A stretch of 64,000 nt of DNA from an uncultured Gammaproteobacteria bacterium (lineage in GTDB: Bacteria > Patescibacteriota > Microgenomatia > Levybacterales > GWA1-39-11). Positions 1 through 64,000 of the stretch are shown piece by piece. The notes under the pieces were generated by a model, which saw only the letters and a program-made list of their open reading frames with translations, had not been told where the DNA came from and searched no databases. Where the stretch lies: assembly GCA_964425075.1 (NCBI GenBank), contig CAYRKM010000001.1:266484-330483 (forward strand). Direction: 5' to 3'. A program made the translations under genes and the position numbers. Numbering within the stretch: position 1 is the first letter of the stretch; the number at the start of each line of letters is the position of its first letter.

Positions 1-1577
1 TGTCTTAAGGAGGTTGTAATATTTACATTCCCATCGCGCTCTGAGTCAAAATAATCTCTACTTCCTACCATTGCCAAAATATCTCCATTTTTTGGATTTG
101 TAATTACTGACGCTCCATTTCCAATCCCCAAGTAACTACCATTTTGCACCTCTTTCTGAACTATATTTTCTGCCATCGTCTGCAAATTCATATCAAGGCT
201 TGTTGTTACCTGTAACCCTCCACGTTCAACCTCATTTAAACCATACCTTTTTATGAGTTCCTCTTTTACATACATGACAAAATGTGGTGCTCTAATTGGA
301 ACCTTTGAAGATAAAAACTTAAGTTCTTCTTTATACGCCCTATCTGCTTCCTTTTGCGTAATATAGCCATCTCTAACCATAGCTTTTAATACTTCTTCTT
401 GCCTCTTTTTCCCTTGTGTTCCATCCGTTAAAAAAGGAGAGTAAAGACTAGGAGCACGAGGAAGACCAGCAAGATATGAAGATTCTGCAAGGCTCAATTT
501 ATCTACATCTTTGCCAAAATATACTTGACTTGCGGCCTCTACGCCCCACGCTGTTCCACCATATGGCACATAATTAAAATACAGCTCTAGTATTTCATTC
601 TTCGTGTATTGCCTTTCAGCCCAAAAGGCGAGAATAATTTCTTTTGTTTTTCTTATAATAGTAGGCTCAGGAGTTAAAAGTGCAGATTTTATTAACTGTT
701 GTGTAATAGTTGAGCCGCCCTGTAATTGTCTATGTTGAGAATTTACATACGCTGCTCTTAAAATACCTCGAATATCAAATCCAGGATGGTGATAAAAATC
801 CTTATCTTCGATTGCAATTGTTGCCTGTTTTAGCTCTTCGGGAATTCTTGAAAGGGGAACAACTGTTCTGTTTTGGGATGAATAAATCTCAAATAAAAGA
901 TTACCATTCCTGTCAAATAACTTTGTTGTCTTAGGGATGTAATTAACTGAAAGGTTTGATAATTTGGGCAAATCGGATATAAAAACATAAAAAGTAAGGG
1001 GTATAAAAAATAAAACTGAAGCAAATAGTCCTCCAAAGAAAAAGTACCTTGCTTTGTAAAATAAAGAGGCTGGCTCAGCAACTTCCGGAAGTTTTTTGCT
1101 TTCTTTTGGCTTTTTATGTCTAAAAATACGTAACGGATAAAAAATAATTGATAATACAAAAATAATAAAACCAATAATTTCCCTTATGCTTTTTTTAATA
1201 AAGATAAAAATGTAGATAAGCGAAGATACTAATAATTTAAATAATCCTATAAATAAATGGCTTATAGTAGAAGCGTTGCTTTTTGCATTCCGGGGACTTA
1301 TTGTTTTTTTAAAAATTGAAAAAGAGAGCGCAACTTTCTTAAATGGCCATAATAAAAAACTGAGAATTAAAGATAGAAGTGCACCTATTAGTTTGGTAAC
1401 AGCATAAATAAAATCCCCAATCTTGATGAGTAAAAAAAGTATGACGTAAAACAGAAATTTAAAAACCGCCATAAAAAACACGCTACTTCTTCTCTTAAAT
1501 AATAACGGGCAGTTGGGAATTAGTAATAATGGTATTATAGTAATTGACCTGAATATTCGCAAGAGAGCAAACCACAT
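1..1577 (-). CDS. Class A penicillin-binding protein (N-terminal TM anchor, GT51 transglycosylase and start of transpeptidase domain); C-terminus runs off the window start
   Basis: Minus-strand translation gives ...ATIAIEDKDFYHHPGFDIRGILRAA...GGSTITQQLIKS... (GT51 EDxxFxxHxG and downstream motifs). Hydrophobic N-terminus. ATG at 1575-1577. Not in the ORF track because it is truncated by the window edge. Confidence 0.8.
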   Translation of the reverse strand, partial: MWFALLRIFRSITIIPLLLIPNCPLLFKRRSSVFFMAVFKFLFYVILFLLIKIGDFIYAVTKLIGALLSLILSFLLWPFKKVALSFSIFKKTISPRNAKSNASTISHLFIGLFKLLVSSLIYIFIFIKKSIREIIGFIIFVLSIIFYPLRIFRHKKPKESKKLPEVAEPASLFYKARYFFFGGLFASVLFFIPLTFYVFISDLPKLSNLSVNYIPKTTKLFDRNGNLLFEIYSSQNRTVVPLSRIPEELKQATIAIEDKDFYHHPGFDIRGILRAAYVNSQHRQLQGGSTITQQLIKSALLTPEPTIIRKTKEIILAFWAERQYTKNEILELYFNYVPYGGTAWGVEAASQVYFGKDVDKLSLAESSYLAGLPRAPSLYSPFLTDGTQGKKRQEEVLKAMVRDGYITQKEADRAYKEELKFLSSKVPIRAPHFVMYVKEELIKRYGLNEVERGGLQVTTSLDMNLQTMAENIVQKEVQNGSYLGIGNGASVITNPKNGDILAMVGSRDYFDSERDGNVNITTSLR

Positions 1578-1589
1578 CTTTCTTGTCCT

Positions 1590-2594
1590 TTGTTGGTGTT
1601 TTGTACTACAATGAAATTGATGAATGCTCTTGTTGTAGGCTCTTCTTTAATTGACCTCTTTATTTCGCTTCAAAAAAATGAAGATTTAAAAATTAAAGAT
1701 AATGCTATCTCCTTTACCTTGGGAGATAAAATTCCAATTGATATACAAACTCTTACTCTTGGCGGAAATGGTGTAAATGTCACCTCAGCACTACAAAAAT
1801 TACAAATTAATACCTCTTTTTACACGTATTTAGGAACGGATGTGCTATCAAACCATATAAAAACCCTCTTGCAAAAAGAGGACATAACACTTCATATTGA
1901 GGGAGAGGAAACAATCACAGGATCTTTATCCATTATTCTTAACCTAAATTACGACAGGATAATTTTCTCCCACCACAATGAATTTACTCATTCCTTTGAT
2001 TCCTCAAAAATAGATGTAAGACCTGATGTAATTTTTCTTACTTCAATTGGTAAAGATTGGACAGATGCGTACAGTAAGGTTTTGTCTTATGCAAAAGACA
2101 ATTCAATTCCCATCGCCTTCTCTCCTGGAAGCCAACAAATGAGTGATATGAATGAAGTTTTTATCAAAACAGTTCATCAATCGAAAATGCTTTTTTGCAA
2201 TATGCAGGAAGCTCAAGAAATAAATAAAGCGCTTACGGGAAACGCAATTGATAATGCACGTGAATTACTATTAAATATAAAAAATAACGGCTTTGATCTT
2301 CTTTCAATTACAGATGGAAAAAATGGCGCGTATGCAGTGGGAAGTGGCGAGGTAGTATATAAAATAGAGTCAACTGAACCTGATGGTAAAGAAAAAACAG
2401 GAGCCGGAGACTCTTATGCAGGCGGTTTTTTAGCCGGATACATGCACAAAAAACCCATTGAAACATGCATGAAGTGGGGAGTGCTAAATGCAGTTGGAGA
2501 AATGAGACAAATTGGCTCAAGAACTGGTCAATTAACCCTTTCTGAAATGGAAGAAAAGGTAGAAAAAACAACTTTTCAAATACAAACATTATGA
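1590..2594 (+). CDS. PfkB-family carbohydrate kinase (ribokinase-like)
   Basis: C-terminal GAGDSYAGGFLAGY motif (PfkB signature 2). Co-localised with rpiB/rpe. Confidence 0.7.
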   Translation: MLVFCTTMKLMNALVVGSSLIDLFISLQKNEDLKIKDNAISFTLGDKIPIDIQTLTLGGNGVNVTSALQKLQINTSFYTYLGTDVLSNHIKTLLQKEDITLHIEGEETITGSLSIILNLNYDRIIFSHHNEFTHSFDSSKIDVRPDVIFLTSIGKDWTDAYSKVLSYAKDNSIPIAFSPGSQQMSDMNEVFIKTVHQSKMLFCNMQEAQEINKALTGNAIDNARELLLNIKNNGFDLLSITDGKNGAYAVGSGEVVYKIESTEPDGKEKTGAGDSYAGGFLAGYMHKKPIETCMKWGVLNAVGEMRQIGSRTGQLTLSEMEEKVEKTTFQIQTL

Positions 2595-3037
2595 ACATAT
2601 ATATAGCGTCAGATCATGCAGGTTTTGAATTTAAAGAGCATATAAAAACATTGCTTGAAAAATGGGGACATAAAGTAACTGACTCCGGAGCTTTTGAATT
2701 AAATTTAGAGGATGACTACCCAGATTTTATTAAAGACGCGGCAAGAAAAGTTACCAGTGACCCTCAATCTAGAGGGATTGTTTTGGGAAGATCTGGTGCG
2801 GGAGAGTGTATGGTCGCAAATAAAATAAAGGGGGCAAGAGCTTTTCTTGCTGTTAACGAGCATAACGTCAGACTAGCAAGAGAACATAATGATGCAAACA
2901 TAATGTCTCTTGGCTCAGAAATTATTCAAGAAAACGAAATCGAAAATCTCGTTAAGCTTTTCTTGGAGACTCCCTTTTCAAATGCAACGCGCCACATCAG
3001 AAGAATTGAAAAAATCAAACAAATAGAAAATGAGTGA
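2591..3037 (+). CDS. rpiB: Ribose-5-phosphate isomerase B (RpiB/LacAB family)
   Basis: MNIYIASDHAGFEFKE...GRSGAGECMVANK pattern typical of RpiB. 4-bp overlap with the upstream kinase. Confidence 0.8.
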   Translation: MNIYIASDHAGFEFKEHIKTLLEKWGHKVTDSGAFELNLEDDYPDFIKDAARKVTSDPQSRGIVLGRSGAGECMVANKIKGARAFLAVNEHNVRLAREHNDANIMSLGSEIIQENEIENLVKLFLETPFSNATRHIRRIEKIKQIENE

Positions 3038-3662
3038 AATAATTCCGGGAATTTTAGAGGCAGAATGGGATGAGATTGAGAAAAAACTTGAACTCATAAA
3101 ACCGTTTACCAATACTGTTCATATTGACATTATCGACGGAAAATTTACTGACAATCTAACCCTTCTTGACCCCTCACCTTTTCAAAAATATTCTAAAGAC
3201 TTTTTCTTTGAACTTCATATGATGGTTAAGGAACCAGTTAATTATTTAGAGTCTTGGGCAAATGCTGGTTTTAAAAGATTTATTGGACATATTGAAAAAA
3301 TGTCTGATATTAATGCTTTTATAACGGGGGGAAGAAGATATGGAGAGATAGGTCTTGCAATTGATGGACCAACTGATATTGGTATTTTAGATGGAATTAA
3401 CCTGAACGATCTGGATTGTTTGTTGGTAATGACAATAAAAGCAGGAGCATCAGGACAAAAATTTCAACCTGAATTACTTGAAAAAGTAAGAGTTTTAAGG
3501 GGGAAAACTGCTATTCCGATTGAGGTTGATGGGGGAATAAATGACATGACGGTTATTAATGCAAAAGAAAGTGGAGCTACCAGATTTGTTGCAAATAGCT
3601 TTCTTTTTAAAGCCAATGCGCAAGAACAGTACGAAAAATTAGAATCCCTCCTTGAAGAATAG
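3030..3662 (+). CDS. rpe: Ribulose-phosphate 3-epimerase
   Basis: HIDIIDGKF (HxDxMDGxF-like) and MV.EP motifs; size 210 aa. Confidence 0.8.
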   Translation: MSEIIPGILEAEWDEIEKKLELIKPFTNTVHIDIIDGKFTDNLTLLDPSPFQKYSKDFFFELHMMVKEPVNYLESWANAGFKRFIGHIEKMSDINAFITGGRRYGEIGLAIDGPTDIGILDGINLNDLDCLLVMTIKAGASGQKFQPELLEKVRVLRGKTAIPIEVDGGINDMTVINAKESGATRFVANSFLFKANAQEQYEKLESLLEE

Positions 3663-3719
3663 TAGGATGGGACGCCCGCCGAGCTTGGCTCGACGGGACG
3701 TCCCGAGATGGATGCCTCC

Positions 3720-4538
3720 TTACTGGAACGGGAGAGGGACGGACTTGTTAGTCCCTGGAAACCCCCCACAGTGGTTGGCTGCCACGTCCAACCCAACGTC
3801 GCCGTTCTTCAAGCAGAGTACCGCAAGGTACTGCTCGCCTGAATCGAGAGTTGGACTGACGAAGGTGAATCGCCACACACCATCAGAGGTGGTCCCAGAG
3901 AACAGACTTCCCGTCACCTCCTGGGCGTCGAGACCTACGTAGATCTCGGCACCGGCACTTACCATCGCCGTCGGCGAGGAAGTTATCCGAACATCCAGGG
4001 TAACAGTGTTACCCTGGCAGGGCCTCACCGAGCTGAGGCTGACGCTGTTGTCCCCGACGACACGAGGCAAAGTACTCACGGGAGAACTGACGTCATACGT
4101 TTCAGCGGGTCCCGCCACACATGGCGTCGGGGTCGCCGTGGCTGTTGCCGTCGCGGTCGCTGTGACTGTCGCCGTAGCCGTCGCGGTCGCTGTGGCCGTA
4201 GCAGTAGCTGTCGCCGTAGCCGTGGCGGTTGCCGTGGCAGTAGCCGTAGCGGTCGGGGTGGATGTAGCTGTCACGGTGACAGTTGGCGCGCTCTCGCACG
4301 CCTTAACCCACGCCAACCAGCCTCTGTAGAACGGCAACGCCTGCTTGTACCGAGGGTTTGACTCGGCAAAGCGTATCATGCCCTCCACGAATGACTTCTG
4401 TTGTCGGAGAACGTAGGAGGACGGACATCCTCCCTTTGCCTCCGCTTGCGGCGGGTTTGACACCCGCCAGACTGTGGCAAGGCTTGCCACGAGCACCACC
4501 ACCAGGACAAGTCCTGGCACAAAGGCCTTTTTCATCAA
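3720..4538 (-). CDS. Secreted hypothetical protein with long (Thr-Ala)n repeat linker, encoded in a high-GC island
   Basis: 272-aa ORF with signal-peptide-like N-terminus (MMKKAFVPGLVLVVVLVASLA). GGAGG SD 8 nt upstream. ~25x TA dipeptide repeat encoded by a GCN-GTN tandem repeat. Local GC about 60-65% versus about 35% in the flanks. Confidence 0.6.
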   Translation of the reverse strand: MMKKAFVPGLVLVVVLVASLATVWRVSNPPQAEAKGGCPSSYVLRQQKSFVEGMIRFAESNPRYKQALPFYRGWLAWVKACESAPTVTVTATSTPTATATATATATATATATATATATATATATVTATATATATATPTPCVAGPAETYDVSSPVSTLPRVVGDNSVSLSSVRPCQGNTVTLDVRITSSPTAMVSAGAEIYVGLDAQEVTGSLFSGTTSDGVWRFTFVSPTLDSGEQYLAVLCLKNGDVGLDVAANHCGGFPGTNKSVPLPFQ

Positions 4539-4678
4539 CCTCCTCCAATCCTATTAGCATCCAAATTCTCAAAGAACAACTCGCACCCTCAATCGGGCAT
4601 GAAGTCGCCCTAAGAGAATACTTGTTAATGCAATTATACTAAAAATTCCGAAACATTAACAACTACAGGATGAAACTA

Positions 4679-5542
4679 TTACTTTGCTTTAGGGAAGCGG
4701 AGTGAATAAATAAGCTGAGCTACCTGACCAATTGTTTCTTTTCCTTTTCCTTCATCTTTTAGATTATGAGCCATAACCACAAGAATAAAGGGGTCCTCAC
4801 TATTGTCAACTATTGCCCCATCATGAACCAAAGTTACGGCATCCCCAATTTTGTGATATACGGTTACATCTTTTGATAATAATCTTGGAATTCTGTCTTC
4901 AAATTCCGTGTCTTTCATAAAATCCATCATTTCTTGGCTTAAAGCAGGAGAGGTTATTTTGTGAGAATATAATAATTCCAAAAATCTTCCTACATCACGC
5001 GCTGAGGTTTCGTTTTCTACCATATTAGTAGCACTCATCCCAAGTTGGCGGGCATATTCTTGAATATTGTCCTCACCAAGTCTTATGGTTAATACATGAG
5101 CGGCCGTATTGTCAGACTGTTTGAATGCAAGTTGGGCTAAATATTTTAGAGTGTAGGGTTCTCCAGCTTTTTTATAACGCAGACTTCCTGTTCCATAATC
5201 TTGAATATCTTCTTCTTGAATTACTATTTTATCCTCTAAATTTATTTCCTTTTTTGAGGCTAAATTGTATAAATATCCAACAATTACGAGCTTATTAAGG
5301 GAAGCTGCTGTAAGAACAGTATTCTCCTGTATCCCAAACCCCTCCCCACTATTTATATCTTTATAATAAATACTGAACTGCCCCTCTTTTTCCTTCAAAA
5401 ATTTGGTTAATTCTTCTCGAATCTCTTCTGTATCCTTTGCCTTTTCTGCTTTTGAAAAATTAAGAGTTGGAATAAAGGTAAGATGCCGACCCAAAAGGAT
5501 TAGGAAAAAAGAATAAAAAAGAAAAATTGCTACATTTCTCAT
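4679..5542 (-). CDS. Serine hydrolase of the class A beta-lactamase / PBP-like family
   Basis: SxxK (TAASLNK), SDN (KQSDNTAAH) and K[TI]G (HKIGD) motifs in canonical order; N-terminal hydrophobic segment. Confidence 0.6.
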   Translation of the reverse strand: MRNVAIFLFYSFFLILLGRHLTFIPTLNFSKAEKAKDTEEIREELTKFLKEKEGQFSIYYKDINSGEGFGIQENTVLTAASLNKLVIVGYLYNLASKKEINLEDKIVIQEEDIQDYGTGSLRYKKAGEPYTLKYLAQLAFKQSDNTAAHVLTIRLGEDNIQEYARQLGMSATNMVENETSARDVGRFLELLYSHKITSPALSQEMMDFMKDTEFEDRIPRLLSKDVTVYHKIGDAVTLVHDGAIVDNSEDPFILVVMAHNLKDEGKGKETIGQVAQLIYSLRFPKAK

Positions 5543-5547
5543 AAAAA

Positions 5548-7068
5548 TTACTCAATGCTTCTTGGTCTATATTGTAAAGCCTCTAAGATATGCTGAGATA
5601 AAATTTCTTTTGAATTCTCAAGATCCGCAATGGTTCTTGAGACCTTAAGCACTTTATTAAAAGAACGAGCTGATAAATTAAGGCTTGCCATAGCCTGTTT
5701 CATGATAGTTTTTGCCTCATCTGTTATGTTGAGAAGTTCTTTTAATTCTTTTTGGTTCATTTCTGAGTTCATGATGGTTTTTTTACCCTTAAAACGTTTT
5801 TCTTGATTGCTTAATGCTTTTATTACTCTTTTCCTAATCTCCTCGGATGTTTCCGACCTTTCATTATCTGCCAACAACTTTTCTACTTTTACTGCCGGCA
5901 CGTCAATATGAATATCTATTCTATCAAGAAGTGGTCCCGAAAGCCTTTTTTGATATCGTAATATTTGGCTTGTAGAGCAAGTGCAAGTTCTTGTAGTGTC
6001 TCCATAAAATCCGCATGGACAAGGATTGGCTGCTGCAACAAGCATAAAACGTGAAGGAAAACTTACCCTCTCACGAGCCCTTGAGATACTTACTATCCCG
6101 TCCTCCAATGGTTGACGAAGCGCCTCTAGAACATACCTTGAGAATTCTGGAAATTCATCCAAAAACAATACGCCACGATGCGCAAGAGAAATTTCCCCGG
6201 GGCGAGGATTTGCACTTCCACCCACTAACCCGACATGGGAAGTTGTGTGATGAGGACTTCTAAAAGGTCTTGTTGTAATTATAGATTTTCCATTCAAAAG
6301 ACCAGAAATGCTATAAATTTTTGTAACCTCTAAAGCCTCTGCAAAAGAGAGTGGTGGAAGAATAGAGGGAATTGTTTTGGCTATTAAAGTTTTTCCTGCT
6401 CCTGGCGGACCTTTAAGTAAAATATTGTGTCCCCCTGCAACCGCCACCTCAACCGCGCGCTTTACATATGCTTGGCCTTTGATATCTGACATATCATGCT
6501 CGTATTCCTCATCTCTTAACGCATCTTTAAATTCAATTGGGGTAAGTGGCTCTATCAAGCTTTGTCCTGAAAAATGAAGGAATAGCTGTTTTAAGTTTTC
6601 TACAGGATAAAGAGTTACTCCCGCAACAACTGAAGCCTCATGTTCATTTTCTTTCGGTATAAAAACATTTTTTATTTTTTTCTCGCGGGCAAGCAAGACC
6701 ACAGGCAAGACTCCTTTTGTTTTTCTTAATTTTCCATTTAAAGATAACTCTCCCACAAAAAGACACTCGTCCGTATTAAAAACAAGTTGGCCTGATGATA
6801 AAAGAATGGAAACAGCAATTGGCACATCAAATGAGGGCCCTTCTTTAGGAAGATCCCCAGGTGCAAGATTTACAGTTACTCGTTTTGTGGGAAAGTCAGC
6901 GCCGGAATTTTTAATTGCAGAGCGTACTCTTTCTTTTGATTCCTCAACTGCCTTATCGGGAAGACCAACTATAGTAAAAGAGGGGAGACCATTTAGTATA
7001 TCTGTTTCAACCTCAACCAATACACCATCTAGACCAACGACGGTGGACGAGAGAACTCTTGAAACCAT
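5548..7068 (-). CDS. comM: YifB/ComM-family Mg-chelatase-like AAA+ ATPase
   Basis: N-terminal Lon-like domain, Walker A GPPGAGKT, Walker B LFLDE, C-terminal CxxC cluster; 506 aa. Confidence 0.8.
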   Translation of the reverse strand: MVSRVLSSTVVGLDGVLVEVETDILNGLPSFTIVGLPDKAVEESKERVRSAIKNSGADFPTKRVTVNLAPGDLPKEGPSFDVPIAVSILLSSGQLVFNTDECLFVGELSLNGKLRKTKGVLPVVLLAREKKIKNVFIPKENEHEASVVAGVTLYPVENLKQLFLHFSGQSLIEPLTPIEFKDALRDEEYEHDMSDIKGQAYVKRAVEVAVAGGHNILLKGPPGAGKTLIAKTIPSILPPLSFAEALEVTKIYSISGLLNGKSIITTRPFRSPHHTTSHVGLVGGSANPRPGEISLAHRGVLFLDEFPEFSRYVLEALRQPLEDGIVSISRARERVSFPSRFMLVAAANPCPCGFYGDTTRTCTCSTSQILRYQKRLSGPLLDRIDIHIDVPAVKVEKLLADNERSETSEEIRKRVIKALSNQEKRFKGKKTIMNSEMNQKELKELLNITDEAKTIMKQAMASLNLSARSFNKVLKVSRTIADLENSKEILSQHILEALQYRPRSIE

Positions 7069-7142
7069 ACAAATAGTATTGCCACGTTAGCGTTTTAATT
7101 GCAAATGGGTTATTTTTACCCTATGTTACAATACACTTGGCT

Positions 7143-7181
7143 ATGGACGATGTAGAAAAGAAAGCGACTTTTCGTTTTTAA
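7143..7181 (+). repeat. Upstream copy 1 of dnaG start (ATGGACGATGTAGAAAAG) forming 12-codon mini-ORF MDDVEKKATFRF*
   Basis: Exact 18-nt identity with copy 2 and 17/18 with the true dnaG start at 7227. Spacing 41 and 43 bp. Confidence 0.7.
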
Positions 7182-7183
7182 GT

Positions 7184-7222
7184 ATGGACGATGTAGAAAA
7201 GAACTCTACTTTTCTACAATAG
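7184..7222 (+). repeat. Upstream copy 2 of dnaG start forming mini-ORF MDDVEKNSTFLQ*
   Basis: See copy 1. The downstream tail is similar but diverged (ACTTTTC shared). Confidence 0.7.
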
Positions 7223-7226
7223 AAGT

Positions 7227-8990
7227 ATGGATGATGTAGAAAAGGTAAAAGCAAAACTCAATTTAGTTGATGTAATTGAAGGCTATATCCCTCTGAAGCG
7301 AGCTGGAAGAAATTTTAAAACCCCTTGTCCCTTTCACAATGAAAAAAGCCCTTCATTTGTGGTTTCTCCTGAAAGGCAAATTTGGCATTGTTTTGGATGC
7401 GCAAAAGGTGGAGACATGTTTACATTTGTTGAAGAATACGAAAGAGTGGACTTCTCTGAAGCTCTTAAAATTTTAGCGGATAAAGCTGGAATAACGCTTA
7501 CCAAAACTGTTTTTAAAACCAAGAGAGATGAGAAAAAGAATAGGATTTATGAAATAAATCACCTTACAGCTCAATTCTATCACTACCTTTTAACAGAGCA
7601 TAAATCCGGAAAAGAAGCACTTTCTTATGTAATTGAAAAGAGAGGATTAACAAAAGCTCTCCTTTCAACTTATATGCTGGGATTTGCTCCTCTTCAAAGA
7701 GACGCGCTATCTCAATATCTTATAAAGAAAAAGCACTATTCAAAAGAAGAACTTGTTGAGGCAGGTGTTTCTTTTTTTAGAAACGGGAGGGTGTTTGATT
7801 TCTTCATAAACCGGCTTATTTTCCCAATTCTTGATAGTAGGGGCAATATCATCGCCTTTTCAGGACGCGCCTTAACTGACAATGTAATGCCTAAATACAT
7901 AAACACAAAAGAAACCCCGGTATACGTAAAGGGAGACACTGTATTTGGAATATATCAGGCAAAAGAAGAGATCAAAAAGGAGGGTAAAGTAATTGTTGTT
8001 GAAGGTGAATTTGATGTTATTACTAGCTTTAAGGAAGGAATTGTAAATGTTGTTGCAGTCAAAGGAACAGCTTTAACTGAAAATCAAATTCGACTTTTGA
8101 AGCGCTTTTCCCAAAAAATAGTTTTTTGTTTTGACACAGACCCTGCAGGAACTGAAGCGCAGCGTAGATCAATTGCATTAATTGCAAAAGAGGGAATTTC
8201 TGCCTCAGTTGTACTTCCTCCACAGGGAAAAGATCCTGACGAATTATTAAGAGACAATCCTGGCCTTTTTAAAAAAGCTTTAAAAGAGGAGATAAATATC
8301 TATGATTTTATCCTGGAGTCATCCATTCAAAAAATTGATCCAAAGTCAGTAGACGGTAAAAAAGCTATCCTCTTAAGAACTTTGCCGTATTTATATGATA
8401 TTGAGAATGAAATTGTAAAAGAGCATTACCTAAAGAAACTTGCCTCACTTTTAGATTCATCCCTTGAGTCGGTTGTAAAGGAAGCTGAGAAACTCAAATC
8501 CCCTCCACCGGCACCCCAGCCAGAAAAACTAAAGATTGAGAAAAAACCACGACAATATATGATTGAAGAATATTTGTTAACACTTATTGTACAAAGCGCT
8601 AATCCAAAAGAAGCAACTATTCTTACAGCAGGAATTATTAATGGCGTAAAACTACAAACTCCTATTTTTAACCAACTATTTGAATTTTTGCGTGAATATT
8701 TCAAAACCCAGGACAAGCTAGTTTTGGAAGAGGTCAGTCAAGTGCTTCCAAAAGATCTTACGAGTGTTTTTGACCTATGTTTACTTACCCCAATTCCACA
8801 ATTTGCAACAGAAGAATTATTTACTCACCAACTTGGAAAAACGGCAAATGAGGTAAAACACATATCTATTAAGGCAAAATTGTCAGCAATCTCAAATTCC
8901 ATAAAAACTGCTGAAAAAGAAGGAAATGAGGAAAGCATAGAAGAGCTTCAAAAGGAATTTGATATGCTTGCCTCTCACTATAAGAGCTAA
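7227..8990 (+). CDS. dnaG: DNA primase
   Basis: CHC2 zinc finger CPFHNEKSPSFVVSPERQIWHCFGCAKGGD, TOPRIM region (VVEGEFDV), followed by rpoD as in the classical operon. Confidence 0.9.
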   Translation: MDDVEKVKAKLNLVDVIEGYIPLKRAGRNFKTPCPFHNEKSPSFVVSPERQIWHCFGCAKGGDMFTFVEEYERVDFSEALKILADKAGITLTKTVFKTKRDEKKNRIYEINHLTAQFYHYLLTEHKSGKEALSYVIEKRGLTKALLSTYMLGFAPLQRDALSQYLIKKKHYSKEELVEAGVSFFRNGRVFDFFINRLIFPILDSRGNIIAFSGRALTDNVMPKYINTKETPVYVKGDTVFGIYQAKEEIKKEGKVIVVEGEFDVITSFKEGIVNVVAVKGTALTENQIRLLKRFSQKIVFCFDTDPAGTEAQRRSIALIAKEGISASVVLPPQGKDPDELLRDNPGLFKKALKEEINIYDFILESSIQKIDPKSVDGKKAILLRTLPYLYDIENEIVKEHYLKKLASLLDSSLESVVKEAEKLKSPPPAPQPEKLKIEKKPRQYMIEEYLLTLIVQSANPKEATILTAGIINGVKLQTPIFNQLFEFLREYFKTQDKLVLEEVSQVLPKDLTSVFDLCLLTPIPQFATEELFTHQLGKTANEVKHISIKAKLSAISNSIKTAEKEGNEESIEELQKEFDMLASHYKS

Positions 8991-9058
8991 GTCTTTCCTC
9001 GCTTTGCTCGCACAAAACATAGAGTCACACCTTGATAAATTGACCCAAATGAGGTAAA

Positions 9059-10201
9059 ATGATTAAACGTGCGACCAATGCGGTATTTTCTGTGTGGTTT
9101 GCACCCATTATTATGCGTGCAGGTAGTGTAAAAAACGAACAAGTAGAAGAGCTTTTAAAGGAAGCGAAGAAAAAGGGCTACATCACTCAGGAAGAAATCC
9201 TACAAAAATTCCCCAAACCCGAACATTTTCTTGAAGAACTTGATTATCTTTATGATCAACTTATCAAAAAAGATATTGATATCTTTGAGACTGTCGAGCA
9301 AGAAAAAGAAACCCACAAGTCAATTGAAGACCTTGAAAAAGAATTAGAGGCACTAAATCTTATCTCTGGTGGAGCAGTATCTGATCCCGTCAGAATGTAT
9401 CTTAAAGAAATTGGAAGAATTCCTCTTTTAACCTTTGAGCAAGAAGTTGACCTTGCAAAGAGACTTGAAGCAGGGGACGAGAGCGCTCGAAAGAAATTGG
9501 TTGAAAGTAATCTTCGTCTTGTTGTGTCAATTGCTAAAAAATACGTAGGCCGTGGTATGACTCTTCTTGATCTTATCCAAGAAGGAAATCAGGGTCTTAT
9601 TCGTGCAGTTGAAAAATATGACTGGAAAAAAGGATTTAAATTCTCAACTTATGCAACTTGGTGGATAAGGCAAGCCATCACTCGTGCAATTGCTGATCAG
9701 GCAAGAACTATAAGAATTCCTGTTCATATGGTTGAAAATATCAATAGAACAATGCGTGTGCAAAGACGTCTCATGCAAGAAATTGGAAGACAACCCACCC
9801 CTGAGGAAATTGCAAAAGAACTTGAAACCGATCCTGAAAAGGTACGTGAAATTCTAAAAATCTCACAGCAACCAGCCTCACTTGATACTCCAGTAGGGGA
9901 TGAGGAAGATAGTTATCTTGGAGATTTTATTTATGACACAACCGCACCAACTCTTTTTGACACAGCTTCTCGCGGGCTTTTGAAAGAACAATTAAATACA
10001 GTTCTCTCAACCCTATCTGATAGAGAAAGAAGAGTTCTTGAGGAAAGATTTGGACTTAAAGATGGTAAACCAAAGACGCTTGAGGAAGTGGGACGTATGT
10101 TTGCAGTAACCCGTGAACGTATCCGCCAAATTGAAGCAAAGGCTTTAAGAAAATTGAGACATCCATCCCGTGGAAATAAACTCCGCGACTACTTAGAATA
10201 G
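9059..10201 (+). CDS. rpoD: RNA polymerase primary sigma factor (sigma-70 family). True start may be an internal Met (e.g. MRAGS)
   Basis: Region 2 [29 protein letters not shown] and region 4 [29 protein letters not shown]. Confidence 0.9.
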
Positions 10202-10323
10202 ACCCTCTGTATATCGCATTCTAGCAAGCACTTTTCAAGATCAAGATTTTTTTAAACTATTAACAAACAAAGAGCCATAATTTATATATTGCAATTTTCG
10301 TAGTTCGTACACTATACTTAATT

Positions 10324-11064
10324 ATGGGTTATTTCGGGAAAATTGAACTTAAAAATGAAGCTATCGCACTCCACCAAAAAGGCCTTTCCTATAACGAAAT
10401 TCTGAAAACAATTCCTGTTTCCAAAGACACATTAAGTCGGTGGTGCAGAGAAATTGAACTAACAAATGATCAAAAAGCAAGATTAATGACAAATAAAGAG
10501 AACGGCCAGAGAAAGGGCTCGCTTGTAGCAGCTGGTAATAAAAGGAGACAAAGAATAGAAAAAATTAAGAACATAAATATCTTGGCTAGAAAGGACATAG
10601 GTAAAATTTCAAAGAGAGATAATTTCATTTTTGGCCTAGCTCTTTATGCCGGAGAGGGAGGCAAAACCGATGGAAAAGGTACCTTCACCAACTCGAATCC
10701 CTTTTTTATTAAATTTATGTGTAAATGGTTAATGGAATATTGTGATTTAAATGCTAATAATCTAAAGGGGGCACTATGGATTCATGAAGAAAACGATGAA
10801 AAAGAAGCAAAAATATTTTGGTCAAATTTAACTGAAATTCCTATTATAAATTTCCATAAATCATACGTCGTTAAAAACAAAAATGGAGTTTATTATCGGA
10901 AAAATGTTCATCCATTTGGAGTTTTTTCTATACGATTTTACAATAGTGATTTACAAAGGAAAATAATGGGCTGGATTTCAGCTTTCTTAGATGATAAAAT
11001 AACTTCCACTCAAGAAATTGAGTCGATCCGCGATAGCTCAATGGTAGAGCAGGAAACTGTATAA
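10324..11064 (+). CDS. Hypothetical protein with N-terminal HTH and a single degenerate LAGLIDADG-like motif (possible free-standing homing-endonuclease relative)
   Basis: HTH-like LSYNEILKTIPVSKDTLSRWCRE. Motif FIFGLALYAGEGG resembles LAGLIDADG with a terminal acidic residue. Family assignment by eye only. Confidence 0.3.
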   Translation: MGYFGKIELKNEAIALHQKGLSYNEILKTIPVSKDTLSRWCREIELTNDQKARLMTNKENGQRKGSLVAAGNKRRQRIEKIKNINILARKDIGKISKRDNFIFGLALYAGEGGKTDGKGTFTNSNPFFIKFMCKWLMEYCDLNANNLKGALWIHEENDEKEAKIFWSNLTEIPIINFHKSYVVKNKNGVYYRKNVHPFGVFSIRFYNSDLQRKIMGWISAFLDDKITSTQEIESIRDSSMVEQETV

Positions 11065-11204
11065 CAATGCAGCCTCCGAGGGAAACATCGGAGTGAATAA
11101 CTGGGCTAATTCGGGGAAACCCTGAGACAATTGAAGGGCAATCCCGAGCTAAATTCCGCCAAATGGCGAGATAAATGTGTAGAGACTATATACCCAGGAC
11201 CTAA

Positions 11205-11305
11205 TTCGCCAAGATGGTGAAATGGTCATAAGATAGTCCAAGCCTTTTAGTAATAAAAGGGTCCTTGTAATTTCAAGGTTCTAGGTTCGAATCCTAGTCG
11301 CGGAG
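11205..11305 (+). tRNA. tRNA-like element with canonical T-arm and 3' acceptor strand. Full cloverleaf not resolved (possible intron-containing, aberrant or remnant tRNA)
   Basis: CTAGG-TTCGAAT-CCTAG T-arm at 11281-11297, followed by 7-nt acceptor strand TCGCGGA plus discriminator G. Upstream TTCGCCA pairs 6/7. A D-arm-like ATGG-TGAAATGG-TCAT with a GG pair is present. Total length about 101 nt is too long for a standard tRNA and the anticodon arm is non-canonical. Confidence 0.35.
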
Positions 11306-11345
11306 CAAATTGACACCAAGGTCTAAAAAGACTATAAATTAGTTA

Positions 11346-12092
11346 ATGAAAAAGCTGATTCCCGTTATAGTAATTTTGCTGATTATTCTTGTAGCAGGCT
11401 TTCTTTTCGTAAGTAACTCCTTTTCACCCCTAACTCCTGAGTCGAAACAAGTGAATAGAGACATAGTTAATGCCTCTTTTTCAAATCCTACTAAAAGTGC
11501 TCATTATGAAAGCAATACCCCCGAACACGGCTCAACCCTAGCGGGTGTACCAATAAATGTAGTTATAAATTTTAATTTTGACCTGGCCGCACCATCTGAA
11601 ATCAAAATTGAAAAAGACGGAGAAGAATATGGAAGTGGCAATACAGAAATTGATGAGAATAAATTGTCTATGAGAAGAGGGATGAGAAGTGATTCCCCTA
11701 ATGGAATTTATACTGTGAATTACAAGGCGTGCTGGCCAGACGGCAGTTGCCATGACGGAAGTTTTCAGTTTGCAATAGACAGAACACGAGAATCTTCATA
11801 CGAAGATCTGACTGGACAAAAGGAAATTACAATCGAAATGAGTGAAATACAGTTTAAATCTATGAATTTGAAAATCAGCAAAGGTACTAAAGTAACTTGG
11901 ACCAATAATGATGATGTTGAACATTATGTTAATACGGATTCTCACCCAGCACACACATACTTCCCTGTACAAAACTCTAAAGCACTAAAGACTGGGGACA
12001 CTTATTCTGCTATATTCACCGATGTGGGAATTTACCCCTATCACTGCTCGGCTCATGCGGACTCCATGATTGGCTCAATACTAGTACAGTAA
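11346..12092 (+). CDS. Membrane-anchored copper-binding protein: CopC-like domain fused to a cupredoxin (type 1 Cu) domain
   Basis: N-terminal TM. Middle region has CopC-like beta pattern. C-terminal ...YHCSAHADSMIG (Cys-x2-His-x3-Met) with upstream His typical of the cupredoxin ligand set. Confidence 0.5.
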   Translation: MKKLIPVIVILLIILVAGFLFVSNSFSPLTPESKQVNRDIVNASFSNPTKSAHYESNTPEHGSTLAGVPINVVINFNFDLAAPSEIKIEKDGEEYGSGNTEIDENKLSMRRGMRSDSPNGIYTVNYKACWPDGSCHDGSFQFAIDRTRESSYEDLTGQKEITIEMSEIQFKSMNLKISKGTKVTWTNNDDVEHYVNTDSHPAHTYFPVQNSKALKTGDTYSAIFTDVGIYPYHCSAHADSMIGSILVQ

Positions 12093-12304
12093 AAGTTCCG
12101 AAATTCGTCCATTAGGCGGAGTACTTGTAGGTTTGACAATAAAATTTCACTACACTAGATTGGATTATAAGGATAGAGTATATTTAAAATCACTGCTAAT
12201 CAAGTGTGGATAAAATAAGTTCTCGAATTTTTGTATTCGACGTAGCAAATAAAATTAACCCCACTTGATGCAAACCCGGTTAGTGGTTTGACATTACGCT
12301 TTAT

Positions 12305-13579
12305 TTGTATACTATATATCTAATGAGAAAAAAGAGTAAGTCTTCTAAAAATTGGTTGTGGGGTGTAGTTTTACTTTTTTCCCTCTCCCTTACCCTTATA
12401 GTCTTCTATTCCACAAGCATAGATGGTGATCTCAGATCTGAAGCAAGTACAGTTCAGCCTGTGGGTCAGACAGGAAATTGGAATCTCATCTTTAATGACG
12501 AATTTAATGGGTCAGCGCTTGATACGACCAAATGGGTTACTTGCTATTCATATAGTCTAAGTGATAATGGATGCGGGCACAGCAATGGAGAACTACAATA
12601 TTATCTACCAAGAAATGTTACCGTTAGTTATGGCACAGTCAAATTGAGAGGAAAAAAGGAAACCTACGTTGCTCCTGATGGCAAAACCTACAACTATACA
12701 TCAGGAATGATCTCAACAGGCAGAAATAAATTGGATACGTCAATGCCCGCCAAATTCAAATATCAATACGGGTATGCCGAAATGCGGGCAAAAGTACCAA
12801 AGGGGAAGGGGTATTGGCCGGCATTCTGGATGTTACCATTTAGTGATACAGATCCCAACAAATGGCCGCCAGAGATTGATGCTATGGAAATTCTAGGAGA
12901 CAAGATTTCTACAGTATATATGTCGCACCATCACAAAGACTTGTCAGGAAATCTTGTCACGGATACAAAAAGCTGGGTTGGTTCGGATTTTTCTACAGGT
13001 TTTCATGTCTACGCAGTTGATTGGGAACCAAATGCTATCAGGTGGTATGTTGACGGGGTAGAGAGGCGAGTAGCATATACAGATACTACATGGATTCCGG
13101 CAGAGCCAATGCATCTTTTAGCAAATTTGGCAATCGGCGGAGATTGGCCGGGATCACCGGATAGTACAACATCTTTCCCCAGAAATTTTGAAATTGACTA
13201 TGTTCGTGTTTGGCAAAAAGCGCCTGACGCAACAAGTCCTACTCCAACACCCACTTCCGCTGTCACCCCAACACCCACCCCAACACCTACCCCCTCAGAC
13301 ACAACGCCTCCTAGTGTTGCAATTACGTCTCCTCTTAATAATGCTACTGTGCGGCGTTGGTGGACTACGAATATTACCGCTTCCGCCTCAGACAATGTCA
13401 GCGTAAAAAAGGTGGAGTTTTATGTAGGCAATATTCTCAAGTGCACAGACACCACATCTCCTTATTCTTGCGCTTGGTCAGTTCCTTATACCACCTCTTC
13501 TTATTATTTAAAAGCCAAAGCCTATGACGCAGCAGGCAATAATGCTGAATCTACTCAAATAACTGTCTTTGCTAAATAA
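12305..13579 (+). CDS. Secreted glycoside hydrolase family 16 (beta-glucanase/laminarinase-like) with Pro/Thr linker and C-terminal Ig-like domain
   Basis: GH16 catalytic motif EIDAMEILG (ExDxxE). N-terminal TM/signal. PTPTPT linker. Confidence 0.7.
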   Translation: MYTIYLMRKKSKSSKNWLWGVVLLFSLSLTLIVFYSTSIDGDLRSEASTVQPVGQTGNWNLIFNDEFNGSALDTTKWVTCYSYSLSDNGCGHSNGELQYYLPRNVTVSYGTVKLRGKKETYVAPDGKTYNYTSGMISTGRNKLDTSMPAKFKYQYGYAEMRAKVPKGKGYWPAFWMLPFSDTDPNKWPPEIDAMEILGDKISTVYMSHHHKDLSGNLVTDTKSWVGSDFSTGFHVYAVDWEPNAIRWYVDGVERRVAYTDTTWIPAEPMHLLANLAIGGDWPGSPDSTTSFPRNFEIDYVRVWQKAPDATSPTPTPTSAVTPTPTPTPTPSDTTPPSVAITSPLNNATVRRWWTTNITASASDNVSVKKVEFYVGNILKCTDTTSPYSCAWSVPYTTSSYYLKAKAYDAAGNNAESTQITVFAK

Positions 13580-13662
13580 TATCTACTTAGCGCGTTCCAT
13601 GAGGGTAGACCTTCGTTAACTTCTATAAATCGCCGCTCAAGCAAATTTGATATAATTAATTC

Positions 13663-13968
13663 GTGTCAAAGAACCCCATAATTAATGCCCTGAGCGCTGC
13701 AGGCTATATAACCCTCGTTGTATCTCTCATTAATTTCATATCTATAACTCACAGCAACAAACCAGATACAGCTTTTGCACCAGTTGTGTTCTTATCACTA
13801 CTAACACTCTCTGTTACGGTAATGGCCTATTTGTTTTTTTACCAGCCACTTCAGCTTTTTATTGAAGGGCACAAAAAAGAAGCTGTAAATTTATTTGTTA
13901 AAACTGTTGGTGTCTTCGCAGCTTTTACTGCAATAGCTTTACTCCTGCTTTTTTCAAACGTTATTTAG
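13663..13968 (+). CDS. Small hypothetical membrane protein (3 predicted TM)
   Basis: ORF with hydrophobic helices only; no recognisable motif. Confidence 0.4.
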   Translation: MSKNPIINALSAAGYITLVVSLINFISITHSNKPDTAFAPVVFLSLLTLSVTVMAYLFFYQPLQLFIEGHKKEAVNLFVKTVGVFAAFTAIALLLLFSNVI

Positions 13969-14090
13969 TGGTTTTAGATTCATCCATCAGGGGAAACCAA
14001 GTTTTAAACCTCAACCCGATTGAATAGGGTCCAATTTTTAAAACTCACGAGTTAAGTCTTTAAATATTTGGCATTTGATACAATTAAATC

Positions 14091-14459
14091 ATGGGTATTA
14101 CAATTTTTTTGGCAAGATTTTGGGGAAGCCTATTTATTATTCTTGGGTTATCAACTGTTTTGAAAGGATTTTTGGGTAAAGTAATTACTTATACGGAGGA
14201 TAAAACCATAACCGTCTCTACCGGGTATATTACTTTCTTGCTAGGACTTGCCACTGTTGTAGCCCACAACGTATGGGCGCTAGACTGGAGGGTATCAATT
14301 ACTATTTTGGGGTGGGCAACATTATTTAAAGGTATCGAGAAAATTGTATTCCCCAATCGCATAAATAAAGTAGCACAAAAGTTTAAGGCTGATCAGTCAC
14401 TTTGGGGTCTTGTTATTCTTCTAATCGGTGCTTGGTTCTTCTGGATGAGTTTTCAATAA
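14091..14459 (+). CDS. Small hypothetical membrane protein
   Basis: 4 hydrophobic segments; no motif. Confidence 0.4.
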   Translation: MGITIFLARFWGSLFIILGLSTVLKGFLGKVITYTEDKTITVSTGYITFLLGLATVVAHNVWALDWRVSITILGWATLFKGIEKIVFPNRINKVAQKFKADQSLWGLVILLIGAWFFWMSFQ

Positions 14460-14574
14460 TCTTCTCGGTGTTTCCCATGAGGAAAAATATTAACTAGCAC
14501 TTGTTATATTATATTTTAGTATGTAGGTTTTCCTTACTTAAATTGCATACCTAACCCAATGCTATAATCTACCT

Positions 14575-15051
14575 ATGAATAGTTTAAATATTAGAAAAGC
14601 AAGGAGATCTGATTTGAAAAAAATTCAGGAGTTAAATTATCAGCTATTCGTTCACGATAAGGTTTATGACTTAACTCTTAACATAAATTGGCCATACGAA
14701 AAAGTTGGGGAAGAATACTTTAAAGACAGAATAGGTGGCAAGAATGGAGTCTGTTTTGTAGCAGAAATTAAGGACGAAATCGTCGGATATTTGGCGGGTG
14801 CACTGACTAAGCCCTACTCGTATAGAAATGTAGGAAATTTGTCAGAACTAGAGAATACTTTAGTTAAAGAAGAATTTCGTGGTAAAAAAATTGGAGAGGA
14901 ATTATTTAAGGAATTTTTGAAGTGGAGCAAAGAAGAGGGAGCAGTAAGAATAAAAGTTAGCGCTTCTGCCGATAATTCTAGGGCTATCAAATTTTATAAG
15001 AGAATTGGATTTGTCCCCTACGTTGCAGAGATGGAATACGAAATAAAATAA
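14575..15051 (+). CDS. GNAT-family N-acetyltransferase
   Basis: Acetyl-CoA binding motif region RGKKIGEELFKEF...AVRIKVSASADNSRAIKFYKRIGF. Confidence 0.7.
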   Translation: MNSLNIRKARRSDLKKIQELNYQLFVHDKVYDLTLNINWPYEKVGEEYFKDRIGGKNGVCFVAEIKDEIVGYLAGALTKPYSYRNVGNLSELENTLVKEEFRGKKIGEELFKEFLKWSKEEGAVRIKVSASADNSRAIKFYKRIGFVPYVAEMEYEIK

Positions 15052-15079
15052 TCTTAATAATTAAATTGGTTAAAATAAC

Positions 15080-16477
15080 TTACTTTTTCCTCTCGAATAT
15101 ATACTGATCATTGGTCTTGTAGATAATTTTGTAATTCGGGTCTTTTAATAACCTTGAAAAAATTTCTTCTACGTTTTTGGTTTCCAGAAAGTTATTTGGA
15201 CTTTGACCGGAACGCAAATCCATCAAAATATAATCAGGTTTTACTTTATAGTAGTCAAGTCTTAGTAATTGCACTGGTTGATGAGAAAATCTTGCTGCCA
15301 AGTTGTTATGTGTTGCCACAGATTTGTCTTTTGGTATTTTTCTAATCATAGTATTCAAAAACTCAAAGTCCTTAGTGTGTTGGTAAAAAACAGGATTTAG
15401 AGCAAGCATAAATGGCCCATTTAATATAAATCTGAAGAGAACAAAAGAGTTTATTATCATAAAAATCCCAAAAAGAGTACTGTATTTTTTTATAAGTTTT
15501 ATCTTTAATAAATGTTTTAACCCAAAAACAGATGCGACAGAAAGTAGCACTGCTGACTGGGCGTTATAATGCATTGCCAAATCCCAACGTATCATAAAAT
15601 TTAGAGGCAGAAAACGACTCGCATAATCCTGAAGAATTGCAAGATAAAATTGGGGCGAGAGAAGTGGAAGGAATGAAAAACTTAAAAAACTATAAAATAA
15701 TGTTCTTTGCTTTAGTGGATGGTCAACTAACGCTAGAGCGTTGTTGATAATCCCATCCGGAAAAGCTGTTGCGTATAAATATCCGCCTGAAGAAAAATAA
15801 GGAAGGATAACCCTAAAGGCAACAATTCCCCATAAAAGAGAAAGTAAAATAGTAAAAATGCCATACATTCTCCATTCTTTTTTAAGAAAAAACAGTGCTA
15901 TGCCTATGCCCACACCTAGCGCAAATGTTGTTTCCTTAAAACCAAGAGCAATAATGAGCGCAACAAAGTAAATGATTGGCTTTTTTTTGACAACTGAGAA
16001 AAACGCAACCATGAGGGGAAGAGTCATAATCGTAAGTTCGTGAAATTCTGTAATGACTGCATTTTGAAGTCCTACAAATAGAAAATAACTGGAAAGAATA
16101 GATAATGATAAAAATTTATTTTTTAAAACGCTTTTTGAGAGTTCATAAAGGAAAAGCCCACTTAACCCAACTACCAGTGCTTGAAAGATAAGCAACATCT
16201 CACTTTTGTCAGTTAACCAATAAAGAGGAGATATAAGAAAAACACTAGGCGTTACATGGTCTCCCAAAACATTAATTTTTCCGTGTACAAAATGGTAAAC
16301 AATTGGCTCCTGAAATCTTGAAACTTGCCAAATCGCCTGGTCATATTGCCCAAAATCAACATATGTTACCTCGTATTGCCAATAACGATGCAAAGACACA
16401 ATACTGCCAACAAAAATAAAAAGGGCACAGAGAAAATATGCTATAAAATCAACGTTAGGCTTTTTCCAAAACCTCAT
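15080..16477 (-). CDS. Polytopic membrane protein (DUF2079-like / putative glycosyl- or arabinosyl-transferase family)
   Basis: 465 aa with more than 10 hydrophobic helices. The type is common in CPR envelope biogenesis loci. No catalytic motif verified. Confidence 0.4.
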   Translation of the reverse strand: MRFWKKPNVDFIAYFLCALFIFVGSIVSLHRYWQYEVTYVDFGQYDQAIWQVSRFQEPIVYHFVHGKINVLGDHVTPSVFLISPLYWLTDKSEMLLIFQALVVGLSGLFLYELSKSVLKNKFLSLSILSSYFLFVGLQNAVITEFHELTIMTLPLMVAFFSVVKKKPIIYFVALIIALGFKETTFALGVGIGIALFFLKKEWRMYGIFTILLSLLWGIVAFRVILPYFSSGGYLYATAFPDGIINNALALVDHPLKQRTLFYSFLSFSFLPLLSPQFYLAILQDYASRFLPLNFMIRWDLAMHYNAQSAVLLSVASVFGLKHLLKIKLIKKYSTLFGIFMIINSFVLFRFILNGPFMLALNPVFYQHTKDFEFLNTMIRKIPKDKSVATHNNLAARFSHQPVQLLRLDYYKVKPDYILMDLRSGQSPNNFLETKNVEEIFSRLLKDPNYKIIYKTNDQYIFERKK

Positions 16478-16534
16478 ACATTTATTATGACGGGAAGCGC
16501 TATTTCTGCAAGAACCTTTTGATATAATTACTAT

Positions 16535-16810
16535 ATGAAAATTGAGCCCATTGCGATATTGAAAACAGACGATAGAGGAGTTATTTACAGAATTGAATCT
16601 ATTAATTACATCGTACGGAAAAAGGGGACAATTTCAGCTGACCATACTCATCCAGAGGAAGAAACTTTATATCTTATTGAGGGAGAAGTTAAATTAACAA
16701 TTGGTGAAGAAACAAAAAATATTGTGTCACCTATAAAAGTTAGTATCCCTTCAGGAATTTATCACAAACTTCTTGCTTTAACTGACATTAAACTGCTTGA
16801 ATTCAAATAA
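16535..16810 (+). CDS. Small cupin-fold protein
   Basis: HTHPEEETLYLIEGEV...IPSGIYHKL resembles cupin motifs 1 and 2. Confidence 0.4.
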   Translation: MKIEPIAILKTDDRGVIYRIESINYIVRKKGTISADHTHPEEETLYLIEGEVKLTIGEETKNIVSPIKVSIPSGIYHKLLALTDIKLLEFK

Positions 16811-16862
16811 TTCATCCTTCAAAGCGTGAGTTTTTTACCTCTTTTTGCTATAATTCACCCCT

Positions 16863-17489
16863 ATGACTCAAGAAAGACAAGAAGGGCAACCAGAGCGTAT
16901 CCCATCAGATGGATTAACTCTTGAACAAGACATTGCTCTCGAGGGTTTATTAAAACTATGGGAGGGAGGAAGACTCTCTGCGGAAGTATTCACTGAAATT
17001 GCAAGACTTATCCCACAACCCATTATCGAAGTGGTTGTTTTAAGAAATAATTGCGGCATTATTGAAACACTTCTTCTTCCAAGACCCAAGGATGAGAAAG
17101 TAAAGCAGTGGGAAGATAAATACCATACACCAGGAAGTGCTTTAAGAAATAGTGATGTTAAAAAAGAGACAAATAATGACCTCAGTGGGCCCTTTGAAAG
17201 AGTTGAAAGGGGTGAGCTAGGGACTAAGTTTGCTTATCCTCCAAAATTTGGTTGGTTTACTGTGAGAAAAGGAGATAGAAGCGTAGAGATGGTACAAGCA
17301 TACTACACGGAACTTGAAAAAGGCGCAGATATAAAACCAGGACACATTTGGTATCCTGTGGATATGCTTGCTGGAAATGAACTTTTCCTACAACATCAAC
17401 TAGAGCATGTTGTAATGACCGCTGAAGCTTTTAGGGAAAGTGTGCTTGAAAGAGAAATGCGCAACCAAAAAGAATTATTTTTACAGTAA
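16863..17489 (+). CDS. Hypothetical protein
   Basis: 208-aa ORF with good coding potential; no recognisable motif. Confidence 0.4.
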   Translation: MTQERQEGQPERIPSDGLTLEQDIALEGLLKLWEGGRLSAEVFTEIARLIPQPIIEVVVLRNNCGIIETLLLPRPKDEKVKQWEDKYHTPGSALRNSDVKKETNNDLSGPFERVERGELGTKFAYPPKFGWFTVRKGDRSVEMVQAYYTELEKGADIKPGHIWYPVDMLAGNELFLQHQLEHVVMTAEAFRESVLEREMRNQKELFLQ

Positions 17490-17497
17490 AGCGATAA

Positions 17498-18493
17498 TTA
17501 TGGAGTGGCGGAGCAATATATTTTTCCTCCTCGAAGTTCAGGACTAAATTCCATCAATGCAAGTATTGCAACAACGGTGTGATGAATTCTTACACCATCT
17601 GGCTCGCTTTTATCCCCCCAACTTCCATCCGAATTCTGAAGCGAAATTAGTCTTTCGTGAAGCTTTTTCATTTTCTGATCTGAGTTAATACCGAGCAACT
17701 TTTTACTTAATAGAATCTCTGACAATATATCTGCTCTAAATGGAGATATTTCTTCCTCTTTCATAAAAACATCAATCGCTTTATCAAGACCTTCCAATTC
17801 TTTTTTATATTTATTTCTATCTAAATATTTTCCGTAATAATCAGACTCTGTAAAAATTATGTGAGTTAAAGCATAAAGATAAGGGTTATAATCCTTCCCG
17901 GTAGGGTCACTTAAGAGACTGTCTTTTGATCTAATTTCAGAAATTACCGATTGATATAAATTATTCGTATCTATTCCCAACTCTTTTATTAAATAGAAAA
18001 ATACAATTTTTTGACTAAGGTCAATTTCTCTTGAAAACATTTCATCTCTATTAATGTCAATAAATTTTTTAACAATTTGTGCATCAGCCCTGTATTCTTT
18101 ATCTAAACATTTCCTTCTCAACAAATCCTGCACAACTGGTCTTAAGATCCTTAAATCAAGATGTTTCTTATCATTAATATCAATATTTGTGTCACCTTGG
18201 GGAATCCCTTTGCCCTTTTCATTAATGATTGTAGATAGTTTTAATGCAAGAGTCTTGTCGTTTGTGGTTTTGTAAATCTGCATAAGATAAGCAACATACG
18301 TCCTTGTTGACACTCTGCCTTCTTGGGCAATTAACCAACCGACGCCATTCTTTACTGATTCATCTTTTTGGTTTTGAGAAATAGGTGTTTTTAAAAAATT
18401 CTTTAATTCACTAAAATTTTTTTGTAACAAAAAAAGTCCAAAAAAGAAGAGTAGAGCCGCCACAACTATCAAAATTTTCCTACGTCTTTTCAT
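17498..18493 (-). CDS. Membrane-anchored protein with prenyltransferase/squalene-oxidase-type (alpha-alpha toroid) repeats
   Basis: N-terminal TM. Repeats with QxxDGSW-like pattern (LQNSDGSWGDKSEPDG, GVGWLIAQEG). Confidence 0.4.
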   Translation of the reverse strand: MKRRRKILIVVAALLFFFGLFLLQKNFSELKNFLKTPISQNQKDESVKNGVGWLIAQEGRVSTRTYVAYLMQIYKTTNDKTLALKLSTIINEKGKGIPQGDTNIDINDKKHLDLRILRPVVQDLLRRKCLDKEYRADAQIVKKFIDINRDEMFSREIDLSQKIVFFYLIKELGIDTNNLYQSVISEIRSKDSLLSDPTGKDYNPYLYALTHIIFTESDYYGKYLDRNKYKKELEGLDKAIDVFMKEEEISPFRADILSEILLSKKLLGINSDQKMKKLHERLISLQNSDGSWGDKSEPDGVRIHHTVVAILALMEFSPELRGGKIYCSATP

Positions 18494-18561
18494 TCACTTA
18501 CAATCATAACAGCAATTTAGCCCTTACTTATAGATGCCTTCCTATTATGCTATATTGAAAT

Positions 18562-20004
18562 ATGCCCCACATGAACCTTGCAAGATTTAAGATTTTACTC
18601 TTACTAATTTTTGTAGCACTTCTAATTGGATTTGCATTCAAAGACACTCAAACCGTAAAGAAAGAATTTAAGGAACCAAAGCACATAGTTCTTATCACCA
18701 TAGATTCCCTAAGAGCAGATCATATGGGGACTTATGGATATGATAAAAAAACAACCCCTTTTCTTGATTCACTTTTTAAAAAAGGTGTTACTTTTGATAA
18801 GGCAATTACCCCGGGTTTTCTAACATTTCAAACCGATTCAGCAATCTTCTCGAGTCTTTATCCTTCTCAAAATAACGTTATGACTTTTTCAACCCCAATT
18901 AACAAAAACCTTCCTATTTTGCCACAAATTCTTAATATTTATGGATACAAAACCGCAGCATTTGTTTCTCCTAGCGCAGGGCCTCAGTTTGGATGGAGCG
19001 ATAAATTTCAAACATACAAGTGGAATCAAAATCTTAAAAACATAAAGTCCGCAAAGCTTGACGTTGCTTCTTGGTTAAATTCTAACAACGAGCCTTCCTT
19101 TCTTTTTTGGCACATATATGATGTTCATATTCCTTTTGTAAAACCCTCTAAGGAATTTTATAAAAACACATACTCTGGCCCCTTTTCCAATCAAGACATG
19201 TGGAAGCAAAGCTGGCAAACAAAAAACACCTTTTTTACAAAAAAAGATTCTGATGATCCCAATAAATTTACCCCGATTGCAATGAGTCAAACGGACGTCG
19301 AATATATTAAATCATCGTACGACACTGGGGTTTCCTATGTAGATGAAGAGCTTCGTTTGTTTTTTAATTCTATAAAAGACAAACCATTTTTTAACGATAC
19401 GCTTTTTATTATCACATCAGAACATGGAGAAGACCTAAAAGAGCATGGGTATATCTTCCATGGAGATATTTATAATGTAAATATTCATGCGCCACTTACC
19501 TTTATCTATCCTTCTTTAAAACCACAGCGCATACAAGAAACCGTTTCCTCTCTTGATATCTTACCAACGCTACTTGAACTACTAGGCATCCCGCAACTTG
19601 AAAGAGCTGAGGGAATAAGCCTAGTCCCGTATTTTTCAGGCAAATCCGTTAACCCAAACAGAAGTGTTTTTACAGAAAGACCTCCATTTGATGAATATGC
19701 ACTTCATAAAGGAAAATGGAAATATATTCTAAGAAATTCAAATAAGCTAAAGACAATTATTCCTGAAAATAAAGCAGATCTTCTTTTTTCAAATATTCTA
19801 AAAAGTGACAACACATTTACCGACGAACTTTATAATATCGATAAAGATCCATACGAACAACACAATCTTATTGGAATGGGAATAGAAGAAGAACAAATAC
19901 TAAGAGAGGAAATAATTTCTTTTCGGGAAAAAATGAGAAATGAAAGAAGGGCAGACGAAGATATCCCTTCGGTAGATCCTGAAAAACTGATACCATATCC
20001 ATAG
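18562..20004 (+). CDS. Sulfatase-like hydrolase/transferase (alkaline-phosphatase superfamily), membrane-anchored
   Basis: N-terminal TM then VLITIDSLRADHMGTYGY (metal-binding Dxx[RH]xD region). Nucleophile is Ser/Thr rather than the Cys/FGly of true sulfatases. Confidence 0.6.
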   Translation: MPHMNLARFKILLLLIFVALLIGFAFKDTQTVKKEFKEPKHIVLITIDSLRADHMGTYGYDKKTTPFLDSLFKKGVTFDKAITPGFLTFQTDSAIFSSLYPSQNNVMTFSTPINKNLPILPQILNIYGYKTAAFVSPSAGPQFGWSDKFQTYKWNQNLKNIKSAKLDVASWLNSNNEPSFLFWHIYDVHIPFVKPSKEFYKNTYSGPFSNQDMWKQSWQTKNTFFTKKDSDDPNKFTPIAMSQTDVEYIKSSYDTGVSYVDEELRLFFNSIKDKPFFNDTLFIITSEHGEDLKEHGYIFHGDIYNVNIHAPLTFIYPSLKPQRIQETVSSLDILPTLLELLGIPQLERAEGISLVPYFSGKSVNPNRSVFTERPPFDEYALHKGKWKYILRNSNKLKTIIPENKADLLFSNILKSDNTFTDELYNIDKDPYEQHNLIGMGIEEEQILREEIISFREKMRNERRADEDIPSVDPEKLIPYP

Positions 20005-20006
20005 CT

Positions 20007-21395
20007 ATGAAAACTAAAATACTTATACTTCTTGCGTTTATTGCTATAAGCGGAGTTGCTATTTATTTTAATAAAATAAAAAAAACTACCACCCTAAAAC
20101 CTCAAAACGTAATACTAATTTCTATAGACGGCTTGCAGGCAAACCATCTTGCAAAATACGGATATTATCTTAAAACTACTCCAAATTTAGATAAATTTCT
20201 GGATGACTCCTACCTTTTTACTAATGCCGTAAGTACATCGTCCTGGACAGTTCCTTCACATATGTCAATTTTTACATCAATGTATCCAAGTGAACACAAG
20301 GTAGTAAATAAATTTATTGACTTTAATTCCACAACCCAAAAAGGAACAGTTGCTAACTTAAAAAAACTAACCCCCCAAGCCCTAACCATTGCAGAAATTC
20401 TTAAAAACAATGGTTATGTGACTGGAGGATTCACAGGAGACGCTGGAGTAGGAAGACAATTTGGTTTCTCTCAAGGTTTTGATGAGTATTACGACTCAGA
20501 AACTTTTGGAGGACTTGAGGGAAGCATCCCAAAAGCCATAAATTGGCTTTATAAAAATAAAGGTAAGAAATTTTTTCTATTCCTTCATGGGTATGACGTG
20601 CATGGCCAACACTCCCCAAAAGGGGGGTTTGACTATAGATATGTTTCAAAACCATATAAAGGCTCGTATACAGGAAGTCCTGCCGAGCAAGGAAAACTTC
20701 GCGAAGAAGGCTTGAGGAATGGAACATTAAGTCTAAATGATGAAGATGTTTCCTTCTGGCGAGCAGTTTATGATGAGAAAATTAATCGCGCGGACTCAGA
20801 ATTTAAGAATTTTATGAAAAAAGTAGAGGAGATGGGTCTTATGGACAATACTCTTATTGTTATTATTAGCGACCATGGCACTGAGTTTTATGAACACAAA
20901 AGATTTGATCATGGACACACCCTCTACGGAGAGCTTGTTGATGTTTTGTTTGCGATTCATCTTCCTGGTCAAAAAAACGGAAAAGAAATTAAAAACTTAG
21001 TATCAACAATGGACATTTTACCAACGATCTTAAAACTTCTTGACATCGAAAAACCACAAGGAAATCAAATTAAAGGAATTGATTTAACTTCTAGCTTTAA
21101 TGGTAATGATATTTCGCGAAATATATTTACCGAAACCGATTACAGGCTCTATACACATAAAAGGGCTGTTCAAACACCAGAAGGATGGAAATTTATTCTT
21201 ACGATAAATGGTCTTGAAAAGGAATTATATAATTTGAAAACTGACCCTGGCGAAAATTTGAATTTAATAGACAAAGAAACGAAAAGAGCATATGAGATGG
21301 AGCAAATACTATACAAGCACTTAAAGGAGATGGGTTCGTTAGATGGCCCGTGGATAATTGGATGCTCTCCGGTATATGCCGACCAATGTAAATAA
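20007..21395 (+). CDS. Sulfatase-like hydrolase/transferase, paralog of the upstream gene
   Basis: VILISIDGLQANHLAKYGY and TSSWTVPSHMSIFTSMYP (sulfatase-signature-like with Thr/Ser nucleophile). In tandem with 18562..20004. Confidence 0.6.
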   Translation: MKTKILILLAFIAISGVAIYFNKIKKTTTLKPQNVILISIDGLQANHLAKYGYYLKTTPNLDKFLDDSYLFTNAVSTSSWTVPSHMSIFTSMYPSEHKVVNKFIDFNSTTQKGTVANLKKLTPQALTIAEILKNNGYVTGGFTGDAGVGRQFGFSQGFDEYYDSETFGGLEGSIPKAINWLYKNKGKKFFLFLHGYDVHGQHSPKGGFDYRYVSKPYKGSYTGSPAEQGKLREEGLRNGTLSLNDEDVSFWRAVYDEKINRADSEFKNFMKKVEEMGLMDNTLIVIISDHGTEFYEHKRFDHGHTLYGELVDVLFAIHLPGQKNGKEIKNLVSTMDILPTILKLLDIEKPQGNQIKGIDLTSSFNGNDISRNIFTETDYRLYTHKRAVQTPEGWKFILTINGLEKELYNLKTDPGENLNLIDKETKRAYEMEQILYKHLKEMGSLDGPWIIGCSPVYADQCK

Positions 21396-21398
21396 AAT

Positions 21399-21635
21399 CT
21401 ATCTAAACCTAGACAGAAATAAATAGGCTGTAATTCCCAATAGGAGAGGGTAAATTATAAAAAGAAAAAGTTTTGAAAGAATAGAATTCTCAGAAATTGC
21501 TTTAAGAAAACCCACTTTTCCTGCGTTATTCAAAAAAGGATACCAAGTATCAATTCCAAGTCTTGTAGCAACAACATTCAGAAGGATTGCAACCAAAAGA
21601 ATCACCCATCCAAGAATAAATATTTTTACCACCAT
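21399..21635 (-). CDS. Small hypothetical membrane protein (2 TM)
   Basis: 78-aa hydrophobic ORF. Confidence 0.3.
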   Translation of the reverse strand: MVVKIFILGWVILLVAILLNVVATRLGIDTWYPFLNNAGKVGFLKAISENSILSKLFLFIIYPLLLGITAYLFLSRFR

Positions 21636-21791
21636 ACAAATACTATACTAAATACAAATATCTTTTAACATTACCTTTAAAAAAACTGGGGCTAATTTGC
21701 TTCAAATTCGATAAATCTTGATTAGCACTGTATAATGTAAATTAGGAAAGGAGGAGCAGTAGATTTAAATCATAAATCTACGAAAAATAAT

Positions 21792-22097
21792 ATGACAGGT
21801 ACAGTTAAGAAAAAGACAGACAGAGGGTTTGGATTTATTTCCATCCCAGGACAGGACAAAGATCTTTTCTTTCATTCTTCAGCACTAGTCGGAGTTTCTT
21901 TTGATCAACTTCAAGAGGGAGCAACCGTTAGTTTTGATGTTGAGAATGGAGAGAATGGTCGCCAAAGTGCAAAAAATGTACAACTTGCAGAAGGAAACGC
22001 ACAAGCACCAGCTGAAGAAGCTAGCGAAAGCGAACCTAATGAAGTAAGCGATCAAGCCGAATCAAGCGAGTCCACCGATCAAGGTGAGCAAGCTTAA
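21792..22097 (+). CDS. cspA: Cold-shock domain protein with acidic C-terminal tail
   Basis: GTVKKKTDRGFGFISIPG...DLFFHSSAL (RNP1/RNP2 motifs of CSD). Upstream 5'UTR hairpin AGATTTAAATCATAAATCT. Confidence 0.8.
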   Translation: MTGTVKKKTDRGFGFISIPGQDKDLFFHSSALVGVSFDQLQEGATVSFDVENGENGRQSAKNVQLAEGNAQAPAEEASESEPNEVSDQAESSESTDQGEQA

Positions 22098-22278
22098 TTG
22101 GTAATACAAAAAAGCCTTGTTTTATTCGCCCTTCAAGAAAACCCTGAGCTTGTCGAAGGGATGAATTGAAGTAAGAAAACATCTTCTTTAGAGAATACTT
22201 CAAGCTAAAACTTGGGGAAGATGTTATTACAGGGTTTTTTTGTGCCTATTTAATTAAATTTGTGTTATAATTCCCCAT

Positions 22279-22425
22279 ATGGCAAAAAGACCAACGGGAG
22301 TGGGCAAAAGAGGAAGAGTCCATTCACCAAAAACAAAAAAGAGGCTTTCTATAAAAGCAGCAATGCTTAATGCGCTTACTTTAAAACGTGGCTACAAGGG
22401 CAAAAGAAAACCAAAGAGTCAATAA
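22279..22425 (+). CDS. Unannotated 48-aa highly basic small ORF (MAKRPTGVGKRGRVHSPKTKKRLSIKAAMLNALTLKRGYKGKRKPKSQ)
   Basis: ATG-to-TAA ORF not in the supplied track (under 60 aa). Lys/Arg rich like small ribosomal or nucleic-acid-binding proteins. No family recognised. Confidence 0.25.
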   Translation: MAKRPTGVGKRGRVHSPKTKKRLSIKAAMLNALTLKRGYKGKRKPKSQ

Positions 22426-22630
22426 TTCTGTAAATATTTCTTCAGGGGTTTCCAATAATAATCTTCCCATCCTTTTTCAATTTCTTTTTCAAATTCTTCT
22501 GGTACGTTTTCATGTGTAAATTCAAGTTCCGTTCCGTCTTTAACAGAATTTTCTGTGGTAAAATCACTATATGACACAGAAAATAAGAACCACTTCTGAA
22601 CCTTGTTTTTTGTTTTGACGGTAAATCAAT

Positions 22631-23083
22631 ATGACACAAAAAATTACACCATTTTTGTGGTTTGACAAAGGAAAGGCGAGTGAAGCCGCAAAGTTTTATG
22701 CCGCGGTTTTTAAAGATTCAAAAATTCTGACTCCAGAGAAATATGAAGGGACTCCTTCCGGAGAAATTGAAATAATCACGATTGAACTATTCGGCCAACA
22801 ATTTACCCTTATGGGAGCAGGCCCCGAATTTAAATTCAATGAAGCAGTATCTTTTATCATTGACTGCGATGGACAGGAAGAGGTTGACTATTATTGGGAC
22901 GCTCTTATTGCAGATGGCGGGGAAGAGTCTCAATGTGGCTGGCTTAAGGATAAGTTTGGACTATCGTGGCAAGTGCTCCCAAAACAACTAAACGAAGCGT
23001 TGGCAGACCCCAAAAGGTCAAAATTTACATTGGAAGCAATGCTTAGGATGAAAAAAATTATAATTGCAGATCTTGAAAAATAA
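22631..23083 (+). CDS. VOC-family protein, PhnB-like (3-demethylubiquinone-9 3-methyltransferase-like fold)
   Basis: N-terminal ITPFLWFDKGKASEAAKFYAAVF typical of the PhnB/COG2764 family. Confidence 0.55.
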   Translation: MTQKITPFLWFDKGKASEAAKFYAAVFKDSKILTPEKYEGTPSGEIEIITIELFGQQFTLMGAGPEFKFNEAVSFIIDCDGQEEVDYYWDALIADGGEESQCGWLKDKFGLSWQVLPKQLNEALADPKRSKFTLEAMLRMKKIIIADLEK

Positions 23084-23091
23084 ACGTATTC

Positions 23092-23448
23092 ATGAAGTCT
23101 TATAAAAACATCGATGAATATATTGAGGACTCTGATCAGAAAGTAAAAATCTTGCTCCAAAAATTGAGGCATACTATTAAAAAATCTGCGCCAAAAGCTA
23201 CAGAAACAATAAACTACGGTATTCCTACATTTAAGCTAAATGGTAAAAATTTGGTACATTTTGGTGGATTTAAAAACCATATAGGCTTTTACCCAACACC
23301 AGGTGGAATAAAAGAATTCGAACAAGAACTAAAAACGTATTCCAAGAGCAAGGGTGCTGTGCAGTTCCCTCTAGACAAACCCCTTCCAACCGGACTAATT
23401 GAAAAAATTGTAAAATTTCGTGCCCAAGAAATCAAAAGAAAAGGGTAG
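23092..23448 (+). CDS. DUF1801 (YdhG-like) domain protein
   Basis: YIEDSD...LRHTIKKSAPKATETINYGIPTFKLNGKNLVHFGGFKNHIGFYP pattern. Confidence 0.5.
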   Translation: MKSYKNIDEYIEDSDQKVKILLQKLRHTIKKSAPKATETINYGIPTFKLNGKNLVHFGGFKNHIGFYPTPGGIKEFEQELKTYSKSKGAVQFPLDKPLPTGLIEKIVKFRAQEIKRKG

Positions 23449-23513
23449 GGAAAAAAGCCTGGGACTTCCTTTTGTAAACTCTTCAGTTTGATACCGCATG
23501 GTATAATTAATGT

Positions 23514-23759
23514 ATGCCAACAACAAAGAAAACCGAAACATTTAAAATAAATGGAGATGAGCTTTTAAAAAAAGTTAAAGAGCTTATTAAGGAGGGTAAT
23601 GTGAGAAGAATAATTATTAAGGACAAAAAAGGAAAAAGTCTAATTGAACTTCCCCTAACTCTTGGCGTGATTGGTGCAGTTATTGCCCCAATGCTTGCTG
23701 CCGTTGGTGCGGTTGCTGCCCTTGTTACCGAATGCACAATTACCGTTGAGAGAGATTAG
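23514..23759 (+). CDS. Small DUF4342-like protein
   Basis: 81 aa with a KINGDELLKKVKELIKEGNVRRIIIKD N-part and a GVIGAVIAPMLAAVGAVAAL Gly/Ala hydrophobic C-part. Confidence 0.4.
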   Translation: MPTTKKTETFKINGDELLKKVKELIKEGNVRRIIIKDKKGKSLIELPLTLGVIGAVIAPMLAAVGAVAALVTECTITVERD

Positions 23760-23808
23760 TCCTTCTTCTAATTATTCTATCCGCCTCTTTTAGTATTATA
23801 ATTTATAG

Positions 23809-25311
23809 ATGAAGTTGTTCTTGTATCTATTTCTAGGCATCCTTTTTTTCTATCTTGTCTATCTTTGCTCCTTTTCAGCTCTAAATGGCGAATTAGTTTT
23901 TTCAAATGACGTTGCACGCAATTTTTTACTTCTTCAAGAACTTGACCAGAAAAAAATAGTTCTAATTGGACCACGCTCAAGCACTCAGGGACTTTTCTAT
24001 AGCTCATTTTTAACATACATGAATTACCCGGCTTATCTAATTGGAGGAGGGAATCCGGTAATAGTCGCCTGGTTTTGGGTTCTTGTGGGACTATTTATGT
24101 TTGTAACAAGCTTTTTTATGGCAAGGAAATTATTTGGCGTATTTCCTGCGATTGTATATGTTTCGATTATTGCTGCAAAACTTGTTCCAAAATCAAGTGA
24201 AATCTTTGAACCAATGGCAATCTATTTTGTAATGCCATTTTTTTTATACATGATTATTCAATATGTCAAAACAAAAAAACTATCCTTTTTGGTAGGGCAT
24301 TTAATTGCTCTTTCTATCTTTATCCATTTAAGCATTGGCATAGGATTGCAGTTCTTAATACTATCAACAGCTATTATTTCTTTCGTGATTATAAGGAGTA
24401 GAAAATGGAAACATTTATTGTCCTTTATTGTCCTTCCAGTCAGTCTTATTAATCTTATTGTGTTTGACATAAAATACGGATTTGGCATGACAAAAGCGCT
24501 TTTTTCAACAGGGGGAGCAACTAAGTTTTTTGTAACAATTCCAGAGTGGATAGACGACAGAATGCGACACATGGTATCCCTTGAGCTTTTAAACAACACT
24601 ACATTCTTGTGGCTTCCGATATTTGTTCTTGTCATGTTTTTTACTTTTCTTTCAATAAAAAATGACAAAAAACAACGCCCAATATATATATTGTTTTTGA
24701 TCTATTATTTTGGCTATCTTGCTCTTTCTTTCTTTAATAAGGGACTACTTTTAACTCACTACATGTTTCTTCTTATTCCCCTTACCTCCCTTTGGGTCGT
24801 TTCATTTCTTAAAGGAAAATATAAAGTTATTTTTATTCCAATTCTTGCAACCATCTTTCTTCTCAATCTTCAATATGCGATTGGTTTTACCAATTCCCTA
24901 AAGACCTCTTACATTGGGCGCGCTCAGGACTCATGGGTTGGACTTTTAAATGTTGCAAAAAACATTTCTTCCTCCCAAGAGGGAAAAGAATTTGGATATT
25001 ATGTTTTTGCACCTGATTCATATGCTTATCAACCAAGATACGCGATGATTTATGGTTTTAAAAAATATGGAGCAAAATCTTTTGAATATGAAAAATTGGA
25101 TACAACTCTAGTAATTGCTCAAGCTCCACCAAAAAATGATAAGTACAAAGACTATAAATGGTGGGTAAAAGTTCCTGTGGGAATAGTAAAGGACCCTGTG
25201 GGAAAAACCTCTTTCCCGAATGGCTATACTGTCCTTAAATATAACCTAACTGAAAATGAGAAGAGGGTCGAGCATGATAAAGCAATAGAACTTGGAATAC
25301 ATTTTAGATGA
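23809..25311 (+). CDS. Polytopic membrane protein (about 12 TM) with C-terminal soluble domain; possible envelope glycosyltransferase-type protein
   Basis: 500 aa, many hydrophobic helices; no motif verified. Confidence 0.4.
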   Translation: MKLFLYLFLGILFFYLVYLCSFSALNGELVFSNDVARNFLLLQELDQKKIVLIGPRSSTQGLFYSSFLTYMNYPAYLIGGGNPVIVAWFWVLVGLFMFVTSFFMARKLFGVFPAIVYVSIIAAKLVPKSSEIFEPMAIYFVMPFFLYMIIQYVKTKKLSFLVGHLIALSIFIHLSIGIGLQFLILSTAIISFVIIRSRKWKHLLSFIVLPVSLINLIVFDIKYGFGMTKALFSTGGATKFFVTIPEWIDDRMRHMVSLELLNNTTFLWLPIFVLVMFFTFLSIKNDKKQRPIYILFLIYYFGYLALSFFNKGLLLTHYMFLLIPLTSLWVVSFLKGKYKVIFIPILATIFLLNLQYAIGFTNSLKTSYIGRAQDSWVGLLNVAKNISSSQEGKEFGYYVFAPDSYAYQPRYAMIYGFKKYGAKSFEYEKLDTTLVIAQAPPKNDKYKDYKWWVKVPVGIVKDPVGKTSFPNGYTVLKYNLTENEKRVEHDKAIELGIHFR

Positions 25312-25327
25312 ATTTAGTTTGAAAAAA

Positions 25328-25699
25328 CTAATTCCTATCTCCTAAATGAAGTAGTTTCCAAAAGGCGGTCAATAGGTAGCTTATTCCTATTGCAAACATT
25401 ATACTTCTTCCCCAAAAGGAATTAATCAAAACATCAACAAGTTGCGAAAGGCTTGAAAATCCCAGAAAAGTAGCAGTGAAAGCAGAGATGCTTAGAGAAA
25501 CCCCGAAAACAATTTTTATAATATTGTCTATCCTTTCAGCAAAAAGATAAGCAGGGCGGACCACCACAAGAGCCCCATTTATAACTGCAGTTTTCTTTTT
25601 GGGGGAGTGTGTTGGCTTTTTTTTAAATAAATGCTCAGCATAATCCTCAAAAAAATCCCCTATCTCGTCCGTTAGTTCTTCCCAAAATTCTTTTAACAT
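25328..25699 (-). CDS. Small hypothetical membrane protein
   Basis: 123-aa ORF with acidic N-terminus and 3 hydrophobic segments. Confidence 0.35.
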   Translation of the reverse strand: MLKEFWEELTDEIGDFFEDYAEHLFKKKPTHSPKKKTAVINGALVVVRPAYLFAERIDNIIKIVFGVSLSISAFTATFLGFSSLSQLVDVLINSFWGRSIMFAIGISYLLTAFWKLLHLGDRN

Positions 25700-25744
25700 A
25701 CTGCAATTATATCAATTTCTGCTTGTTATATTTATAATAATCAC

Positions 25745-26164
25745 ATGAATATGTTTAAACCATTACATGCCAAAACACCTGAGGAATATATTGAAAAACT
25801 TGATGAGCCACGACGTTCTGAAATTTTAAAACTGCACCAATTAATTATAAAAACTGTTCCAAAACTAACGCCCTATATTGAGACAGGAATGTTGGGGTAT
25901 GGAAAATTTCACTACAAATCAAAATCCGGCAGAGAAGGGGATTGGGCAATAATTGGGCTTGCCTCTCAAAAAAACTATATCTCCCTTTATATTTGCGCTA
26001 TTGAAGACAATGAATATTTAGCTGAGAAAAATAAAAAGCTTTTCCCAAAAGCTTCAATTGGTAAAAGCTGTATCAGATTTAAGAGAACTGATGATATTGA
26101 TTTTAATAGCCTTACTACAATTATTAAGAAGGCTGAAAAGGCTGGCGGATTCCCAAGTAATTAA
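25745..26164 (+). CDS. DUF1801 (YdhG-like) domain protein, second copy
   Basis: EYIEKLDEPRRSEILKLHQLI...YGKFHYKSKSGREGDWAIIGLASQKNYISLY. Confidence 0.45.
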   Translation: MNMFKPLHAKTPEEYIEKLDEPRRSEILKLHQLIIKTVPKLTPYIETGMLGYGKFHYKSKSGREGDWAIIGLASQKNYISLYICAIEDNEYLAEKNKKLFPKASIGKSCIRFKRTDDIDFNSLTTIIKKAEKAGGFPSN

Positions 26165-26709
26165 TTTTTGTATTCTTCCTTTATATCTTTCCCGTACTCC
26201 TTTAAGAGCTTCTGAATCTTCGGCGCAATAGTGTAAGAACAGTACCCCTGAGACTTATTATTCTCGTAATAATTTTGGTGATATTCCTCAGCTGTATAAA
26301 ATTTTTCAAACGGCACAATTTCTGTCACAATCGGGTCAGAATACTCTCCGCTATCAGCAACTTCGTCTCTTACTTCTAATGCTTCTTCTCTTTGAGAATC
26401 GTTATGATAAAAAATTACAGAACGATATTGCTCTCCAACATCATTTCCTTGCCTATCAACTGTTGTTGGATCGTGAAGGTGAAAAAATATTTCTAATAGT
26501 TTCCTGTAGGAAATAACCTCCGGGTCAAACTCTACCTGAACAACCTCAGCATGCCCAGTTACGCCCATTGACACCTCCTCGTATGAGGGGTTTTCACGTC
26601 TTCCCCCAGCATATCCCGAAACCACATCCTCAACACCCTTCAATCTCTTGAAAATAGCCTCAGTGCACCAAAAACATCCTCCTCCAAATGTAGCTGTTTC
26701 TAATTTCAT
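26161..26709 (-). CDS. msrA: Peptide methionine-S-sulfoxide reductase
   Basis: GGGCFWCTEAIF active-site motif; 182 aa. Confidence 0.9.
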   Translation of the reverse strand: MKLETATFGGGCFWCTEAIFKRLKGVEDVVSGYAGGRRENPSYEEVSMGVTGHAEVVQVEFDPEVISYRKLLEIFFHLHDPTTVDRQGNDVGEQYRSVIFYHNDSQREEALEVRDEVADSGEYSDPIVTEIVPFEKFYTAEEYHQNYYENNKSQGYCSYTIAPKIQKLLKEYGKDIKEEYKN

Positions 26710-26714
26710 TTGTC

Positions 26715-27107
26715 TTAATAGTTCTCCATTCCAATCTCGCTTAGTTCCTCCCTTGGCACAAAACGGATGGACAAAGAATTTACGCAGTGTCTTGTATCTT
26801 TTTCTGTCATACCTTCCCCCTCAAACACATGTCCTAGGTGACCACCGCAACTGGAGCATTGTATCTCTGTTCTCATCCCATCTTCATCAGCAATCCTCTT
26901 TACTGCATTTGGGAAATTCTCATCAAAAGCTGGCCAACCACAACCTGCATCAAATTTTGCTTTTGAGGAAAAGAGTGGAGAGTTGCACTGCCTGCAAATA
27001 AAGACACCATCTTTGTAAAAATCGTCATATTCGCCAGTAAAAGCCCTCTCTGTTCCTTTTTTTAAAATTACTTCTGCTTCTTCCTCAGTTAATTTATTTA
27101 GTCTCAT
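26715..27107 (-). CDS. msrB: Peptide methionine-R-sulfoxide reductase (SelR). Start placed at internal Met (MRLNK...), because the longer track ORF would overlap truB
   Basis: Two CxxC zinc motifs (CRQCNSPLF... CSSCGGHLGHVF) and a catalytic Cys region; about 131 aa from the internal Met. Confidence 0.8.
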   Translation of the reverse strand: MRLNKLTEEEAEVILKKGTERAFTGEYDDFYKDGVFICRQCNSPLFSSKAKFDAGCGWPAFDENFPNAVKRIADEDGMRTEIQCSSCGGHLGHVFEGEGMTEKDTRHCVNSLSIRFVPREELSEIGMENY

Positions 27108-27136
27108 ATATATAGTATGACACACAGTGTAAAGCA

Positions 27137-27895
27137 TTAAACATAAATACAATCCTCTATGCTTATTTTTCCAACTTTCAGCCTTTTTATGTGAAGTGCT
27201 AAAGCAGGAATTGCAAGCCTTTGTCCCATACTTTCCGCCAGAGAGCGCATGTAGGTACCCGAAGAGCATTCCACGATAACATCAGCGACAACATATTCAT
27301 CCTTTGACTTTCCCAATACTTCAAACCATTTTTTTATAATTTCCTCTTGCCTAAAATCCCCATTTATTTTTTTAATTTCCCCACTGACCCTTTCCAAAAT
27401 AACTTTGGCTGAAATTTTTTTGAATTTACTAACCTTAACCTCGTATATCTCAACTTCTCTTGTAGGAATTTCTATTTCTTTCAACTTATTTTTTCGTGCC
27501 CAATAATACATTGGTTTTCCGTTTACAGTTTTTGAAGAGTAGGGTGGATATTTTTGGCTCATTTTCCCCTGAAATGATAATGCCACTTTTTCTATGTCAT
27601 GTCTCAAAAGCTTCTTTGCGTTAGAGAAATCAGTAATTATTCCTAGAGCATCATAAGTGTCTGTTGAGATACCAAATAGAATTTCTACTTCATATGTTTT
27701 TCTTTCATTTTCAAATTTTCGCCTTTCCTTGTTTAAGTCTCCCACTAAAAGCGAGAGAACCCCTTCTGCCATTGGGTCAAGCCTGCCAGCATAACTTATT
27801 TTTTCGTTTCTGTATTCGTCCTTTAATTTTAGCCTAGAAATTACTTCAAGGGGTGTTAGTCCTTGAGGCTTATAAACATATATAATTTTGTTCAT
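27137..27895 (-). CDS. truB: tRNA pseudouridine(55) synthase
   Basis: ISYAGRLDPMAEGVL catalytic Asp motif; 252 aa. Confidence 0.85.
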   Translation of the reverse strand: MNKIIYVYKPQGLTPLEVISRLKLKDEYRNEKISYAGRLDPMAEGVLSLLVGDLNKERRKFENERKTYEVEILFGISTDTYDALGIITDFSNAKKLLRHDIEKVALSFQGKMSQKYPPYSSKTVNGKPMYYWARKNKLKEIEIPTREVEIYEVKVSKFKKISAKVILERVSGEIKKINGDFRQEEIIKKWFEVLGKSKDEYVVADVIVECSSGTYMRSLAESMGQRLAIPALALHIKRLKVGKISIEDCIYV

Positions 27896-29034
27896 TTCTT
27901 GTTTGCGGGAAATTTTATTGCAGCATATGAGGCAATAAATGTTGAAATGGGCACAGCAAGAGTCAAGCCCATGCTTCCTGCAATTGTTCTTATGACCTCC
28001 TCAGAAACCATTTCATAGTTCAAAAGCACCCATGCTGGTTGGTTTGATGGATTAAGGACAAATAAAATAAAAAGCGCCAATGATACTCCCGCATATACTA
28101 AAACCAGCGTGTTCACGAGAGAGGCGACGTGCTCGCGTCCAACACGAAAACCCCTTTTAAAAAGCTCTATAAGAGATAGCTTTTTGTTTGCCCTACGAAG
28201 CTCATAAACAACCGCCGACTGTGAGGTAGTAATGTCATCAAGAATACCTAATGTCCCGATGATAATTCCACCCAGCAGAAGCCCTTCGAGATTTATTGGC
28301 GCATTGCCAAACTGTAGGTTGTAACTATCTTCATTACCAAGTCCCGTAAGGTGAACAAGTTTTACAAAGAAAAACGCCAACAATCCTGTGATCGTAAGAG
28401 AAATGAAGGTGGAGACAACTGCTGCGGTTGTTTGTCGCGAAATACCATGTGCGAGATAAATTGCAACTACAAGAATAATAAGAGAACCTGCGATACTAAC
28501 AAGAACAGGATCGTATCCCTGGATAATTAGGGGGACAATAAATTTTAGAATTACAAACAAACCAAATAGCATTCCAAAAACCGAGCCTATTCCCTTTTTT
28601 CCAGCAACAACAAAAACAAGAAGAAAAAAGAGAATAAGGATGTAGGAAATGTTTGTAAGCCTATATCTGTCTACAATAAAATATCCCTCCTTGCCGTTAG
28701 CGTCTTTTGTTTTAGCAATTATTACCTCTTCTCCCTTCGAAAGTCTTTGGTTGGGGGTAATGTTTACAACCCCACCATATTCAATTAGAATATCTTTTCC
28801 TTTTTCATAGCCATCTTGAATAGTGAGACCAACTACTTGCTGAAAATTTTTATAACCTGCAACCTCTTTTTCTCCCTGAGACACAATCTCAACAACTTTT
28901 GCACGCATGTATTCCTCTTTTGGTGGACTAAATTGAGGCCGACTTAAATCTTGCCCAAATACACCAACAAACTGTGGAATTGTGAAAAAAAAGAATAGCA
29001 GAAAAATAATAATTTTCTTCATGATGCGCTTCAT
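27892..29034 (-). CDS. YibE/F-family membrane protein
   Basis: Signal/TM, extracellular N-domain, then about 6 TM with characteristic Gly-rich helices; overlaps truB start by 4 bp. Confidence 0.55.
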   Translation of the reverse strand: MKRIMKKIIIFLLFFFFTIPQFVGVFGQDLSRPQFSPPKEEYMRAKVVEIVSQGEKEVAGYKNFQQVVGLTIQDGYEKGKDILIEYGGVVNITPNQRLSKGEEVIIAKTKDANGKEGYFIVDRYRLTNISYILILFFLLVFVVAGKKGIGSVFGMLFGLFVILKFIVPLIIQGYDPVLVSIAGSLIILVVAIYLAHGISRQTTAAVVSTFISLTITGLLAFFFVKLVHLTGLGNEDSYNLQFGNAPINLEGLLLGGIIIGTLGILDDITTSQSAVVYELRRANKKLSLIELFKRGFRVGREHVASLVNTLVLVYAGVSLALFILFVLNPSNQPAWVLLNYEMVSEEVIRTIAGSMGLTLAVPISTFIASYAAIKFPANKK

Positions 29035-29093
29035 ATTGTAACTTATTTAGTTTTTTTTGCATACTGAACTTCCCTTGATATAATGGATGTAGG

Positions 29094-30083
29094 ATGCTTA
29101 ATACATTTTTCAAGTTTTTGTTGAAAAATCAATTTATTGCGGGGCTTCTTTTTATTGCAATTCTTTGGATTCTTTTTACTCTTCGGGGTATTCTTCTTGC
29201 TTTTTTTATATCCTACATTATTATGGCAGCCCTTTCCCCAATGGTAGATTGGCTAAGGCACCAAAAAATTCCTAAAACGATTGCAGTTGTCATTACTTTT
29301 TTTACAGTTGTTGCGCTAGTAGTTCTTCTTATCCTACCTTTAGTTCCATTTTTTATAACCCAAATTCAGCAACTACTTAAAAGTTTCCCTCTATACCTTG
29401 ACCAAGCAGCAAGCGTAGTTGGGGTTAATCTTGACATACGAGGCGTTTCTCAAATCATCTCGCCTCAAACATTAGGAAATAATGCTTTTGCACTTGCGGG
29501 GGGCGTATTTGGAGGCGTTTTCTCTGTTATCACTATCCTTGCTGTAAGTTTTTATCTTCTTATGGACTACGACCATCTCAAGTCATCAATTGCCTCAATT
29601 TTTCCCAAAAAATACCAAGATGAAGTGACTTCTTTGGTTACTCAAATTAATGAAAAGCTCGGAGCATGGTTGAGAGGGCAAATCGTCCTTTCTCTTGTTA
29701 TTGGTAGTTTCACTTGGATTCTCTTAATGTTTCTGCATCTTCCCTTTGCCCTTCCCCTGGCAGTTCTTGCAGGACTTCTTGAAATTGTTCCAACGATTGG
29801 ACCTATCTTGGCCGCAATTCCAGCAGTAATAGTCGCCCTAACCATTTCCCCAAACATGGCTTTGGTTGTAATTATTGCTTACATAATTGTTCAAATGCTT
29901 GAAAATAATCTTTTAGTGCCCCGTATTATGCAAAGAGCAGTGGGGCTTAATCCGATTGCAGTAATTATAGGAATAATTGTTGGAGGACAACTTTTGGGAG
30001 TTATGGGAGCCCTTTTGTCTGTTCCATTTATTTCCCTGCTTGTTGTTATTTTTAAAAACGTGAGAGAACAATTTGAGGCCTAA
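29094..30083 (+). CDS. AI-2E family transporter (PerM/UPF0118 permease)
   Basis: 8-TM profile and the conserved C-terminal region LENNLLVPRIMQRAVGLNPIAVIIG. Confidence 0.6.
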   Translation: MLNTFFKFLLKNQFIAGLLFIAILWILFTLRGILLAFFISYIIMAALSPMVDWLRHQKIPKTIAVVITFFTVVALVVLLILPLVPFFITQIQQLLKSFPLYLDQAASVVGVNLDIRGVSQIISPQTLGNNAFALAGGVFGGVFSVITILAVSFYLLMDYDHLKSSIASIFPKKYQDEVTSLVTQINEKLGAWLRGQIVLSLVIGSFTWILLMFLHLPFALPLAVLAGLLEIVPTIGPILAAIPAVIVALTISPNMALVVIIAYIIVQMLENNLLVPRIMQRAVGLNPIAVIIGIIVGGQLLGVMGALLSVPFISLLVVIFKNVREQFEA

Positions 30084-30245
30084 ATATTTTTAAATAAGGC
30101 TTATATTAAAACCTCCTCTTGACAAGAAGTTATCCACATTTTTATACTGTACTACTGTTTCTGTCTTGCAACCTACCCAAAAGCTGCCTTCACGCGAACT
30201 TACTTCCCATATGGTTTGCGTTAAGACAAAACATAAAAACCTACT
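30084..30245. promoter_or_regulatory. Candidate oriC segment upstream of dnaA, with perfect DnaA box TTATCCACA at 30130-30138
   Basis: Consensus 9-mer seen directly. A second near-consensus box TTATCCACT at 31633-31641 plus an AT-rich run lies between dnaA and dnaN. Confidence 0.5.
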
Positions 30246-31583
30246 ATGGAAGACCTTTGGAAACAAGTCCTTGCTGAAATACAACTAGAAGTGTCCCCGC
30301 CAAGATTTACAACCTTTTTTAAAAAAACAACGCTTTTGTCCCTTGATGGAGACGTTGCCACAATAGCGGCTCCCAACTTTATGGTAGCAGAGCTATTGGA
30401 GAGGAATTATTATTCGCTTCTTAAGAGAGTTATTGATAAAAAAACTGAAAAAAATGTTTCCCTCATTTTTGAAACCCGGCAAGCAATTTCTCCTCAGAGA
30501 GACTCAGGACCATTATTCACGCAGGTTTCGTCTCAAAAGACTACAAAGAAAAGACCAATGAGAATAAAACCTGACTATAATTTTGACACCTTTGCAGTCT
30601 CCGACAGTAACCAGCTCGCATACACCGCTGCAAGCACTGTAGCAAATGACCCTGGCGGAAAATACAATCCTCTTTTTCTATACGGCTCTGTTGGGGTAGG
30701 AAAAACCCACCTGATGCATGCAATTGCAAATGAGGTTGTTGATAAGAATAGTAGCGCTTCTATTGTTTACCTTACTACTGAAGAATTCACAAACGAGCTC
30801 GTTGAGGCTATACAGTTCAAAACCACAACCCAAATGAGAAAAAAATTCAGGAACACAGACCTTTTACTTTTGGACGACATTCAATTTCTGAGCGGCAAGG
30901 AGAGGGTTCAAGAGGAGCTCTTCCATACTTTTAACACACTAATTGATAAGCATTGCCAAGTTATTTTTTCCTCAGACAGGCCCCCACATGAAATAAAAAA
31001 AATTGAAGCTCGGCTGGCATCTAGATTTGAGGGTGGACTTACAGTTGATATTGCCCCCCCGGACTTTGAGTTAAGAACTGCAATTCTCCTTATCAAAAGC
31101 GAAAAACTTGGTCTCTCTTTATCAGCTGAGCTTGCAAAGAGGGCGGCTGAAAAAATAACTGACTCAAGAGCCCTCGAAGGATTTCTGCTTAGGCTTATGT
31201 CGTATGTTGCAGCAAAACAAATAACCGAAATTAACGAAGAGCATATAGATGTCTGTCTTGGAAAACTGAAAGAAGAAAAGCAGGCCATTCATCCTGACGA
31301 CGTTGTAAAGGCGGTTTGTGACCATTTTAATATTAAAAACACACAGCTAAAAGGCACTAGAAGAGATGCTTTTCTGGTTAAGCCTCGACATATTTGCATG
31401 TTTTTACTAAAAGAGGAGCTTGGACTCACCTTTGTTGAAATTGGCAATCTTTTGGGTGGGAGAGATCACACAACAGTAATGCATGGTGTGGATAAGATAA
31501 GGGAACAGCTTCAGGGTTCTTCACATATCAATGAGGAAATCTTGTTCATTAAAAAAAAGGTTGAGGAGGGATATCTACAATAG
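30246..31583 (+). CDS. dnaA: Chromosomal replication initiator protein DnaA
   Basis: Walker A GSVGVGKTHLMHAIAN, sensor motifs, C-terminal DNA-binding HTH (LGGRDHTTVMHGVDKI). Confidence 0.95.
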   Translation: MEDLWKQVLAEIQLEVSPPRFTTFFKKTTLLSLDGDVATIAAPNFMVAELLERNYYSLLKRVIDKKTEKNVSLIFETRQAISPQRDSGPLFTQVSSQKTTKKRPMRIKPDYNFDTFAVSDSNQLAYTAASTVANDPGGKYNPLFLYGSVGVGKTHLMHAIANEVVDKNSSASIVYLTTEEFTNELVEAIQFKTTTQMRKKFRNTDLLLLDDIQFLSGKERVQEELFHTFNTLIDKHCQVIFSSDRPPHEIKKIEARLASRFEGGLTVDIAPPDFELRTAILLIKSEKLGLSLSAELAKRAAEKITDSRALEGFLLRLMSYVAAKQITEINEEHIDVCLGKLKEEKQAIHPDDVVKAVCDHFNIKNTQLKGTRRDAFLVKPRHICMFLLKEELGLTFVEIGNLLGGRDHTTVMHGVDKIREQLQGSSHINEEILFIKKKVEEGYLQ

Positions 31584-31713
31584 AAAAATGGAACACTTTT
31601 GTAAACACTTTTTCCCCCGAGTTTTCCACTACTTATCCACTTTTTTTGAGCCTCAGCCGTTTGCTTTTATACACTTATCAACCTATACTACTACTAATAC
31701 TAATTAATATTAT

Positions 31714-32817
31714 ATGAAGGTAACTATACTAACAGAAATCATTGATATATATATTCCACTTATAAACAAAACCCTTCCAACACATTCCCAAGTACCCATA
31801 CTTTCAAACATACTTCTTGTTGCAAAAAAAGACGGATTAACTCTTAAAGCAACAGATTTAGAATTAGGAATAGAAATAAAAATACCCGCAAAAATAGAAG
31901 CAGAAGGCTCAGTTACCGTTCCAGGTAAAGAATTTTTGGAAGTAATTGCTTCTTTACCCAAAGATAAAATAACCCTCGAGCTTATTAAAGACACTTTGAC
32001 ACTTCAATGTAGAGCAAGCAAAGTGAGTTTTAATACTATTCCAATGGAGGAATTTCCGGAGCTTTACAAAAGTAGGGGGGAAGAGGTCGCTCGATTTGGA
32101 AAGGGTGAATTTATGGACATCTTTTCCTACCTAGTATTTGCGGTTTCCGCAGAAGAAACAAGGCCTCAGTTGACGGGTGTTTTTATAAACAAGAAAGACG
32201 ATAAAATAGACTTTGTTGCAACTGATGGATATAGGATGTCTGTTAAGACAATAAGTGGGGGAGAGAGGAAAAACATATCTCAAGGATTGATTATTTCAGT
32301 TAAGTTAATAAATGAGGTTATGGGACTAAAGAATGATAAGGGGGACGTAGTTTTAAGAGTTAATCAGCAAGAGAATCAGGTTTTTTTTGAACTTGGGGAT
32401 GTGTTGTTTGTGGGGAGAATGATAGAGGGCGGATTTCCTGATTATTCAGGAGTGCTTCCTAAAGAAAGCAAAACAATAATTACCGTTGATAGGGAAGAGT
32501 TGCTACAAAGTGTTAAATTAGCATCTGTTTTTGCAAAAGATCAAAGCAACGTTTTGACGATGGAAGCAAGAGGCCAAGCGCTGCATTTGACAACAAAAGC
32601 TTCTGGTGTAGGCGAGGGGGAGATGGTGGTTGATTGTGAAAAGAAAGGCGAAGATGTAAAAATTGCATTTAACGCCCGATTTCTTCAGGATTTACTAAGG
32701 ACAGTTGATGCAAAAACAATTACTTTGAAGTTGAATAGTGGACTTGAATCAGCCCTGTTTGAAATAAAAGAAAGCAATTTTAAGCATGTAATAATGCCTG
32801 TTCAGGTGGACAATTAA
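31714..32817 (+). CDS. dnaN: DNA polymerase III beta sliding clamp
   Basis: 367 aa, three-domain pattern, position directly after dnaA. Confidence 0.85.
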   Translation: MKVTILTEIIDIYIPLINKTLPTHSQVPILSNILLVAKKDGLTLKATDLELGIEIKIPAKIEAEGSVTVPGKEFLEVIASLPKDKITLELIKDTLTLQCRASKVSFNTIPMEEFPELYKSRGEEVARFGKGEFMDIFSYLVFAVSAEETRPQLTGVFINKKDDKIDFVATDGYRMSVKTISGGERKNISQGLIISVKLINEVMGLKNDKGDVVLRVNQQENQVFFELGDVLFVGRMIEGGFPDYSGVLPKESKTIITVDREELLQSVKLASVFAKDQSNVLTMEARGQALHLTTKASGVGEGEMVVDCEKKGEDVKIAFNARFLQDLLRTVDAKTITLKLNSGLESALFEIKESNFKHVIMPVQVDN

Positions 32818-33833
32818 AAGGCCGGTAGGTAAAGAAGAATGTTTTTTTCTCCGCTCGAGGTTTTTGCTTTCCCACTTAGTATAAAGATGGGAGAAAGTAT
32901 ATTTTTTATTTTGTCATCAAAATAGCCAAGGGAAACAAGAGTAATATTAATTGCCTCAACGGTTAAGGAAGGGTCTTCAAATTCCCCCAGCTTTACAACG
33001 GTTGCTTCTCCTCTTTGGGTTAGTGTTTTTACTTCTTCAAGTGTATGAATTGTCGTTAGTCCAATTGTGTCTAGAGTAACGTTGAAATATTCAATTTTTT
33101 GAACCTTCCCAGCATTAGTTATCCAAACCGCAAATTTTGCAGGTGTTCCAAGCTGGTAATAAAGAGGGATGTCTTGTGCCGTTTGGGTATAGAGAAGTTC
33201 ATAAATAATAGCGTTGTCAAGAGAGAGTGCTGGTAAAAGCTCGCCGGTTTCGCTTTCATATCCATTTATCTCAACAGAATTTAAGGAGACATTTTTAATT
33301 TTAAGTTTTTCAATCTCTTCCCTGGCAATTTTTTCAATTTGCTCAACCGGAAGCTTGTTGGGCGAGGAGGGAGAGGGCTCAGTATTCATATACTGAACAA
33401 ATCCAGAGGTAGGATTTAGGAGGAGTGTTTGGTTTTGACCTTTTGTCCACAAGAGGCTATTTCCAAGCTTAATTGGACTTTCTAAAAAAGAAAGGTTCTC
33501 GGCAAATTCAGCGCCAGAATTCGAGAGGGAGTGGGAAACTTTAATAGCAGGAATCTGTTGGGGGAAGGATAGGCCTTCTTGAAGATCAAAGGTGACAGGT
33601 GTAGTAGTAGATATACTCACTCCGTCAGCCTTGTTAAACGTGGGTTTGGGAGGATTGATGGCACCTGTTGGGTTGAGTGGCACCCTTGTTGGAACAGGAA
33701 ATGACACATTATTCCCAATTCCGTTATTTTGTCGCAAAAATATTAAAACTCCGGCGACGACAAGAAATGTTATCAAAAAAGCGAGAACTACAAGAATTCT
33801 TAATTTAAATGAAGTTAAAAAATTATTTTCCAT
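32814..33833 (-). CDS. Membrane-anchored extracytoplasmic hypothetical protein. First gene position of the T4SS-like cluster on the minus strand is 40057; this is the last
   Basis: N-terminal TM then 300-aa soluble region. 4-bp overlaps chain it to the M23 peptidase gene. Confidence 0.4.
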   Translation of the reverse strand: MENNFLTSFKLRILVVLAFLITFLVVAGVLIFLRQNNGIGNNVSFPVPTRVPLNPTGAINPPKPTFNKADGVSISTTTPVTFDLQEGLSFPQQIPAIKVSHSLSNSGAEFAENLSFLESPIKLGNSLLWTKGQNQTLLLNPTSGFVQYMNTEPSPSSPNKLPVEQIEKIAREEIEKLKIKNVSLNSVEINGYESETGELLPALSLDNAIIYELLYTQTAQDIPLYYQLGTPAKFAVWITNAGKVQKIEYFNVTLDTIGLTTIHTLEEVKTLTQRGEATVVKLGEFEDPSLTVEAINITLVSLGYFDDKIKNILSPIFILSGKAKTSSGEKNILLYLPAF

Positions 33834-33836
33834 ATT

Positions 33837-34436
33837 TTAGCAAGACTCTGATGAAACACTAGCTGGAGCACAACCAGCTCCATTGCAAGTAGCTGGAATA
33901 ATTGATTGCGGAACATTTGGTGGGGCAAGTCTTAATCCACGCAGCTCAAAGTGAAGATGGGGTCCAGAAACTCTTCCAGTGGCCCCCATGTAGCCAATAA
34001 GTTGCCCCTTTTTAACTTTTGCACCTTCACCAACAAGAATTGCTGACAAGTGGGCATAGTAAGCAAGTGTTGCTCCTACGCTTGTAGGCGAAACTTTTAT
34101 TAAGTTTCCATATCCCCCATCGCATACTCCTTTTCCGTCGCAATCAAACACTTTAGCTGTTCCATCAAGAGTGGAGTAGACTGGGGTTCCTGTGTTGTTT
34201 GCGATATCAACTGATTCTCCCCCTCCCTTTAATTGAATTTCTGCATGGCTGGATGATCCCAGTGGCCCTTGGCTTATGATGCCTGTTGTTGGCCAACAAC
34301 CAGCTGTGCCCGCTGGGGGATTGCCAATTTTTACGTGAATGGTATTGCTGTCTGTTTGATATTTTTGTTGTCCAAAAACAAGACTTACTGAAAAAAACAA
34401 AAACAAAATACCTATGACAATGCTGTATTTTTTCAT
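33837..34436 (-). CDS. M23-family (lysostaphin-like) metallopeptidase, secreted
   Basis: HxxxD and HLHFEL (HxH) zinc-ligand motifs; signal peptide. Confidence 0.75.
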   Translation of the reverse strand: MKKYSIVIGILFLFFSVSLVFGQQKYQTDSNTIHVKIGNPPAGTAGCWPTTGIISQGPLGSSSHAEIQLKGGGESVDIANNTGTPVYSTLDGTAKVFDCDGKGVCDGGYGNLIKVSPTSVGATLAYYAHLSAILVGEGAKVKKGQLIGYMGATGRVSGPHLHFELRGLRLAPPNVPQSIIPATCNGAGCAPASVSSESC

Positions 34437-34915
34437 CTATTACAAAAGCTAAGCTTAAATATTTGACCTGCCTCGTTTGGATTGATACTTGCAGTGGTTG
34501 AGATTTCAACGGGTAGATTGCAAGCCTCATTTTCGCTTATTTCAAGCCTTTCTAAAAATGCTCTTTCGGCCTTTTGCCTGTTCTCTTCAAAAGGCGAGGA
34601 CTTAATGCTAATTAGGAATTTATTAAAAGGCTTAAGGTAAATAAGTCTAAACTCAGAAGCTTCCTCCATCAGTGAGTCTCCTTGTGCGGTTAGCTGAACC
34701 GCAGAAGCGTAGGGGTTTTTGACACTTACCCCTGATACGTCAATTCTCTCACCTGTTGGAATGTTTCTTAGAAAAATTGGTACGAGGGTGGGTGTTGGAA
34801 AAGTTGTTACCTGGGGAGTTTGTCTTGAAAAGCGTGCAAGCATAAGAGACAAAAGAGCAAGTCCAGCAAGGATAGTTAGAATAATAAATAATATTAGTTT
34901 AAGATTTAATTTCAT
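34433..34915 (-). CDS. Membrane-anchored hypothetical protein
   Basis: N-terminal TM; translationally coupled (overlaps) with both neighbours. Confidence 0.4.
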   Translation of the reverse strand: MKLNLKLILFIILTILAGLALLSLMLARFSRQTPQVTTFPTPTLVPIFLRNIPTGERIDVSGVSVKNPYASAVQLTAQGDSLMEEASEFRLIYLKPFNKFLISIKSSPFEENRQKAERAFLERLEISENEACNLPVEISTTASINPNEAGQIFKLSFCNR

Positions 34916-36156
34916 AAAGTATTACTGCACGAAGAAATTATTCTGTTTGCCTCCGACCATGCTCCCCACAATGTCCAATTGGTGCCGTTTTGTGAGAGAG
35001 AAACTGCTTTTTGAATGTTTTGCGTAGTGTCTTTCATTTGTTGAGAGCAGACAAGTCTTTTATTTTCATCAAGCGGATTATCGCATGATTGCGCCCCCCA
35101 TTTCCCTTCGCCATATGCGCCTTCGCAATGCGCCACTAAGTTAATTTGAAAAAGACCGACGCTGTAGTCATTTGTATCACAGTTTGTGTTCATAGCAAAA
35201 GGGTCTCCGCCGCTTTCAAGCTTGCAAATTAAAGACGCTGTTGTCGCCTTAGCCTCATCTCCTCCAAAATATGGAAGCAAGTTATTAACTGAGCAATATC
35301 CCCCAGCTTCGTGTGGTTGCGTGCAAACATTGGAAGAAACCCCATTGCTGCTTAAAAGGGGGCCGGTTGTTCTTGCGCTTACTACATAGTCAAACTCCAC
35401 AGATGGAACAGTTGGGGTGAGGGTAAACTTTATTGTTGGATAATTTTCGCTTGAAGAAAGAGACCACTCAATAACACTTCCCGTCTGAGTGTAGTTGCCG
35501 CTTATTTGCTCAGGTTTTGTGTCCGGTGGAATTATCGCAAAAATTGTAATAGTGTTTCTTGGAATATTCCCAACGCTTTCATCATGAGAGATGGAAACAG
35601 TTATATTAACAGATGAGCCCTCTGGTAGGTTTGGTGGCGGTTCTGAAATTGTAAGCTTTAGTCCGGGAATATCAGGATCGGTTTTTTGGGCACCATTTGC
35701 TGGAGGGTTAGTGGTTGAGTCTTTGTCACTAAATGGGTTAGGAATTGAGGAGCCTCCTCCAAAAAAAAGCATATAAATAATAATAAAAATAAAAACCCCG
35801 AAAAGCGTCCACATCACTCCGGGGTTTACTATATATCTTGCGACATTAATAGCGGTCCGAATATTTTTAATGGTATTGCGAGCCGTTTGAAAATTGTCAA
35901 AAGCAGAGCGTTTTTTCTTTCTATTCTCTTCATTCCCTTCGCCTGAACCGTTTTGAGACGAGTCGGGGTGGCCGCCATGTCTTCCCTCCGGCGCATGACT
36001 CCCTCCAAATCTACCACGGAATTTGTTGATAGATTCCATTGGGTGTCGCGCTGCTTTGCCCAATCTGTATGCGCTATTCGCTCTATCAACTAGGCTACTT
36101 TTGGATTTTTGTTCCTGCTGTGCCTCAGCTTCGTCGTAGTCAACATCGTTTGCCAT
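34912..36156 (-). CDS. Membrane-anchored lytic transglycosylase (SLT/lysozyme-like domain; VirB1-like role inferred)
   Basis: C-terminal KLESGGDPFAMN...YSVGLFQIN matches the SLT ES...GLMQI motif. TM at about residues 95-120. Confidence 0.6.
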   Translation of the reverse strand: MANDVDYDEAEAQQEQKSKSSLVDRANSAYRLGKAARHPMESINKFRGRFGGSHAPEGRHGGHPDSSQNGSGEGNEENRKKKRSAFDNFQTARNTIKNIRTAINVARYIVNPGVMWTLFGVFIFIIIYMLFFGGGSSIPNPFSDKDSTTNPPANGAQKTDPDIPGLKLTISEPPPNLPEGSSVNITVSISHDESVGNIPRNTITIFAIIPPDTKPEQISGNYTQTGSVIEWSLSSSENYPTIKFTLTPTVPSVEFDYVVSARTTGPLLSSNGVSSNVCTQPHEAGGYCSVNNLLPYFGGDEAKATTASLICKLESGGDPFAMNTNCDTNDYSVGLFQINLVAHCEGAYGEGKWGAQSCDNPLDENKRLVCSQQMKDTTQNIQKAVSLSQNGTNWTLWGAWSEANRIISSCSNTL

Positions 36157-36162
36157 AGTCTA

Positions 36163-38283
36163 TTATTTTGATGGTAATGGGTTATTTGGGGCAGGAGCCG
36201 GATTTTTGGGCTTGAAATCAGTCATTTGTGGTTCGGGTGTTGGCTGATCTGTTGGCATAATTGGCTCAGACGGCGCTGGATTTTGTTGGGGCGTAGGCTC
36301 TAGAGCAGCAGGTTGTGGTGCCACCGGAGGCATTTGTGGCGCACTGGGAGATGGGGATGTCATTTGGGGTGCGGGTTGTTCAGGAATTGGGGGAGGGGGT
36401 GGTGGAGCGGAAGCAGTTCTTGCATCGAGTATGTCCTGGGGTTTTGATGTAATTAAGTCATATTCAAATTGAGATGAAACGAATTGTGCGGTTACATGAT
36501 TTTGCCCGGCAAAGAGTAGGCCTTCTCCAACCTGGGCAGTAAGAAGGTATTGCTTTTCTCCTTCTGATAGGTTTAGGGTTTTGGCCAGGGTTTCAACTTC
36601 TGAGGAGCCCTGTTTTAAAAGGATTTGGACTGACGAATTTGAAAGAATTGCTTTTCCGTAATCACTTGACAGAAAATCTTCAATGTCCTGAGTTAGTGTG
36701 GTAACACCAAGATAGTATTTTCGCGCTCTCTTTGCTATTCCCTGAAGGAACGCTGCTGAGTCAGGATAGCGCATCATATACCAGGCCTCATCAACTATTA
36801 AAAGTCTTTTTTTAAGTTTTGTTCTCACTCTATTCCACACAAAATCTAGGATAACGTGCATAGCAATGGGTCGAAGAACGTCCTCGAGTTGTTTTAGGGA
36901 AAAAACTGTAAGCTGGTTTTTAACATCATAATTAGTTTGGTGGTTAAATAGCCCCGAAAATCCTCCTTTTACATATTTTTCAAGTCGGAAAGCTAACTCT
37001 TTTGCTTCTGGCTCCTCCATGTTAAGCAAAGTTTTGTAAAGGTCTTCAAGAATTGGGGGCTCATTTTTATAGGTTGCAGGATCGGGTGTTATGCCTTTTT
37101 GCTTATAGGAAAGCACGATTGCTCTATCAAGCATTGCCTCTTGCGTTGCACTCATTTCTCCAAGCATGGTTTTTAAAAGTCCATGAATTGAAAGTATTTT
37201 GATACCAAGCTGGGCCTCGGTTGCCTCATCAGCAAGAAGGGCAAAGGGATTAATCTTAACTGCAGAATCTTTTGAAAAAGAAATGTATTCTCCGCCTAAG
37301 GATTTGCAAAGTGCGCTATATTCGTCTTCAGGATCAATTATCAAAACCTCAGTGTCAAACATCATTTGGCGCAACACCTCAAGTTTTACCAAAAAAGATT
37401 TTCCAGAACCAGACTTTCCAAACACTACAGAATTCGCATTCTCAAAGGAAAACCTATCAACAATAACAAGGGAATTATTCAAAGTATTGACCCCATATAG
37501 AATTCCTCCCGGCTGCGAAAGCTCATATGAGGTAAATGGAAAAGTTGAGGCAACAGAGGTCGTGTCCATATTTCGAGTTGAAAATAGTTTGTCTGTTCCC
37601 ATTGGAAGAGTGGTTTTAAATCCATCTTCCATCTGAAGAGTGGCGGGTTTTATAACGAGCAAGTTAGAAGCCAAGAGAGACATTAGTTCCTTTGAGCGTA
37701 AATTTAGATCATTAATTTCGTTTGAGGCAAGGGTAATGTATAGTCCAAATTGGAAAAATCTTTCAAGTCCACGCGCGAGCTCCTCTCTTAAGGCTATTGC
37801 GTCCTCTAGTGATGCACGAATTTTAGGATCTGCCTCAATTCCTTGTTTTTCATCAGATTCAATTGTTGCCTCCATCTCGGCAATTTTACGTCTAAGATTG
37901 GATAAAATATCTTTTGACTCAACTGGGTATAAAAACATTGAGATATTCATTGTTTCTTTATAGTCGATGAGAATAGAGAGCCAATTTGGAGAAACCTGGC
38001 GAGGATAGTCCACAACAAAAAAAGTGCGGTAGTATGTGTCTCCAACGCGAATATGTTTAAAATCAACTTCAACAGAGGAAGGGGCAATGATATCAACAAT
38101 TGAGACGGAGCCCTTTTTTAAAGTTTCAAGAGAAGAATTCATGTCAGGTTTTTTTGAAGAAGGTTTTGCCTGTGGTGCTTGGGGTGTTTGGGTGGGCGCA
38201 GTTGCGCTGTCAGGAGGTTGCGTTGGGACAGCTCCAGACCGTGTTGGATTTGGTTGTTCTACCTTTTTTTTCTTTCCAAACAT
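36163..38283 (-). CDS. virB4: VirB4/TrbE/CagE-family type IV secretion ATPase with Pro-rich C-terminal extension
   Basis: Walker A FGKSGSGKSF, Walker B LLIVDEAWYMM, TTLTQDIEDF, family-typical N-domain (VGDTYYRTFFVVDYP). Confidence 0.8.
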   Translation of the reverse strand: MFGKKKKVEQPNPTRSGAVPTQPPDSATAPTQTPQAPQAKPSSKKPDMNSSLETLKKGSVSIVDIIAPSSVEVDFKHIRVGDTYYRTFFVVDYPRQVSPNWLSILIDYKETMNISMFLYPVESKDILSNLRRKIAEMEATIESDEKQGIEADPKIRASLEDAIALREELARGLERFFQFGLYITLASNEINDLNLRSKELMSLLASNLLVIKPATLQMEDGFKTTLPMGTDKLFSTRNMDTTSVASTFPFTSYELSQPGGILYGVNTLNNSLVIVDRFSFENANSVVFGKSGSGKSFLVKLEVLRQMMFDTEVLIIDPEDEYSALCKSLGGEYISFSKDSAVKINPFALLADEATEAQLGIKILSIHGLLKTMLGEMSATQEAMLDRAIVLSYKQKGITPDPATYKNEPPILEDLYKTLLNMEEPEAKELAFRLEKYVKGGFSGLFNHQTNYDVKNQLTVFSLKQLEDVLRPIAMHVILDFVWNRVRTKLKKRLLIVDEAWYMMRYPDSAAFLQGIAKRARKYYLGVTTLTQDIEDFLSSDYGKAILSNSSVQILLKQGSSEVETLAKTLNLSEGEKQYLLTAQVGEGLLFAGQNHVTAQFVSSQFEYDLITSKPQDILDARTASAPPPPPPIPEQPAPQMTSPSPSAPQMPPVAPQPAALEPTPQQNPAPSEPIMPTDQPTPEPQMTDFKPKNPAPAPNNPLPSK

Positions 38284-38289
38284 ATTAAA

Positions 38290-38982
38290 TTAGACAATCA
38301 CATTTTTTATATCTTTTGAATCAAAGTCTATGTTGATGGTGTCATTATTTAATGTTTCGTAATAAAGCTTTATTAATTCTTCATGAGCAAGTGGTCTGGC
38401 GGAAAGGCCCATTCTTTCAATTTGCGTCATTATCATTGCCCTTTTTGTATTTATTCCTTCTTTTGCCTGTTGGGAGAAATAGCTCGTTGAAACATTGGGC
38501 TTTTTCTGATTTTTCGAAGCGTTAATGGCTCCTCCTTCAAGATATGAATAAGGAATTACAACATAGATTTTTTTATCCAACAGGCCTTCATTCTTCACAA
38601 GCTCTTCTATGAATTGACGATACATCCCTAGATGTTCTCTTAATTTTGTGCTTTGCATTGTTGTAAGGCGTTGGTCAAGCGTCTTAAGGTATGACTGCAT
38701 GTCAACGCGTTTTGAGATGATTACAATTTGAATTGAGAAGGAAAGAGAGTTAATCAGAGACATGTATCCATATATTCTTGCGTTTTGCTCTTCGGCCGAA
38801 AGAAGGAAGAAATTAACAGATGAGACTTCTAAGACAGCACAGGCAGTTTTGTTTTTGAAAAAAACTATATCATCCTCAATGTCGAGAATTTCCGTAAAGT
38901 CTTGGGTTGTAGAATGAACTTGTTGTTTTTTTGACATAATATTAGGCTGTAGCTTGTGGTTGAGTGTTTCCAAACAATTCAC
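38290..38982 (-). CDS. Hypothetical protein resembling the N-terminal (non-ATPase) region of VirB4-family proteins
   Basis: IEDDIVFFKNKTACAVLEVSSVNFFLLSAEEQ pattern, like VirB4/TrbE N-termini. Precedes virB4. Confidence 0.35.
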   Translation of the reverse strand: MNCLETLNHKLQPNIMSKKQQVHSTTQDFTEILDIEDDIVFFKNKTACAVLEVSSVNFFLLSAEEQNARIYGYMSLINSLSFSIQIVIISKRVDMQSYLKTLDQRLTTMQSTKLREHLGMYRQFIEELVKNEGLLDKKIYVVIPYSYLEGGAINASKNQKKPNVSTSYFSQQAKEGINTKRAMIMTQIERMGLSARPLAHEELIKLYYETLNNDTINIDFDSKDIKNVIV

Positions 38983-40057
38983 GTCTCAATTTTTCTCGTT
39001 GGTCAGTTGAGAATATTTCGAGTGGCTGGAAAATGCTCCCATCAAGCGTGATGTCAATATTTTCAAACTCATTTTGCTTGCGCTGGTCCTCAAGAACAAC
39101 AGTATAGTCTCCATTTGACAGGGTGGTAGCAGCTCTGAATTGACCTAGGGCGTTAGTTTTAAATGCTCTTACTGGAACGCCTTGCTTATCCATAATTTCA
39201 ACTAAAATATTTGGCAAAACTTTTCCCCTAGGGTCCTTAACTATTCCAAGCACCACATTGGGAGAGTCGGGGAGTTGTGGAAAGCCAGCCTTAAGCTGTG
39301 CTTCTGGTGCAACAGTAGTTGCGTTTTGGGTTTGGTTAGGAGCAGTTGGGGGCGCGGGTTGGGGGATAGGTGGAGGAGTGGGAATAGAAATTGGAGCAGG
39401 TGCGCTCTGTGGTGCTGGGACTACTTCTGGTTGTGCAATTACTGGTGCAGGCTTTGTGATAGTTTCCTCAACCGGTGGGGCTACAGGAGGGCGTACCACC
39501 TGTAAGTTTTCTTGTATGGGTTGCTCGATGGGAGCTGTGGGAGCACTGTCAACCATTTGTCTTGGTGGTGAAGCAGGTTGGGGAGTATCAAAATAAGTAT
39601 TGATGTTGCTTAAGGCAGTTCTCTCCTTCTCGTCAGGAGCATAGCTTCCAGCGCGAAGAGTTTTGTAAAGAAGCGCACGTTTTGACTCTAGGTTCGAGCT
39701 TGACTGAACTGGCTGTGCCACTTGTACGGCTTTTGAGGGAGTAAAGAGTGCTGAAATCAAAAACTCTGCACCCTTTTTTCTATAAATGTATTGATTTTCT
39801 GAAGGAAGGGCTTTTAGAAAATTTTTTATCATTATATCCATTGGTCTTCCCTCAATTGGAATGAAGGCAAGGGAAGCGCCAATTGCCCCGAAAAAAAGAG
39901 CTAAGGGAATTCTAAGTAAACCGTTAAAGGGTAACACATATGTTATAGCTGCAAGAATTCCGCCACCCAATAAATATAAAAATTGCTTTACGGTGACACT
40001 TCCGATAAGTTTGAACTTAAATCCGGTAACATCTTGGGGAATTGGGTGGTTTTCCAT
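38942..40057 (-). CDS. Membrane protein with 2 N-terminal TM helices (VirB3/PrgI-like topology), Pro-rich linker and C-terminal beta domain
   Basis: TM hairpin at residues 25-70. PAPxxP repeats. C-terminal region resembles carboxypeptidase-regulatory/Ig-like folds. Position immediately upstream of VirB4 N-domain ORF. Confidence 0.35.
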   Translation of the reverse strand: MENHPIPQDVTGFKFKLIGSVTVKQFLYLLGGGILAAITYVLPFNGLLRIPLALFFGAIGASLAFIPIEGRPMDIMIKNFLKALPSENQYIYRKKGAEFLISALFTPSKAVQVAQPVQSSSNLESKRALLYKTLRAGSYAPDEKERTALSNINTYFDTPQPASPPRQMVDSAPTAPIEQPIQENLQVVRPPVAPPVEETITKPAPVIAQPEVVPAPQSAPAPISIPTPPPIPQPAPPTAPNQTQNATTVAPEAQLKAGFPQLPDSPNVVLGIVKDPRGKVLPNILVEIMDKQGVPVRAFKTNALGQFRAATTLSNGDYTVVLEDQRKQNEFENIDITLDGSIFQPLEIFSTDQREKLRRELFGNTQPQATA

Positions 40058-40268
40058 AATTCAAACCACGCTACTTAAGCCTTAGCGAAATATATAAATA
40101 TAACGCTATACAAACGTATAGCTGTGGTGCTTTCTAGCGTATAACGTGAAAATTTATGATGCAACAGTTACAAAGTGGGTCAAAGTAGACATTCTTTTGA
40201 GGCTGGTGTGAAAAGCTTCAAAATGAACCTTGTTGACTTGGGTGGAAAAATAGTATTACTATGATTAT

Positions 40269-40601
40269 ATGGAGCCGTTAAAAGACGTGGTATTAAATGA
40301 TGTTGTGGACGCACTTATTTTGGCGTTAGAAAATGGTGTAATAAAAGAAGGAGACATCACTCCTATAGCTGACTATGTTTTGGGAAGAATGGATGATATT
40401 AAGAGTGAAATAGAGATGGATCAATTTCTATCTGAATTATCGACAAAATGGCCAATATTTTCTCATATCACTTCTGGTTTTCAAGCAGAAAATAAGGAGA
40501 AGGCAGACAGTGAGGTTGCCGAGGGTGTTCTAACTCTTGCCCAGCACGGAAAAATTGATGAAGCAATTTCGCTCGCAAAGACAGCAACGCAGACCCAATA
40601 A
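40269..40601 (+). CDS. Small acidic hypothetical protein
   Basis: 110-aa ORF, divergently transcribed from the T4SS-like operon. Confidence 0.35.
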   Translation: MEPLKDVVLNDVVDALILALENGVIKEGDITPIADYVLGRMDDIKSEIEMDQFLSELSTKWPIFSHITSGFQAENKEKADSEVAEGVLTLAQHGKIDEAISLAKTATQTQ

Positions 40602-40604
40602 ATT

Positions 40605-42428
40605 ATGACTGAATTAACTCTTGAAAAAGCACAGATAGAACGTAAGGGAATTCTTGCCCAGGCTGCACTTAAAGAAACTGGCGGAGACGCGGGTGCTGTG
40701 AAAATGCGGGCATTAAAAAGAGAACGGGGACCTGCGGGGGCACTGGACGCATATAGGTCCAATAAGCCAATAGATGAGGTTAGTGGGGCTGAGGCTATTG
40801 AAAAAATGGGATATGAACGCAGGCCTGATGGGACAAAAAATAGAACCGGCGAAGAAAGAGTCAGGTATCAGGAGGCAGCTCAAGCGGCTGGTATTATTGA
40901 GCAGTATTTAAGGGGCGGGATAGAGTCTTTAGGAGATCCCGGAGACAGAGCCGCTATCATGGATGCATTAGATAGGGCGACTCAGCTTTGGCCTGAGACG
41001 TCTGGAATGAATGCTGTGGAGAGAAAGAGATATATAGAAAAAAGAGTGAGAAATAATCAGTTCATGGGGAGGGTAAAAGAGACATACGCGAAGGCTCTGG
41101 AGGCATCTGATAGTTTGGGTGAGGGTGTTGTTGAAGCAGAGAGGGAATTAGTAGCCGCTCAAACAGCAGAAGAAGCTGCGAGAAAAAGATATGATGCCAA
41201 CATCACACAGCAAGGAAAAATAAATGCACAACTTGCATTGTTTGATGTTGACGCATCAGGCACTCCGCGGGCCAAGTTAAAAGAGCTGAACGATTTAATT
41301 ACTGGAAAACCAACAATAGAAAAAAACATATTAGATTGGCGCGGGGAGCTTGATGATTTGGAGTCGGACCTAGAATATTCAAGGAGCGTGCTTAGAGCAG
41401 TATTATCTGGAAGATCAGCTTCTACTACTTCAGGAGCAGACACGGCAGATAAAATACAGCTTGAAATAACAAGTAAAAGGAGAGATATTGCTAAGAAGAA
41501 AGGGGATATCTCAACCGAGGAGGCAAAGTTGGTTAAAATCCAGCAATTAGAGGGAGAAAAGCAAGCCCTTGAGCAGAAAAAGATAGAAGTAGAAGTTGAA
41601 GAGGCCGAGCTTAAATCGGCGCTTGATGCTGCTGTCTATGAACTTACAAGCAAGAGGGCTATATTTGAAGATGCAAAAAATTCCCGCGCAACGCACGAGG
41701 ATCATTTAGTTACCGCACTTAAGAATGTCTGGGTTAATGCTGCATTAGACGATGTTGAGGCAACAATTAGTGAGTGGGAGGGGTTGCGTAGCGATAGGCT
41801 AACTGAATTAAAAGAAAAAATCGGAGATATGGCGGCAAAGAAAATCTTGGACTGCGACAAGAGATGGACTGAGCAAAAACCAGGCTCAACAAAGCCTAAA
41901 GACATAAGAATTAATAAAGCTAAAATTGAGGAAGACTACACAATGTTGTTAAATGAAGGTCCGGAGGCACTAATGAGAAAGATATTAAAATTCTCGGGCG
42001 ATGAGAATGGGATAAGATTATTTACAGACGCGGAGATAGAAAACAAATTGGCCGATCCGGAATTTATTGCGGAGGTGCAAAATGAGCTCATTTCCCAATT
42101 GTTGTTTAGGCGTTTGAATATAGGCAAGAAGCCTACAGAAGCAGAAGTAAGTATTATTGCAACCAGTAAGTGGGGGGAGGGCATGTTCCAAGCAGCAGCA
42201 GCGAAAGACCAGAGAGTAGCTGATGCTATGGCTATAGTTGATAGAAAATATGGTGCAACAACAGGAGAGAAAATAAGAAATCTTGCAAAGGATCCTAAAG
42301 CATATGGCATGCTTGTTGGAATTTTGGCTTTACTACTTGGATCGCCATTCTTACTTGCAGCCGGTGGAGTTGCGGGAAGTGCTTATATGGCACTAGGTGA
42401 AGCGGCAAACGCTCCCTTTATTGGTTAA
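40605..42428 (+). CDS. Large coiled-coil hypothetical protein with C-terminal hydrophobic anchor
   Basis: 607 aa, charged heptad-like stretches, C-terminal GILALLLGSPFLLAAGGVAGSAYMALG. Confidence 0.4.
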   Translation: MTELTLEKAQIERKGILAQAALKETGGDAGAVKMRALKRERGPAGALDAYRSNKPIDEVSGAEAIEKMGYERRPDGTKNRTGEERVRYQEAAQAAGIIEQYLRGGIESLGDPGDRAAIMDALDRATQLWPETSGMNAVERKRYIEKRVRNNQFMGRVKETYAKALEASDSLGEGVVEAERELVAAQTAEEAARKRYDANITQQGKINAQLALFDVDASGTPRAKLKELNDLITGKPTIEKNILDWRGELDDLESDLEYSRSVLRAVLSGRSASTTSGADTADKIQLEITSKRRDIAKKKGDISTEEAKLVKIQQLEGEKQALEQKKIEVEVEEAELKSALDAAVYELTSKRAIFEDAKNSRATHEDHLVTALKNVWVNAALDDVEATISEWEGLRSDRLTELKEKIGDMAAKKILDCDKRWTEQKPGSTKPKDIRINKAKIEEDYTMLLNEGPEALMRKILKFSGDENGIRLFTDAEIENKLADPEFIAEVQNELISQLLFRRLNIGKKPTEAEVSIIATSKWGEGMFQAAAAKDQRVADAMAIVDRKYGATTGEKIRNLAKDPKAYGMLVGILALLLGSPFLLAAGGVAGSAYMALGEAANAPFIG

Positions 42429-42435
42429 CAAAAAG

Positions 42436-42735
42436 CTATAAACTCGGATTGGAAATTTGTTCAACTCCAGTAATTTGTCCAATTACTCTTACAACAAAGA
42501 AAGAGAGGAATATAACGATAAGCCCAATGATAGCGTAGGTTAATGTTTTTTTGGCGCTGTCAATTTCGTTTTGATCCCCTTTTGACGAGATAAATTTAAT
42601 TCCAGAAAAAATAATTAAAATGAGGGCTACAATTCCCGAGAATACGAGTGCTGCGTTAATGATGTTGTTGAGAACTACTGGAATGCAGGCAAGTGTTGCA
42701 ACGCCATTCTTGTCAAGACAGTTACCCCACTGCAT
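42436..42735 (-). CDS. VirB2/TrbC-like pilin paralog 1
   Basis: Signal-like N-terminus with Cys pair, then FISSKGDQNEIDSAKKTLTYAIIGLIVIFLSFF, the conserved (S/T)GGD-x6-A(R/K)...I.G.I..F block shared with the three genes upstream. Confidence 0.5.
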   Translation of the reverse strand: MQWGNCLDKNGVATLACIPVVLNNIINAALVFSGIVALILIIFSGIKFISSKGDQNEIDSAKKTLTYAIIGLIVIFLSFFVVRVIGQITGVEQISNPSL

Positions 42736-42748
42736 ATATTAAATTGAA

Positions 42749-43159
42749 TTAGGCTCCAGGGAATTTGGGAAGAGTTAGGTCAAACAAGTTTAGTCCAAAT
42801 AGACCAAGGATGAGGTTAAGAATAAAGAAGGCAAGGAAGACGATAATAAGCCCAATTATAGCTGCAATGATTTGGTTGCGAGCTGTTTCAACGTTAGCTT
42901 TGTCTCCTCCTGATGTAATCCATTTAATGCCTCCCCAGATAAGGTAGACAAGGGCAACAAGAATCGCAATTATAAAAGCGATAGTGACAATAAATCCAAT
43001 AACAGCACCAAGATCTCGGGTCTTACAAAGGACACTAAGAATTTGAGATGAGTTGTTGCAGGGATTAAGGCTTTCTCCGGGGGTTTGCGCAAAAGATTGA
43101 GCTGCATTCATTAAGAACAAAGGAGTAGAAATAGAAAGAGAGCTTAATAATTTCTTCAT
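42749..43159 (-). CDS. VirB2/TrbC-like pilin paralog 2
   Basis: ITSGGDKANVETARNQIIAAIIGLIIVFLAFF block; N-terminal signal peptide. Confidence 0.5.
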   Translation of the reverse strand: MKKLLSSLSISTPLFLMNAAQSFAQTPGESLNPCNNSSQILSVLCKTRDLGAVIGFIVTIAFIIAILVALVYLIWGGIKWITSGGDKANVETARNQIIAAIIGLIIVFLAFFILNLILGLFGLNLFDLTLPKFPGA

Positions 43160-43210
43160 GTGTTACTAATTGTTATCAATTTTAATAGTGTTTGTCAATA
43201 CCCGTGTGCT

Positions 43211-43555
43211 TTATAAAGAAATGTTTAACAGGTCAATGCCTAAGACTGAGCTAAACAATCCAATTACAAAGAATGAAAGAAAAGCAATGATAAGGCCAAG
43301 AACAGAGAAGATTATGGTTTTTCTAGCACTTTCTACTTTTGTTTTATCCCCTCCTGAAGTAACCCACATAAATCCTCCATACACTATAAAGCCTAAGGCA
43401 ATAAAAACCACTGCTACAAGCAAAAGCATAATAATCCACTCAATAAGTTGTCCTCCGCTGGTTGATAATCCTCCTGTTGGAACACCTTCTGGTGCTTGGA
43501 TTTCTATTGAGCCATTATTTCCGGGAACTGTGAGTTGAGATAATAGTTTTGTCAT
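43211..43555 (-). CDS. VirB2/TrbC-like pilin paralog 3
   Basis: VTSGGDKTKVESARKTIIFSVLGLIIAFLSFF block. Confidence 0.5.
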   Translation of the reverse strand: MTKLLSQLTVPGNNGSIEIQAPEGVPTGGLSTSGGQLIEWIIMLLLVAVVFIALGFIVYGGFMWVTSGGDKTKVESARKTIIFSVLGLIIAFLSFFVIGLFSSVLGIDLLNISL

Positions 43556-45030
43556 TTAGTATTTGTTTGATTGCTCTTTTGTCCGGGTAGCGGATTGTCG
43601 TTAAATCCAGGGATCTTTAGGACGTCTCCTGCTATAACTGATAGTAGCACAAGTGAGAAAATAATAAAAAGCAGTCCAACAATTGCTGAGGTAATTCTTT
43701 CTCTTTGTGCCTGAATTACTTCTTTGTCTCCCCGAGAGAGCAGTAGCCTATATCCTGCATAGAGGATAAGAAGCATTGCCCCAATTGCTGCAAAGCTTAA
43801 TACTATCTGAAAAAGCTTTGTTATAAAGCCGACAGGGTTTAGGGGAATTTTTCCAATCGCAGTGTCAAGCTCATTGCATTTGAGTACACCGGGGTTTGGC
43901 TTACCTTCTTCGCAGGGGATTATGCTTCCTTTTGCCGCTCCTATTTCATCAAGTAAATTCTGTAACTTCTTTGTGTCGCTTCCACCAGGGTCAATTATTT
44001 CTTTACATTCAGGAGTAGCTTTTTTGTCAAAAACGGAACATTCATATTTGAGAAAAGTGTACCCACCACTACAATCGTCTCCAACTGGTTTGTCTTCATT
44101 TACTTGCTCGTTAACTTTTATAACATATCTTCCTGCAATAACGCCTTTCCCATCATCCTCACTATCTTTATATGGAAATTCAACAACGTATTGGTCGGAG
44201 GGCGATGTGAGTCGGAAGTTCTTGTTTTTACTATCGTCTTGGGGCAAGCATCTTTCCTGCATGTATCCGCCTGTTCCCTGCATGACAATTTGAAAGTTAT
44301 TTGCCTTTTGCTTTCCATCTTTAGAAAGACGGTCCTGGTGTAGTTCTACCCTGAATTTTTCAGGAGACTTATTATTGAGTGGGGTGATTTTAACTATGGG
44401 TTCATGATGATTTACAAAAAAGCCTGCTTGACTACGAACAACCCAATTTTCTCCTTGCCTTTCATAAGCAGTTATGTAATAATTTTTCCCTGCCCAAAAC
44501 CAAACCTTGTCTTCAGGGGTGCACTCTTGTTTAAGGTTACTTTCTCCTGCACCACAGACCGTAATAGAGCCGTCAGCATCAAGCTTTGTTAGTTTGCTTC
44601 CAACCACATTATCAGCGGGTAGGTCAATAAACTTTTGAGCTAAGTATCCACCAATTGGGTTGAATCCTCCACCCACTAAAGTTCCAACAGCAAATAGTCC
44701 AACATTTTCAATAATCGAATCTTTTAGGCAATAGTCCCCTCTTAAGCAGACTTGAACCTTGCTTGCATCAACTCCAGGGAAAACAATCTTGACCTTTTTG
44801 ACTGCGTCATCAATACTCTCCAAGCGGTCTGGGTCTTTATAGTCGGGAGGGGAGATAATAGTTGTTGTAAAGCTACTGTCTTCGGAATATTCAGTTGAGA
44901 CATCTCCGAGGTTTTTATCTAGGGGATCGGGTCCAAGTTGTATTTCCTGAGCGAATATAGAGCCAGAATAAACTGAAAGGAATAGTGTGACTATGACAAC
45001 AAAACCAAAAAATCCAAATAATTTTTTCAT
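43552..45030 (-). CDS. Large secreted protein with about 400-aa Cys-rich extracellular domain fused to a C-terminal pilin-like module (candidate pilus tip or adhesin subunit)
   Basis: Signal peptide. Many Cys. C-terminal LSRGDKEVIQAQRERITSAIVGLLFIIFSLV pilin block identical in pattern to the three small paralogs. Confidence 0.45.
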   Translation of the reverse strand: MKKLFGFFGFVVIVTLFLSVYSGSIFAQEIQLGPDPLDKNLGDVSTEYSEDSSFTTTIISPPDYKDPDRLESIDDAVKKVKIVFPGVDASKVQVCLRGDYCLKDSIIENVGLFAVGTLVGGGFNPIGGYLAQKFIDLPADNVVGSKLTKLDADGSITVCGAGESNLKQECTPEDKVWFWAGKNYYITAYERQGENWVVRSQAGFFVNHHEPIVKITPLNNKSPEKFRVELHQDRLSKDGKQKANNFQIVMQGTGGYMQERCLPQDDSKNKNFRLTSPSDQYVVEFPYKDSEDDGKGVIAGRYVIKVNEQVNEDKPVGDDCSGGYTFLKYECSVFDKKATPECKEIIDPGGSDTKKLQNLLDEIGAAKGSIIPCEEGKPNPGVLKCNELDTAIGKIPLNPVGFITKLFQIVLSFAAIGAMLLILYAGYRLLLSRGDKEVIQAQRERITSAIVGLLFIIFSLVLLSVIAGDVLKIPGFNDNPLPGQKSNQTNTK

Positions 45031-45106
45031 ACTATCTTAATCATAACTTAAATTGAGGAAATTGTTAAATTGTCACTTTTTTAGTAATTAGAACTTAGTC
45101 ACTAAG

Positions 45107-45173
45107 CTTACTTTTCGTCAGGAAAGCAAGGGGAGATATTAATCACTCAACTTACTTTTCGTCAGGAAAGCAA
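45107..45173. repeat. Two 23-bp perfect direct repeats CTTACTTTTCGTCAGGAAAGCAA (45107-45129, 45151-45173; about 32 bp with flanking similarity) in the promoter region of the pilin operon
   Basis: Seen directly. 44-bp spacing. Lies between the pilin-fusion gene start (45030) and the winged-helix regulator gene. Confidence 0.7.
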
Positions 45174-45182
45174 AATGAGCGA

Positions 45183-46571
45183 TTAGTCGCTTAATTTATA
45201 TCCTTTTCCTTTTATCGTGTGAATAAAGTGAGGATTGGTAGGGTCTTGTTCTATTTTCTTTCTTAGTCTATAAAAAATCTGATCAAGAGCTTGATCTGTG
45301 ACTCCTTCTTGGGTTTTGTTATCACTCCAAATAGCATTAATTATCTCGTCTTTTGAACAAAGTTTTTCTTTATTTGCAATTAAAAACTTAAGCAGTTTGA
45401 ATTCTGAGGGTGAAAGCTTGTCCGATATTGAGGCATCTCCAACTCGTATATCATTTTTCTCACTGTCATAAGTAAGTTTATCTTTACTTGAAACCGATGT
45501 TGTCTTGATAAATTCTGAAAGTAGGGGAATGGATGGGGCATTATTTTTTATAAGTTCACTATTTGTTAAAAAGGAAGAAGCATTTGTTATCGGTGAATTT
45601 TTTAGTTCAATTTGCTCTGAAGGGAGAAGGGCATTCCAAATTTCAGATAATGCCCCCTGAATGGTTGGTCTTTTCAATAAAAAGTCACGAAGGCTTGAGG
45701 GTGTTTCGTCTTCGCTAATAAGCGCCTCATAAGAGAGCTTGGTGAGTTTTGCATGTCCTCCGGTAAGATTAAGAATTTCCTTTTTTGTATTTTCAGGAAT
45801 TGTTTTATGAGCCGCCTTTTCAATATATGAAAGCCTAAAGTCCATCCCAATAGGGTCAAAAAGAGAGACAAATACGTTGTTCCCCGCGACTATATCATGA
45901 AAGTCGGAAAGCAATTCTGGCTCACATACATCCTCAAGTGGTCGAGTAAGCGCAAATACGCTCCCAAATCTATATTTGGCATGATTTCGAAGGACTCTGA
46001 GGTTAGTAAAAAATTGAGAGTCAATAGTTGGAAGTAAAGAGTCGAATCTATCAAATAGCAAATGGACTGTAAGTTTCTTTTCTATTGATAGGTAATCAAG
46101 GGCTTGTTTTAATGATTGAAATAAAACTAACTCATCCTGCATGCTCACCCCATTTTTCAGAAATTCGTTTACTTTTTTTGATTCATCAATCAGGCGTCTT
46201 TCTCCAAGAGAGAAGGCAAGAGACAGTAGGATAAATTTAGTTATGTCAAAAAGTGGGCGATTTTTAACCTCGGTTGAGTCAATATATACAAAATGCATTA
46301 TTTTTTCGTATTCTCCAAAATGTTTTGCTCTCACATTTAGGTTGTAGGCTAGTAGACGCAGGATATTGCTTTTTCCAACCCCTGGAAGTCCAACGACCTG
46401 AGAAGAAAGACCCTTTCCTATAAAAGGAGCAAGAGCACTAAGCTCCTTTTCGCGCGTTCCTTCAGGATACAAGCTTTCAAAATATTTAAGGGGTTCAAAT
46501 TGCATGGTATCTCCAATATACCACAGTAAAAGGGAGCTGTGAGGTGGTTGTAAGCTAAATATCAAGTTCAA
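45183..46571 (-). CDS. Putative transcriptional regulator: N-terminal P-loop NTPase domain plus C-terminal OmpR/PhoB-type winged-helix DNA-binding domain
   Basis: Walker A GLPGVGKSNILRLL. C-terminal ...KLLKFLIANKEKLCSKDEIINAIWSDNK...ALDQIFYRLRKKIE...IHTIKGKGYKL typical trans_reg_C. Confidence 0.6.
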   Translation of the reverse strand: MNLIFSLQPPHSSLLLWYIGDTMQFEPLKYFESLYPEGTREKELSALAPFIGKGLSSQVVGLPGVGKSNILRLLAYNLNVRAKHFGEYEKIMHFVYIDSTEVKNRPLFDITKFILLSLAFSLGERRLIDESKKVNEFLKNGVSMQDELVLFQSLKQALDYLSIEKKLTVHLLFDRFDSLLPTIDSQFFTNLRVLRNHAKYRFGSVFALTRPLEDVCEPELLSDFHDIVAGNNVFVSLFDPIGMDFRLSYIEKAAHKTIPENTKKEILNLTGGHAKLTKLSYEALISEDETPSSLRDFLLKRPTIQGALSEIWNALLPSEQIELKNSPITNASSFLTNSELIKNNAPSIPLLSEFIKTTSVSSKDKLTYDSEKNDIRVGDASISDKLSPSEFKLLKFLIANKEKLCSKDEIINAIWSDNKTQEGVTDQALDQIFYRLRKKIEQDPTNPHFIHTIKGKGYKLSD

Positions 46572-46598
46572 ATAAAGGCATCAAATTACAATAACGGC

Positions 46599-49500
46599 AT
46601 GGTAAATGAATTGACAGGCAACATTCAAATGCCCTATCCTGGAGGTAGGACCATAGCAGGTTCTCAAAACCAACCACACGAATCCTACAGGCTAAATGAG
46701 CCCAAAGGACGAGCTGTAGAAAAGAGAAATATGGATGATATTGTCGAGAAAGATAAAAAAACCCCAACTGTAAACCCAGAAGAAGAGAAAAAGAAAACGG
46801 ATGAGATCCTCGATAAGGAAAGAAGAGAGAGGCTAAAAGCAAAATCTAGCAAATTCACAAGAGAAGAGGAGGAGGAAATCCGCAGAGCACTTGAGGATGA
46901 GAGAGAGAAGGGAAGAAATAATTTAACCGAGAAACAGAAAAGCCTTTTGGAGATGGCAAGGGCAATAAGTACTGGTGGAGGAGCAAGTGATGACTATTTT
47001 GAACATTTTCCAGCTGAAAAATTTAAGAACCCTTCTCTTAAAGCTCTTGCAGATAATTTAAAATCTCTCGGCCAAAATAGCCAGATAACCGAGGAAAAAC
47101 TACAAGAAGCCGTAAAGCTTGTGCACGATATGGTTAGAGCGAGCGTTATTCAGGATGATGAAGGGGCGGAGTTCATAGAGGAGGTCTCAAGAGCAAGAAC
47201 TGCTCAGGCTACTGGTCAACCTTACGAGCCCTCTATGGAAACCGGAGGTGCTGGTGGGCAAGAGCCTCCGAGAACAGGTCGTACCGCAGCAGGCGGTCAG
47301 GAAAATCGAGGAAGAAATAGTCAGGAGGGAGATGGGCATTGGTCAACAATAAACGTAGATAAATTTCAAGAAGACACTCCAATACGAAGAATTGCAGAAC
47401 AGATAAGACAAGCAGGTTTTAACCGCGCAAGCGTAAACCAAGAAACTATTAGGTCGTGGGCAAATGAAGCATCAGCCGCAGTTCAGAGGGGAGAAGATAC
47501 AGAGGAGCAGGAAAGAATACTTAGGGATGAAATACAGGGAATTATGCAAGAACTGCAAAATAAAGAGAGTCTTGTAAATACGCCCAAATCAATTCAAGCG
47601 CTATGTAGATGGATTATTGAAAAGGAGGGGGCGCAGTGGGGACCGGGAGGGGTAAATGAGCTTATTGATGGGGAAAACAACTTTAAGCAAGAGAATTTTC
47701 TCAAGTGGGTACGTGAGAGAATGCTTTTCTTCCATGGTTTTAGTCCGGATGATGAGCTTAATTTATTGGGTCAAATTGGTGTAGAAACAGAATTTAGGAC
47801 AATTGGTCTTGGAACGATGATCTCAAATAAAAATCAATACTTTAGAGACGAGAATAGAATAGACCCTGCTACTGGACGACCATATATTTATGATGAATTT
47901 ATTGAAGAGGTAGTAAATGAAGTATTTTTGTTTAACCAATCAAGAAATTATGACGCAAATTACCGCTTTACAATGTGGAGCGACAAAGATTTACCTGGGC
48001 TTTTAAGTAAAATTCACCAGCGCAGTGTTTTTACCACTTCTGATCAAATGAAAAAAATCTTCAAGCTTTCTGCTGACTATACGGAAGATGAAGCAGCAAG
48101 AGATACAAAGGTTGGAGATTCGATTAGAATGGCTTATGAGGTCTACTATAGTATGTCAGACCTTGAAGAATTAAAAGAGGTGTTGGGTGAAGATTCGCTA
48201 TTCTTTACCAGAAAAGGATTTGAGGATGCATACCGCCTTTCTCAAAACAAATCTGCTGACGAACCTATCCCCCAAAATTATAGTGATTTATTTGATTCAC
48301 TTTTCGATGCCTCCGGCAAGCCAATTCCGCATGACAGAAAAGATGAGAATGGAAATAACATAGAGGGCTTTATGAGTTTTATTAATTTATTTAATGAAAC
48401 GGGAAAATTGCAATCAACAGTTTCTCTCGTTAGAGAGGCTGTGCGCCTTGCAATATCTGAGAGATACGGGCTTGAGAATGGGCTTAATGATTCGGGGGAG
48501 GCACGCAGTGTTAGGAGGAAAAACCTTGAATATGCAGAATTGTGGGCATATTCTATGGCTCGTTGGACAGGTGCTGGAGCACGAAATGATACTGGTGCTA
48601 TTGGATATGATGCTCAAACCAAATTCCAGCGCTTTCAGGAATACAGGCTTCGTCAGGCAAGAGCTGTGAGAGGTGGGGCTTTTGGTAATGAGTATGACCT
48701 ACCTGTTATAAAAGATTTGACACTCGATTTCTTTAATGGAATTTTTGTTGAAAAAGAGGTGGGTGAAGCTCGTGATTTTACGCCTTTTGAAATCTTTAAA
48801 CAACTTGATGGTATTGATAAGCAAATTGCTGCTGTCCGTCGAAATAGAGGTGATAATGATTTAAATGAAGCAGAAAAGGGTCAAATTCTCCAGCTTCTTC
48901 AAACAAAAGAAGAGGCATATAATCGTTTTAAATTCAAGCAATTTACCCAACTTGATTATGCCTCAAATCACATAAATCGTGCATATCAGGTATTCGAGTG
49001 GCTTACTGGGGCAAATGAAATACAAATTGATCAAATCGTTAAGCACGAGCCTTTTAGAGGACTTGTGTTTGACAGGGCAAAGTTTGAAGAGCAAGTAAAG
49101 GAAAACTTTATAAAACCCATTCGATATGCATTCAATACATATTCAAACATAGATTACTCTAAAAAAATGAGAGTTCAGGATAGAAAGGCATCTCGAGAGC
49201 AAAAAAGACCAGTATATAAAGAGGTCACGATGGCAGAGGCTATGTTTGGTCCTGCAGTTTTGGAGGATTTTTACAAAAAAGATGAGAATGGGAAAAGGGT
49301 AATTGATGAAGAAAAATTGAGAAAAGATAGAGGGCTTTTATATAAAAGAGTAATTCGTTCGATCCTTGCAGCACACATAAAGTCTCACAGAGAGCGTTTT
49401 AGTGGATATTCAAAAATGGATTGGGCGCAGATGGAAAAATTTTATGAGGCGTTAGAAAGCATCAGAGAGATTGAGATAGCAGATGATGAAGAGGGACTAA

Positions 49501-49673
49501 CTGCCAAGGAGGGGTTCTTTACGGAGGAGGATATCAAATGGATGAGAAAAGCAAGTGGAACAGGAAAACTTAGAATGCTTCTAACAGATGTTACCCCAAG
49601 TGTTGGTGTAGGTATAGCGGGAGGATTCTTTAAGGGCCTAAAGGACTTTACAGAGGAGATATTTGACGATTAG
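46599..49673 (+). CDS. Large (about 1000 aa) soluble hypothetical protein, highly charged. True start probably an internal Met near 46733
   Basis: Long uninterrupted ORF with strong coding character; no Walker or other motif recognised. Confidence 0.4.
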   Translation: MVNELTGNIQMPYPGGRTIAGSQNQPHESYRLNEPKGRAVEKRNMDDIVEKDKKTPTVNPEEEKKKTDEILDKERRERLKAKSSKFTREEEEEIRRALEDEREKGRNNLTEKQKSLLEMARAISTGGGASDDYFEHFPAEKFKNPSLKALADNLKSLGQNSQITEEKLQEAVKLVHDMVRASVIQDDEGAEFIEEVSRARTAQATGQPYEPSMETGGAGGQEPPRTGRTAAGGQENRGRNSQEGDGHWSTINVDKFQEDTPIRRIAEQIRQAGFNRASVNQETIRSWANEASAAVQRGEDTEEQERILRDEIQGIMQELQNKESLVNTPKSIQALCRWIIEKEGAQWGPGGVNELIDGENNFKQENFLKWVRERMLFFHGFSPDDELNLLGQIGVETEFRTIGLGTMISNKNQYFRDENRIDPATGRPYIYDEFIEEVVNEVFLFNQSRNYDANYRFTMWSDKDLPGLLSKIHQRSVFTTSDQMKKIFKLSADYTEDEAARDTKVGDSIRMAYEVYYSMSDLEELKEVLGEDSLFFTRKGFEDAYRLSQNKSADEPIPQNYSDLFDSLFDASGKPIPHDRKDENGNNIEGFMSFINLFNETGKLQSTVSLVREAVRLAISERYGLENGLNDSGEARSVRRKNLEYAELWAYSMARWTGAGARNDTGAIGYDAQTKFQRFQEYRLRQARAVRGGAFGNEYDLPVIKDLTLDFFNGIFVEKEVGEARDFTPFEIFKQLDGIDKQIAAVRRNRGDNDLNEAEKGQILQLLQTKEEAYNRFKFKQFTQLDYASNHINRAYQVFEWLTGANEIQIDQIVKHEPFRGLVFDRAKFEEQVKENFIKPIRYAFNTYSNIDYSKKMRVQDRKASREQKRPVYKEVTMAEAMFGPAVLEDFYKKDENGKRVIDEEKLRKDRGLLYKRVIRSILAAHIKSHRERFSGYSKMDWAQMEKFYEALESIREIEIADDEEGLTAKEGFFTEEDIKWMRKASGTGKLRMLLTDVTPSVGVGIAGGFFKGLKDFTEEIFDD

Positions 49674-49696
49674 AGTTAGAAACTTGCTAAGAATTT

Positions 49697-51727
49697 CTAA
49701 CTACTATTATTTCCATCTCTCAAATCCTCAACTGCATCTTGAGCTCCAAGAGCTGCATCTCTTGCCTCATTAGCTGCTACTTCTGTTCGTTGCGCTGCTC
49801 TTCCTGCTTCTGGATTTGCATTGTCTGCGTCATCCGATGGCCCCGTTGCAACCTCTGAACCAGTTGCACCTCCTCCTGAGGGTGCTGGTTCTCTTCCTGC
49901 GGGTGCTGCGCCTGCAGGGTTATTTCCACTGTCTTTTCCCTTATTTCTTCTCAACGGATTTTTTATCCAGGGAATGTGTTCATATCCACCTTTTCCATCG
50001 TTCTTTTCAGGATCCCAACGTTTTGACTTAAAGCTGCCCCCAAATACAGCAGCTGTAAGTCTGCCGCCCCTTTCCTCAGCAATTCTTGTTAACAACTTTG
50101 GATTACCCATTGCGTCCTCACCCCAAACCTTGTTCCAACCACCTTTGATAGGTGAAGTTATGAGTTTTTGACCTGAGCCCAATGCTCTTCCGGCAGCTCC
50201 TGCAATCTTAAGGTCAGGAGCTTTTAGAGCTTGTTTTGTTATATTTACAGCCTCAGGCATGATAAGTATCATTCCAAGTCCAAGTATTGATGCAATAGCC
50301 CCAACTCCATTGTCTCCAGGATCTCCTACAAGAGGGGGGATAAATGTGGCCTGGCCTGGAACCACGTTGTCCTGAACTGCTTTTCCAATTAGGAATAAAA
50401 CAATAACAACAGGAAAGGCTGCAAGATTTGCTGTAACGCTTCTAAGCCAGGGACCAACGCCTCCACCGGCTCCAGGAATAACTCCTTTCAATATCCAAAA
50501 TGGGGCAAAAATAACATCAAGAATGATAAACACATAGGCTTTAATAAGCATGAACCAAACCCGAAGAAGAGCAGAAAGAATTGCGATTGCTATTATAAGG
50601 TAGGCAATAATTAGAGCAATAAGGCCGAAGACTTTGGTCCCAAAAGCATAACCAGCCGCCCCCATTATTGGTCCGAGAATCCAATTTGTGCTAAAACCAG
50701 CTATTTCAGGCGCCATATTTGCAGCAGTCATTCCAGCGATAATACCAGTTACGATTCTTGCTAGCTGTTCTCCAATTCCACCTTCAAAGAGTGATCCTAA
50801 AACGTTTGCTATTCCTTTTGCGGCCGGAGTCGCAATATTATTTATCCCGCCCAATCCCCCGACGGCATTAACTGGATTGGTGTCAATATTTGTAATAGTT
50901 GTAAGACCCTGACTATGGAAGAGTTGGATAACAAGATAAATTGAAACATACATCATGTCAATCAAAAATCCGACGATAGCATAGGAAAACGTGATAAGAA
51001 TGAGGGCAATAACAATTTTTGGAATTTGGTTTTGGATACTCATAACAGTTCTAGCGTCAATATTTATACGAAACATTATTCCCAAACCAAGCAGGATAAA
51101 AACTAAAACAAACAATAAATAAACGAGATTTCTAAAAGTTTCCCAAATTTTAAGAACCGGAGTAAGGCCTTTAAATCCTATTCCTTGCCCAAATCCTGTT
51201 TGTGAAGCTTTTGCAGCATCAAGACATGCTCCCATCGATTCAGGAGGAGTGCCTAGGCATTGCTCGGTTGGGGTTGCGGCATATGAATTACGTGTTATCC
51301 CAAAATTTGATGCGACGTATTTTCCATATTCAACTGAGGAAACAGGTATATTATAGGTAGACCCAATAAGATTTCCGGAAAGAGTTAATAGTCCTCCCGT
51401 GCCATTTTCTACATATCCTACCTTTCTTGTTGTTGGGTCAATTCCAAGACATTTACCATTGGTTGAAAGAGGATCGTATCCTGTTAAAAAGCAAGATGCT
51501 GTTGCTAGGATGTTTATAAATGTAGTTTGAGTATAGGTATTAATATTTTGAGGAACATTTGGATTTGTGTTTAGAGGCAATGACTGAGGGGAGGCAATGT
51601 TTGAAGTTTGAGCTGAAACATTTCCGGTAAAAATAAAAACACCTAAAAAGAAAAAGACAGATAGAAGTGCGATCTTTGCTTTTTGAGAGAATACTTTAGT
51701 TTTCCATTTAGAGCAGTTCATTTTCAT
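49697..51727 (-). CDS. VirB6/TrbL-like polytopic membrane protein with Gly/Ala/Pro-rich C-terminal tail
   Basis: Signal peptide, about 250-aa periplasmic region, then more than 8 TM helices, then GGSFKSKRWD...GAAPAGREPAPSGGGATG tail, an architecture typical of TrbL/VirB6. Assignment by architecture only. Confidence 0.45.
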   Translation of the reverse strand: MKMNCSKWKTKVFSQKAKIALLSVFFFLGVFIFTGNVSAQTSNIASPQSLPLNTNPNVPQNINTYTQTTFINILATASCFLTGYDPLSTNGKCLGIDPTTRKVGYVENGTGGLLTLSGNLIGSTYNIPVSSVEYGKYVASNFGITRNSYAATPTEQCLGTPPESMGACLDAAKASQTGFGQGIGFKGLTPVLKIWETFRNLVYLLFVLVFILLGLGIMFRINIDARTVMSIQNQIPKIVIALILITFSYAIVGFLIDMMYVSIYLVIQLFHSQGLTTITNIDTNPVNAVGGLGGINNIATPAAKGIANVLGSLFEGGIGEQLARIVTGIIAGMTAANMAPEIAGFSTNWILGPIMGAAGYAFGTKVFGLIALIIAYLIIAIAILSALLRVWFMLIKAYVFIILDVIFAPFWILKGVIPGAGGGVGPWLRSVTANLAAFPVVIVLFLIGKAVQDNVVPGQATFIPPLVGDPGDNGVGAIASILGLGMILIMPEAVNITKQALKAPDLKIAGAAGRALGSGQKLITSPIKGGWNKVWGEDAMGNPKLLTRIAEERGGRLTAAVFGGSFKSKRWDPEKNDGKGGYEHIPWIKNPLRRNKGKDSGNNPAGAAPAGREPAPSGGGATGSEVATGPSDDADNANPEAGRAAQRTEVAANEARDAALGAQDAVEDLRDGNNSS

Positions 51728-51796
51728 AACAAGACAACCCTTTGAGAAAGAAGGGTAGGCATTTTCAGTATGAAGAACGGGGTATTAAAAATCAAG

Positions 51797-51835
51797 CCTT
51801 CGCTGAGCTCAGTCCGGGTCCTTCGCTGAGCTCAG
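51797..51835. repeat. Two copies of CCTTCGCTGAGCTCAG (each containing the 10-bp palindrome CTGAGCTCAG) with 23-bp period
   Basis: Seen directly in the divergent region between the VirB6-like gene and 51923 gene. GC-rich relative to surroundings. Confidence 0.6.
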
Positions 51836-51884
51836 GGCAGGACTTTTATTCAATTTAGTCTAATGTCACTTGAGGCAAAAAATA

Positions 51885-51913
51885 TTGACAAGCCCTTATT
51901 TAGGGGTTAGTAT
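51885..51913 (+). promoter_or_regulatory. Sigma-70-like promoter (TTGACA-17 bp-TAGTAT) driving a near-leaderless transcript of the 51923 gene
   Basis: -35 at 51885-51890, -10 at 51908-51913, ATG at 51923. Confidence 0.4.
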
Positions 51914-51922
51914 GACATCAGA

Positions 51923-52519
51923 ATGATAAGAGTATATAAAGTTGTTTTGGGGGTTCTTCTTTTTGTTGTTTTCATAACAAATACTGCTTTTGCAAAAAGC
52001 GCAGAGCCGGTAGAGAGCACTACCCCAGAACGCATAGACGCAACAGTGAGCGCCAAACCCGGAAAGATTGAGTACGAGTTGCCATATCCTGGGATGCTGC
52101 CTGACAACCCTTTGTATTTTTTAAAAACAATAAGGGACGCGATAGTAAAAGCATTAATAAACGACCCATTTAAAAGAGCAGAATTCAATCTTTTAACTAC
52201 ACAAAAAAGAATGTATGCGGCAAAGTTTTTATCGGAAAAGGGGAAAGATAAGTTAACATACGAAACTGTTGCAAAGAGCAATAATTATTATCATGAGGCA
52301 ATAGATTCCATTCAAGTTGTGCAAAAGAATAATCCCAAGAGCCCTGTTGTGAAGCCGTTTCTTGATCAGGCATTGAAGGTAAACATAAAGCATAAAGAAA
52401 TTTTGGGGGTAATAAAAAAAGAAATAGACAAGAAATACCAGAAAGATGTTTTAAATGAAGAAAAAAGACTTGAAAGGATGAAAACTACAATTGACCAAAT
52501 GCTAAAACTTTACCTCTAG
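51923..52519 (+). CDS. Secreted hypothetical protein (DUF5667-like N-terminal motif common in Patescibacteria)
   Basis: Signal peptide then YPGMLPDNPLYFLK motif. Confidence 0.4.
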   Translation: MIRVYKVVLGVLLFVVFITNTAFAKSAEPVESTTPERIDATVSAKPGKIEYELPYPGMLPDNPLYFLKTIRDAIVKALINDPFKRAEFNLLTTQKRMYAAKFLSEKGKDKLTYETVAKSNNYYHEAIDSIQVVQKNNPKSPVVKPFLDQALKVNIKHKEILGVIKKEIDKKYQKDVLNEEKRLERMKTTIDQMLKLYL

Positions 52520-52778
52520 AAAAGTTATTTAGGGTAAGCATAATTTTCTTTCCCCACATATTCAATATTACAGTATTGAAGTAGTTTGTTATACGCTTTT
52601 TAGCAGTTCTTTTCCAAATTATAGTCTGTGTTTATTTTTGAGGCTAGGGAAAAAGTTGCGATGATTTGATACATTTATTTATAGTTGACACTGCAGATAT
52701 AGTGGTTTACATTAGTTCATGACACTAGATATTGTGTTTTTTGAGGTTCTTTAACAATACGCTTGAAATATAAAATTT

Positions 52779-53228
52779 ATGCATTGTCCATATTGTAAAC
52801 ACAACAATACTGAAGTAGTTGAAACCCGCGTTAGTGAGGATGGGAATAATATTCGAAGGAGAAGGCTTTGTGGTAATTGTTCAAAGAGATTTACTACTTA
52901 CGAAAGGGTTGAAAACCTTACCCTCTTGGTAATGAAGAAAGATGGAAGAAGCGAGAGATTCAGTAGAGAAAAACTTAAGGGTGGAATTCTAAAGGCAGTT
53001 GAGAAAACCACCGTAACCCTCGAGCAGATTGAGAGAATAGTTGATGATATAGAGCGCGAATTATTGGGTTCTGATAGCGTAGAGGTGGAAAGCAAAAAAA
53101 TTGGGAGACTTGTTGCTTCCAATTTAAAAAGACTTGATAAGATAGCATATATTAGATTTGCAAGCGTATTTAAAAACTTCGTAGACATAGAAGAGTTTGA
53201 AAAGGAAGTGAAAAAGTTAATAAGATAA
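52779..53228 (+). CDS. nrdR: Transcriptional repressor NrdR
   Basis: MHCPYCKHNNTEVVETR...CGNC zinc ribbon plus ATP-cone; 149 aa. Confidence 0.9.
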   Translation: MHCPYCKHNNTEVVETRVSEDGNNIRRRRLCGNCSKRFTTYERVENLTLLVMKKDGRSERFSREKLKGGILKAVEKTTVTLEQIERIVDDIERELLGSDSVEVESKKIGRLVASNLKRLDKIAYIRFASVFKNFVDIEEFEKEVKKLIR

Positions 53229-53239
53229 AAAAACATTTT

Positions 53240-53287
53240 ATGGCACTAACTGGAATTAGAGAAAAAGTTTTCATTTCCGAAAATTAA
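53240..53287 (+). repeat. Upstream copy 1 of nrdJ start (ATGGCACTAACTGGAATTAGAGAAAAAGTTTT) forming mini-ORF MALTGIREKVFISEN*
   Basis: 31/33 nt identical to the true nrdJ start at 53440. Followed by a diverged tail and stop. Confidence 0.7.
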
Positions 53288-53345
53288 TTTGAGGAAACAA
53301 AAAGGAAGTATAGAAAGTTATTAATGGAGGTTAAATTTTAAAAAT

Positions 53346-53393
53346 ATGACATTAACTGGAATTAGAGAAAAAGTTTTTATTTTCGAGAAGTAA
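53346..53393 (+). repeat. Upstream copy 2 of nrdJ start forming mini-ORF MTLTGIREKVFIFEK*
   Basis: 33-nt perfect identity with nrdJ start. GGAGG located 18 nt upstream. Confidence 0.7.
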
Positions 53394-53439
53394 CTCGAGA
53401 AAACAAAATTTTTATTCGAAGAAAAAAACAAACTACTTT

Positions 53440-55851
53440 ATGACATTAACTGGAATTAGAGAAAAAGTTTTTATAGACCGTTATTCATTGAAAGATGCGG
53501 ATGGTACTCCTCTTGAAACAGAACCCCAACAGATGTGGAGAAGGGTAGCTAAGGGAATAGCTGGACAAGAAGTAAAAGCCAAACGTGAAGAATGGGAGGA
53601 AAAATTTTATAAAGTTTTAGAAGACTTCAAATTTGTTCCTGGGGGAAGAATTCTCTCAGGGGCCGGAACAGGATATCAAGTAACTTACTTTAATTGCTTT
53701 GTAATCCCATCGCCCAAGGATTCTAGAGAGGGAATTCTCGATAGTCTTAAACAACTCGTCGAGATTCAAAGTCGCTCTGGGGGTGTGGGACTAAATCTGT
53801 CCTCCCTTCGCCCCCGCGGGGCACGTGTTAAAAAAGTAAATGGTACTTCTTCAGGTCCCGTAACCTGGGCAGGGCTTTTTTCATACGCAACCCATGACGT
53901 TGTACAGCAGGGTGGAACCAGAAGAGGGGCAACAATGCTTATGCTTTGGGATTGGCATCCTGATATAGAGGAGTTCATTACTGTAAAAGAGGACCTTTCC
54001 AAAATAAATGGCGCAAATCTATCAGTAAATGTTTCAGATGCTTTTATGAGCGCTGTTAAAAATGATTCTGATTGGGAATTGGTTTATCCAGATCTTGACG
54101 ATCCTAAATATGATGAATTTTGGGATGGAGATATTGTGGGCTGGAAGGCAATGGGGGGAGCCGTAAAAGTATACAAAACAGTAAAGGCTCGTTATCTTTG
54201 GGATCTTATTTGTACAGCTGCTTGGAAAAGTGCTGAGCCAGGACTTCACTTTTTGGAGAGAAGCAACAAACAATCAAACACTTGGTATTTCGAAAAGCTT
54301 ATTGCAACCAACCCCTGTGGAGAGCAGCCTCTTGGTGGATGGGCAGTATGTAATCTTGGAGCAATGAATTTGTCTCAATATGTTAAGGATGAGAAATTTG
54401 ATTATGATAGCTTTTCAGATGACGTAAAAGTTGCAATGAGACTTTTAGATAACGTCATTGATGATACGTATTATTTCTTTAAAGAAAACGAAAAGTGCGC
54501 AAAAGAAATACGAAGAACTGGACTTGGAATAATGGGTTTGGCAGATGCGCTTATAAAAATGAAACTCCGTTACGGATCTGAGGAAGCAATGCCAACGATT
54601 GAGAAAATCTTTCAAGTATTAAGAGATAGTGCGTATGATGCGTCTTCTGATATTGCAAAAGAAAAAGGTTCATTTCCTAAATTTGATAAAGAAAAATATC
54701 TTCAGGGACATCATATAAAAGCGCTTCCCAAAAAACTTCGAGATAAAATAGCTGCGCAGGGCATTAGAAATGCAGTACTTCTTACAATTGCTCCAACCGG
54801 AACAACATCATTATTGTCAGGTGTTTCTTCAGGAGTAGAGCCAGTTTATGAATTTACTTTTGTGAGACGAGATAGAACAGGAGAGCACATAATGTACCAT
54901 CCCCTATATGAGGAGTGGAAAGAGCAGAATCCAGATGCGGAAAAACCTAATTATTTTGTAAGTGCAAATGACTTGACCCCGCTAGAGCACGTAAGCGTTC
55001 AGGCTGTAGCTCAGAGATATATTGATTCATCTATTTCAAAAACAGTTAATGCTCCAAATGCGCATACTATTGATGATGTGAAAACCCTCTATATGTTAGC
55101 TTACGAAATGGGGCTGAAGGGAATAACCTACATGAGAGATGGCTCTCGTGAAGGAGTTTTATCAAGGATTGAGGATAAGAAAAAAGAAGAAGAGGTAGAG
55201 AGGGCAGCTCGAGAAATGCCAATAAGAAAACGCCCAGTCGTGCTTCACGGGGTAACTCACAAGACTGTAACACCTTTGGGGCACACATTTATAACGATTA
55301 ATAACGATGAAGAAGAAAAACCATTTGAGATATTTATAAATGCTGGAAAATCGGGTAGTGATGTTATGGCAATGGCTGAGGCATTAGGAAGGATTATGTC
55401 TATGGTTTTGCGTATCCAGTCACCAGTTGAGCCGCGAGAAAGAGTGCGGGATATGATAGATCAACTTTCAGGAATTGGTGGAGGTCGCTCGGTTGGATTT
55501 GGACCAAATAGGGTGCGCTCACTTCCTGATGCTGTTGCAAAGGTTTTGGCAGAGCATTTTGCTTTTAGAGTAAATGGACATGTTGCGGATAAAAAAATTG
55601 AGGCAACTCTTGCAGATGGAGGGAAAAAGGAATCTTTGGAAGTCGTAGCGCAGGAAGCAAAGCCAGTTGAAGCAGCTAAAGAGGTATTTGTAGCAGAGGA
55701 ACCAAGCGAGCCATCTCTTCCGATGGTAGCGGTTTTGCAAGCTCCAAAAAGTGCAGCTAATGCTGATCTTTGTCCCGAATGTGGATCTGCTTCATTCGTT
55801 CACGAAGAAGGATGTGCTAAGTGCTATGCTTGCGGACATGCCGAATGTTAA
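53440..55851 (+). CDS. nrdJ: Class II (adenosylcobalamin-dependent) ribonucleoside-triphosphate/diphosphate reductase
   Basis: Active-site NPCGEQPL, TGTTS, C-terminal zinc ribbon CPECGS...CAKCYACGH; 803 aa; downstream of nrdR. Confidence 0.85.
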   Translation: MTLTGIREKVFIDRYSLKDADGTPLETEPQQMWRRVAKGIAGQEVKAKREEWEEKFYKVLEDFKFVPGGRILSGAGTGYQVTYFNCFVIPSPKDSREGILDSLKQLVEIQSRSGGVGLNLSSLRPRGARVKKVNGTSSGPVTWAGLFSYATHDVVQQGGTRRGATMLMLWDWHPDIEEFITVKEDLSKINGANLSVNVSDAFMSAVKNDSDWELVYPDLDDPKYDEFWDGDIVGWKAMGGAVKVYKTVKARYLWDLICTAAWKSAEPGLHFLERSNKQSNTWYFEKLIATNPCGEQPLGGWAVCNLGAMNLSQYVKDEKFDYDSFSDDVKVAMRLLDNVIDDTYYFFKENEKCAKEIRRTGLGIMGLADALIKMKLRYGSEEAMPTIEKIFQVLRDSAYDASSDIAKEKGSFPKFDKEKYLQGHHIKALPKKLRDKIAAQGIRNAVLLTIAPTGTTSLLSGVSSGVEPVYEFTFVRRDRTGEHIMYHPLYEEWKEQNPDAEKPNYFVSANDLTPLEHVSVQAVAQRYIDSSISKTVNAPNAHTIDDVKTLYMLAYEMGLKGITYMRDGSREGVLSRIEDKKKEEEVERAAREMPIRKRPVVLHGVTHKTVTPLGHTFITINNDEEEKPFEIFINAGKSGSDVMAMAEALGRIMSMVLRIQSPVEPRERVRDMIDQLSGIGGGRSVGFGPNRVRSLPDAVAKVLAEHFAFRVNGHVADKKIEATLADGGKKESLEVVAQEAKPVEAAKEVFVAEEPSEPSLPMVAVLQAPKSAANADLCPECGSASFVHEEGCAKCYACGHAEC

Positions 55852-55874
55852 CTGCAAGCTGCTTTTAAATTAAA

Positions 55875-56017
55875 AATTAATTGGAAATCATGGTGAAAGT
55901 CCATGGCTGTGCCGCAACTGTAAACTCACCCTTTCGGGTGTAAAGCCAGAAAACAAGTAATTCCCGAGCAGGAAAAAAGATTGCCCATTTTGACCTCCTC
56001 GGAAAAGGAGGTTTTTT
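55875..56017 (+). promoter_or_regulatory. Cobalamin riboswitch 1 with SD-sequestering terminator-like hairpin, upstream of pduO-type adenosyltransferase
   Basis: GGTGAAAGTCC...GCTGTGCCGCAACTGTAA core; AAGCCAG B12-box remnant. Expression platform CTCCTcggaaAAGGAGGTTTTTTT immediately before ATG 56019. Confidence 0.7.
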
Positions 56018-56018
56018 T

Positions 56019-56573
56019 ATGGCAATATATACAAAAAAAGGAGATAAGGGAAAAACCGCATTGGGAAGCGGGGTCAGGGTGTATAAAGATACCCCGAGAG
56101 TGGATACATATGGCACAATTGATGAGCTAAACGCGTCTTTGGGGATAATCAATGCTCAGCTTTCTTTAGTTCATAAAAAATACGCGCCTTATCTTTCCAG
56201 AATTACACTTCTTATTCAAGACGATTTATTTTCAATTGGTGCATATCTTTCAAATCCTGCAAACCGTGAATTAGTAAAAAACCTATCATCAAGAACAGTT
56301 GAGTTTGAGAAGTATATCGACGAGATGACTGAGAAAATGCCTGAAATTACCAATTTTACTGTTCCCGGTGGGACAATTGTTGCTTCGCACCTTCATTTGT
56401 CCCGTACTATTTGTAGAAGAGCTGAGCGCAAACTCGTAACATTGATGAAAAAAGAGAAAGTAAATGAGGATGTGGTGAAGTATATAAATAGACTATCTGA
56501 CCTTTTATTTACCATGAATAGATTTTCAAACTTTAGTGAAAAAGTAAAAGAAGTTATTTGGAAAAGACGATAG
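56019..56573 (+). CDS. pduO: ATP:cob(I)alamin adenosyltransferase, PduO/MMAB type
   Basis: MAIYTKKGDKGKTALGSGVRV...DTYGTIDELNASLG N-terminal signature; 184 aa. Confidence 0.8.
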   Translation: MAIYTKKGDKGKTALGSGVRVYKDTPRVDTYGTIDELNASLGIINAQLSLVHKKYAPYLSRITLLIQDDLFSIGAYLSNPANRELVKNLSSRTVEFEKYIDEMTEKMPEITNFTVPGGTIVASHLHLSRTICRRAERKLVTLMKKEKVNEDVVKYINRLSDLLFTMNRFSNFSEKVKEVIWKRR

Positions 56574-56577
56574 ATAG

Positions 56578-56716
56578 ATTTACGGGTGAAGTCGGGTGGA
56601 ATTCCCGCGCTGTGCCGCAACTGTGAATCCGCCGATGAGGCGGAAAGCCAGGCCCCCAAGAGACTTTTCGAGCCCCGCACCGTTGTGGTACAGGGTCATG
56701 CATCATATGGTGCATG
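56578..56716 (+). promoter_or_regulatory. Cobalamin riboswitch 2, upstream of the 457-aa unknown protein. Start codon embedded in CATGCA/TGCATG hairpin
   Basis: GGGTGAAGTCGGGTGGAATTCCCGCGCTGTGCCGCAACTGTGAA core and GAAAGCCAGGCCCCC B12 box; GC-rich structured region. Confidence 0.75.
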
Positions 56717-58087
56717 GCAAGAAGCATTTTCTATGACCTTCTCGAAAAGCGAGAAGGTTTTTTTTGGACCAAAAAGTATATGGAAAGATTTCAAAGATCA
56801 GCATTAGTAGAGCAGGTGCCTCCAGCAGTGGATTGTGCGTATATTCAGGGTGAAATTTCTCAGGCGCGGGACAGATTGTTGTCTCAATGGCAAAATAATG
56901 GACGACAAGTGCGTTCATTTGAACCAGAATTTGATAGGGTTTGCTATGTTACATTAGGACGATTTAAGGATAGTAATCCAGAGGCCTATTTTGAGGCAAA
57001 AAAACAGCTTGATAGCATTACCGAAACCAATCTTAAAACAACAGTTGGAGAAAGGCTAAACGCTTCACTAAGTCAGTGGGAATATGACATTAAAGAGGAT
57101 GGGATATATGCACAGGGGACAACGGAGAAAGCTATAGAAATGTATAGGAGAGGCAGAAATTTTAGGCGTATTCATGGAAAAGGGGTTGATTTTGCGCGTG
57201 AAGAGGCAGAGCTTGATGGTTTTTCATCAATTGATGATGAATTTATAGATGGGACACAAGTACCCGAGGGGACTATGTGGATTTCTTTCTCTCCCCGAGG
57301 AGACGTTCAGGGTGGGTCAATTTACTCACATAATTTCTATGATATATTGACGGTTAAAAAAAGAGACGGGAAACATTATATTGAGTCAAGAAGGTATGCA
57401 AGTGCGCTTACTCCAGAGGAAAGTATAAAAAAAATTACTCAATTAGATCCTGAGCAATTTGAGGATGCTCAGCCTACAGCTGAATACCTCTTAGCTAACC
57501 CCATCAAATTAAGTGCTCAAAACGGTATGTTTGAAAATGCAGACGAGTTGCATTCATATCTTCATAAAAATATTGATAAAGTCATCACAGCGGATCAATT
57601 TGAATTTGTGCTTCAAAGGATAAAGCCCGCAATTAGCGAGTATTTAAAGGGATTGAATGATAATCCCAATGATTCATTGGGGCAGCTTGAGAAACTTCGT
57701 GGTGTACTAAACTCAGCTGATGCAACAGTTGATATGTTGGCAGGTAAAAGTGGGGGAGGTATGGTTGTTGAGGAGATGAGGCCACTTACTGCTTATGAAC
57801 TTGTAGCATATCGACAGTCAGAGGTAAAACCGGTTCAGGCTGGATGTGGATTTTCTGGGGATTATGGAGGGGGCATACTTGATTCATCTCAAAGCGTCTT
57901 TAGTGTTGCAGAATTTGGAGCAGACCAAAAAAAAGCAGAAGATGATCCTAATTTATGTAAATGTGGTGGAGAAAGGCCTCATTTTCATTGTCCGGGAAAA
58001 ATAGAGGACGAGGAATGCAATCGGAAGATAATTGTAGGTCAAGGAATAAAATCCTGTCCTAGCTGTGGAGAAGGAAAACGTTGTTAA
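56714..58087 (+). CDS. Hypothetical cytoplasmic protein with C-terminal Cys-rich zinc-ribbon-like tail, under cobalamin riboswitch control
   Basis: 457-aa ORF; C-terminal CKCGGERPHFHCPG...CPSCGEGKRC; no corrinoid-binding DxHxxG motif seen. Confidence 0.5.
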   Translation: MARSIFYDLLEKREGFFWTKKYMERFQRSALVEQVPPAVDCAYIQGEISQARDRLLSQWQNNGRQVRSFEPEFDRVCYVTLGRFKDSNPEAYFEAKKQLDSITETNLKTTVGERLNASLSQWEYDIKEDGIYAQGTTEKAIEMYRRGRNFRRIHGKGVDFAREEAELDGFSSIDDEFIDGTQVPEGTMWISFSPRGDVQGGSIYSHNFYDILTVKKRDGKHYIESRRYASALTPEESIKKITQLDPEQFEDAQPTAEYLLANPIKLSAQNGMFENADELHSYLHKNIDKVITADQFEFVLQRIKPAISEYLKGLNDNPNDSLGQLEKLRGVLNSADATVDMLAGKSGGGMVVEEMRPLTAYELVAYRQSEVKPVQAGCGFSGDYGGGILDSSQSVFSVAEFGADQKKAEDDPNLCKCGGERPHFHCPGKIEDEECNRKIIVGQGIKSCPSCGEGKRC

Positions 58088-58224
58088 TTGAGGCTAAAAA
58101 GAGGTACTACCTTATAGTAATAATTGGGAAATGTGGATAACTCGGGATAACTTTACAGATATAGCCCTATAACATATTTAGATCTTAGCATAGGCTAATT
58201 ATGTTTTGAAAAGGATTTATATCT

Positions 58225-58944
58225 TTGATTTCTAGATATAATATATTAGTGTTTGATTTCATAGCCTCTATTTTCTATCCAAAATCATGCGTGGGATGTA
58301 GGAAGCCTGGAAGCTATATTTGCCCTGACTGTTTTGCTAAAATTTCCTTTTTAGAATATCAATATTGTGCTGTTTGTCAAAAAGGTACCATCAACGGCTT
58401 AACTCATCCTCGATGCCTTACTCCTTATTCAATTGATGGAATAATTGCGAGTATCTCTTATAAAGGAATCGTTAAAAAACTTCTTTATCAGTTCAAATAC
58501 CGTCCATATCTATATGACCTGAAATCTCCCTTGGGGAGACTTATGTATGAAGGTCTTATTCAAAACGAAACATTTATGAATTTTGCACGTAAAAAAGATG
58601 TATTTATAACTCCAATTCCGCTTCATGCTAGACGAGAAAAGAAGAGAGGCTATAACCAGTCTAAATTATTGGCTCAGGAGTTATCAAAAAGAACAGGGAT
58701 TTTACATATTGATGAGATTTTGAGTAGAAAGATTTATACAAAACCTCAATTCCAACTTACAAAGGAGGAGAGAAAAAATAATTTAAAAAATGCCTTCAAG
58801 GTAAATAAAGATGTGAAGGGAAAAAATATATTACTAGTTGATGATATTACAACAAGTGGAGCCACCATGCGTGAATGTGGCAAAATTTTAAAGAGAAGTG
58901 GGGCAAAAAAAGTGCTTGGAATTGCCCTCGCGCACGAAGGATAA
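58225..58944 (+). CDS. comFC: ComF-family protein (double zinc ribbon plus phosphoribosyltransferase domain), TTG start
   Basis: N-terminal CVGCRKPGSYICPDC...CAVC. PRTase motif ILLVDDITTSGATMRE. Confidence 0.75.
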   Translation: MISRYNILVFDFIASIFYPKSCVGCRKPGSYICPDCFAKISFLEYQYCAVCQKGTINGLTHPRCLTPYSIDGIIASISYKGIVKKLLYQFKYRPYLYDLKSPLGRLMYEGLIQNETFMNFARKKDVFITPIPLHARREKKRGYNQSKLLAQELSKRTGILHIDEILSRKIYTKPQFQLTKEERKNNLKNAFKVNKDVKGKNILLVDDITTSGATMRECGKILKRSGAKKVLGIALAHEG

Positions 58945-58950
58945 AATTTG

Positions 58951-59309
58951 TGGAGATGGGGGGTTTTGAGCCCCCGTCCAAAAATCATCCATAAAAACAT
59001 CTACAAGCGTAGTTCCCTCTAATTCTTGCCATATCTAACCGTTGGAACAAAGAAAATATGACAAAGGCCTAATACGAAACGGGCTGGCCAGCTCCGTTAA
59101 GTTTTTCTAGCAGGTTAATGCCTGTATCTTTGTGCTAGAAGCAAGTTGATACAAACAGGTCTTAGGTATTAAGCAAACGCAAAGTTTGGTTTAAAACCAA
59201 GTCCGCTAAATTGTGATTTAGCATGTATTTTTGAACCTCTTTTACGACTTTGGTTCATTGTCGGCTTGCAGTTTTTAAGGTACAATTCTTGTCGATGCAG
59301 TGCATCCCC
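58951..59309 (-). ncRNA. ssrA: tmRNA (SsrA), standard one-piece form
   Basis: Minus-strand 5' GGGGATGCACTGCATCGACAAG... 3' ...GGACGGGGGCTCAAAACCCCCCATCTCCA. Acceptor stem carries the G3:U70 wobble (AlaRS identity) and discriminator A. T-arm GGGGG/CCCCC. Putative tag ORF GCT AAA TCA ... GCG TTT GCT TAA (AKSQFSGLGFKPNFAFA). Adjacent to smpB. Confidence 0.75.
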
Positions 59310-59349
59310 AAGACAAGTATTATAGCAAATAGGCCTATAGAAATCAAGT

Positions 59350-59790
59350 TTAGATAAGGTTTTTTAGCTCTTTTTCTCGGTCGCGTTCAATCGCCTGCTG
59401 TTTTAAATCCTTACGTCTTTCGAATTCTCTTTTACCGCGGGCAAGCCCAATTTCAAGCTTAAAATGTCCGTTTTTAAGGTATAAGGAGAGTGGAGCGAGA
59501 GTAAATTTTCCGGTATCAAGCTTGTTTTTGAGAGTTAATAGCTCTTTTTTATGAAGTAAAAGCTTGCGGGTTCTGTCTTCCTGATAGCCTTCCTTGCGGG
59601 AATATTGGTAGGGAAATATTTTGGAATTTATCAAATAAGCTTCACCACTCATTAATTTTACATACGAGCCCGAAAGATCAACATGGCCAAGCCGGATGGC
59701 TTTAACCTCAGAGCCCAAAAGCTGAATGCCGGCTTCATATTTCTCATCAATTTTAAATCTATTTGGCGCAGTTTTGTTATAAATTTTCAT
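59350..59790 (-). CDS. smpB: SsrA-binding protein
   Basis: 146 aa; conserved GxEVKAIRLG region and basic C-terminal tail. Confidence 0.85.
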   Translation of the reverse strand: MKIYNKTAPNRFKIDEKYEAGIQLLGSEVKAIRLGHVDLSGSYVKLMSGEAYLINSKIFPYQYSRKEGYQEDRTRKLLLHKKELLTLKNKLDTGKFTLAPLSLYLKNGHFKLEIGLARGKREFERRKDLKQQAIERDREKELKNLI

Positions 59791-60075
59791 ATTCTCTGGA
59801 TGTAGTAATTATACTTGTATTATATATGTTTGAGACCCACCTTCGCCAAGGCTTCGGCGGGCGAGGGGAGTGAGCTCAAATTATAGAGAAATGATACAGT
59901 CTGATATAGTTGTCAGTGAAAAGTGGTGTGGATAACTTTTCACACCAACCCAATTTTATTGGCAAATCTATAGGATGTGTGCTAAGGGGTTTTGAGGCTA
60001 AATCAAGGGTAAGAATGGAGGAATACGAAAAAAAACCGAAAAGGCTTTCTTGAGATGCAATATTAGATAGGTTTC

Positions 60076-61977
60076 TTACAAATCAAAAGAATTTAATGCA
60101 TCATTAACTACAACATATCCCTTTTTATTTTTTTCATCTATTGCAAATGAAGTAGCGTTTTCAAATTCATTCCATTCGTATTGATTTTGATATTCACCTT
60201 TTTTAGAAAGGGCCACTACTCTCTGATTTTTCACGTCTAGAATATATAGATTTGAATAATCAACATCAGTGTAAATTTGAGAATTTGTGCTAAAAGGGGC
60301 AAGAAGCCCTTTAATTTCATATGCTTCCCTCTTCCCTTTTGTGAACTTCACAATTTCTCCATTGTCCTCTAAGATCCATACCGAACCGTCAATTGAGAAA
60401 GAGATTGGGTTTGCCTCAAAAGTGGGTTTTTCAGCAAAATATGAAGTAGAATTTTCTGAGGGCGCACGGTATTTTTCAATATCGTCTCCATTCAGAACAT
60501 AAAAATTGCTTCCAAAAAGTTCAATTGCGCTCCCTTTTACTTTCTCAAGAACGGTTTCTTTACTCCCATTGCCTTTATCTATCCGCTCAACCCCATCTCC
60601 TAGAATGTATATAAATTTCTCATCGGCGGTTATTAGCGATCCAGAAGTTTCGGTTTCAAACGATTCATCTATGCCGCCAGTTGGCCTTAAGGTTGCTATC
60701 TTTTTGCCTTTTTCACTAACTACTGCAAGTTGTCCTCCTTTTATTGTTACAGCATCAATTGATGGAAGTTCGTCTGAAGATTTTGTTATAACCTTTTGGT
60801 TTTTAATTTGCCCTCCCCCACCAATACTTTCAATTTTAGACTGAATGTCTTTTAAAAGTGCTGCAAGGTCTTTATATTCTTGTGAACTTTCGGGGAATTT
60901 TGAAATTGATCCCTCAATAAGCTTTTGGGAATCCAGCAATTTTTCAAGAGCAAGCGATTTATTAAGACTTTCAAGCTCAACGCCCTCATCGAACGTAGAC
61001 TTAGCTGGCGTATACACCTTTGCAAATTCTTCTTGACGCGCAGCGGAATTGCGTCTATTGGTTTCAAAAACAATGCTACCTATTAGTAAAATGATAAGAA
61101 ATATAGCTACGACAACTATAATCCCCTTTTTGTTTTTAGGGGAGAAAAATGAAGTGATAGATCTAAGGGACTTAAGCGATGGAAAAGAAGGGATAAAAGA
61201 GTTCTTGGGGTGAGTAGATTCTTCTAATTCCTCAATTGGACCATCATTTTCAAAGTTTTCCTTAGGTGGTTTGGTCCATAGATTCGAAGTGACCTCATCT
61301 TCTTTTACATTTTCTTCGTGGTCTACTTCTGGTTCTTCGACTTCTTCTTGTTGCACAAATTCTTCACCTTCCTCAGAGGGAATTACTGATTTATCGATGT
61401 CTTTATATTGAAGAATGATTGCAGCTTCATTACCCTTTGACTCACCATGGACAAGGGGCGTAATATTTTCAGAAATTTGAGAAACATCATTTACGCTTAA
61501 ATATTCTTGCATTGTTGAAAGGGGAATTTTTTCATTGAATCCTCCAGTTTCGAAAGAAACAATATCATCGTGTTCAAGTCTTCCCGAAAATCCAACCAAC
61601 TCATCCTTCTTTCCTTGCGCAATTACTCCTACCCTATCTCCCCTTTTTAAAATTACAATTCCTTGGGATGCGATAACAATATAAAGAATATCCTTAACAA
61701 TAGCTCCAACTAGAATAGAATATTCATATTCAGGTTCTATTGTTTTTGCAACATTTTCGACTGCTTCTTTGATATTTTCAAGGTCTTTTTGATCGAGAGC
61801 GAAGAATTCTCGTTGGAGTTTTTCAAGAACATCTTTTCCAATAGATGCTACGGTATTCGTTGTCTTTGCGCTCTCGATGCTTAAGGCTATATAAACATTT
61901 AGAGTGGTATATGCCTGAGACCACGTGGTCTCAGTCGCATTGGGGACTATTTTTGAAAGTAAAATGTCTTGGTTCAT
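60076..61977 (-). CDS. Hypothetical membrane protein: cytoplasmic N-domain (possible PPM/SpoIIE-like fold), acidic linker, TM helix, extracytoplasmic beta-rich C-domain
   Basis: 633-aa ORF; single central TM IIVVVAIFLIILLIGSIVF. Motif assignment weak. Confidence 0.35.
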   Translation of the reverse strand: MNQDILLSKIVPNATETTWSQAYTTLNVYIALSIESAKTTNTVASIGKDVLEKLQREFFALDQKDLENIKEAVENVAKTIEPEYEYSILVGAIVKDILYIVIASQGIVILKRGDRVGVIAQGKKDELVGFSGRLEHDDIVSFETGGFNEKIPLSTMQEYLSVNDVSQISENITPLVHGESKGNEAAIILQYKDIDKSVIPSEEGEEFVQQEEVEEPEVDHEENVKEDEVTSNLWTKPPKENFENDGPIEELEESTHPKNSFIPSFPSLKSLRSITSFFSPKNKKGIIVVVAIFLIILLIGSIVFETNRRNSAARQEEFAKVYTPAKSTFDEGVELESLNKSLALEKLLDSQKLIEGSISKFPESSQEYKDLAALLKDIQSKIESIGGGGQIKNQKVITKSSDELPSIDAVTIKGGQLAVVSEKGKKIATLRPTGGIDESFETETSGSLITADEKFIYILGDGVERIDKGNGSKETVLEKVKGSAIELFGSNFYVLNGDDIEKYRAPSENSTSYFAEKPTFEANPISFSIDGSVWILEDNGEIVKFTKGKREAYEIKGLLAPFSTNSQIYTDVDYSNLYILDVKNQRVVALSKKGEYQNQYEWNEFENATSFAIDEKNKKGYVVVNDALNSFDL

Positions 61978-62210
61978 AGGCTTAATACAACTATTAATAA
62001 TAGTATAAACGAAAACGCAACATGAAGAATGGCAACTGCCCTAAAAACAGGCGCGAACGAAGAAATGGTCATAAGTCTATTATAAGTAAATATTTGGAAA
62101 GCAAGGGCAAGTGCGTAGAAATTATACATAGTTAAAGTTATAAGAATAAAAACTCTTACAAAATTGTCAGCGTCTCTAAAATAATCAATAATAGCTAGAA
62201 AATCCATCAT
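61974..62210 (-). CDS. Small hypothetical membrane protein (2 TM)
   Basis: 78 aa, translationally coupled to neighbours. Confidence 0.3.
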   Translation of the reverse strand: MMDFLAIIDYFRDADNFVRVFILITLTMYNFYALALAFQIFTYNRLMTISSFAPVFRAVAILHVAFSFILLLIVVLSL

Positions 62211-62854
62211 TTTGCCCCCAATAGGTCTCCAATAATTCTTGCAATAGTTGCGGGTCTTGGTGCTTTATCAAATTCAATGTTTTGCATGCTTCCGGCAGTC
62301 TGTACAAATACTTCCCCATAATTAAAGAGTGAGCGGACAAATCCAATTTGTGAGTAAGACACGTCTTGAATGAACTCATTTTTTGCTTCGGAAATATCTT
62401 TATATAAAATTCCATGAATATCTATATCTATTACTCTTTTACTTGTGATTATTCCTACATGAAAGTACCATAGGGTGAATTTAAGTAATACATAGCCCAA
62501 GATAATAAGATAATAGAAGAGAAGTACAAATGACTCTGTTTCAGTGCTAAGCGTGGGGAAGGGTGAGAAGCGCATCAAAAATGGAAAAAGGGCTATAGGA
62601 AGAAGAGCTAAAACAAAAGAGCCGAAAACCCAAGGAAAATTCGTTATAAAATGCCGTCTTGTAAAAAGAATAATTTCCTCGTCCTCCTCTTGATCCACAA
62701 AGCTAATATTTTTGGGGTAATCTACATACGAAGAATAAAAATGAAGCGAATTTTTATGAATTTTATTTGACCCGGTTTTTTTCTCAGATGCTAGCTCGGG
62801 AGTATTTTTATCAGTATCATTTAAAATAAATTCACCTTTGAGTGGTTCGGCCAT
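62207..62854 (-). CDS. YdbS/YdbT-like membrane protein with bacterial PH (bPH_2) domain
   Basis: Two TM helices followed by ...GILYKDISEAKNEFIQDVSY...GEVFVQTAGSMQNIEF pattern. Confidence 0.45.
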   Translation of the reverse strand: MAEPLKGEFILNDTDKNTPELASEKKTGSNKIHKNSLHFYSSYVDYPKNISFVDQEEDEEIILFTRRHFITNFPWVFGSFVLALLPIALFPFLMRFSPFPTLSTETESFVLLFYYLIILGYVLLKFTLWYFHVGIITSKRVIDIDIHGILYKDISEAKNEFIQDVSYSQIGFVRSLFNYGEVFVQTAGSMQNIEFDKAPRPATIARIIGDLLGAK

Positions 62855-62996
62855 AAAAACAAATATATATCTTCTTATTTATGTAGTGTAATAAGTTTAG
62901 TACACACCCATAAAACCATTTCATTATTGCACTGGCAACATGAGTATAACGATTATAGCGTAATTAGGATTAAAACGCACATTTCAGGCTCAAAAA

Positions 62997-64000
62997 TCAG
63001 TTTTTTTCTATATTAAAGAATGCAAAGCCCGATTGAGGAATTGAAATATATCCTGGAGCTCTAAGGTTAAATGTTTCTTTAAATTCACTACCTGGAATAT
63101 TAATGGTACCTCTATTTGTATTAAACGCGACATTTGTTGTTTGTCCGCTATTGTTATTGGTTGTAACGACTGATGAAATTGAGGTTACAGCGCCCCCAGA
63201 ACCATTTGCTTTATCTCTTAATTCAGACATTGAATAAGGGCTTCCCGAAACTCCATTAATTCCACATTCATTAATAGTTACAGGTATTATTCTTCCAACA
63301 TCTGCTCCATTAGGATTTTTTCTTACAATCCAGGCATTGATGATATCTGACATTTCCTCACCACTTAGCCATGGGTGAGATCTCCCACAGCTATTGCCAG
63401 AATTGCTATACCCTTGACGGTACCATCCTCTGTAAAACCAGGGAGAACCAGCCATGCTTTCGTATGCTCGAGATGTCCAATCTCCATTATTTGTCCTGTC
63501 AGTTGTATCCCAACCTGAGGTATTTGTGTAGCCACCCGTTGTTGAAGAATATTGCGCAGAAACATCACCATCAATAATTTCCTTATTGGTGTCATCAACT
63601 GCTTGTTTCCAGGCTGCGGGTGGATTATCGGATTTACTTTTTACAAATACTTGACATGCTTCGGTTGTGCAAATAGGTTTTCCGGCACGATTAGCATAAG
63701 TTCTTGCTGCAACCGCCTGAGCCCTTAGTGCTTCAATTGGCCAGTCGGAAGGCATTTCGCCAAGACCATAAAGATATGTTTGAAAATCCATTGTGCCATA
63801 CCCTTGGACATCTATTGTTGAGGCCATTCCATCATCTTTTTTAACTCCATGACCATAGTACCACTGGATAATATCCTTATACCCCTTACTTTCAGCCTGT
63901 TTTTTTGCCCCGTACTGACTCATTCCATTTCTGTGGGTATATGCTCCAAACGAAAATGCTGCAAATGAACCTGCGGGAGCCGATGATTTGTATCCAATTG
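62997..64000 (-). CDS. SpoIID/LytB-domain protein (amidase-enhancer/lytic transglycosylase-like). N-terminus extends beyond the window end
   Basis: ...YTHRNGMSQYGAKKQAESKGYKDIIQWYYGHGV matches the SpoIID core motif. Reading frame stays open upstream of the track Met to position 64000. Confidence 0.6.
   Translation of the reverse strand, partial: IGYKSSAPAGSFAAFSFGAYTHRNGMSQYGAKKQAESKGYKDIIQWYYGHGVKKDDGMASTIDVQGYGTMDFQTYLYGLGEMPSDWPIEALRAQAVAARTYANRAGKPICTTEACQVFVKSKSDNPPAAWKQAVDDTNKEIIDGDVSAQYSSTTGGYTNTSGWDTTDRTNNGDWTSRAYESMAGSPWFYRGWYRQGYSNSGNSCGRSHPWLSGEEMSDIINAWIVRKNPNGADVGRIIPVTINECGINGVSGSPYSMSELRDKANGSGGAVTSISSVVTTNNNSGQTTNVAFNTNRGTINIPGSEFKETFNLRAPGYISIPQSGFAFFNIEKN

Follow-up and report, generated by a model that had tools for sequence, protein, structure and literature searches.

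The start of nrdJ is present three times, head to tail, downstream of nrdR (53229-53475) in the 64-kb stretch of DNA analysed here (hereafter, the window), and the two extra starts yield two 15-codon upstream ORFs. Relatives show that the copies have been kept alike and conserved, so the array is probably a regulatory leader that the organism has built itself, not junk. We see roughly even chances that the duplicated initiation region has been reused as translated leader ORFs or an attenuator, a function that we infer from sequence. A preliminary description of this DNA had set out the triplication, spacers that are related though diverged, and two short upstream ORFs; all were found in the sequence. 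The features of the locus are as follows:

52779..53228, + strand: nrdR, 149 aa (Pfam Zn_ribbon_NrdR and ATP-cone).
53239..53274, + strand: box B1, the first upstream copy of the nrdJ start (copy 1), 11 nt past the nrdR stop codon.
53240..53287, + strand: leader ORF 1, putative, 15 codons plus stop (MALTGIREKVFISEN*), with an ATG-retaining ortholog in the relatives L081, L166 and L084.
53275..53345, + strand: spacer A1, part of which probably derives, as a decayed copy, from the nrdR 3′ end and the old intergenic spacer.
53345..53380, + strand: box B2, upstream copy 2, identical to B3 across 36 nt (TATG...TTTTTAT).
53346..53393, + strand: leader ORF 2, putative, 15 codons plus stop (MTLTGIREKVFIFEK*), with its stop TAA (53391-53393) in a hairpin loop.
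53369..53416, + strand: terminator-like hairpin with an inner stem (UUUUCGAG/CUCGAGAA), the loop AAGUAA and an outer A/U stem, then UUUUUAUU.
53439..53474, + strand: box B3, the true nrdJ start region.
53440..55851, + strand: nrdJ, class II (adenosylcobalamin-dependent) ribonucleotide reductase, 803 aa (Pfam Ribonuc_red_lgN, Ribonuc_red_lgC and TSCPD), an enzyme name also given in the source annotations of homologs.

Each box consists of T, ATG and a further 32 nt (35-36 nt in all), and the three begin at 53239, 53345 and 53439, giving box-to-box spacings of 106 and then 94 nt. The core 23-mer, TAACTGGAATTAGAGAAAAAGTT, has exactly three occurrences in the 64 kb with up to three mismatches tolerated (chance count: mean 0.00 in 100 dinucleotide-preserving shuffles). 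A repeat search likewise returned one family, comprising 53239-53302 (reference), 53345-53408 (86 %) and 53439-53502 (70 %). Copy 1 differs from copy 3 at three positions within the first 33 nt of the ORF. The spacers of units 1 and 2 are related for the first ~28 nt 3′ of the box (local alignment; 3/1000 shuffles reach the score) and show no alignable similarity past that point; Tandem Repeats Finder did not call the array because the spacers are too diverged. An exact scan of JGI metagenome contigs with the 23-mer found no match, nor did an exact-protein look-up with the NrdR and NrdJ translations of the window return any record.

An origin by duplication, one of the readings raised in the preliminary description, is well supported: a unit of ~100 bp ending 35 nt into nrdJ was tandemly duplicated and then duplicated again. 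The units certainly lie head to tail, and the array of L081, a different genome, has the same 106/94 spacing. The right breakpoint falls at approximately +35, since past this position the upstream copies match the nrdJ coding sequence in register at 32 %, which is chance. On its left, the unit probably starts in the 3′ end of nrdR, taking in the last ~45 nt of that gene and the short nrdR-nrdJ spacer. Spacer A1 matches the nrdR 3′ end (last ~25 nt, 53200-53223) at 22/25 positions (local alignment; 16/1000 shuffles, p ~0.016), a modest match that is seen only in the window and is not significant in global alignments. Neither nrdR nor nrdJ is disrupted, since the unit lies across the boundary between the two genes. 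A short ancestral junction fits the outgroup relative L171, in which the nrdR stop and the nrdJ ATG are separated by 1 nt, and the median nrdR-nrdJ gap of 29 nt (149 loci).

Informative relatives were found by homologous-protein search and then through the contigs encoding those proteins. The array occurs only within a small clade of Levyibacteriota: three nrdJ start copies are present in the window and in L081 (92 % identical), two in L166 and in L084 (in which the copy is truncated), and a single start in L082/L083, L086, L171 and about 150 more distant relatives. Its absence from the nested relatives L082 and L086 indicates that the array is dispensable and evolutionarily labile. Protein-seeded scans of genomes and metagenomes returned a best relative of 82 % (GTDB genomes ≤78 %), and all of the relatives found in this way were single-copy.

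Derived substitutions are common to the paralogs within a genome and not to orthologs. ACA>ACT and CAA>GAA occur in all three window copies and only there. AGA>CGA is unique to L166, in both of its copies; CTT, likewise in both L166 copies, is also found in L082. Window copy 2 is identical to copy 3, yet its spacer is the ortholog of L081 spacer A2 (92 % identical). These patterns support homogenization of the 35-nt boxes within the genome by short-tract gene conversion or unequal recombination. Tandem segmental duplications that evolve in concert by gene conversion are known, e.g. bacterial tuf or rRNA copies, and the nrdJ array resembles them in its paralogs with common lineage-specific substitutions and in the gain and loss of copies among relatives. 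It differs in that the homogenized tract is only ~35 nt long and non-coding in two of three copies, and in that the spacers evolve as positional orthologs. A diversity-generating retroelement was considered and rejected, as the differences between repeats are G/A, C/T and T/C at mixed positions rather than at template adenines.

Between the window and L081, the codons flanking the array show normal synonymous divergence, and 48 % of nrdJ fourfold sites differ. Over the same distance, the 200-nt array, spacers included, is 86 % identical without internal gaps, and the 44 nt at 53373-53416 (hairpin and U-tract) are 100 % identical. Spacer A1 of the window is 80 % identical to that of L081 and 69 % identical to that of L166 (0/500 shuffles reach either value); unlike A1, the adjacent sequence outside the array, upstream of copy 1, is not conserved between L081 and L166. 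The whole array thus evolves several times more slowly than synonymous sites, which supports purifying selection, a case drawn mainly from one genome pair (window/L081). Other nearby intergenic regions are also 82-94 % conserved, and those are known functional elements. Over its first 20 nt, the upstream copy of L084 differs from L081 copy 2 at two sites and the true starts of the two genomes differ at four, neutral sites being saturated at this distance. In codons 3-11 of the intact upstream copies, all differences from the copy's own true start are synonymous, and the five differing sites in L084 codons 2-6 are all third positions, although these counts are small. Synonymous-only differences as proof of selection on the peptide were rejected as under-powered.

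A second triplicated start, that of dnaG, had been cited alongside the nrdJ case, and its three copies were confirmed:

7142..7244, + strand: dnaG sister array, TATGGA(C/T)GATGTAGAAAAG at 7142, 7183 and 7226.
7143-7181 and 7184-7222, + strand: putative dnaG leader ORFs, 12 codons each.
7209-7218: CTTTTCTACA, complementary to both dnaG B2 and B3.
7215-7220: −10 box TACAAT, ending 6 nt ahead of the ATG of dnaG, which is the most frequent distance in this genome.

The dnaG leader stops lie 2 and 4 nt ahead of the next ATG; stops 0-7 nt before the next ATG arise in 10-15 % of shuffled dnaG spacers per unit, and a perfect 10-nt complement to the dnaG box is reached in 8/20000 shuffles. Copy 1 retains the ancestral TGTTACAAT. 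Two independent Logan assemblies, L167 and L168, built from other sequencing runs, contain the array without a single base difference; it is absent at 79-81 % protein identity. A check for phase-variable copy number had been suggested; the dnaG array is invariant in three assemblies of one species, and nrdJ copy number is 1, 2 or 3 between species and not demonstrably variable within a population.

In the related genome L003, the start of a gene for a signal-peptide protein is repeated four-fold, with a stop 4 nt before the next ATG. Three independent instances of copied starts are seen in all (nrdJ, dnaG and this secreted-protein gene). The preliminary description had read such repeats as a recurring feature of replication and dNTP-supply genes. 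This link is not supported, in view of the L003 gene, the lack of such repeats at dnaA (30246-31583) and dnaN (31714-32817) and a third junction-spanning array in the window, which begins within the 3′ end of the gene for an OmpR-type regulator. No motif is common to the nrdJ and dnaG boxes. The array at 45090-45185 has a similar L-S-D-stop pattern, better explained by hairpin pairing.

These arrays may instead be neutral relics, a reading that we regard as possible but towards which we do not lean. Slippage-type tandem duplications would be frequent in this lineage and survive only astride gene junctions, gene conversion with the selected true start would by itself account for the likeness of the boxes, and leader ORFs and hairpins would have no role. 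The window does have approximately ten times as many short tandem arrays (3-5 per 64 kb) as the relatives' loci (0.34 per 64 kb over 1.14 Mb), and the four arrays that fall outside coding sequence are intergenic or sit at gene junctions. Copies change in number and are lost among close relatives, and the dnaG array is absent at 79-81 % protein identity; concerted evolution itself requires no function. However, conversion within a genome cannot explain the conservation between genomes described above (spacers 80-92 %, the 44-nt block 100 % and no indels in 200 nt, against 48 % fourfold divergence), nor does the reading account for the L084 upstream copy being closer to L081 copy 2 (2/20 sites) than the true starts are to each other (4), or for dnaG stop placement and a complementary element that exceed chance.

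The leader ORF reading draws on how genes start in this genome. SD-like motifs occur in 5/56 genes, whereas a TATAAT-like hexamer (≥5/6 positions) ends 4-10 nt before the start of 17/56 (mode 6 nt; 2-5 genes in control intervals). The genome is almost without Shine-Dalgarno (SD) sites and looks leaderless, and its operon genes are packed with overlaps or gaps of a few nucleotides. With no SD sites and with −10 boxes ~6 nt ahead of starts, the initiation signals are expected at and just past the AUG, and a copied start should therefore itself work as a start.

Because the −10 box, transcription start and first codons of a leaderless gene are contiguous, the copies could also be tandem promoter duplications selected for more transcription, with the copied codons as a by-product. 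The dnaG array would suit this, given the TACAAT exactly 6 nt before its true ATG and the ancestral TGTTACAAT kept by copy 1, as would the hexamers ending 8 nt before the ATG of nrdJ copy 2 (TAAATT in the window, TAATTT in L081). We nevertheless consider it unlikely, as there is no clear −10 box ahead of the true nrdJ start and none that convinces before copy 1, the true AUG would become internal in transcripts begun at the upstream promoters although the organism lacks SD sites, and the conserved hairpin is left unexplained. An antisense promoter-like site (53334-53307, minus strand) was discarded because, by eye, it is not kept in L081 or L166.

Upstream of nrdR, three elements were recognized:

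52685..52713, + strand: promoter-like site TTGACA-17-TACATT, the best-scoring in the region (10/12 positions), overlapping the NrdR-box region.
~52690-52705: second, imperfect NrdR box CACTGCAGATATAGTG, read directly from the sequence and centred 32 bp upstream of the ACACTAGATATTGTGT box.
52722..52737, + strand: canonical NrdR box ACACTAGATATTGTGT, 5′ of nrdR and the sole 0-mismatch match to ACACWANATNTWGTGT in the window.

The TTGACA-17-TACATT site is likely the promoter of the nrdR-nrdJ operon. The two NrdR boxes, centred near 52697 and 52729, overlap it, and their region is 92 % identical in L081. Regulation of nrd operons through NrdR boxes was reportedly described by Rodionov and Gelfand in 2005, and the nrdR-nrdJ operon is similar in having two boxes 32 bp apart over its promoter. 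The nrdJ repeats differ from such boxes in sitting downstream of nrdR, and the two-box spacing of approximately three helical turns occurs only at the nrdR promoter, the repeats being 94-106 nt apart. The NrdR palindrome acaCwAtATaTwGtgt (≤3 mismatches) is absent from 53229-53475, in agreement with the preliminary description, which had recognized none there by eye; the nrdJ repeats are thus ruled out as an NrdR operator. No Rfam 15 covariance model matched 52500-55860 even at E up to 1, and the sole Rfam match in the region is AdoCbl-II, downstream of nrdJ.

More broadly, it is conceivable, though we judge it very improbable, that the boxes are repeated DNA or RNA sites bound by a regulator and contain the ATG by coincidence; candidate regulators would be NrdR, DnaA, an iteron-type protein and an autoregulatory RNA-binding protein. 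Three near-identical 35-nt sites would suit cooperative binding, and the dnaG box holds TTTTCTACA (minus strand), one mismatch from a relaxed DnaA-box pattern. One-mismatch DnaA matches are, however, common (229 observed versus 197 expected), the nrdJ boxes hold no DnaA-like site (TTWTNCACA), and the canonical TTATCCACA is the form used in the oriC region of this organism. Spacings of 94-110 and 41-43 nt are not iteron-like (there are no phased repeats of 17-22 bp). The reading is further opposed by the lack of an NrdR-box match and of a motif common to the nrdJ and dnaG boxes, and by the way the boxes track the synonymous and amino-acid substitutions of the gene, which is not the expected behaviour of binding sites.

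Returning to the leader ORFs, their codons correspond to NrdJ codons 1-12 followed by three unrelated codons, and 11/12 residues of MALTGIREKVFISEN and 12/12 of MTLTGIREKVFIFEK are in common with NrdJ (MTLTGIREKVFI...). The L081 ortholog of leader ORF 2 (MVLTGIRQKVFIFEK*) is unchanged in length and stop position, and an ATG with an open frame of 15-34 codons is retained in 6/6 upstream copies (four genomes). The nrdJ leaders contain no codon run that could serve as sensory codons. The distance from leader stop to next start is 34-58 nt inside the arrays of the window, L081 and L166 and 7 nt in that of L084.

The AU-rich hairpin of unit 2 is predicted at −13.7 kcal/mol (z = −2.0) and appears in the centroid structure in the window; its L081 ortholog is predicted at −12.5 kcal/mol (z = −2.2). 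It was not called by a simple consensus terminator scan. The unit-1 hairpin is neither significant nor robustly predicted, and its apparent compensatory change in L166 was for this reason dropped as evidence. The nrdJ leader as a whole is no more structured than shuffles (z = +0.6), and in global RNA structure, neither the nrdJ nor the dnaG leader beats shuffles in stability. No alternative (antiterminator) pairing was seen at nrdJ, and spacer-to-box complementarity is at chance for nrdJ and L003.

Recoding, by which ribosomes from an upstream copy would take off at the box end, bypass the spacer and land on the matching codons of the true gene to give full-length NrdJ, would select for identical peptides. 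The synonymous differences in codons 3-11, those at five third-position sites in L084 codons 2-6 and the stop codons in hairpin loops just past the box are in keeping with it. We give this reading very little weight, since the gaps of 94-200 nt far exceed known bypasses (50 nt in phage T4 gene 60) and the synonymous pattern, with its small counts, can also come from conversion by functional alleles. An artefact of assembly, conceivable in a metagenome-assembled genome from an uncultured organism for which a second assembly of the strain's nrdJ region was not found, can be practically dismissed given the identical dnaG array in two independent Logan assemblies, the recurrence of the nrdJ architecture in L081, L166 and L084 from different samples and the substitutions that separate the copies and their spacers.

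We therefore return to the regulatory leader, under which the two upstream copies would act as translated leader ORFs, compatible with the earlier suggestion of translational control or decoys. Copy 1, 11 nt past the nrdR stop, would be where ribosomes ending nrdR re-initiate, and copy 2 would end in the loop of the fully conserved hairpin, ahead of the U-tract. Most likely, the copies would jointly gate the polymerases and ribosomes that reach nrdJ from the NrdR-controlled promoter, as a decoy re-initiation site combined with a translation-sensitive attenuator. The nrdJ leader stops lie 46-58 nt ahead of the next start, which is far for re-initiation and makes a simple relay doubtful there. 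The dnaG array, with gaps of 2 and 4 nt, may form a stop/start relay, and its 10-nt element may pair with either a decoy box or the true start.

Several known systems are reminiscent of this arrangement. In classical leader-peptide transcription attenuation (trp, his and pyrBI of enterobacteria), a leader ORF overlaps a hairpin and U-tract, as does putative leader ORF 2 at nrdJ, whose stop falls in the loop of the predicted hairpin; nrdJ differs in having neither antiterminator pairing nor regulatory codons and in its AU-rich hairpin, missed by the simple terminator scan. Termination-reinitiation coupling and 70S scanning (PMC2268962; review PMC9031893) resemble the nrdR stop 11 nt before copy 1, the dnaG and L003 stops 2-4 nt before the ATG and the tightly packed operons of a genome without SD sites, unlike the 46-58 nt gaps inside the nrdJ array. 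Mycobacterial leaderless short ORFs sense cysteine via poly-Cys tracts and unmask a ribosome-binding site, the position of the ribosome on the short ORF deciding the fate of the downstream RNA structure (Canestrari et al., bioRxiv 10.1101/834739; Shell et al. 2015, PMC4633059). The likeness would lie in a putative short ORF at or near the 5′ end, apparently leaderless initiation, a position upstream of the regulated gene on one transcript and, under the proposed reading, control of a downstream RNA structure by where the ribosome stands on the short ORF; the nrdJ leaders, in contrast, lack runs of sensory codons and have no SD site that could be unmasked, are copies of the gene's own start, number two and evolve in concert with nrdJ. 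In E. coli, 5′-terminal upstream AUGs that ribosomes recognize can affect how the gene behind them is expressed (Beck et al. 2016, PMC4965119); unlike the nrdJ copies, these are single, lie on SD-led mRNAs and are not duplicated gene starts. In the literature searched, we found no description of duplicated gene starts acting as bacterial upstream ORFs and nothing on leaderless initiation in Patescibacteria.

As a tentative generalization, which we hold to be possible rather than probable, Levyibacteriota, lacking SD sites and apparently leaderless, may form regulatory leaders by duplicating the initiation region of the very gene that is regulated. Such copies would be translated decoys ("autologous leader ORFs") kept identical by gene conversion, and would gate expression via re-initiation relays, a translation-sensitive terminator (nrdJ) or a spacer that pairs with the decoy or true start (dnaG), a recurrent and previously undescribed route by which post-initiation control could evolve.

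For annotation, the upstream copies can mislead start-codon calling. If neutral, the arrays would offer a clean natural case of concerted evolution over very short tracts (~35 nt or less) and would also show the dynamics of duplication, loss and expansion at gene junctions. Should the leader ORFs function in the proposed way, a single mutational step, the copying of a working start, would suffice to create a translated upstream ORF without SD signals, and gene conversion would keep decoy and target matched. The arrays are a way into translation initiation and operon control in uncultivated bacteria of the candidate phyla radiation, experimentally little known.

The start region of nrdJ is present three times between nrdR and the body of nrdJ. 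Direct reading of 52400–53900 placed TATG(G/A)CA(C/T)TAACTGGAATTAGAGAAAAAGTTTT(C/T)AT at 53239, 53345 and 53439, and a repeat search of the window returned one three-member repeat family with spacings of 106 and 94 nt, bearing out the triplication with a period of about 100 bp reported in the preliminary description. The window has three occurrences of a 23-nt core (0.00 expected). The flanking genes are as follows.

52779–53228, plus strand: nrdR, directly 5′ of the array
53440–55851, plus strand: nrdJ, an 803-aa ORF begun by the third copy, with Pfam ribonucleotide reductase large chain domains and TSCPD; homologs are annotated by their sources as an adenosylcobalamin-dependent enzyme

Copy 1 sits 11 nt past the nrdR stop and differs from copy 3, the true start, at three positions in the first 33 nt of the ORF, while copy 2 equals copy 3 over 36 nt; past approximately +35, the upstream copies match nrdJ at 32 % in-register identity, which is chance level. 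The same description had the upstream copies encoding short NrdJ-like peptides, and they do open 15-codon leader ORFs (MALTGIREKVFISEN and MTLTGIREKVFIFEK, each followed by a stop). It also had the spacers following copies 1 and 2 (A1 and A2) as diverged copies of each other, which holds as far as the first ~28 nt of both.

The window belongs to Candidatus Levyibacteriota, a lineage of the candidate phyla radiation. nrdR lies directly upstream of nrdJ in 149/158 loci (median gap 29 nt, often only −4 to 8 nt), and none of the 78 species-representative relatives (NrdJ identity 78 % or less) carries an upstream copy of the nrdJ start. Closer relatives were found via the protein database and their contigs compared.

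L081 (NrdJ identity 92 %): three copies, ATGs at 650, 756 and 850, with the same 106/94 spacing as the window
L082/L083 (90 %): one copy, 60-nt gap
L084 (85 %): two copies, the upstream one matching over 20 nt only, ATGs at 2036 and 2148
L166 (84 %): two copies, ATGs at 1392 and 1501
L171 (83 %): one copy, the nrdR stop being followed by 1 nt and then the ATG
L086 (82 %): one copy, 100-nt gap

The upstream copy was also absent from all later-fetched loci other than L081, L166 and L084. A neighbour-joining tree of NrdJ gave the topology ((((L082,(L081,window)),L086),(L084,L166)),L171), and spacer A1 can be aligned across L081, L166 and the window. On this basis, a first duplication after the L171 split and a second in the window/L081 ancestor, with the array lost in L082 and L086 and truncated in L084, give the simplest account. 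Many close relatives (L001–L009 and others) are deposited as 'uncultured Gammaproteobacteria bacterium' yet carry Levyibacteriota-like nrdR–nrdJ loci (76–78 % identical to the window in L001–L009), and these titles look like taxonomic mislabels.

Codon tables of all copies revealed changes common to the copies of one genome. ACA>ACT and CAA>GAA (Q8E in NrdJ) are exclusive to the window, where each of the three copies has them, and AGA>CGA is found in both L166 copies and in no other sequence; CTT is in both L166 copies, but in L082 too, and GGT is in copies 1 and 3 of L081. Between window copy 2 and its positional counterpart in L081 there are six differences; the A2 spacers of the two genomes are 92 % identical. 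These patterns point to short-tract gene conversion or unequal recombination, with parallel identical mutations in the separate copies appearing far less likely. Conversion tracts cannot have exceeded 35 nt; window copy 1 retains its own codons 2, 3 and 11 alongside changes in codons 4 and 8 common with the other copies.

As to how the array arose, spacer A1 holds AAAAGGAAGTATAGAAAGTTATTAA, matching the final nrdR codons of the window (AAAAGGAAGT-GAAAAAGTTAATAA). The match between A1 and the nrdR 3′ end covers 22/25 nt (a score met by 16/1000 shuffles), with a colinear distance to the next ATG. Together with the position of copy 1, the tight nrdR–nrdJ junction of outgroup L171 and the sharp drop in similarity to nrdJ at +35, this match indicates a tandem duplication, the duplicated unit probably joining the final ~45–50 nt of nrdR to a short spacer and the first 35 nt of nrdJ. 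The nrdR-derived part is graded as probable since the match is modest and confined to the window, being undetectable in L081 or L166. Such a junction-spanning duplication leaves both nrdR and nrdJ intact. Origin by tandem duplication, with conversion maintaining the array, is well supported, and we consider it very likely.

The array also appears to be constrained. Of 324 fourfold-degenerate nrdJ sites, 48 % differ between the window and L081, and synonymous divergence is ordinary in the last 24 nrdR codons and the first 25 nrdJ codons; therefore, the junction has not been exchanged recently. In the same pair, the 200-nt stretch running from copy 1 up to the true start retains 86 % identity (171/199) with no internal gaps, and the 44 nt at 53373–53416 are identical. 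Spacer A1 is significantly conserved with L166 despite saturation of fourfold sites at 67 %; for the non-array DNA just 5′ of copy 1, no alignment can be made between L081 and L166. Over its first 20 nt, the truncated upstream copy of L084 has two differences from L081 copy 2, compared with four between the true starts of these genomes, and the ATG is retained in 6/6 upstream copies. As intragenomic conversion cannot yield conservation between genomes, purifying selection probably acts on the array, at least in the window/L081 lineage, a conclusion drawn mostly from a single pair of genomes. Conservation is at a similar level in the neighbouring intergenic regions, though these house a promoter with operators and a riboswitch. 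The elements on the nrdR promoter side are the following.

52685–52713: best promoter-like site, TTGACA-17-TACATT
32 bp 5′ of the perfect NrdR box: a second, imperfect NrdR box, read directly from the sequence and overlapping this promoter-like site
52722–52737: perfect NrdR box ACACTAGATATTGTGT, found by pattern search

With the boxes in these positions and no match inside 53229–53475 by pattern search, we rejected the array as an NrdR operator; the first reading had likewise recognised no NrdR box in the repeats. No Rfam family was found for the nrdJ array region, even at E values up to 1. An AdoCbl-II riboswitch-like element (RF01689) lies at 55866–56018 (35.2 bits against a gathering score of 36.5, E value 8e-6; 94 % identical in L082) and is followed by a terminator hairpin (GACCTCCTCGGAAAAGGAGGTTTTTTT), directly 5′ of a PduO-type cobalamin adenosyltransferase gene (56019–56573). 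At 11050–11260, a match to a group I intron (RF00028, 63.3 bits) overlaps the end of ORF 10324–11064 and precedes a CopC/cupredoxin gene (11346–12092); a tRNA or rRNA gene that could be its host was not detected. A tmRNA gene (123 bits, tag peptide AKSQFSGLGFKPNFAFA) adjoins smpB (59350–59790, minus strand), the two spanning 58948–59790.

Could the upstream copies act as starts? An SD-like motif precedes 5/56 window genes, and a TATAAT-like hexamer (5 or more of 6 positions) ends 4–10 nt before the start codon in 17/56, against two to five genes in control intervals, with a sharp peak at 6 nt (nine genes); operon genes are tightly packed, with overlaps or few-nt gaps. Translation thus appears to start on leaderless mRNAs and by re-initiation. 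The hexamers often have an upstream TG. In this mode, start signals would be placed at and after the AUG, so a copied start would likely be functional, and copy 1 would occupy the ancestral re-initiation position after nrdR. The TAA stop of leader ORF 2 (53391–53393) lies in the loop of a predicted hairpin in unit 2 (copy 2 plus its spacer) with inner stem UUUUCGAG/CUCGAGAA, an A-run flank and then UUUUUAUU 3′; this hairpin (−13.7 kcal/mol, z=−2.0) is in the centroid structure and is identical in L081. While completing leader ORF 2, a ribosome would sit over the 3′ arm, an arrangement like that of a translation-sensitive attenuator. Several observations speak against so simple a scheme at nrdJ. 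The leaders stop 46–58 nt before the next start. Antiterminator pairing or box complementarity did not exceed chance, unit 1 has no significant hairpin and the unit-2 hairpin was not called by the consensus terminator scan. A specific leader-ORF/attenuator mechanism is put forward only tentatively. Its closest known counterparts are the leaderless short-ORF attenuators of mycobacteria (10.1101/834739; PMC4633059), classical leader-peptide attenuation and termination–reinitiation coupling (PMC2268962; PMC9031893). Unlike in all three, the nrdJ leader ORFs are duplicates of the regulated gene's own start and evolve concertedly with the gene, an arrangement of which we found no description in the searchable literature.

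Further repeats were found in the window and in L003, a locus from a relative.

7142, 7183 and 7226: dnaG array, 41/43-nt period
45090–45185, minus strand: 44-nt tandem array of ~2.3 units, starting within the final four codons plus stop of an OmpR-type regulator gene
45183–46571, minus strand: the OmpR-type regulator gene
51797–51842: two 23-nt direct repeats, each with a 10-bp palindrome CTGAGCTCAG
L003, 1327–1456, minus strand: the start TATGAA(A/G)AAAATACTTA repeated in tandem, with four copies at a 43-nt period

The dnaG array, proposed earlier as a sister case, is real, and design features are clearer there than at nrdJ. The two leader ORFs, of 12 codons each, end 2 and 4 nt short of the following ATG (a placement reached in 10–15 % of shuffled spacers per unit), and its second spacer carries CTTTTCTACA, a perfect complement to the last 10 nt of the preceding box and of the true start (met in 8/20000 shuffles); pairing with the true start puts the dnaG AUG in a 16-nt loop. 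A TACAAT box ends 6 nt ahead of the dnaG ATG. Since this array is base-for-base identical in two independent Logan assemblies of other runs (L167 and L168) and the nrdJ array recurs in other genomes, an assembly artefact was rejected. The window's species is also represented in sequencing runs SRR14271372 and SRR14271365.

The L003 array has the same geometry as dnaG, with three 12-codon ORFs (MKKILSVAKDFC and a stop) each ending 4 nt before the next ATG; its gene encodes a signal-peptide protein of 442+ codons with no Pfam match. In the 45090–45185 array, TTAAGCGACTAA, TTGAGTGATTAA and CTTAGTGACTAA each encode L-S-D-stop, the first two being followed by CTTTCCTGACGAAAAG and the third closing the array, and the first-unit hairpin is very stable (−15.4 kcal/mol, z=−4.5). 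The 51797–51842 repeats, in the divergent intergenic region between 49697–51727 (minus strand) and 51923–52519 (plus strand), could represent paired operators. The interval 4126–4275, within ORF 3720–4538 (minus strand), has a GC-rich repeat with 6/12/18-nt periodicity (GTCGCC-type units); this is a coding repeat of low complexity and differs from the junction arrays.

The probable oriC region is 30130–31675, with canonical DnaA boxes (TTATCCACA) at 30130 (plus strand) and 31487 (minus strand) and near-consensus boxes at 31622–31675 that flank dnaA (30246–31583) and precede dnaN (31714–32817).

nrdJ (in this clade), dnaG (in the window) and L003 are the only sites of gene-start repeats across 1.21 Mb of Levyibacteriota and related sequence; dnaA and dnaN of the window have none. 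Tandem arrays number 3–5 per 64 kb in the window versus 0.34 in relatives. The idea that such repeats recur at replication and dNTP-supply genes was therefore not sustained, as arrays also lie at the OmpR-type and L003 signal-peptide genes; rather than a mark of replication genes, the phenomenon is junction-spanning tandem duplication, which is unusually frequent in this genome.

Follow-up and report, generated by a model that had tools for sequence, protein, structure and literature searches.

Predicted cobalamin riboswitches in series and a candidate corrinoid-handling protein of an orphan family downstream of nrdJ in a Patescibacteria genome

The stretch of Patescibacteria (CPR) DNA analyzed here, 64,000 nucleotides long and hereafter called the window, contains a locus that is best explained as a B12-responsive supply module joined to the nrdR-nrdJ operon. 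Moderate confidence is placed in this explanation as a whole, including the role of the last gene, termed X, whose product would most likely work with the adenosyltransferase PduO in making AdoCbl available to the ribonucleotide reductase NrdJ. Patescibacteria, which have tiny genomes, are thought to be unable to make B12, and the loci under study encode a B12-dependent ribonucleotide reductase (RNR) for DNA precursors. The module bears on the import, processing and activation of scavenged corrinoids in these organisms.

Organization of the locus

The genes and switches all lie on the + strand in the order nrdR, nrdJ, riboswitch A, pduO, riboswitch B and X. The first gene, nrdR (52779..53228), was recognized by the Pfam models Zn_ribbon_NrdR (1.7e-20) and ATP-cone (3e-17) and keeps the same position in most related loci. 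It is followed by nrdJ (53440..55851), which encodes a class II (B12-dependent) ribonucleotide reductase according to its Pfam matches (Ribonuc_red_lgC, 1e-123, Ribonuc_red_lgN and TSCPD); the TSCPD domain is accompanied by a Cys-rich tail. Only 15 nt separate the nrdJ stop codon from riboswitch A, beyond which lies a gene for a PduO-type ATP:cob(I)alamin adenosyltransferase (56019..56573; Cob_adeno_trans, PF01923, 1.9e-53), a member of this family with 181.5 bits for a gathering cut-off of 24. The orphan protein X, of 435 aa, is encoded at 56780..58087, a start corrected with the help of the identical database protein P0001.

This organization was compared with 88 related loci from tiny-genome Patescibacteria, 82 of which include upstream sequence and 73 of which were used for pduO adjacency. 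A cobalamin riboswitch was found upstream of X by nhmmer in 73 of the 82 loci, and the covariance model R1, described below, recovered all but L059 and L061, raising the number to about 80. In 53/73 loci pduO stands immediately upstream of X, the two ORFs often overlapping or lying 2 nt apart, with one riboswitch before pduO. This synteny is missing in about a quarter of the loci, where the stand-alone X genes retain their own riboswitch and have uninformative neighbors, namely genes for large proteins that are secreted or membrane-bound, and small ORFs resembling toxins. Besides, the switch-controlled unit includes genes with DUF4430 (7e-16) and DUF6580 (2.8e-51) domains in L008, L011, L024, L035, L076, L078, L081 and L084. 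These transcobalamin-like (DUF4430) and ECF-S-like (DUF6580) proteins are putative B12-uptake proteins.

Class and subtype of the riboswitches

Riboswitch B, directly upstream of X, was originally described as a well-conserved cobalamin riboswitch core, to be scanned with RF00174. The core strings quoted in that prediction are indeed present at 56595-56657 and belong to a real switch, which was detected with 42.0 bits (E 2.7e-9) by R1, a covariance model derived from 43 homologous sequences with the window left out. The assignment to RF00174 did not hold, since the scan gave 26.3 bits over 56541-56675, below the gathering threshold of 31.5 bits at which nothing was reported. Moreover, fitting RF00174 pushed P1 into the pduO coding sequence and left 11 nt in place of 62 positions of the model's P6 extension. 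Membership of RF00174 was rejected because of the sub-threshold score, the position of the model P1 and the lack of a Cbl-I P6 extension.

The aptamer of riboswitch B (56578..56660) was delineated from these scores and from covariation in alignment A4 (45 sequences). Its P3 pairs GGG (56584-86) with CCC (around 56654-56), and P4 (56593-56607), P5/L5 (56611-56619, L5 being UGCCG) and P6 (56621-23 with 56649-51) complete the junction. In A4, compensatory changes were found in 5/5 pairs of P4, 2/2 of P5, 4/4 of P13 and 5/7 of P3, and in one of the three P6 pairs, the remaining two being invariant. Paired cells amounted to 85.8%, against 33-42% when partners were slid, and the observed score was reached by 0/500 shuffles. 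Covariation thus backs a P3-P4-P5-P6 four-way junction devoid of a P7-P11 extension, as in class II. From this comparative sequence evidence, the RNA of the window is assigned to a genuine cobalamin riboswitch of class II (RF01689-like), not of the Cbl-I/RF00174 type.

The RF01689 match of riboswitch B was lower than its RF00174 match. A 19-nt hairpin, GAATCCGCCGATGAGGCGG, is inserted in its P6 loop (56625..56643) and is missing in the closest relative, L089, according to pairwise alignment. Homologous elements without a P6 insert, five of which immediately precede X homologs, obtained 37.0-55.2 bits with RF01689, whose gathering threshold is 36.5 bits. Since insert-free relatives reach the gathering score, the P6 hairpin inserts account for the sub-threshold scores of both window aptamers. 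Riboswitch A (55867..55978), which comprises a class II aptamer (P3-P6 with a short hairpin on P6) and P13, scored 35.2 bits with RF01689 (E 6.6e-7), slightly below the threshold, and 79.2 bits with R1 (E 1.9e-19). Its P13 hairpin reads UUCC-CGAGCA-GGAA (55961-55974). This switch in front of pduO was absent from the original prediction and scores better than riboswitch B.

All Cbl classes have an L5-L13 kissing loop in common (PMC7367189, PMC6158498). In the present family, L5 GCCG is complementary to the invariant P13 loop CGAGCA through four G-C pairs with a bulged A and is pairable in 96% of A4. As both loops are invariant, covariation speaks neither for nor against the contact, and the kissing loop of the window switches is regarded as a candidate suggested by complementarity.

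In Cbl-IIb riboswitches, J1/3 is paired or has a short mismatch, and P6 bears a short hairpin (PMC7367189). In both window switches P3 is continuous, J1/3 is not bulged and P6 has a short hairpin, whereas L037 and L044, two relatives preceding stand-alone X genes, possess P1 and a bulged J1/3 and are IIa-like. The resemblance in secondary structure suggests that A and B are of the Cbl-IIb type, which would imply AdoCbl as ligand and product feedback on the adenosyltransferase, bearing in mind the published caution that the selectivity of cobalamin riboswitches is a spectrum (PMC7367189). Two gene-specific subtypes, "X-type" and "supply-type", could be told apart by J3/4 and J6/3. Switches with X-type junctions lie directly upstream of X in 25/25 cases, and riboswitch B is of this type (GGGUGAAG / CAG-GCCCCC), riboswitch A being of the supply-type. 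Two riboswitches in series were found in 14/73 loci.

Expression platform

In riboswitch B, the expression platform combines a conserved L13-type hairpin with a terminator and an antiterminator, and start-codon sequestration is not its mechanism. Terminators A and B were each called independently by the terminator scan. In front of pduO, terminator/sequestrator A is formed by GACCTCCTCGGAAAAGGAGGTT followed by a T-run (55992..56018). Its 3' arm holds the Shine-Dalgarno sequence (SD) GGAGG, with ATG 56019 immediately behind it, and RNAfold showed an alternative pairing of terminator A with the P13 5' arm. In front of X, intrinsic terminator B (GACCTTCTCG-AAAAG-CGAGAAGGTT followed by T8, 56735..56765) contains 10 pairs in the scan and was also found with RNAfold. 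The 5' arm of P13, CUUUU, together with the L13 core CGAGC, lies at 56664..56673, a conserved hairpin with a covarying stem, and the 3' arm AGAAG at 56720..56724 pairs with CUUUU (56664-68) and is collinear with L089, in which P13 is uninterrupted (CTTTT-CGAGCA-AGAAG). The 5' strand of antiterminator B, CUUUUCGAG (56664-56672), overlaps the P13 5' arm and loop, and its partner strand, CUCGAAAAG (56741-49), corresponds to the 5' arm and loop of the terminator. A GC-rich hairpin with a U-run thus precedes the start codon and is mutually exclusive with an antiterminator, as in an intrinsic-terminator platform. In truncated transcripts, before the terminator 3' arm exists, the antiterminator was the minimum free energy (MFE) fold in 5/5 cases (RNAfold). 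Besides, antiterminator complementarity of at least 7 nt was found in 31 of 60 family elements, compared to 10% in shuffles.

Each switch consists of three parts, i.e., a class II aptamer, a P13 with the invariant CGAGCA loop and an intrinsic terminator just 5' of the start codon. When a corrinoid is bound, the L5-L13 contact would keep P13 closed, the terminator would form and transcription would end ahead of pduO or X; terminator formation would also hide the SD in most relatives. When the ligand is lacking, the P13 5' arm and loop CUUUUCGAG would instead pair with the terminator 5' arm CUCGAAAAG, and this antiterminator would allow pduO and X to be expressed.

An insertion in riboswitch B and the start of X

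Compared with L089, riboswitch B carries a clean 45-nt lineage-specific insertion inside L13 (56674..56718, with a 2-nt ambiguity that allows 56672-56716 as an alternative placement). Independent folding of the insertion is predicted, and no second copy pointing to a repeat or a mobile element was found within the 64-kb window. Both the ATG at 56714 and the CATGCA/TGCATG stem (56697-56716) fall within this insertion, which L089 does not have. The original prediction had assigned X to the ORF 56714..58087 (457 aa) and proposed that the stem sequesters its start codon. The ORF and the stem do exist, but the reading built on them does not stand. The start codon at 56714 was rejected because it is inside an insertion missing from L089, because intrinsic terminator B sits within the alleged 5' coding extension and because P0001 has 435 aa. 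The length of P0001 places the start of X at ATG 56780, so that X comprises 435 rather than 457 aa. Sequestration by the CATGCA stem was likewise rejected, the stem and the ATG lying in the lineage-specific insertion; as ATG 56714 is not the true start, the stem does not sequester the start codon. The N-termini of the X family are not conserved, and the SD ahead of ATG 56780 is weak.

The insertion may have weakened or abolished the ligand control of switch B in this window. A decaying or re-wired switch B is rather unlikely as an explanation: the L13 insertion would block the ligand-dependent kissing loop, leaving X under the control of switch A, by read-through from pduO, and of a terminator or antiterminator that is now constitutive. 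Several features agree with this. The invariant loop is split by the insertion (CGAGC|A), P13 of B could not be aligned by R1, the SD has disappeared from the terminator 3' arm (GAGAAGG in place of GAGGAG) and the ATG has shifted to 14 nt downstream of the T-run. However, the aptamer, the P13 arms, the antiterminator and the terminator are otherwise intact, with about 95% identity to the insert-free L089. The insert also forms a separate hairpin that leaves CGAGC single-stranded in the predicted folds, and the relatives L058 and L016 tolerate similar GC-rich hairpins in peripheral loops. The decay of switch B would concern regulation only and would fit any function of X.

The X protein family

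X belongs to an orphan family and is a soluble protein of the cytoplasm. As originally proposed, it contains no transmembrane segment (maximum KD19 0.57) and no recognizable corrinoid-binding motif. The DxHxxG motif was absent and the canonical B12-binding domain (PF02310) gave no Pfam match. A Walker A/P-loop motif was not present either. Searches with X against Pfam, NCBIfam and PDB sequences returned no match, and its predicted fold had no match in the PDB. The AF2 model (pLDDT 84.9, pTM 0.73) shows a central beta-sheet domain with flanking helices. The solved B12-handling proteins (CblC/MMACHC, CblD, PduS-like, BtuF and transcobalamin) share no sequence or fold likeness with X.

The family comprises 546 cluster representatives, with a single architecture in all of the 150 listed, and longer members displayed no informative domain fusions. 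Among 135 representatives, E91, C356, C404, C413, C426 and C429 are invariant, and the terminal C435 is near-invariant; many of the invariant residues are charged (E91, R92, R140, E141, E144, D188 and R205). The C-terminal Cys cluster noted in the original prediction is thus confirmed, and its four conserved cysteines (C404, C413, C426 and C429), arranged in two knuckles, correspond to a Cys4 zinc ribbon for which metal binding is predicted. Pfam matches to Zn_ribbon models were weak, being obtained with 5/39 family members (best E 0.01). A homology between the tails of X and NrdJ was rejected (BLASTP E 0.083 over 8 residues).

All named sources of the family are Patescibacteria, and any name given is "hypothetical protein"; a profile search for distant relatives in an annotated set of 5.8 billion proteins returned only such Patescibacteria entries. 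Literature searches turned up no account of the X family, nor of any Cbl riboswitch from CPR bacteria.

Role of X

Comparative genomics best supports a role of X in corrinoid salvage, processing or chaperoning, which had been among the functions originally proposed. The arguments are the riboswitch in about 80 of 82 loci, the adjacency to pduO in 53 of 73 and the company of the DUF4430 and DUF6580 genes. X could receive the imported corrinoid, remove or reduce its upper ligand, or escort it to or from PduO, the candidate functional groups being the invariant Cys356, the terminal Cys435 and the Cys4 zinc ribbon. No homology links X to corrinoid chemistry, and X has no known B12-binding motif. 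A precedent for Cys-ligated B12 processing is provided by BtuM (PMC6072759). As a more specific and tentative proposal, slightly on the doubtful side, X may be the founder of a new class of proteins that handle cobalamin in the cytoplasm and whose fold is missing from the PDB, with X as a CPR-specific functional analogue of CblC/CblD. Cys356, with or without Cys435, and the zinc ribbon would then bind, de-ligate or reduce the imported corrinoid before its transfer to PduO, and the riboswitch subtype specific to X may sense another form of corrinoid than the supply-type.

Classical targets of repression by cobalamin riboswitches are B12-independent isozymes, such as metE or nrdAB/nrdDG. X could accordingly be a B12-independent backup or B12-sparing activity outside B12 supply, induced at B12 scarcity when NrdJ is stalled, for instance an alternative deoxynucleotide route. 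Its probable OFF-regulation by B12, its position in an RNR operon and the quarter or so of X genes that are found apart from pduO, each behind a riboswitch of its own, would suit such an activity. Yet X directly follows pduO in most loci, often with overlapping or nearly overlapping ORFs behind a single switch, and putative B12-uptake genes share the switch-controlled unit in some of them. This co-transcription with pduO and uptake genes renders a backup activity less likely. In addition, X has no P-loop and bears no likeness to RNR, kinase or nucleotide-metabolism folds. Overall, a backup function is improbable.

Slightly more improbable still is that X acts as a sensor or regulator directing the response to low B12, with a PAS-like core for ligand binding and the zinc ribbon for binding nucleic acids or proteins. 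The matches behind such a core were all sub-significant and covered fewer than 120 residues, X has no HTH or other output domain, and its many invariant charged residues together with Cys356 are more suggestive of a site for catalysis or ligand binding.

Under the favored corrinoid-handling reading, X is a candidate, open to testing, for a step that is missing in B12 trafficking. This widespread orphan has a confidently predicted fold and is consistently associated with nothing but a B12 riboswitch and an adenosyltransferase. The analysis defines a compact riboswitch-gated module of DUF4430, DUF6580, PduO and X, and both DUF families gain names and context. On the RNA side, the Cbl-II riboswitches gain a well-populated clade that has gene-specific subtypes, is used in tandem in a single operon and bears natural P6 and L13 insertions, features with which the influence of peripheral elements on selectivity and switching can be examined.

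Comparison with known systems

MMACHC (CblC), MMADHC (CblD) and BtuM with its Cys-dependent decyanase activity would be analogous to X in function only, the common point being a step between import and adenosylation in which the upper ligand is removed or reduced. As in BtuM, an invariant Cys is the candidate cobalt ligand of X (PMC6072759). In contrast, these proteins have no likeness to X in sequence or fold, and X differs by its Cys4 zinc ribbon and its predicted architecture. The zinc-finger tail of class II RNR, as in the neighboring NrdJ, is also C-terminal, Cys-rich, probably Zn-binding and terminated by a Cys, but its Cys spacing differs and the two tails are not homologous.

At the level of gene organization, the module resembles the B12 uptake and salvage operons (btuB, btuFCD, ECF-CbrT and BtuM, with pduO/cobA), which also group acquisition and activation genes under OFF-regulation by corrinoids. 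Here, DUF4430 and DUF6580 would stand in for the uptake genes, the module is placed as an internal attenuator behind nrdJ, with two riboswitches in series in some of the loci, and the orphan X belongs to no described B12 regulon.

The riboswitches share with other class II members (RF01689 "AdoCbl-II"; the Cbl-IIa env8 HyCbl riboswitch, PDB 4FRN; and the Cbl-IIb E. faecalis eut riboswitch) the P3-P6 four-way junction, the T-loop-like L4 (GUGNAAnUCC), the GCCGCAACUG core, a P6 that is short and lacks a P7-P11 extension and, further downstream, a hairpin with a loop that could kiss L5. Whereas L13 is the RBS in env8, P13 would act here as an anti-antiterminator ahead of a separate terminator, the SD being carried on the 3' arm of the latter. 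The present elements further differ from known class II riboswitches by the gene-specific subtypes of J3/4 and J6/3, and copy B by its 45-nt L13 insertion.

Two cobalamin riboswitches in the nrdR-nrdJ-pduO-X operon

In the window, nrdR (52779-53228) and nrdJ (53440-55851) are followed by switch A (aptamer 55867-55978), pduO (56019-56573), switch B (56578-56765) and the orphan gene X (56780-58087, forward strand). Switch B had been described as a cobalamin riboswitch, to be checked with RF00174, in the original prediction, whose quoted core strings were indeed found at 56595-56657. Under a permissive local scan, the element reached 26.3 bits (local E 6e-5) against a gathering score of 31.5, and it thus fails RF00174 by the refutation criterion that the prediction had set for itself, a score with this model. 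The RF00174 alignment had to place P1 within pduO coding sequence, and for the P6 extension it had only 11 nt to set against 62 model positions. This failure is a question of class, not of reality. A regular expression for the core also matched at 55892-55950, in the nrdJ-pduO gap; the corresponding switch A scored 35.2 bits with RF01689 (AdoCbl-II), for a gathering score of 36.5. In 13 related loci searched against Rfam at its curated thresholds, 10 elements passed RF01689 at 37.0-55.2 bits, 5 of them directly upstream of X homologs. These elements are devoid of a hairpin insertion in the P6 loop whereas both window copies carry one, which explains the marginal Rfam scores of switches A and B. 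The covariance model R1, built on alignment A5 of 43 related elements with the window excluded, gave 79.2 bits (E 1.9e-19) for switch A and 42.0 bits (E 2.7e-9) for switch B, and detected no other copy in the 64-kb window. The two elements are very probably class-II cobalamin riboswitches with a P13/antiterminator/terminator platform, arranged in series within the operon. Switch A, which spans 55867-56018 between nrdJ and pduO when its own terminator is included, was not mentioned in the original prediction and outscores switch B.

At gathering thresholds, the Rfam scan of the whole window left just two hits, a tmRNA and a group I intron. The tmRNA (123 bits; tag peptide AKSQFSGLGFKPNFAFA) adjoins smpB on the minus strand (58948-59790), just downstream of a ComF-like double-zinc-ribbon phosphoribosyltransferase (58225-58944). 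An unannotated ORF (10324-11064) has its 3' end within the intron match (RF00028, 63.3 bits, 11050-11260), and this match lies 5' of a CopC/cupredoxin gene (11346-12092). The search for a host tRNA or rRNA was negative, and a similar match is present in the related locus L004 (10506-10704).

RNA fold and expression platform

The fold was assessed on alignment A4 (45 sequences), in which P3, P4, P5, P6, the downstream hairpin P13 and the L5-L13 pseudoknot were specified. Paired cells represented 85.8%, vs 33-42% when 3' partners were slid by 1 to 3 columns, and the covariation score was 0.433 vs 0.151 after shuffling, a value reached by 0/500 shuffles. Compensatory changes were observed in 5/7 pairs of P3, 5/5 of P4, 4/4 of P13 and 2/2 of P5 (U-A to A-U in 12 sequences, G-C to C-G in 2), and in one of the three pairs of P6, the other two being invariant. 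The L5 (GCCG) and L13 (CG-A-GC) loops are both invariant; hence, their kissing interaction, which is sequence-compatible, is beyond the reach of covariation.

Across the family, the platform consists of the P13 hairpin (e.g., CUUC-CGAGCA-GAAG), a spacer, a terminator, a U7 run and the AUG. In this terminator, the 5' arm (CUCGGAAG-like) complements the 5' arm and loop of P13, and the 3' arm carries the Shine-Dalgarno sequence (GAGGAG). Contiguous complementarity of at least 7 nt was found in 31/60 elements, vs 10% in shuffled controls. With RNAfold, the antiterminator was the minimum free energy fold of all five transcripts ending before the terminator 3' arm, and P13 plus terminator that of the full-length transcripts of switch A, switch B and L089, the locus of the closest relative. 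A terminator scan independently called hairpin-plus-T-run sites at 55992-56013 and 56735-56759. Because nrdJ stops only 15 nt before aptamer A and the gap (55851-55867) yielded no promoter-like site, switch A is probably an internal attenuator within the nrdR-nrdJ-pduO-X transcript, uncoupling pduO-X from nrdJ.

Insertions in switch B and the start of X

L089, whose X protein is 67% identical, shares the pduO-switch-X arrangement and has an intact hairpin (CTTTT-CGAGCA-AGAAG). Pairwise alignment with this locus revealed exactly two clean indels in the window, i.e., a 19-nt hairpin in the P6 loop (56625-56643) and a 45-nt insertion in L13 (56674-56718) of switch B. The latter contains both the ATG at 56714, from which a 457-aa protein had been predicted, and the CATGCA/TGCATG stem (56697-56716) proposed to sequester this start codon; neither the start nor the sequestration is retained. 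Terminator B also falls within the 5' coding extension, the N-termini of X homologs are not conserved and P0001, an identical database entry, has 435 aa. X is therefore placed at 56780-58087 (435 aa). The L13 insertion may impair switch B, but this is less likely than not.

Three separate lineages have GC-rich hairpins of the type CCCGCACCG-loop-GGTGC(GGG) inserted in these riboswitches, within or beside a peripheral loop: the window in L13 (56674-56718), L058 in J1/3 (7619-7636) and L016 immediately 5' of the aptamer (600-616). Only four distinct occurrences were counted in 0.93 Mb.

Conservation of the module in Patescibacteria

X homologs were gathered by a word-indexed search (41) and from 72 metagenomic loci, 15 species-representative genome loci and 2 contigs of closest relatives; all named source organisms are Patescibacteria (Levyibacteriota, Roizmanbacteria, "Patescibacteria group"). 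With an nhmmer profile from seven seeds, nearly every locus proved to have this RNA ahead of X, on the coding strand. Of the 82 loci with at least 300 nt upstream of X, 73 have the RNA by nhmmer. R1 rescued L042, L065, L055/56, L039, L060 and L062/73, missed by nhmmer, and in L059 and L061 no element was detectable by either method. The window order nrdR-nrdJ-switch-pduO-switch-X recurs across related loci. pduO immediately precedes X in 53/73 loci. In 23 loci the only switch is the one before pduO, in 14 it is the one between pduO and X, and in 14 others, as in the window, both positions are occupied; 13 stand-alone X genes retain their own switch. In L011 (6664-7751), two extra genes, encoding an unknown protein (139 aa) and a diphthamide-synthase-like ATP-binding protein (PF01902, 2.3e-52), separate pduO from the X-type riboswitch.

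At least 8 distinct loci have DUF4430 and DUF6580, then pduO and X, behind the first switch. DUF4430 (PF14478, 7e-16) combines an N-terminal transmembrane anchor with a transcobalamin-like domain, and DUF6580 (PF20221, 2.8e-51) is a multi-pass membrane protein with weak ECF-S similarity. This pair, found in L008 (6258-7288), L011 (5095-6061), L024 (6405-7323), L035 (2367-3330), L076, L078, L081, L084 and L087, likely serves these Patescibacteria for B12 uptake; none was found in the 64-kb window.

In the window (55867-55978 vs 56578-56660) and among 60 elements in L002-L088, two riboswitch subtypes are split by downstream gene. The subtype GGGUGAAG...CAG-A(U/G)CCCC stands solely directly upstream of X (25/25). 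The subtype AGGUAAUC...CAG-AAAAC precedes pduO (17), DUF4430 (5) or, less often, X (5), and the X genes behind it are mostly stand-alone, with P1 plus a J1/3 bulge. Since the junctions lining the ligand pocket differ, the two subtypes may prefer different corrinoid forms.

Protein X

X had no match in Pfam, NCBIfam, PADLOC or PHROGs, nor among PDB sequences by single sequence or profile. An exhaustive profile search yielded 546 cluster representatives, of which 297 had E ≤ 1e-30; the 150 matches listed are all single-stretch and of comparable size, entries are called "hypothetical protein" wherever sources give a name, and the longer members scanned carry no known fused domain. As originally predicted, X has neither a transmembrane segment nor a corrinoid-binding motif (DxHxxG); no P-loop was found in it either. 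In 135 representatives, E91, C356, C404, C413, C426 and C429 are invariant, and D52, T87, R92, G125, R140, E141, A143, E144, S171, Y182, F186, D188, R205, L238, P241, Y288, G357 and C435 nearly so. This conservation indicates a zinc ribbon of the Cys4 type, one further invariant cysteine located in a TGCG loop and a charged-residue cluster typical of a ligand or catalytic site. Homology of the X tail to the Cys-rich tail of NrdJ was rejected on comparison.

A distant branch (P0040/41; loci L083-L088) has the C-terminal module in common with X and is riboswitch-controlled too. Its proteins (P0040, P0041, P0187-P0190) are about 500 aa long, keep a TGCG-like Cys motif and carry the C-terminal module as ...NLCRC..PHFHCPG..CPxCGEGKKC. 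In L083-L088, the gene of this branch follows directly on a cobalamin riboswitch, and pduO and nrdJ lie 0.5-2.5 kb upstream.

The consistent signals for the role of X are solely its B12-riboswitch control and its adjacency to pduO and uptake genes. On these grounds, X may help to supply NrdJ with AdoCbl, e.g., by processing, reducing or escorting imported corrinoid, a reading to which we give close to even confidence. That X is instead a B12-sparing backup activity appears improbable, and that it is a PAS-like/Zn-ribbon regulator slightly more so.

Comparison with known systems

The operon logic of this module is already known, and the window riboswitches belong to a known class, with natural insertions that are unusual and subtypes specific to the downstream gene. 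An L5-L13 kissing loop has been described for every class of cobalamin riboswitch (PMC7367189; PMC6158498). By the absence of a bulged J1/3 and the short hairpin on P6, the window switches structurally resemble the AdoCbl-binding Cbl-IIb riboswitches and fit their published description (PMC7367189, Fig. 1 legend), a resemblance that would make AdoCbl the candidate ligand. X forms an undescribed family for which no relatives were detectable, and its link with the B12 regulon, in these Patescibacteria loci, is new. For the proposed supply of AdoCbl by X, the cysteine chemistry of BtuM on cobalamin (PMC6072759), together with that of CblC/CblD, offers a functional precedent and not evidence of homology.
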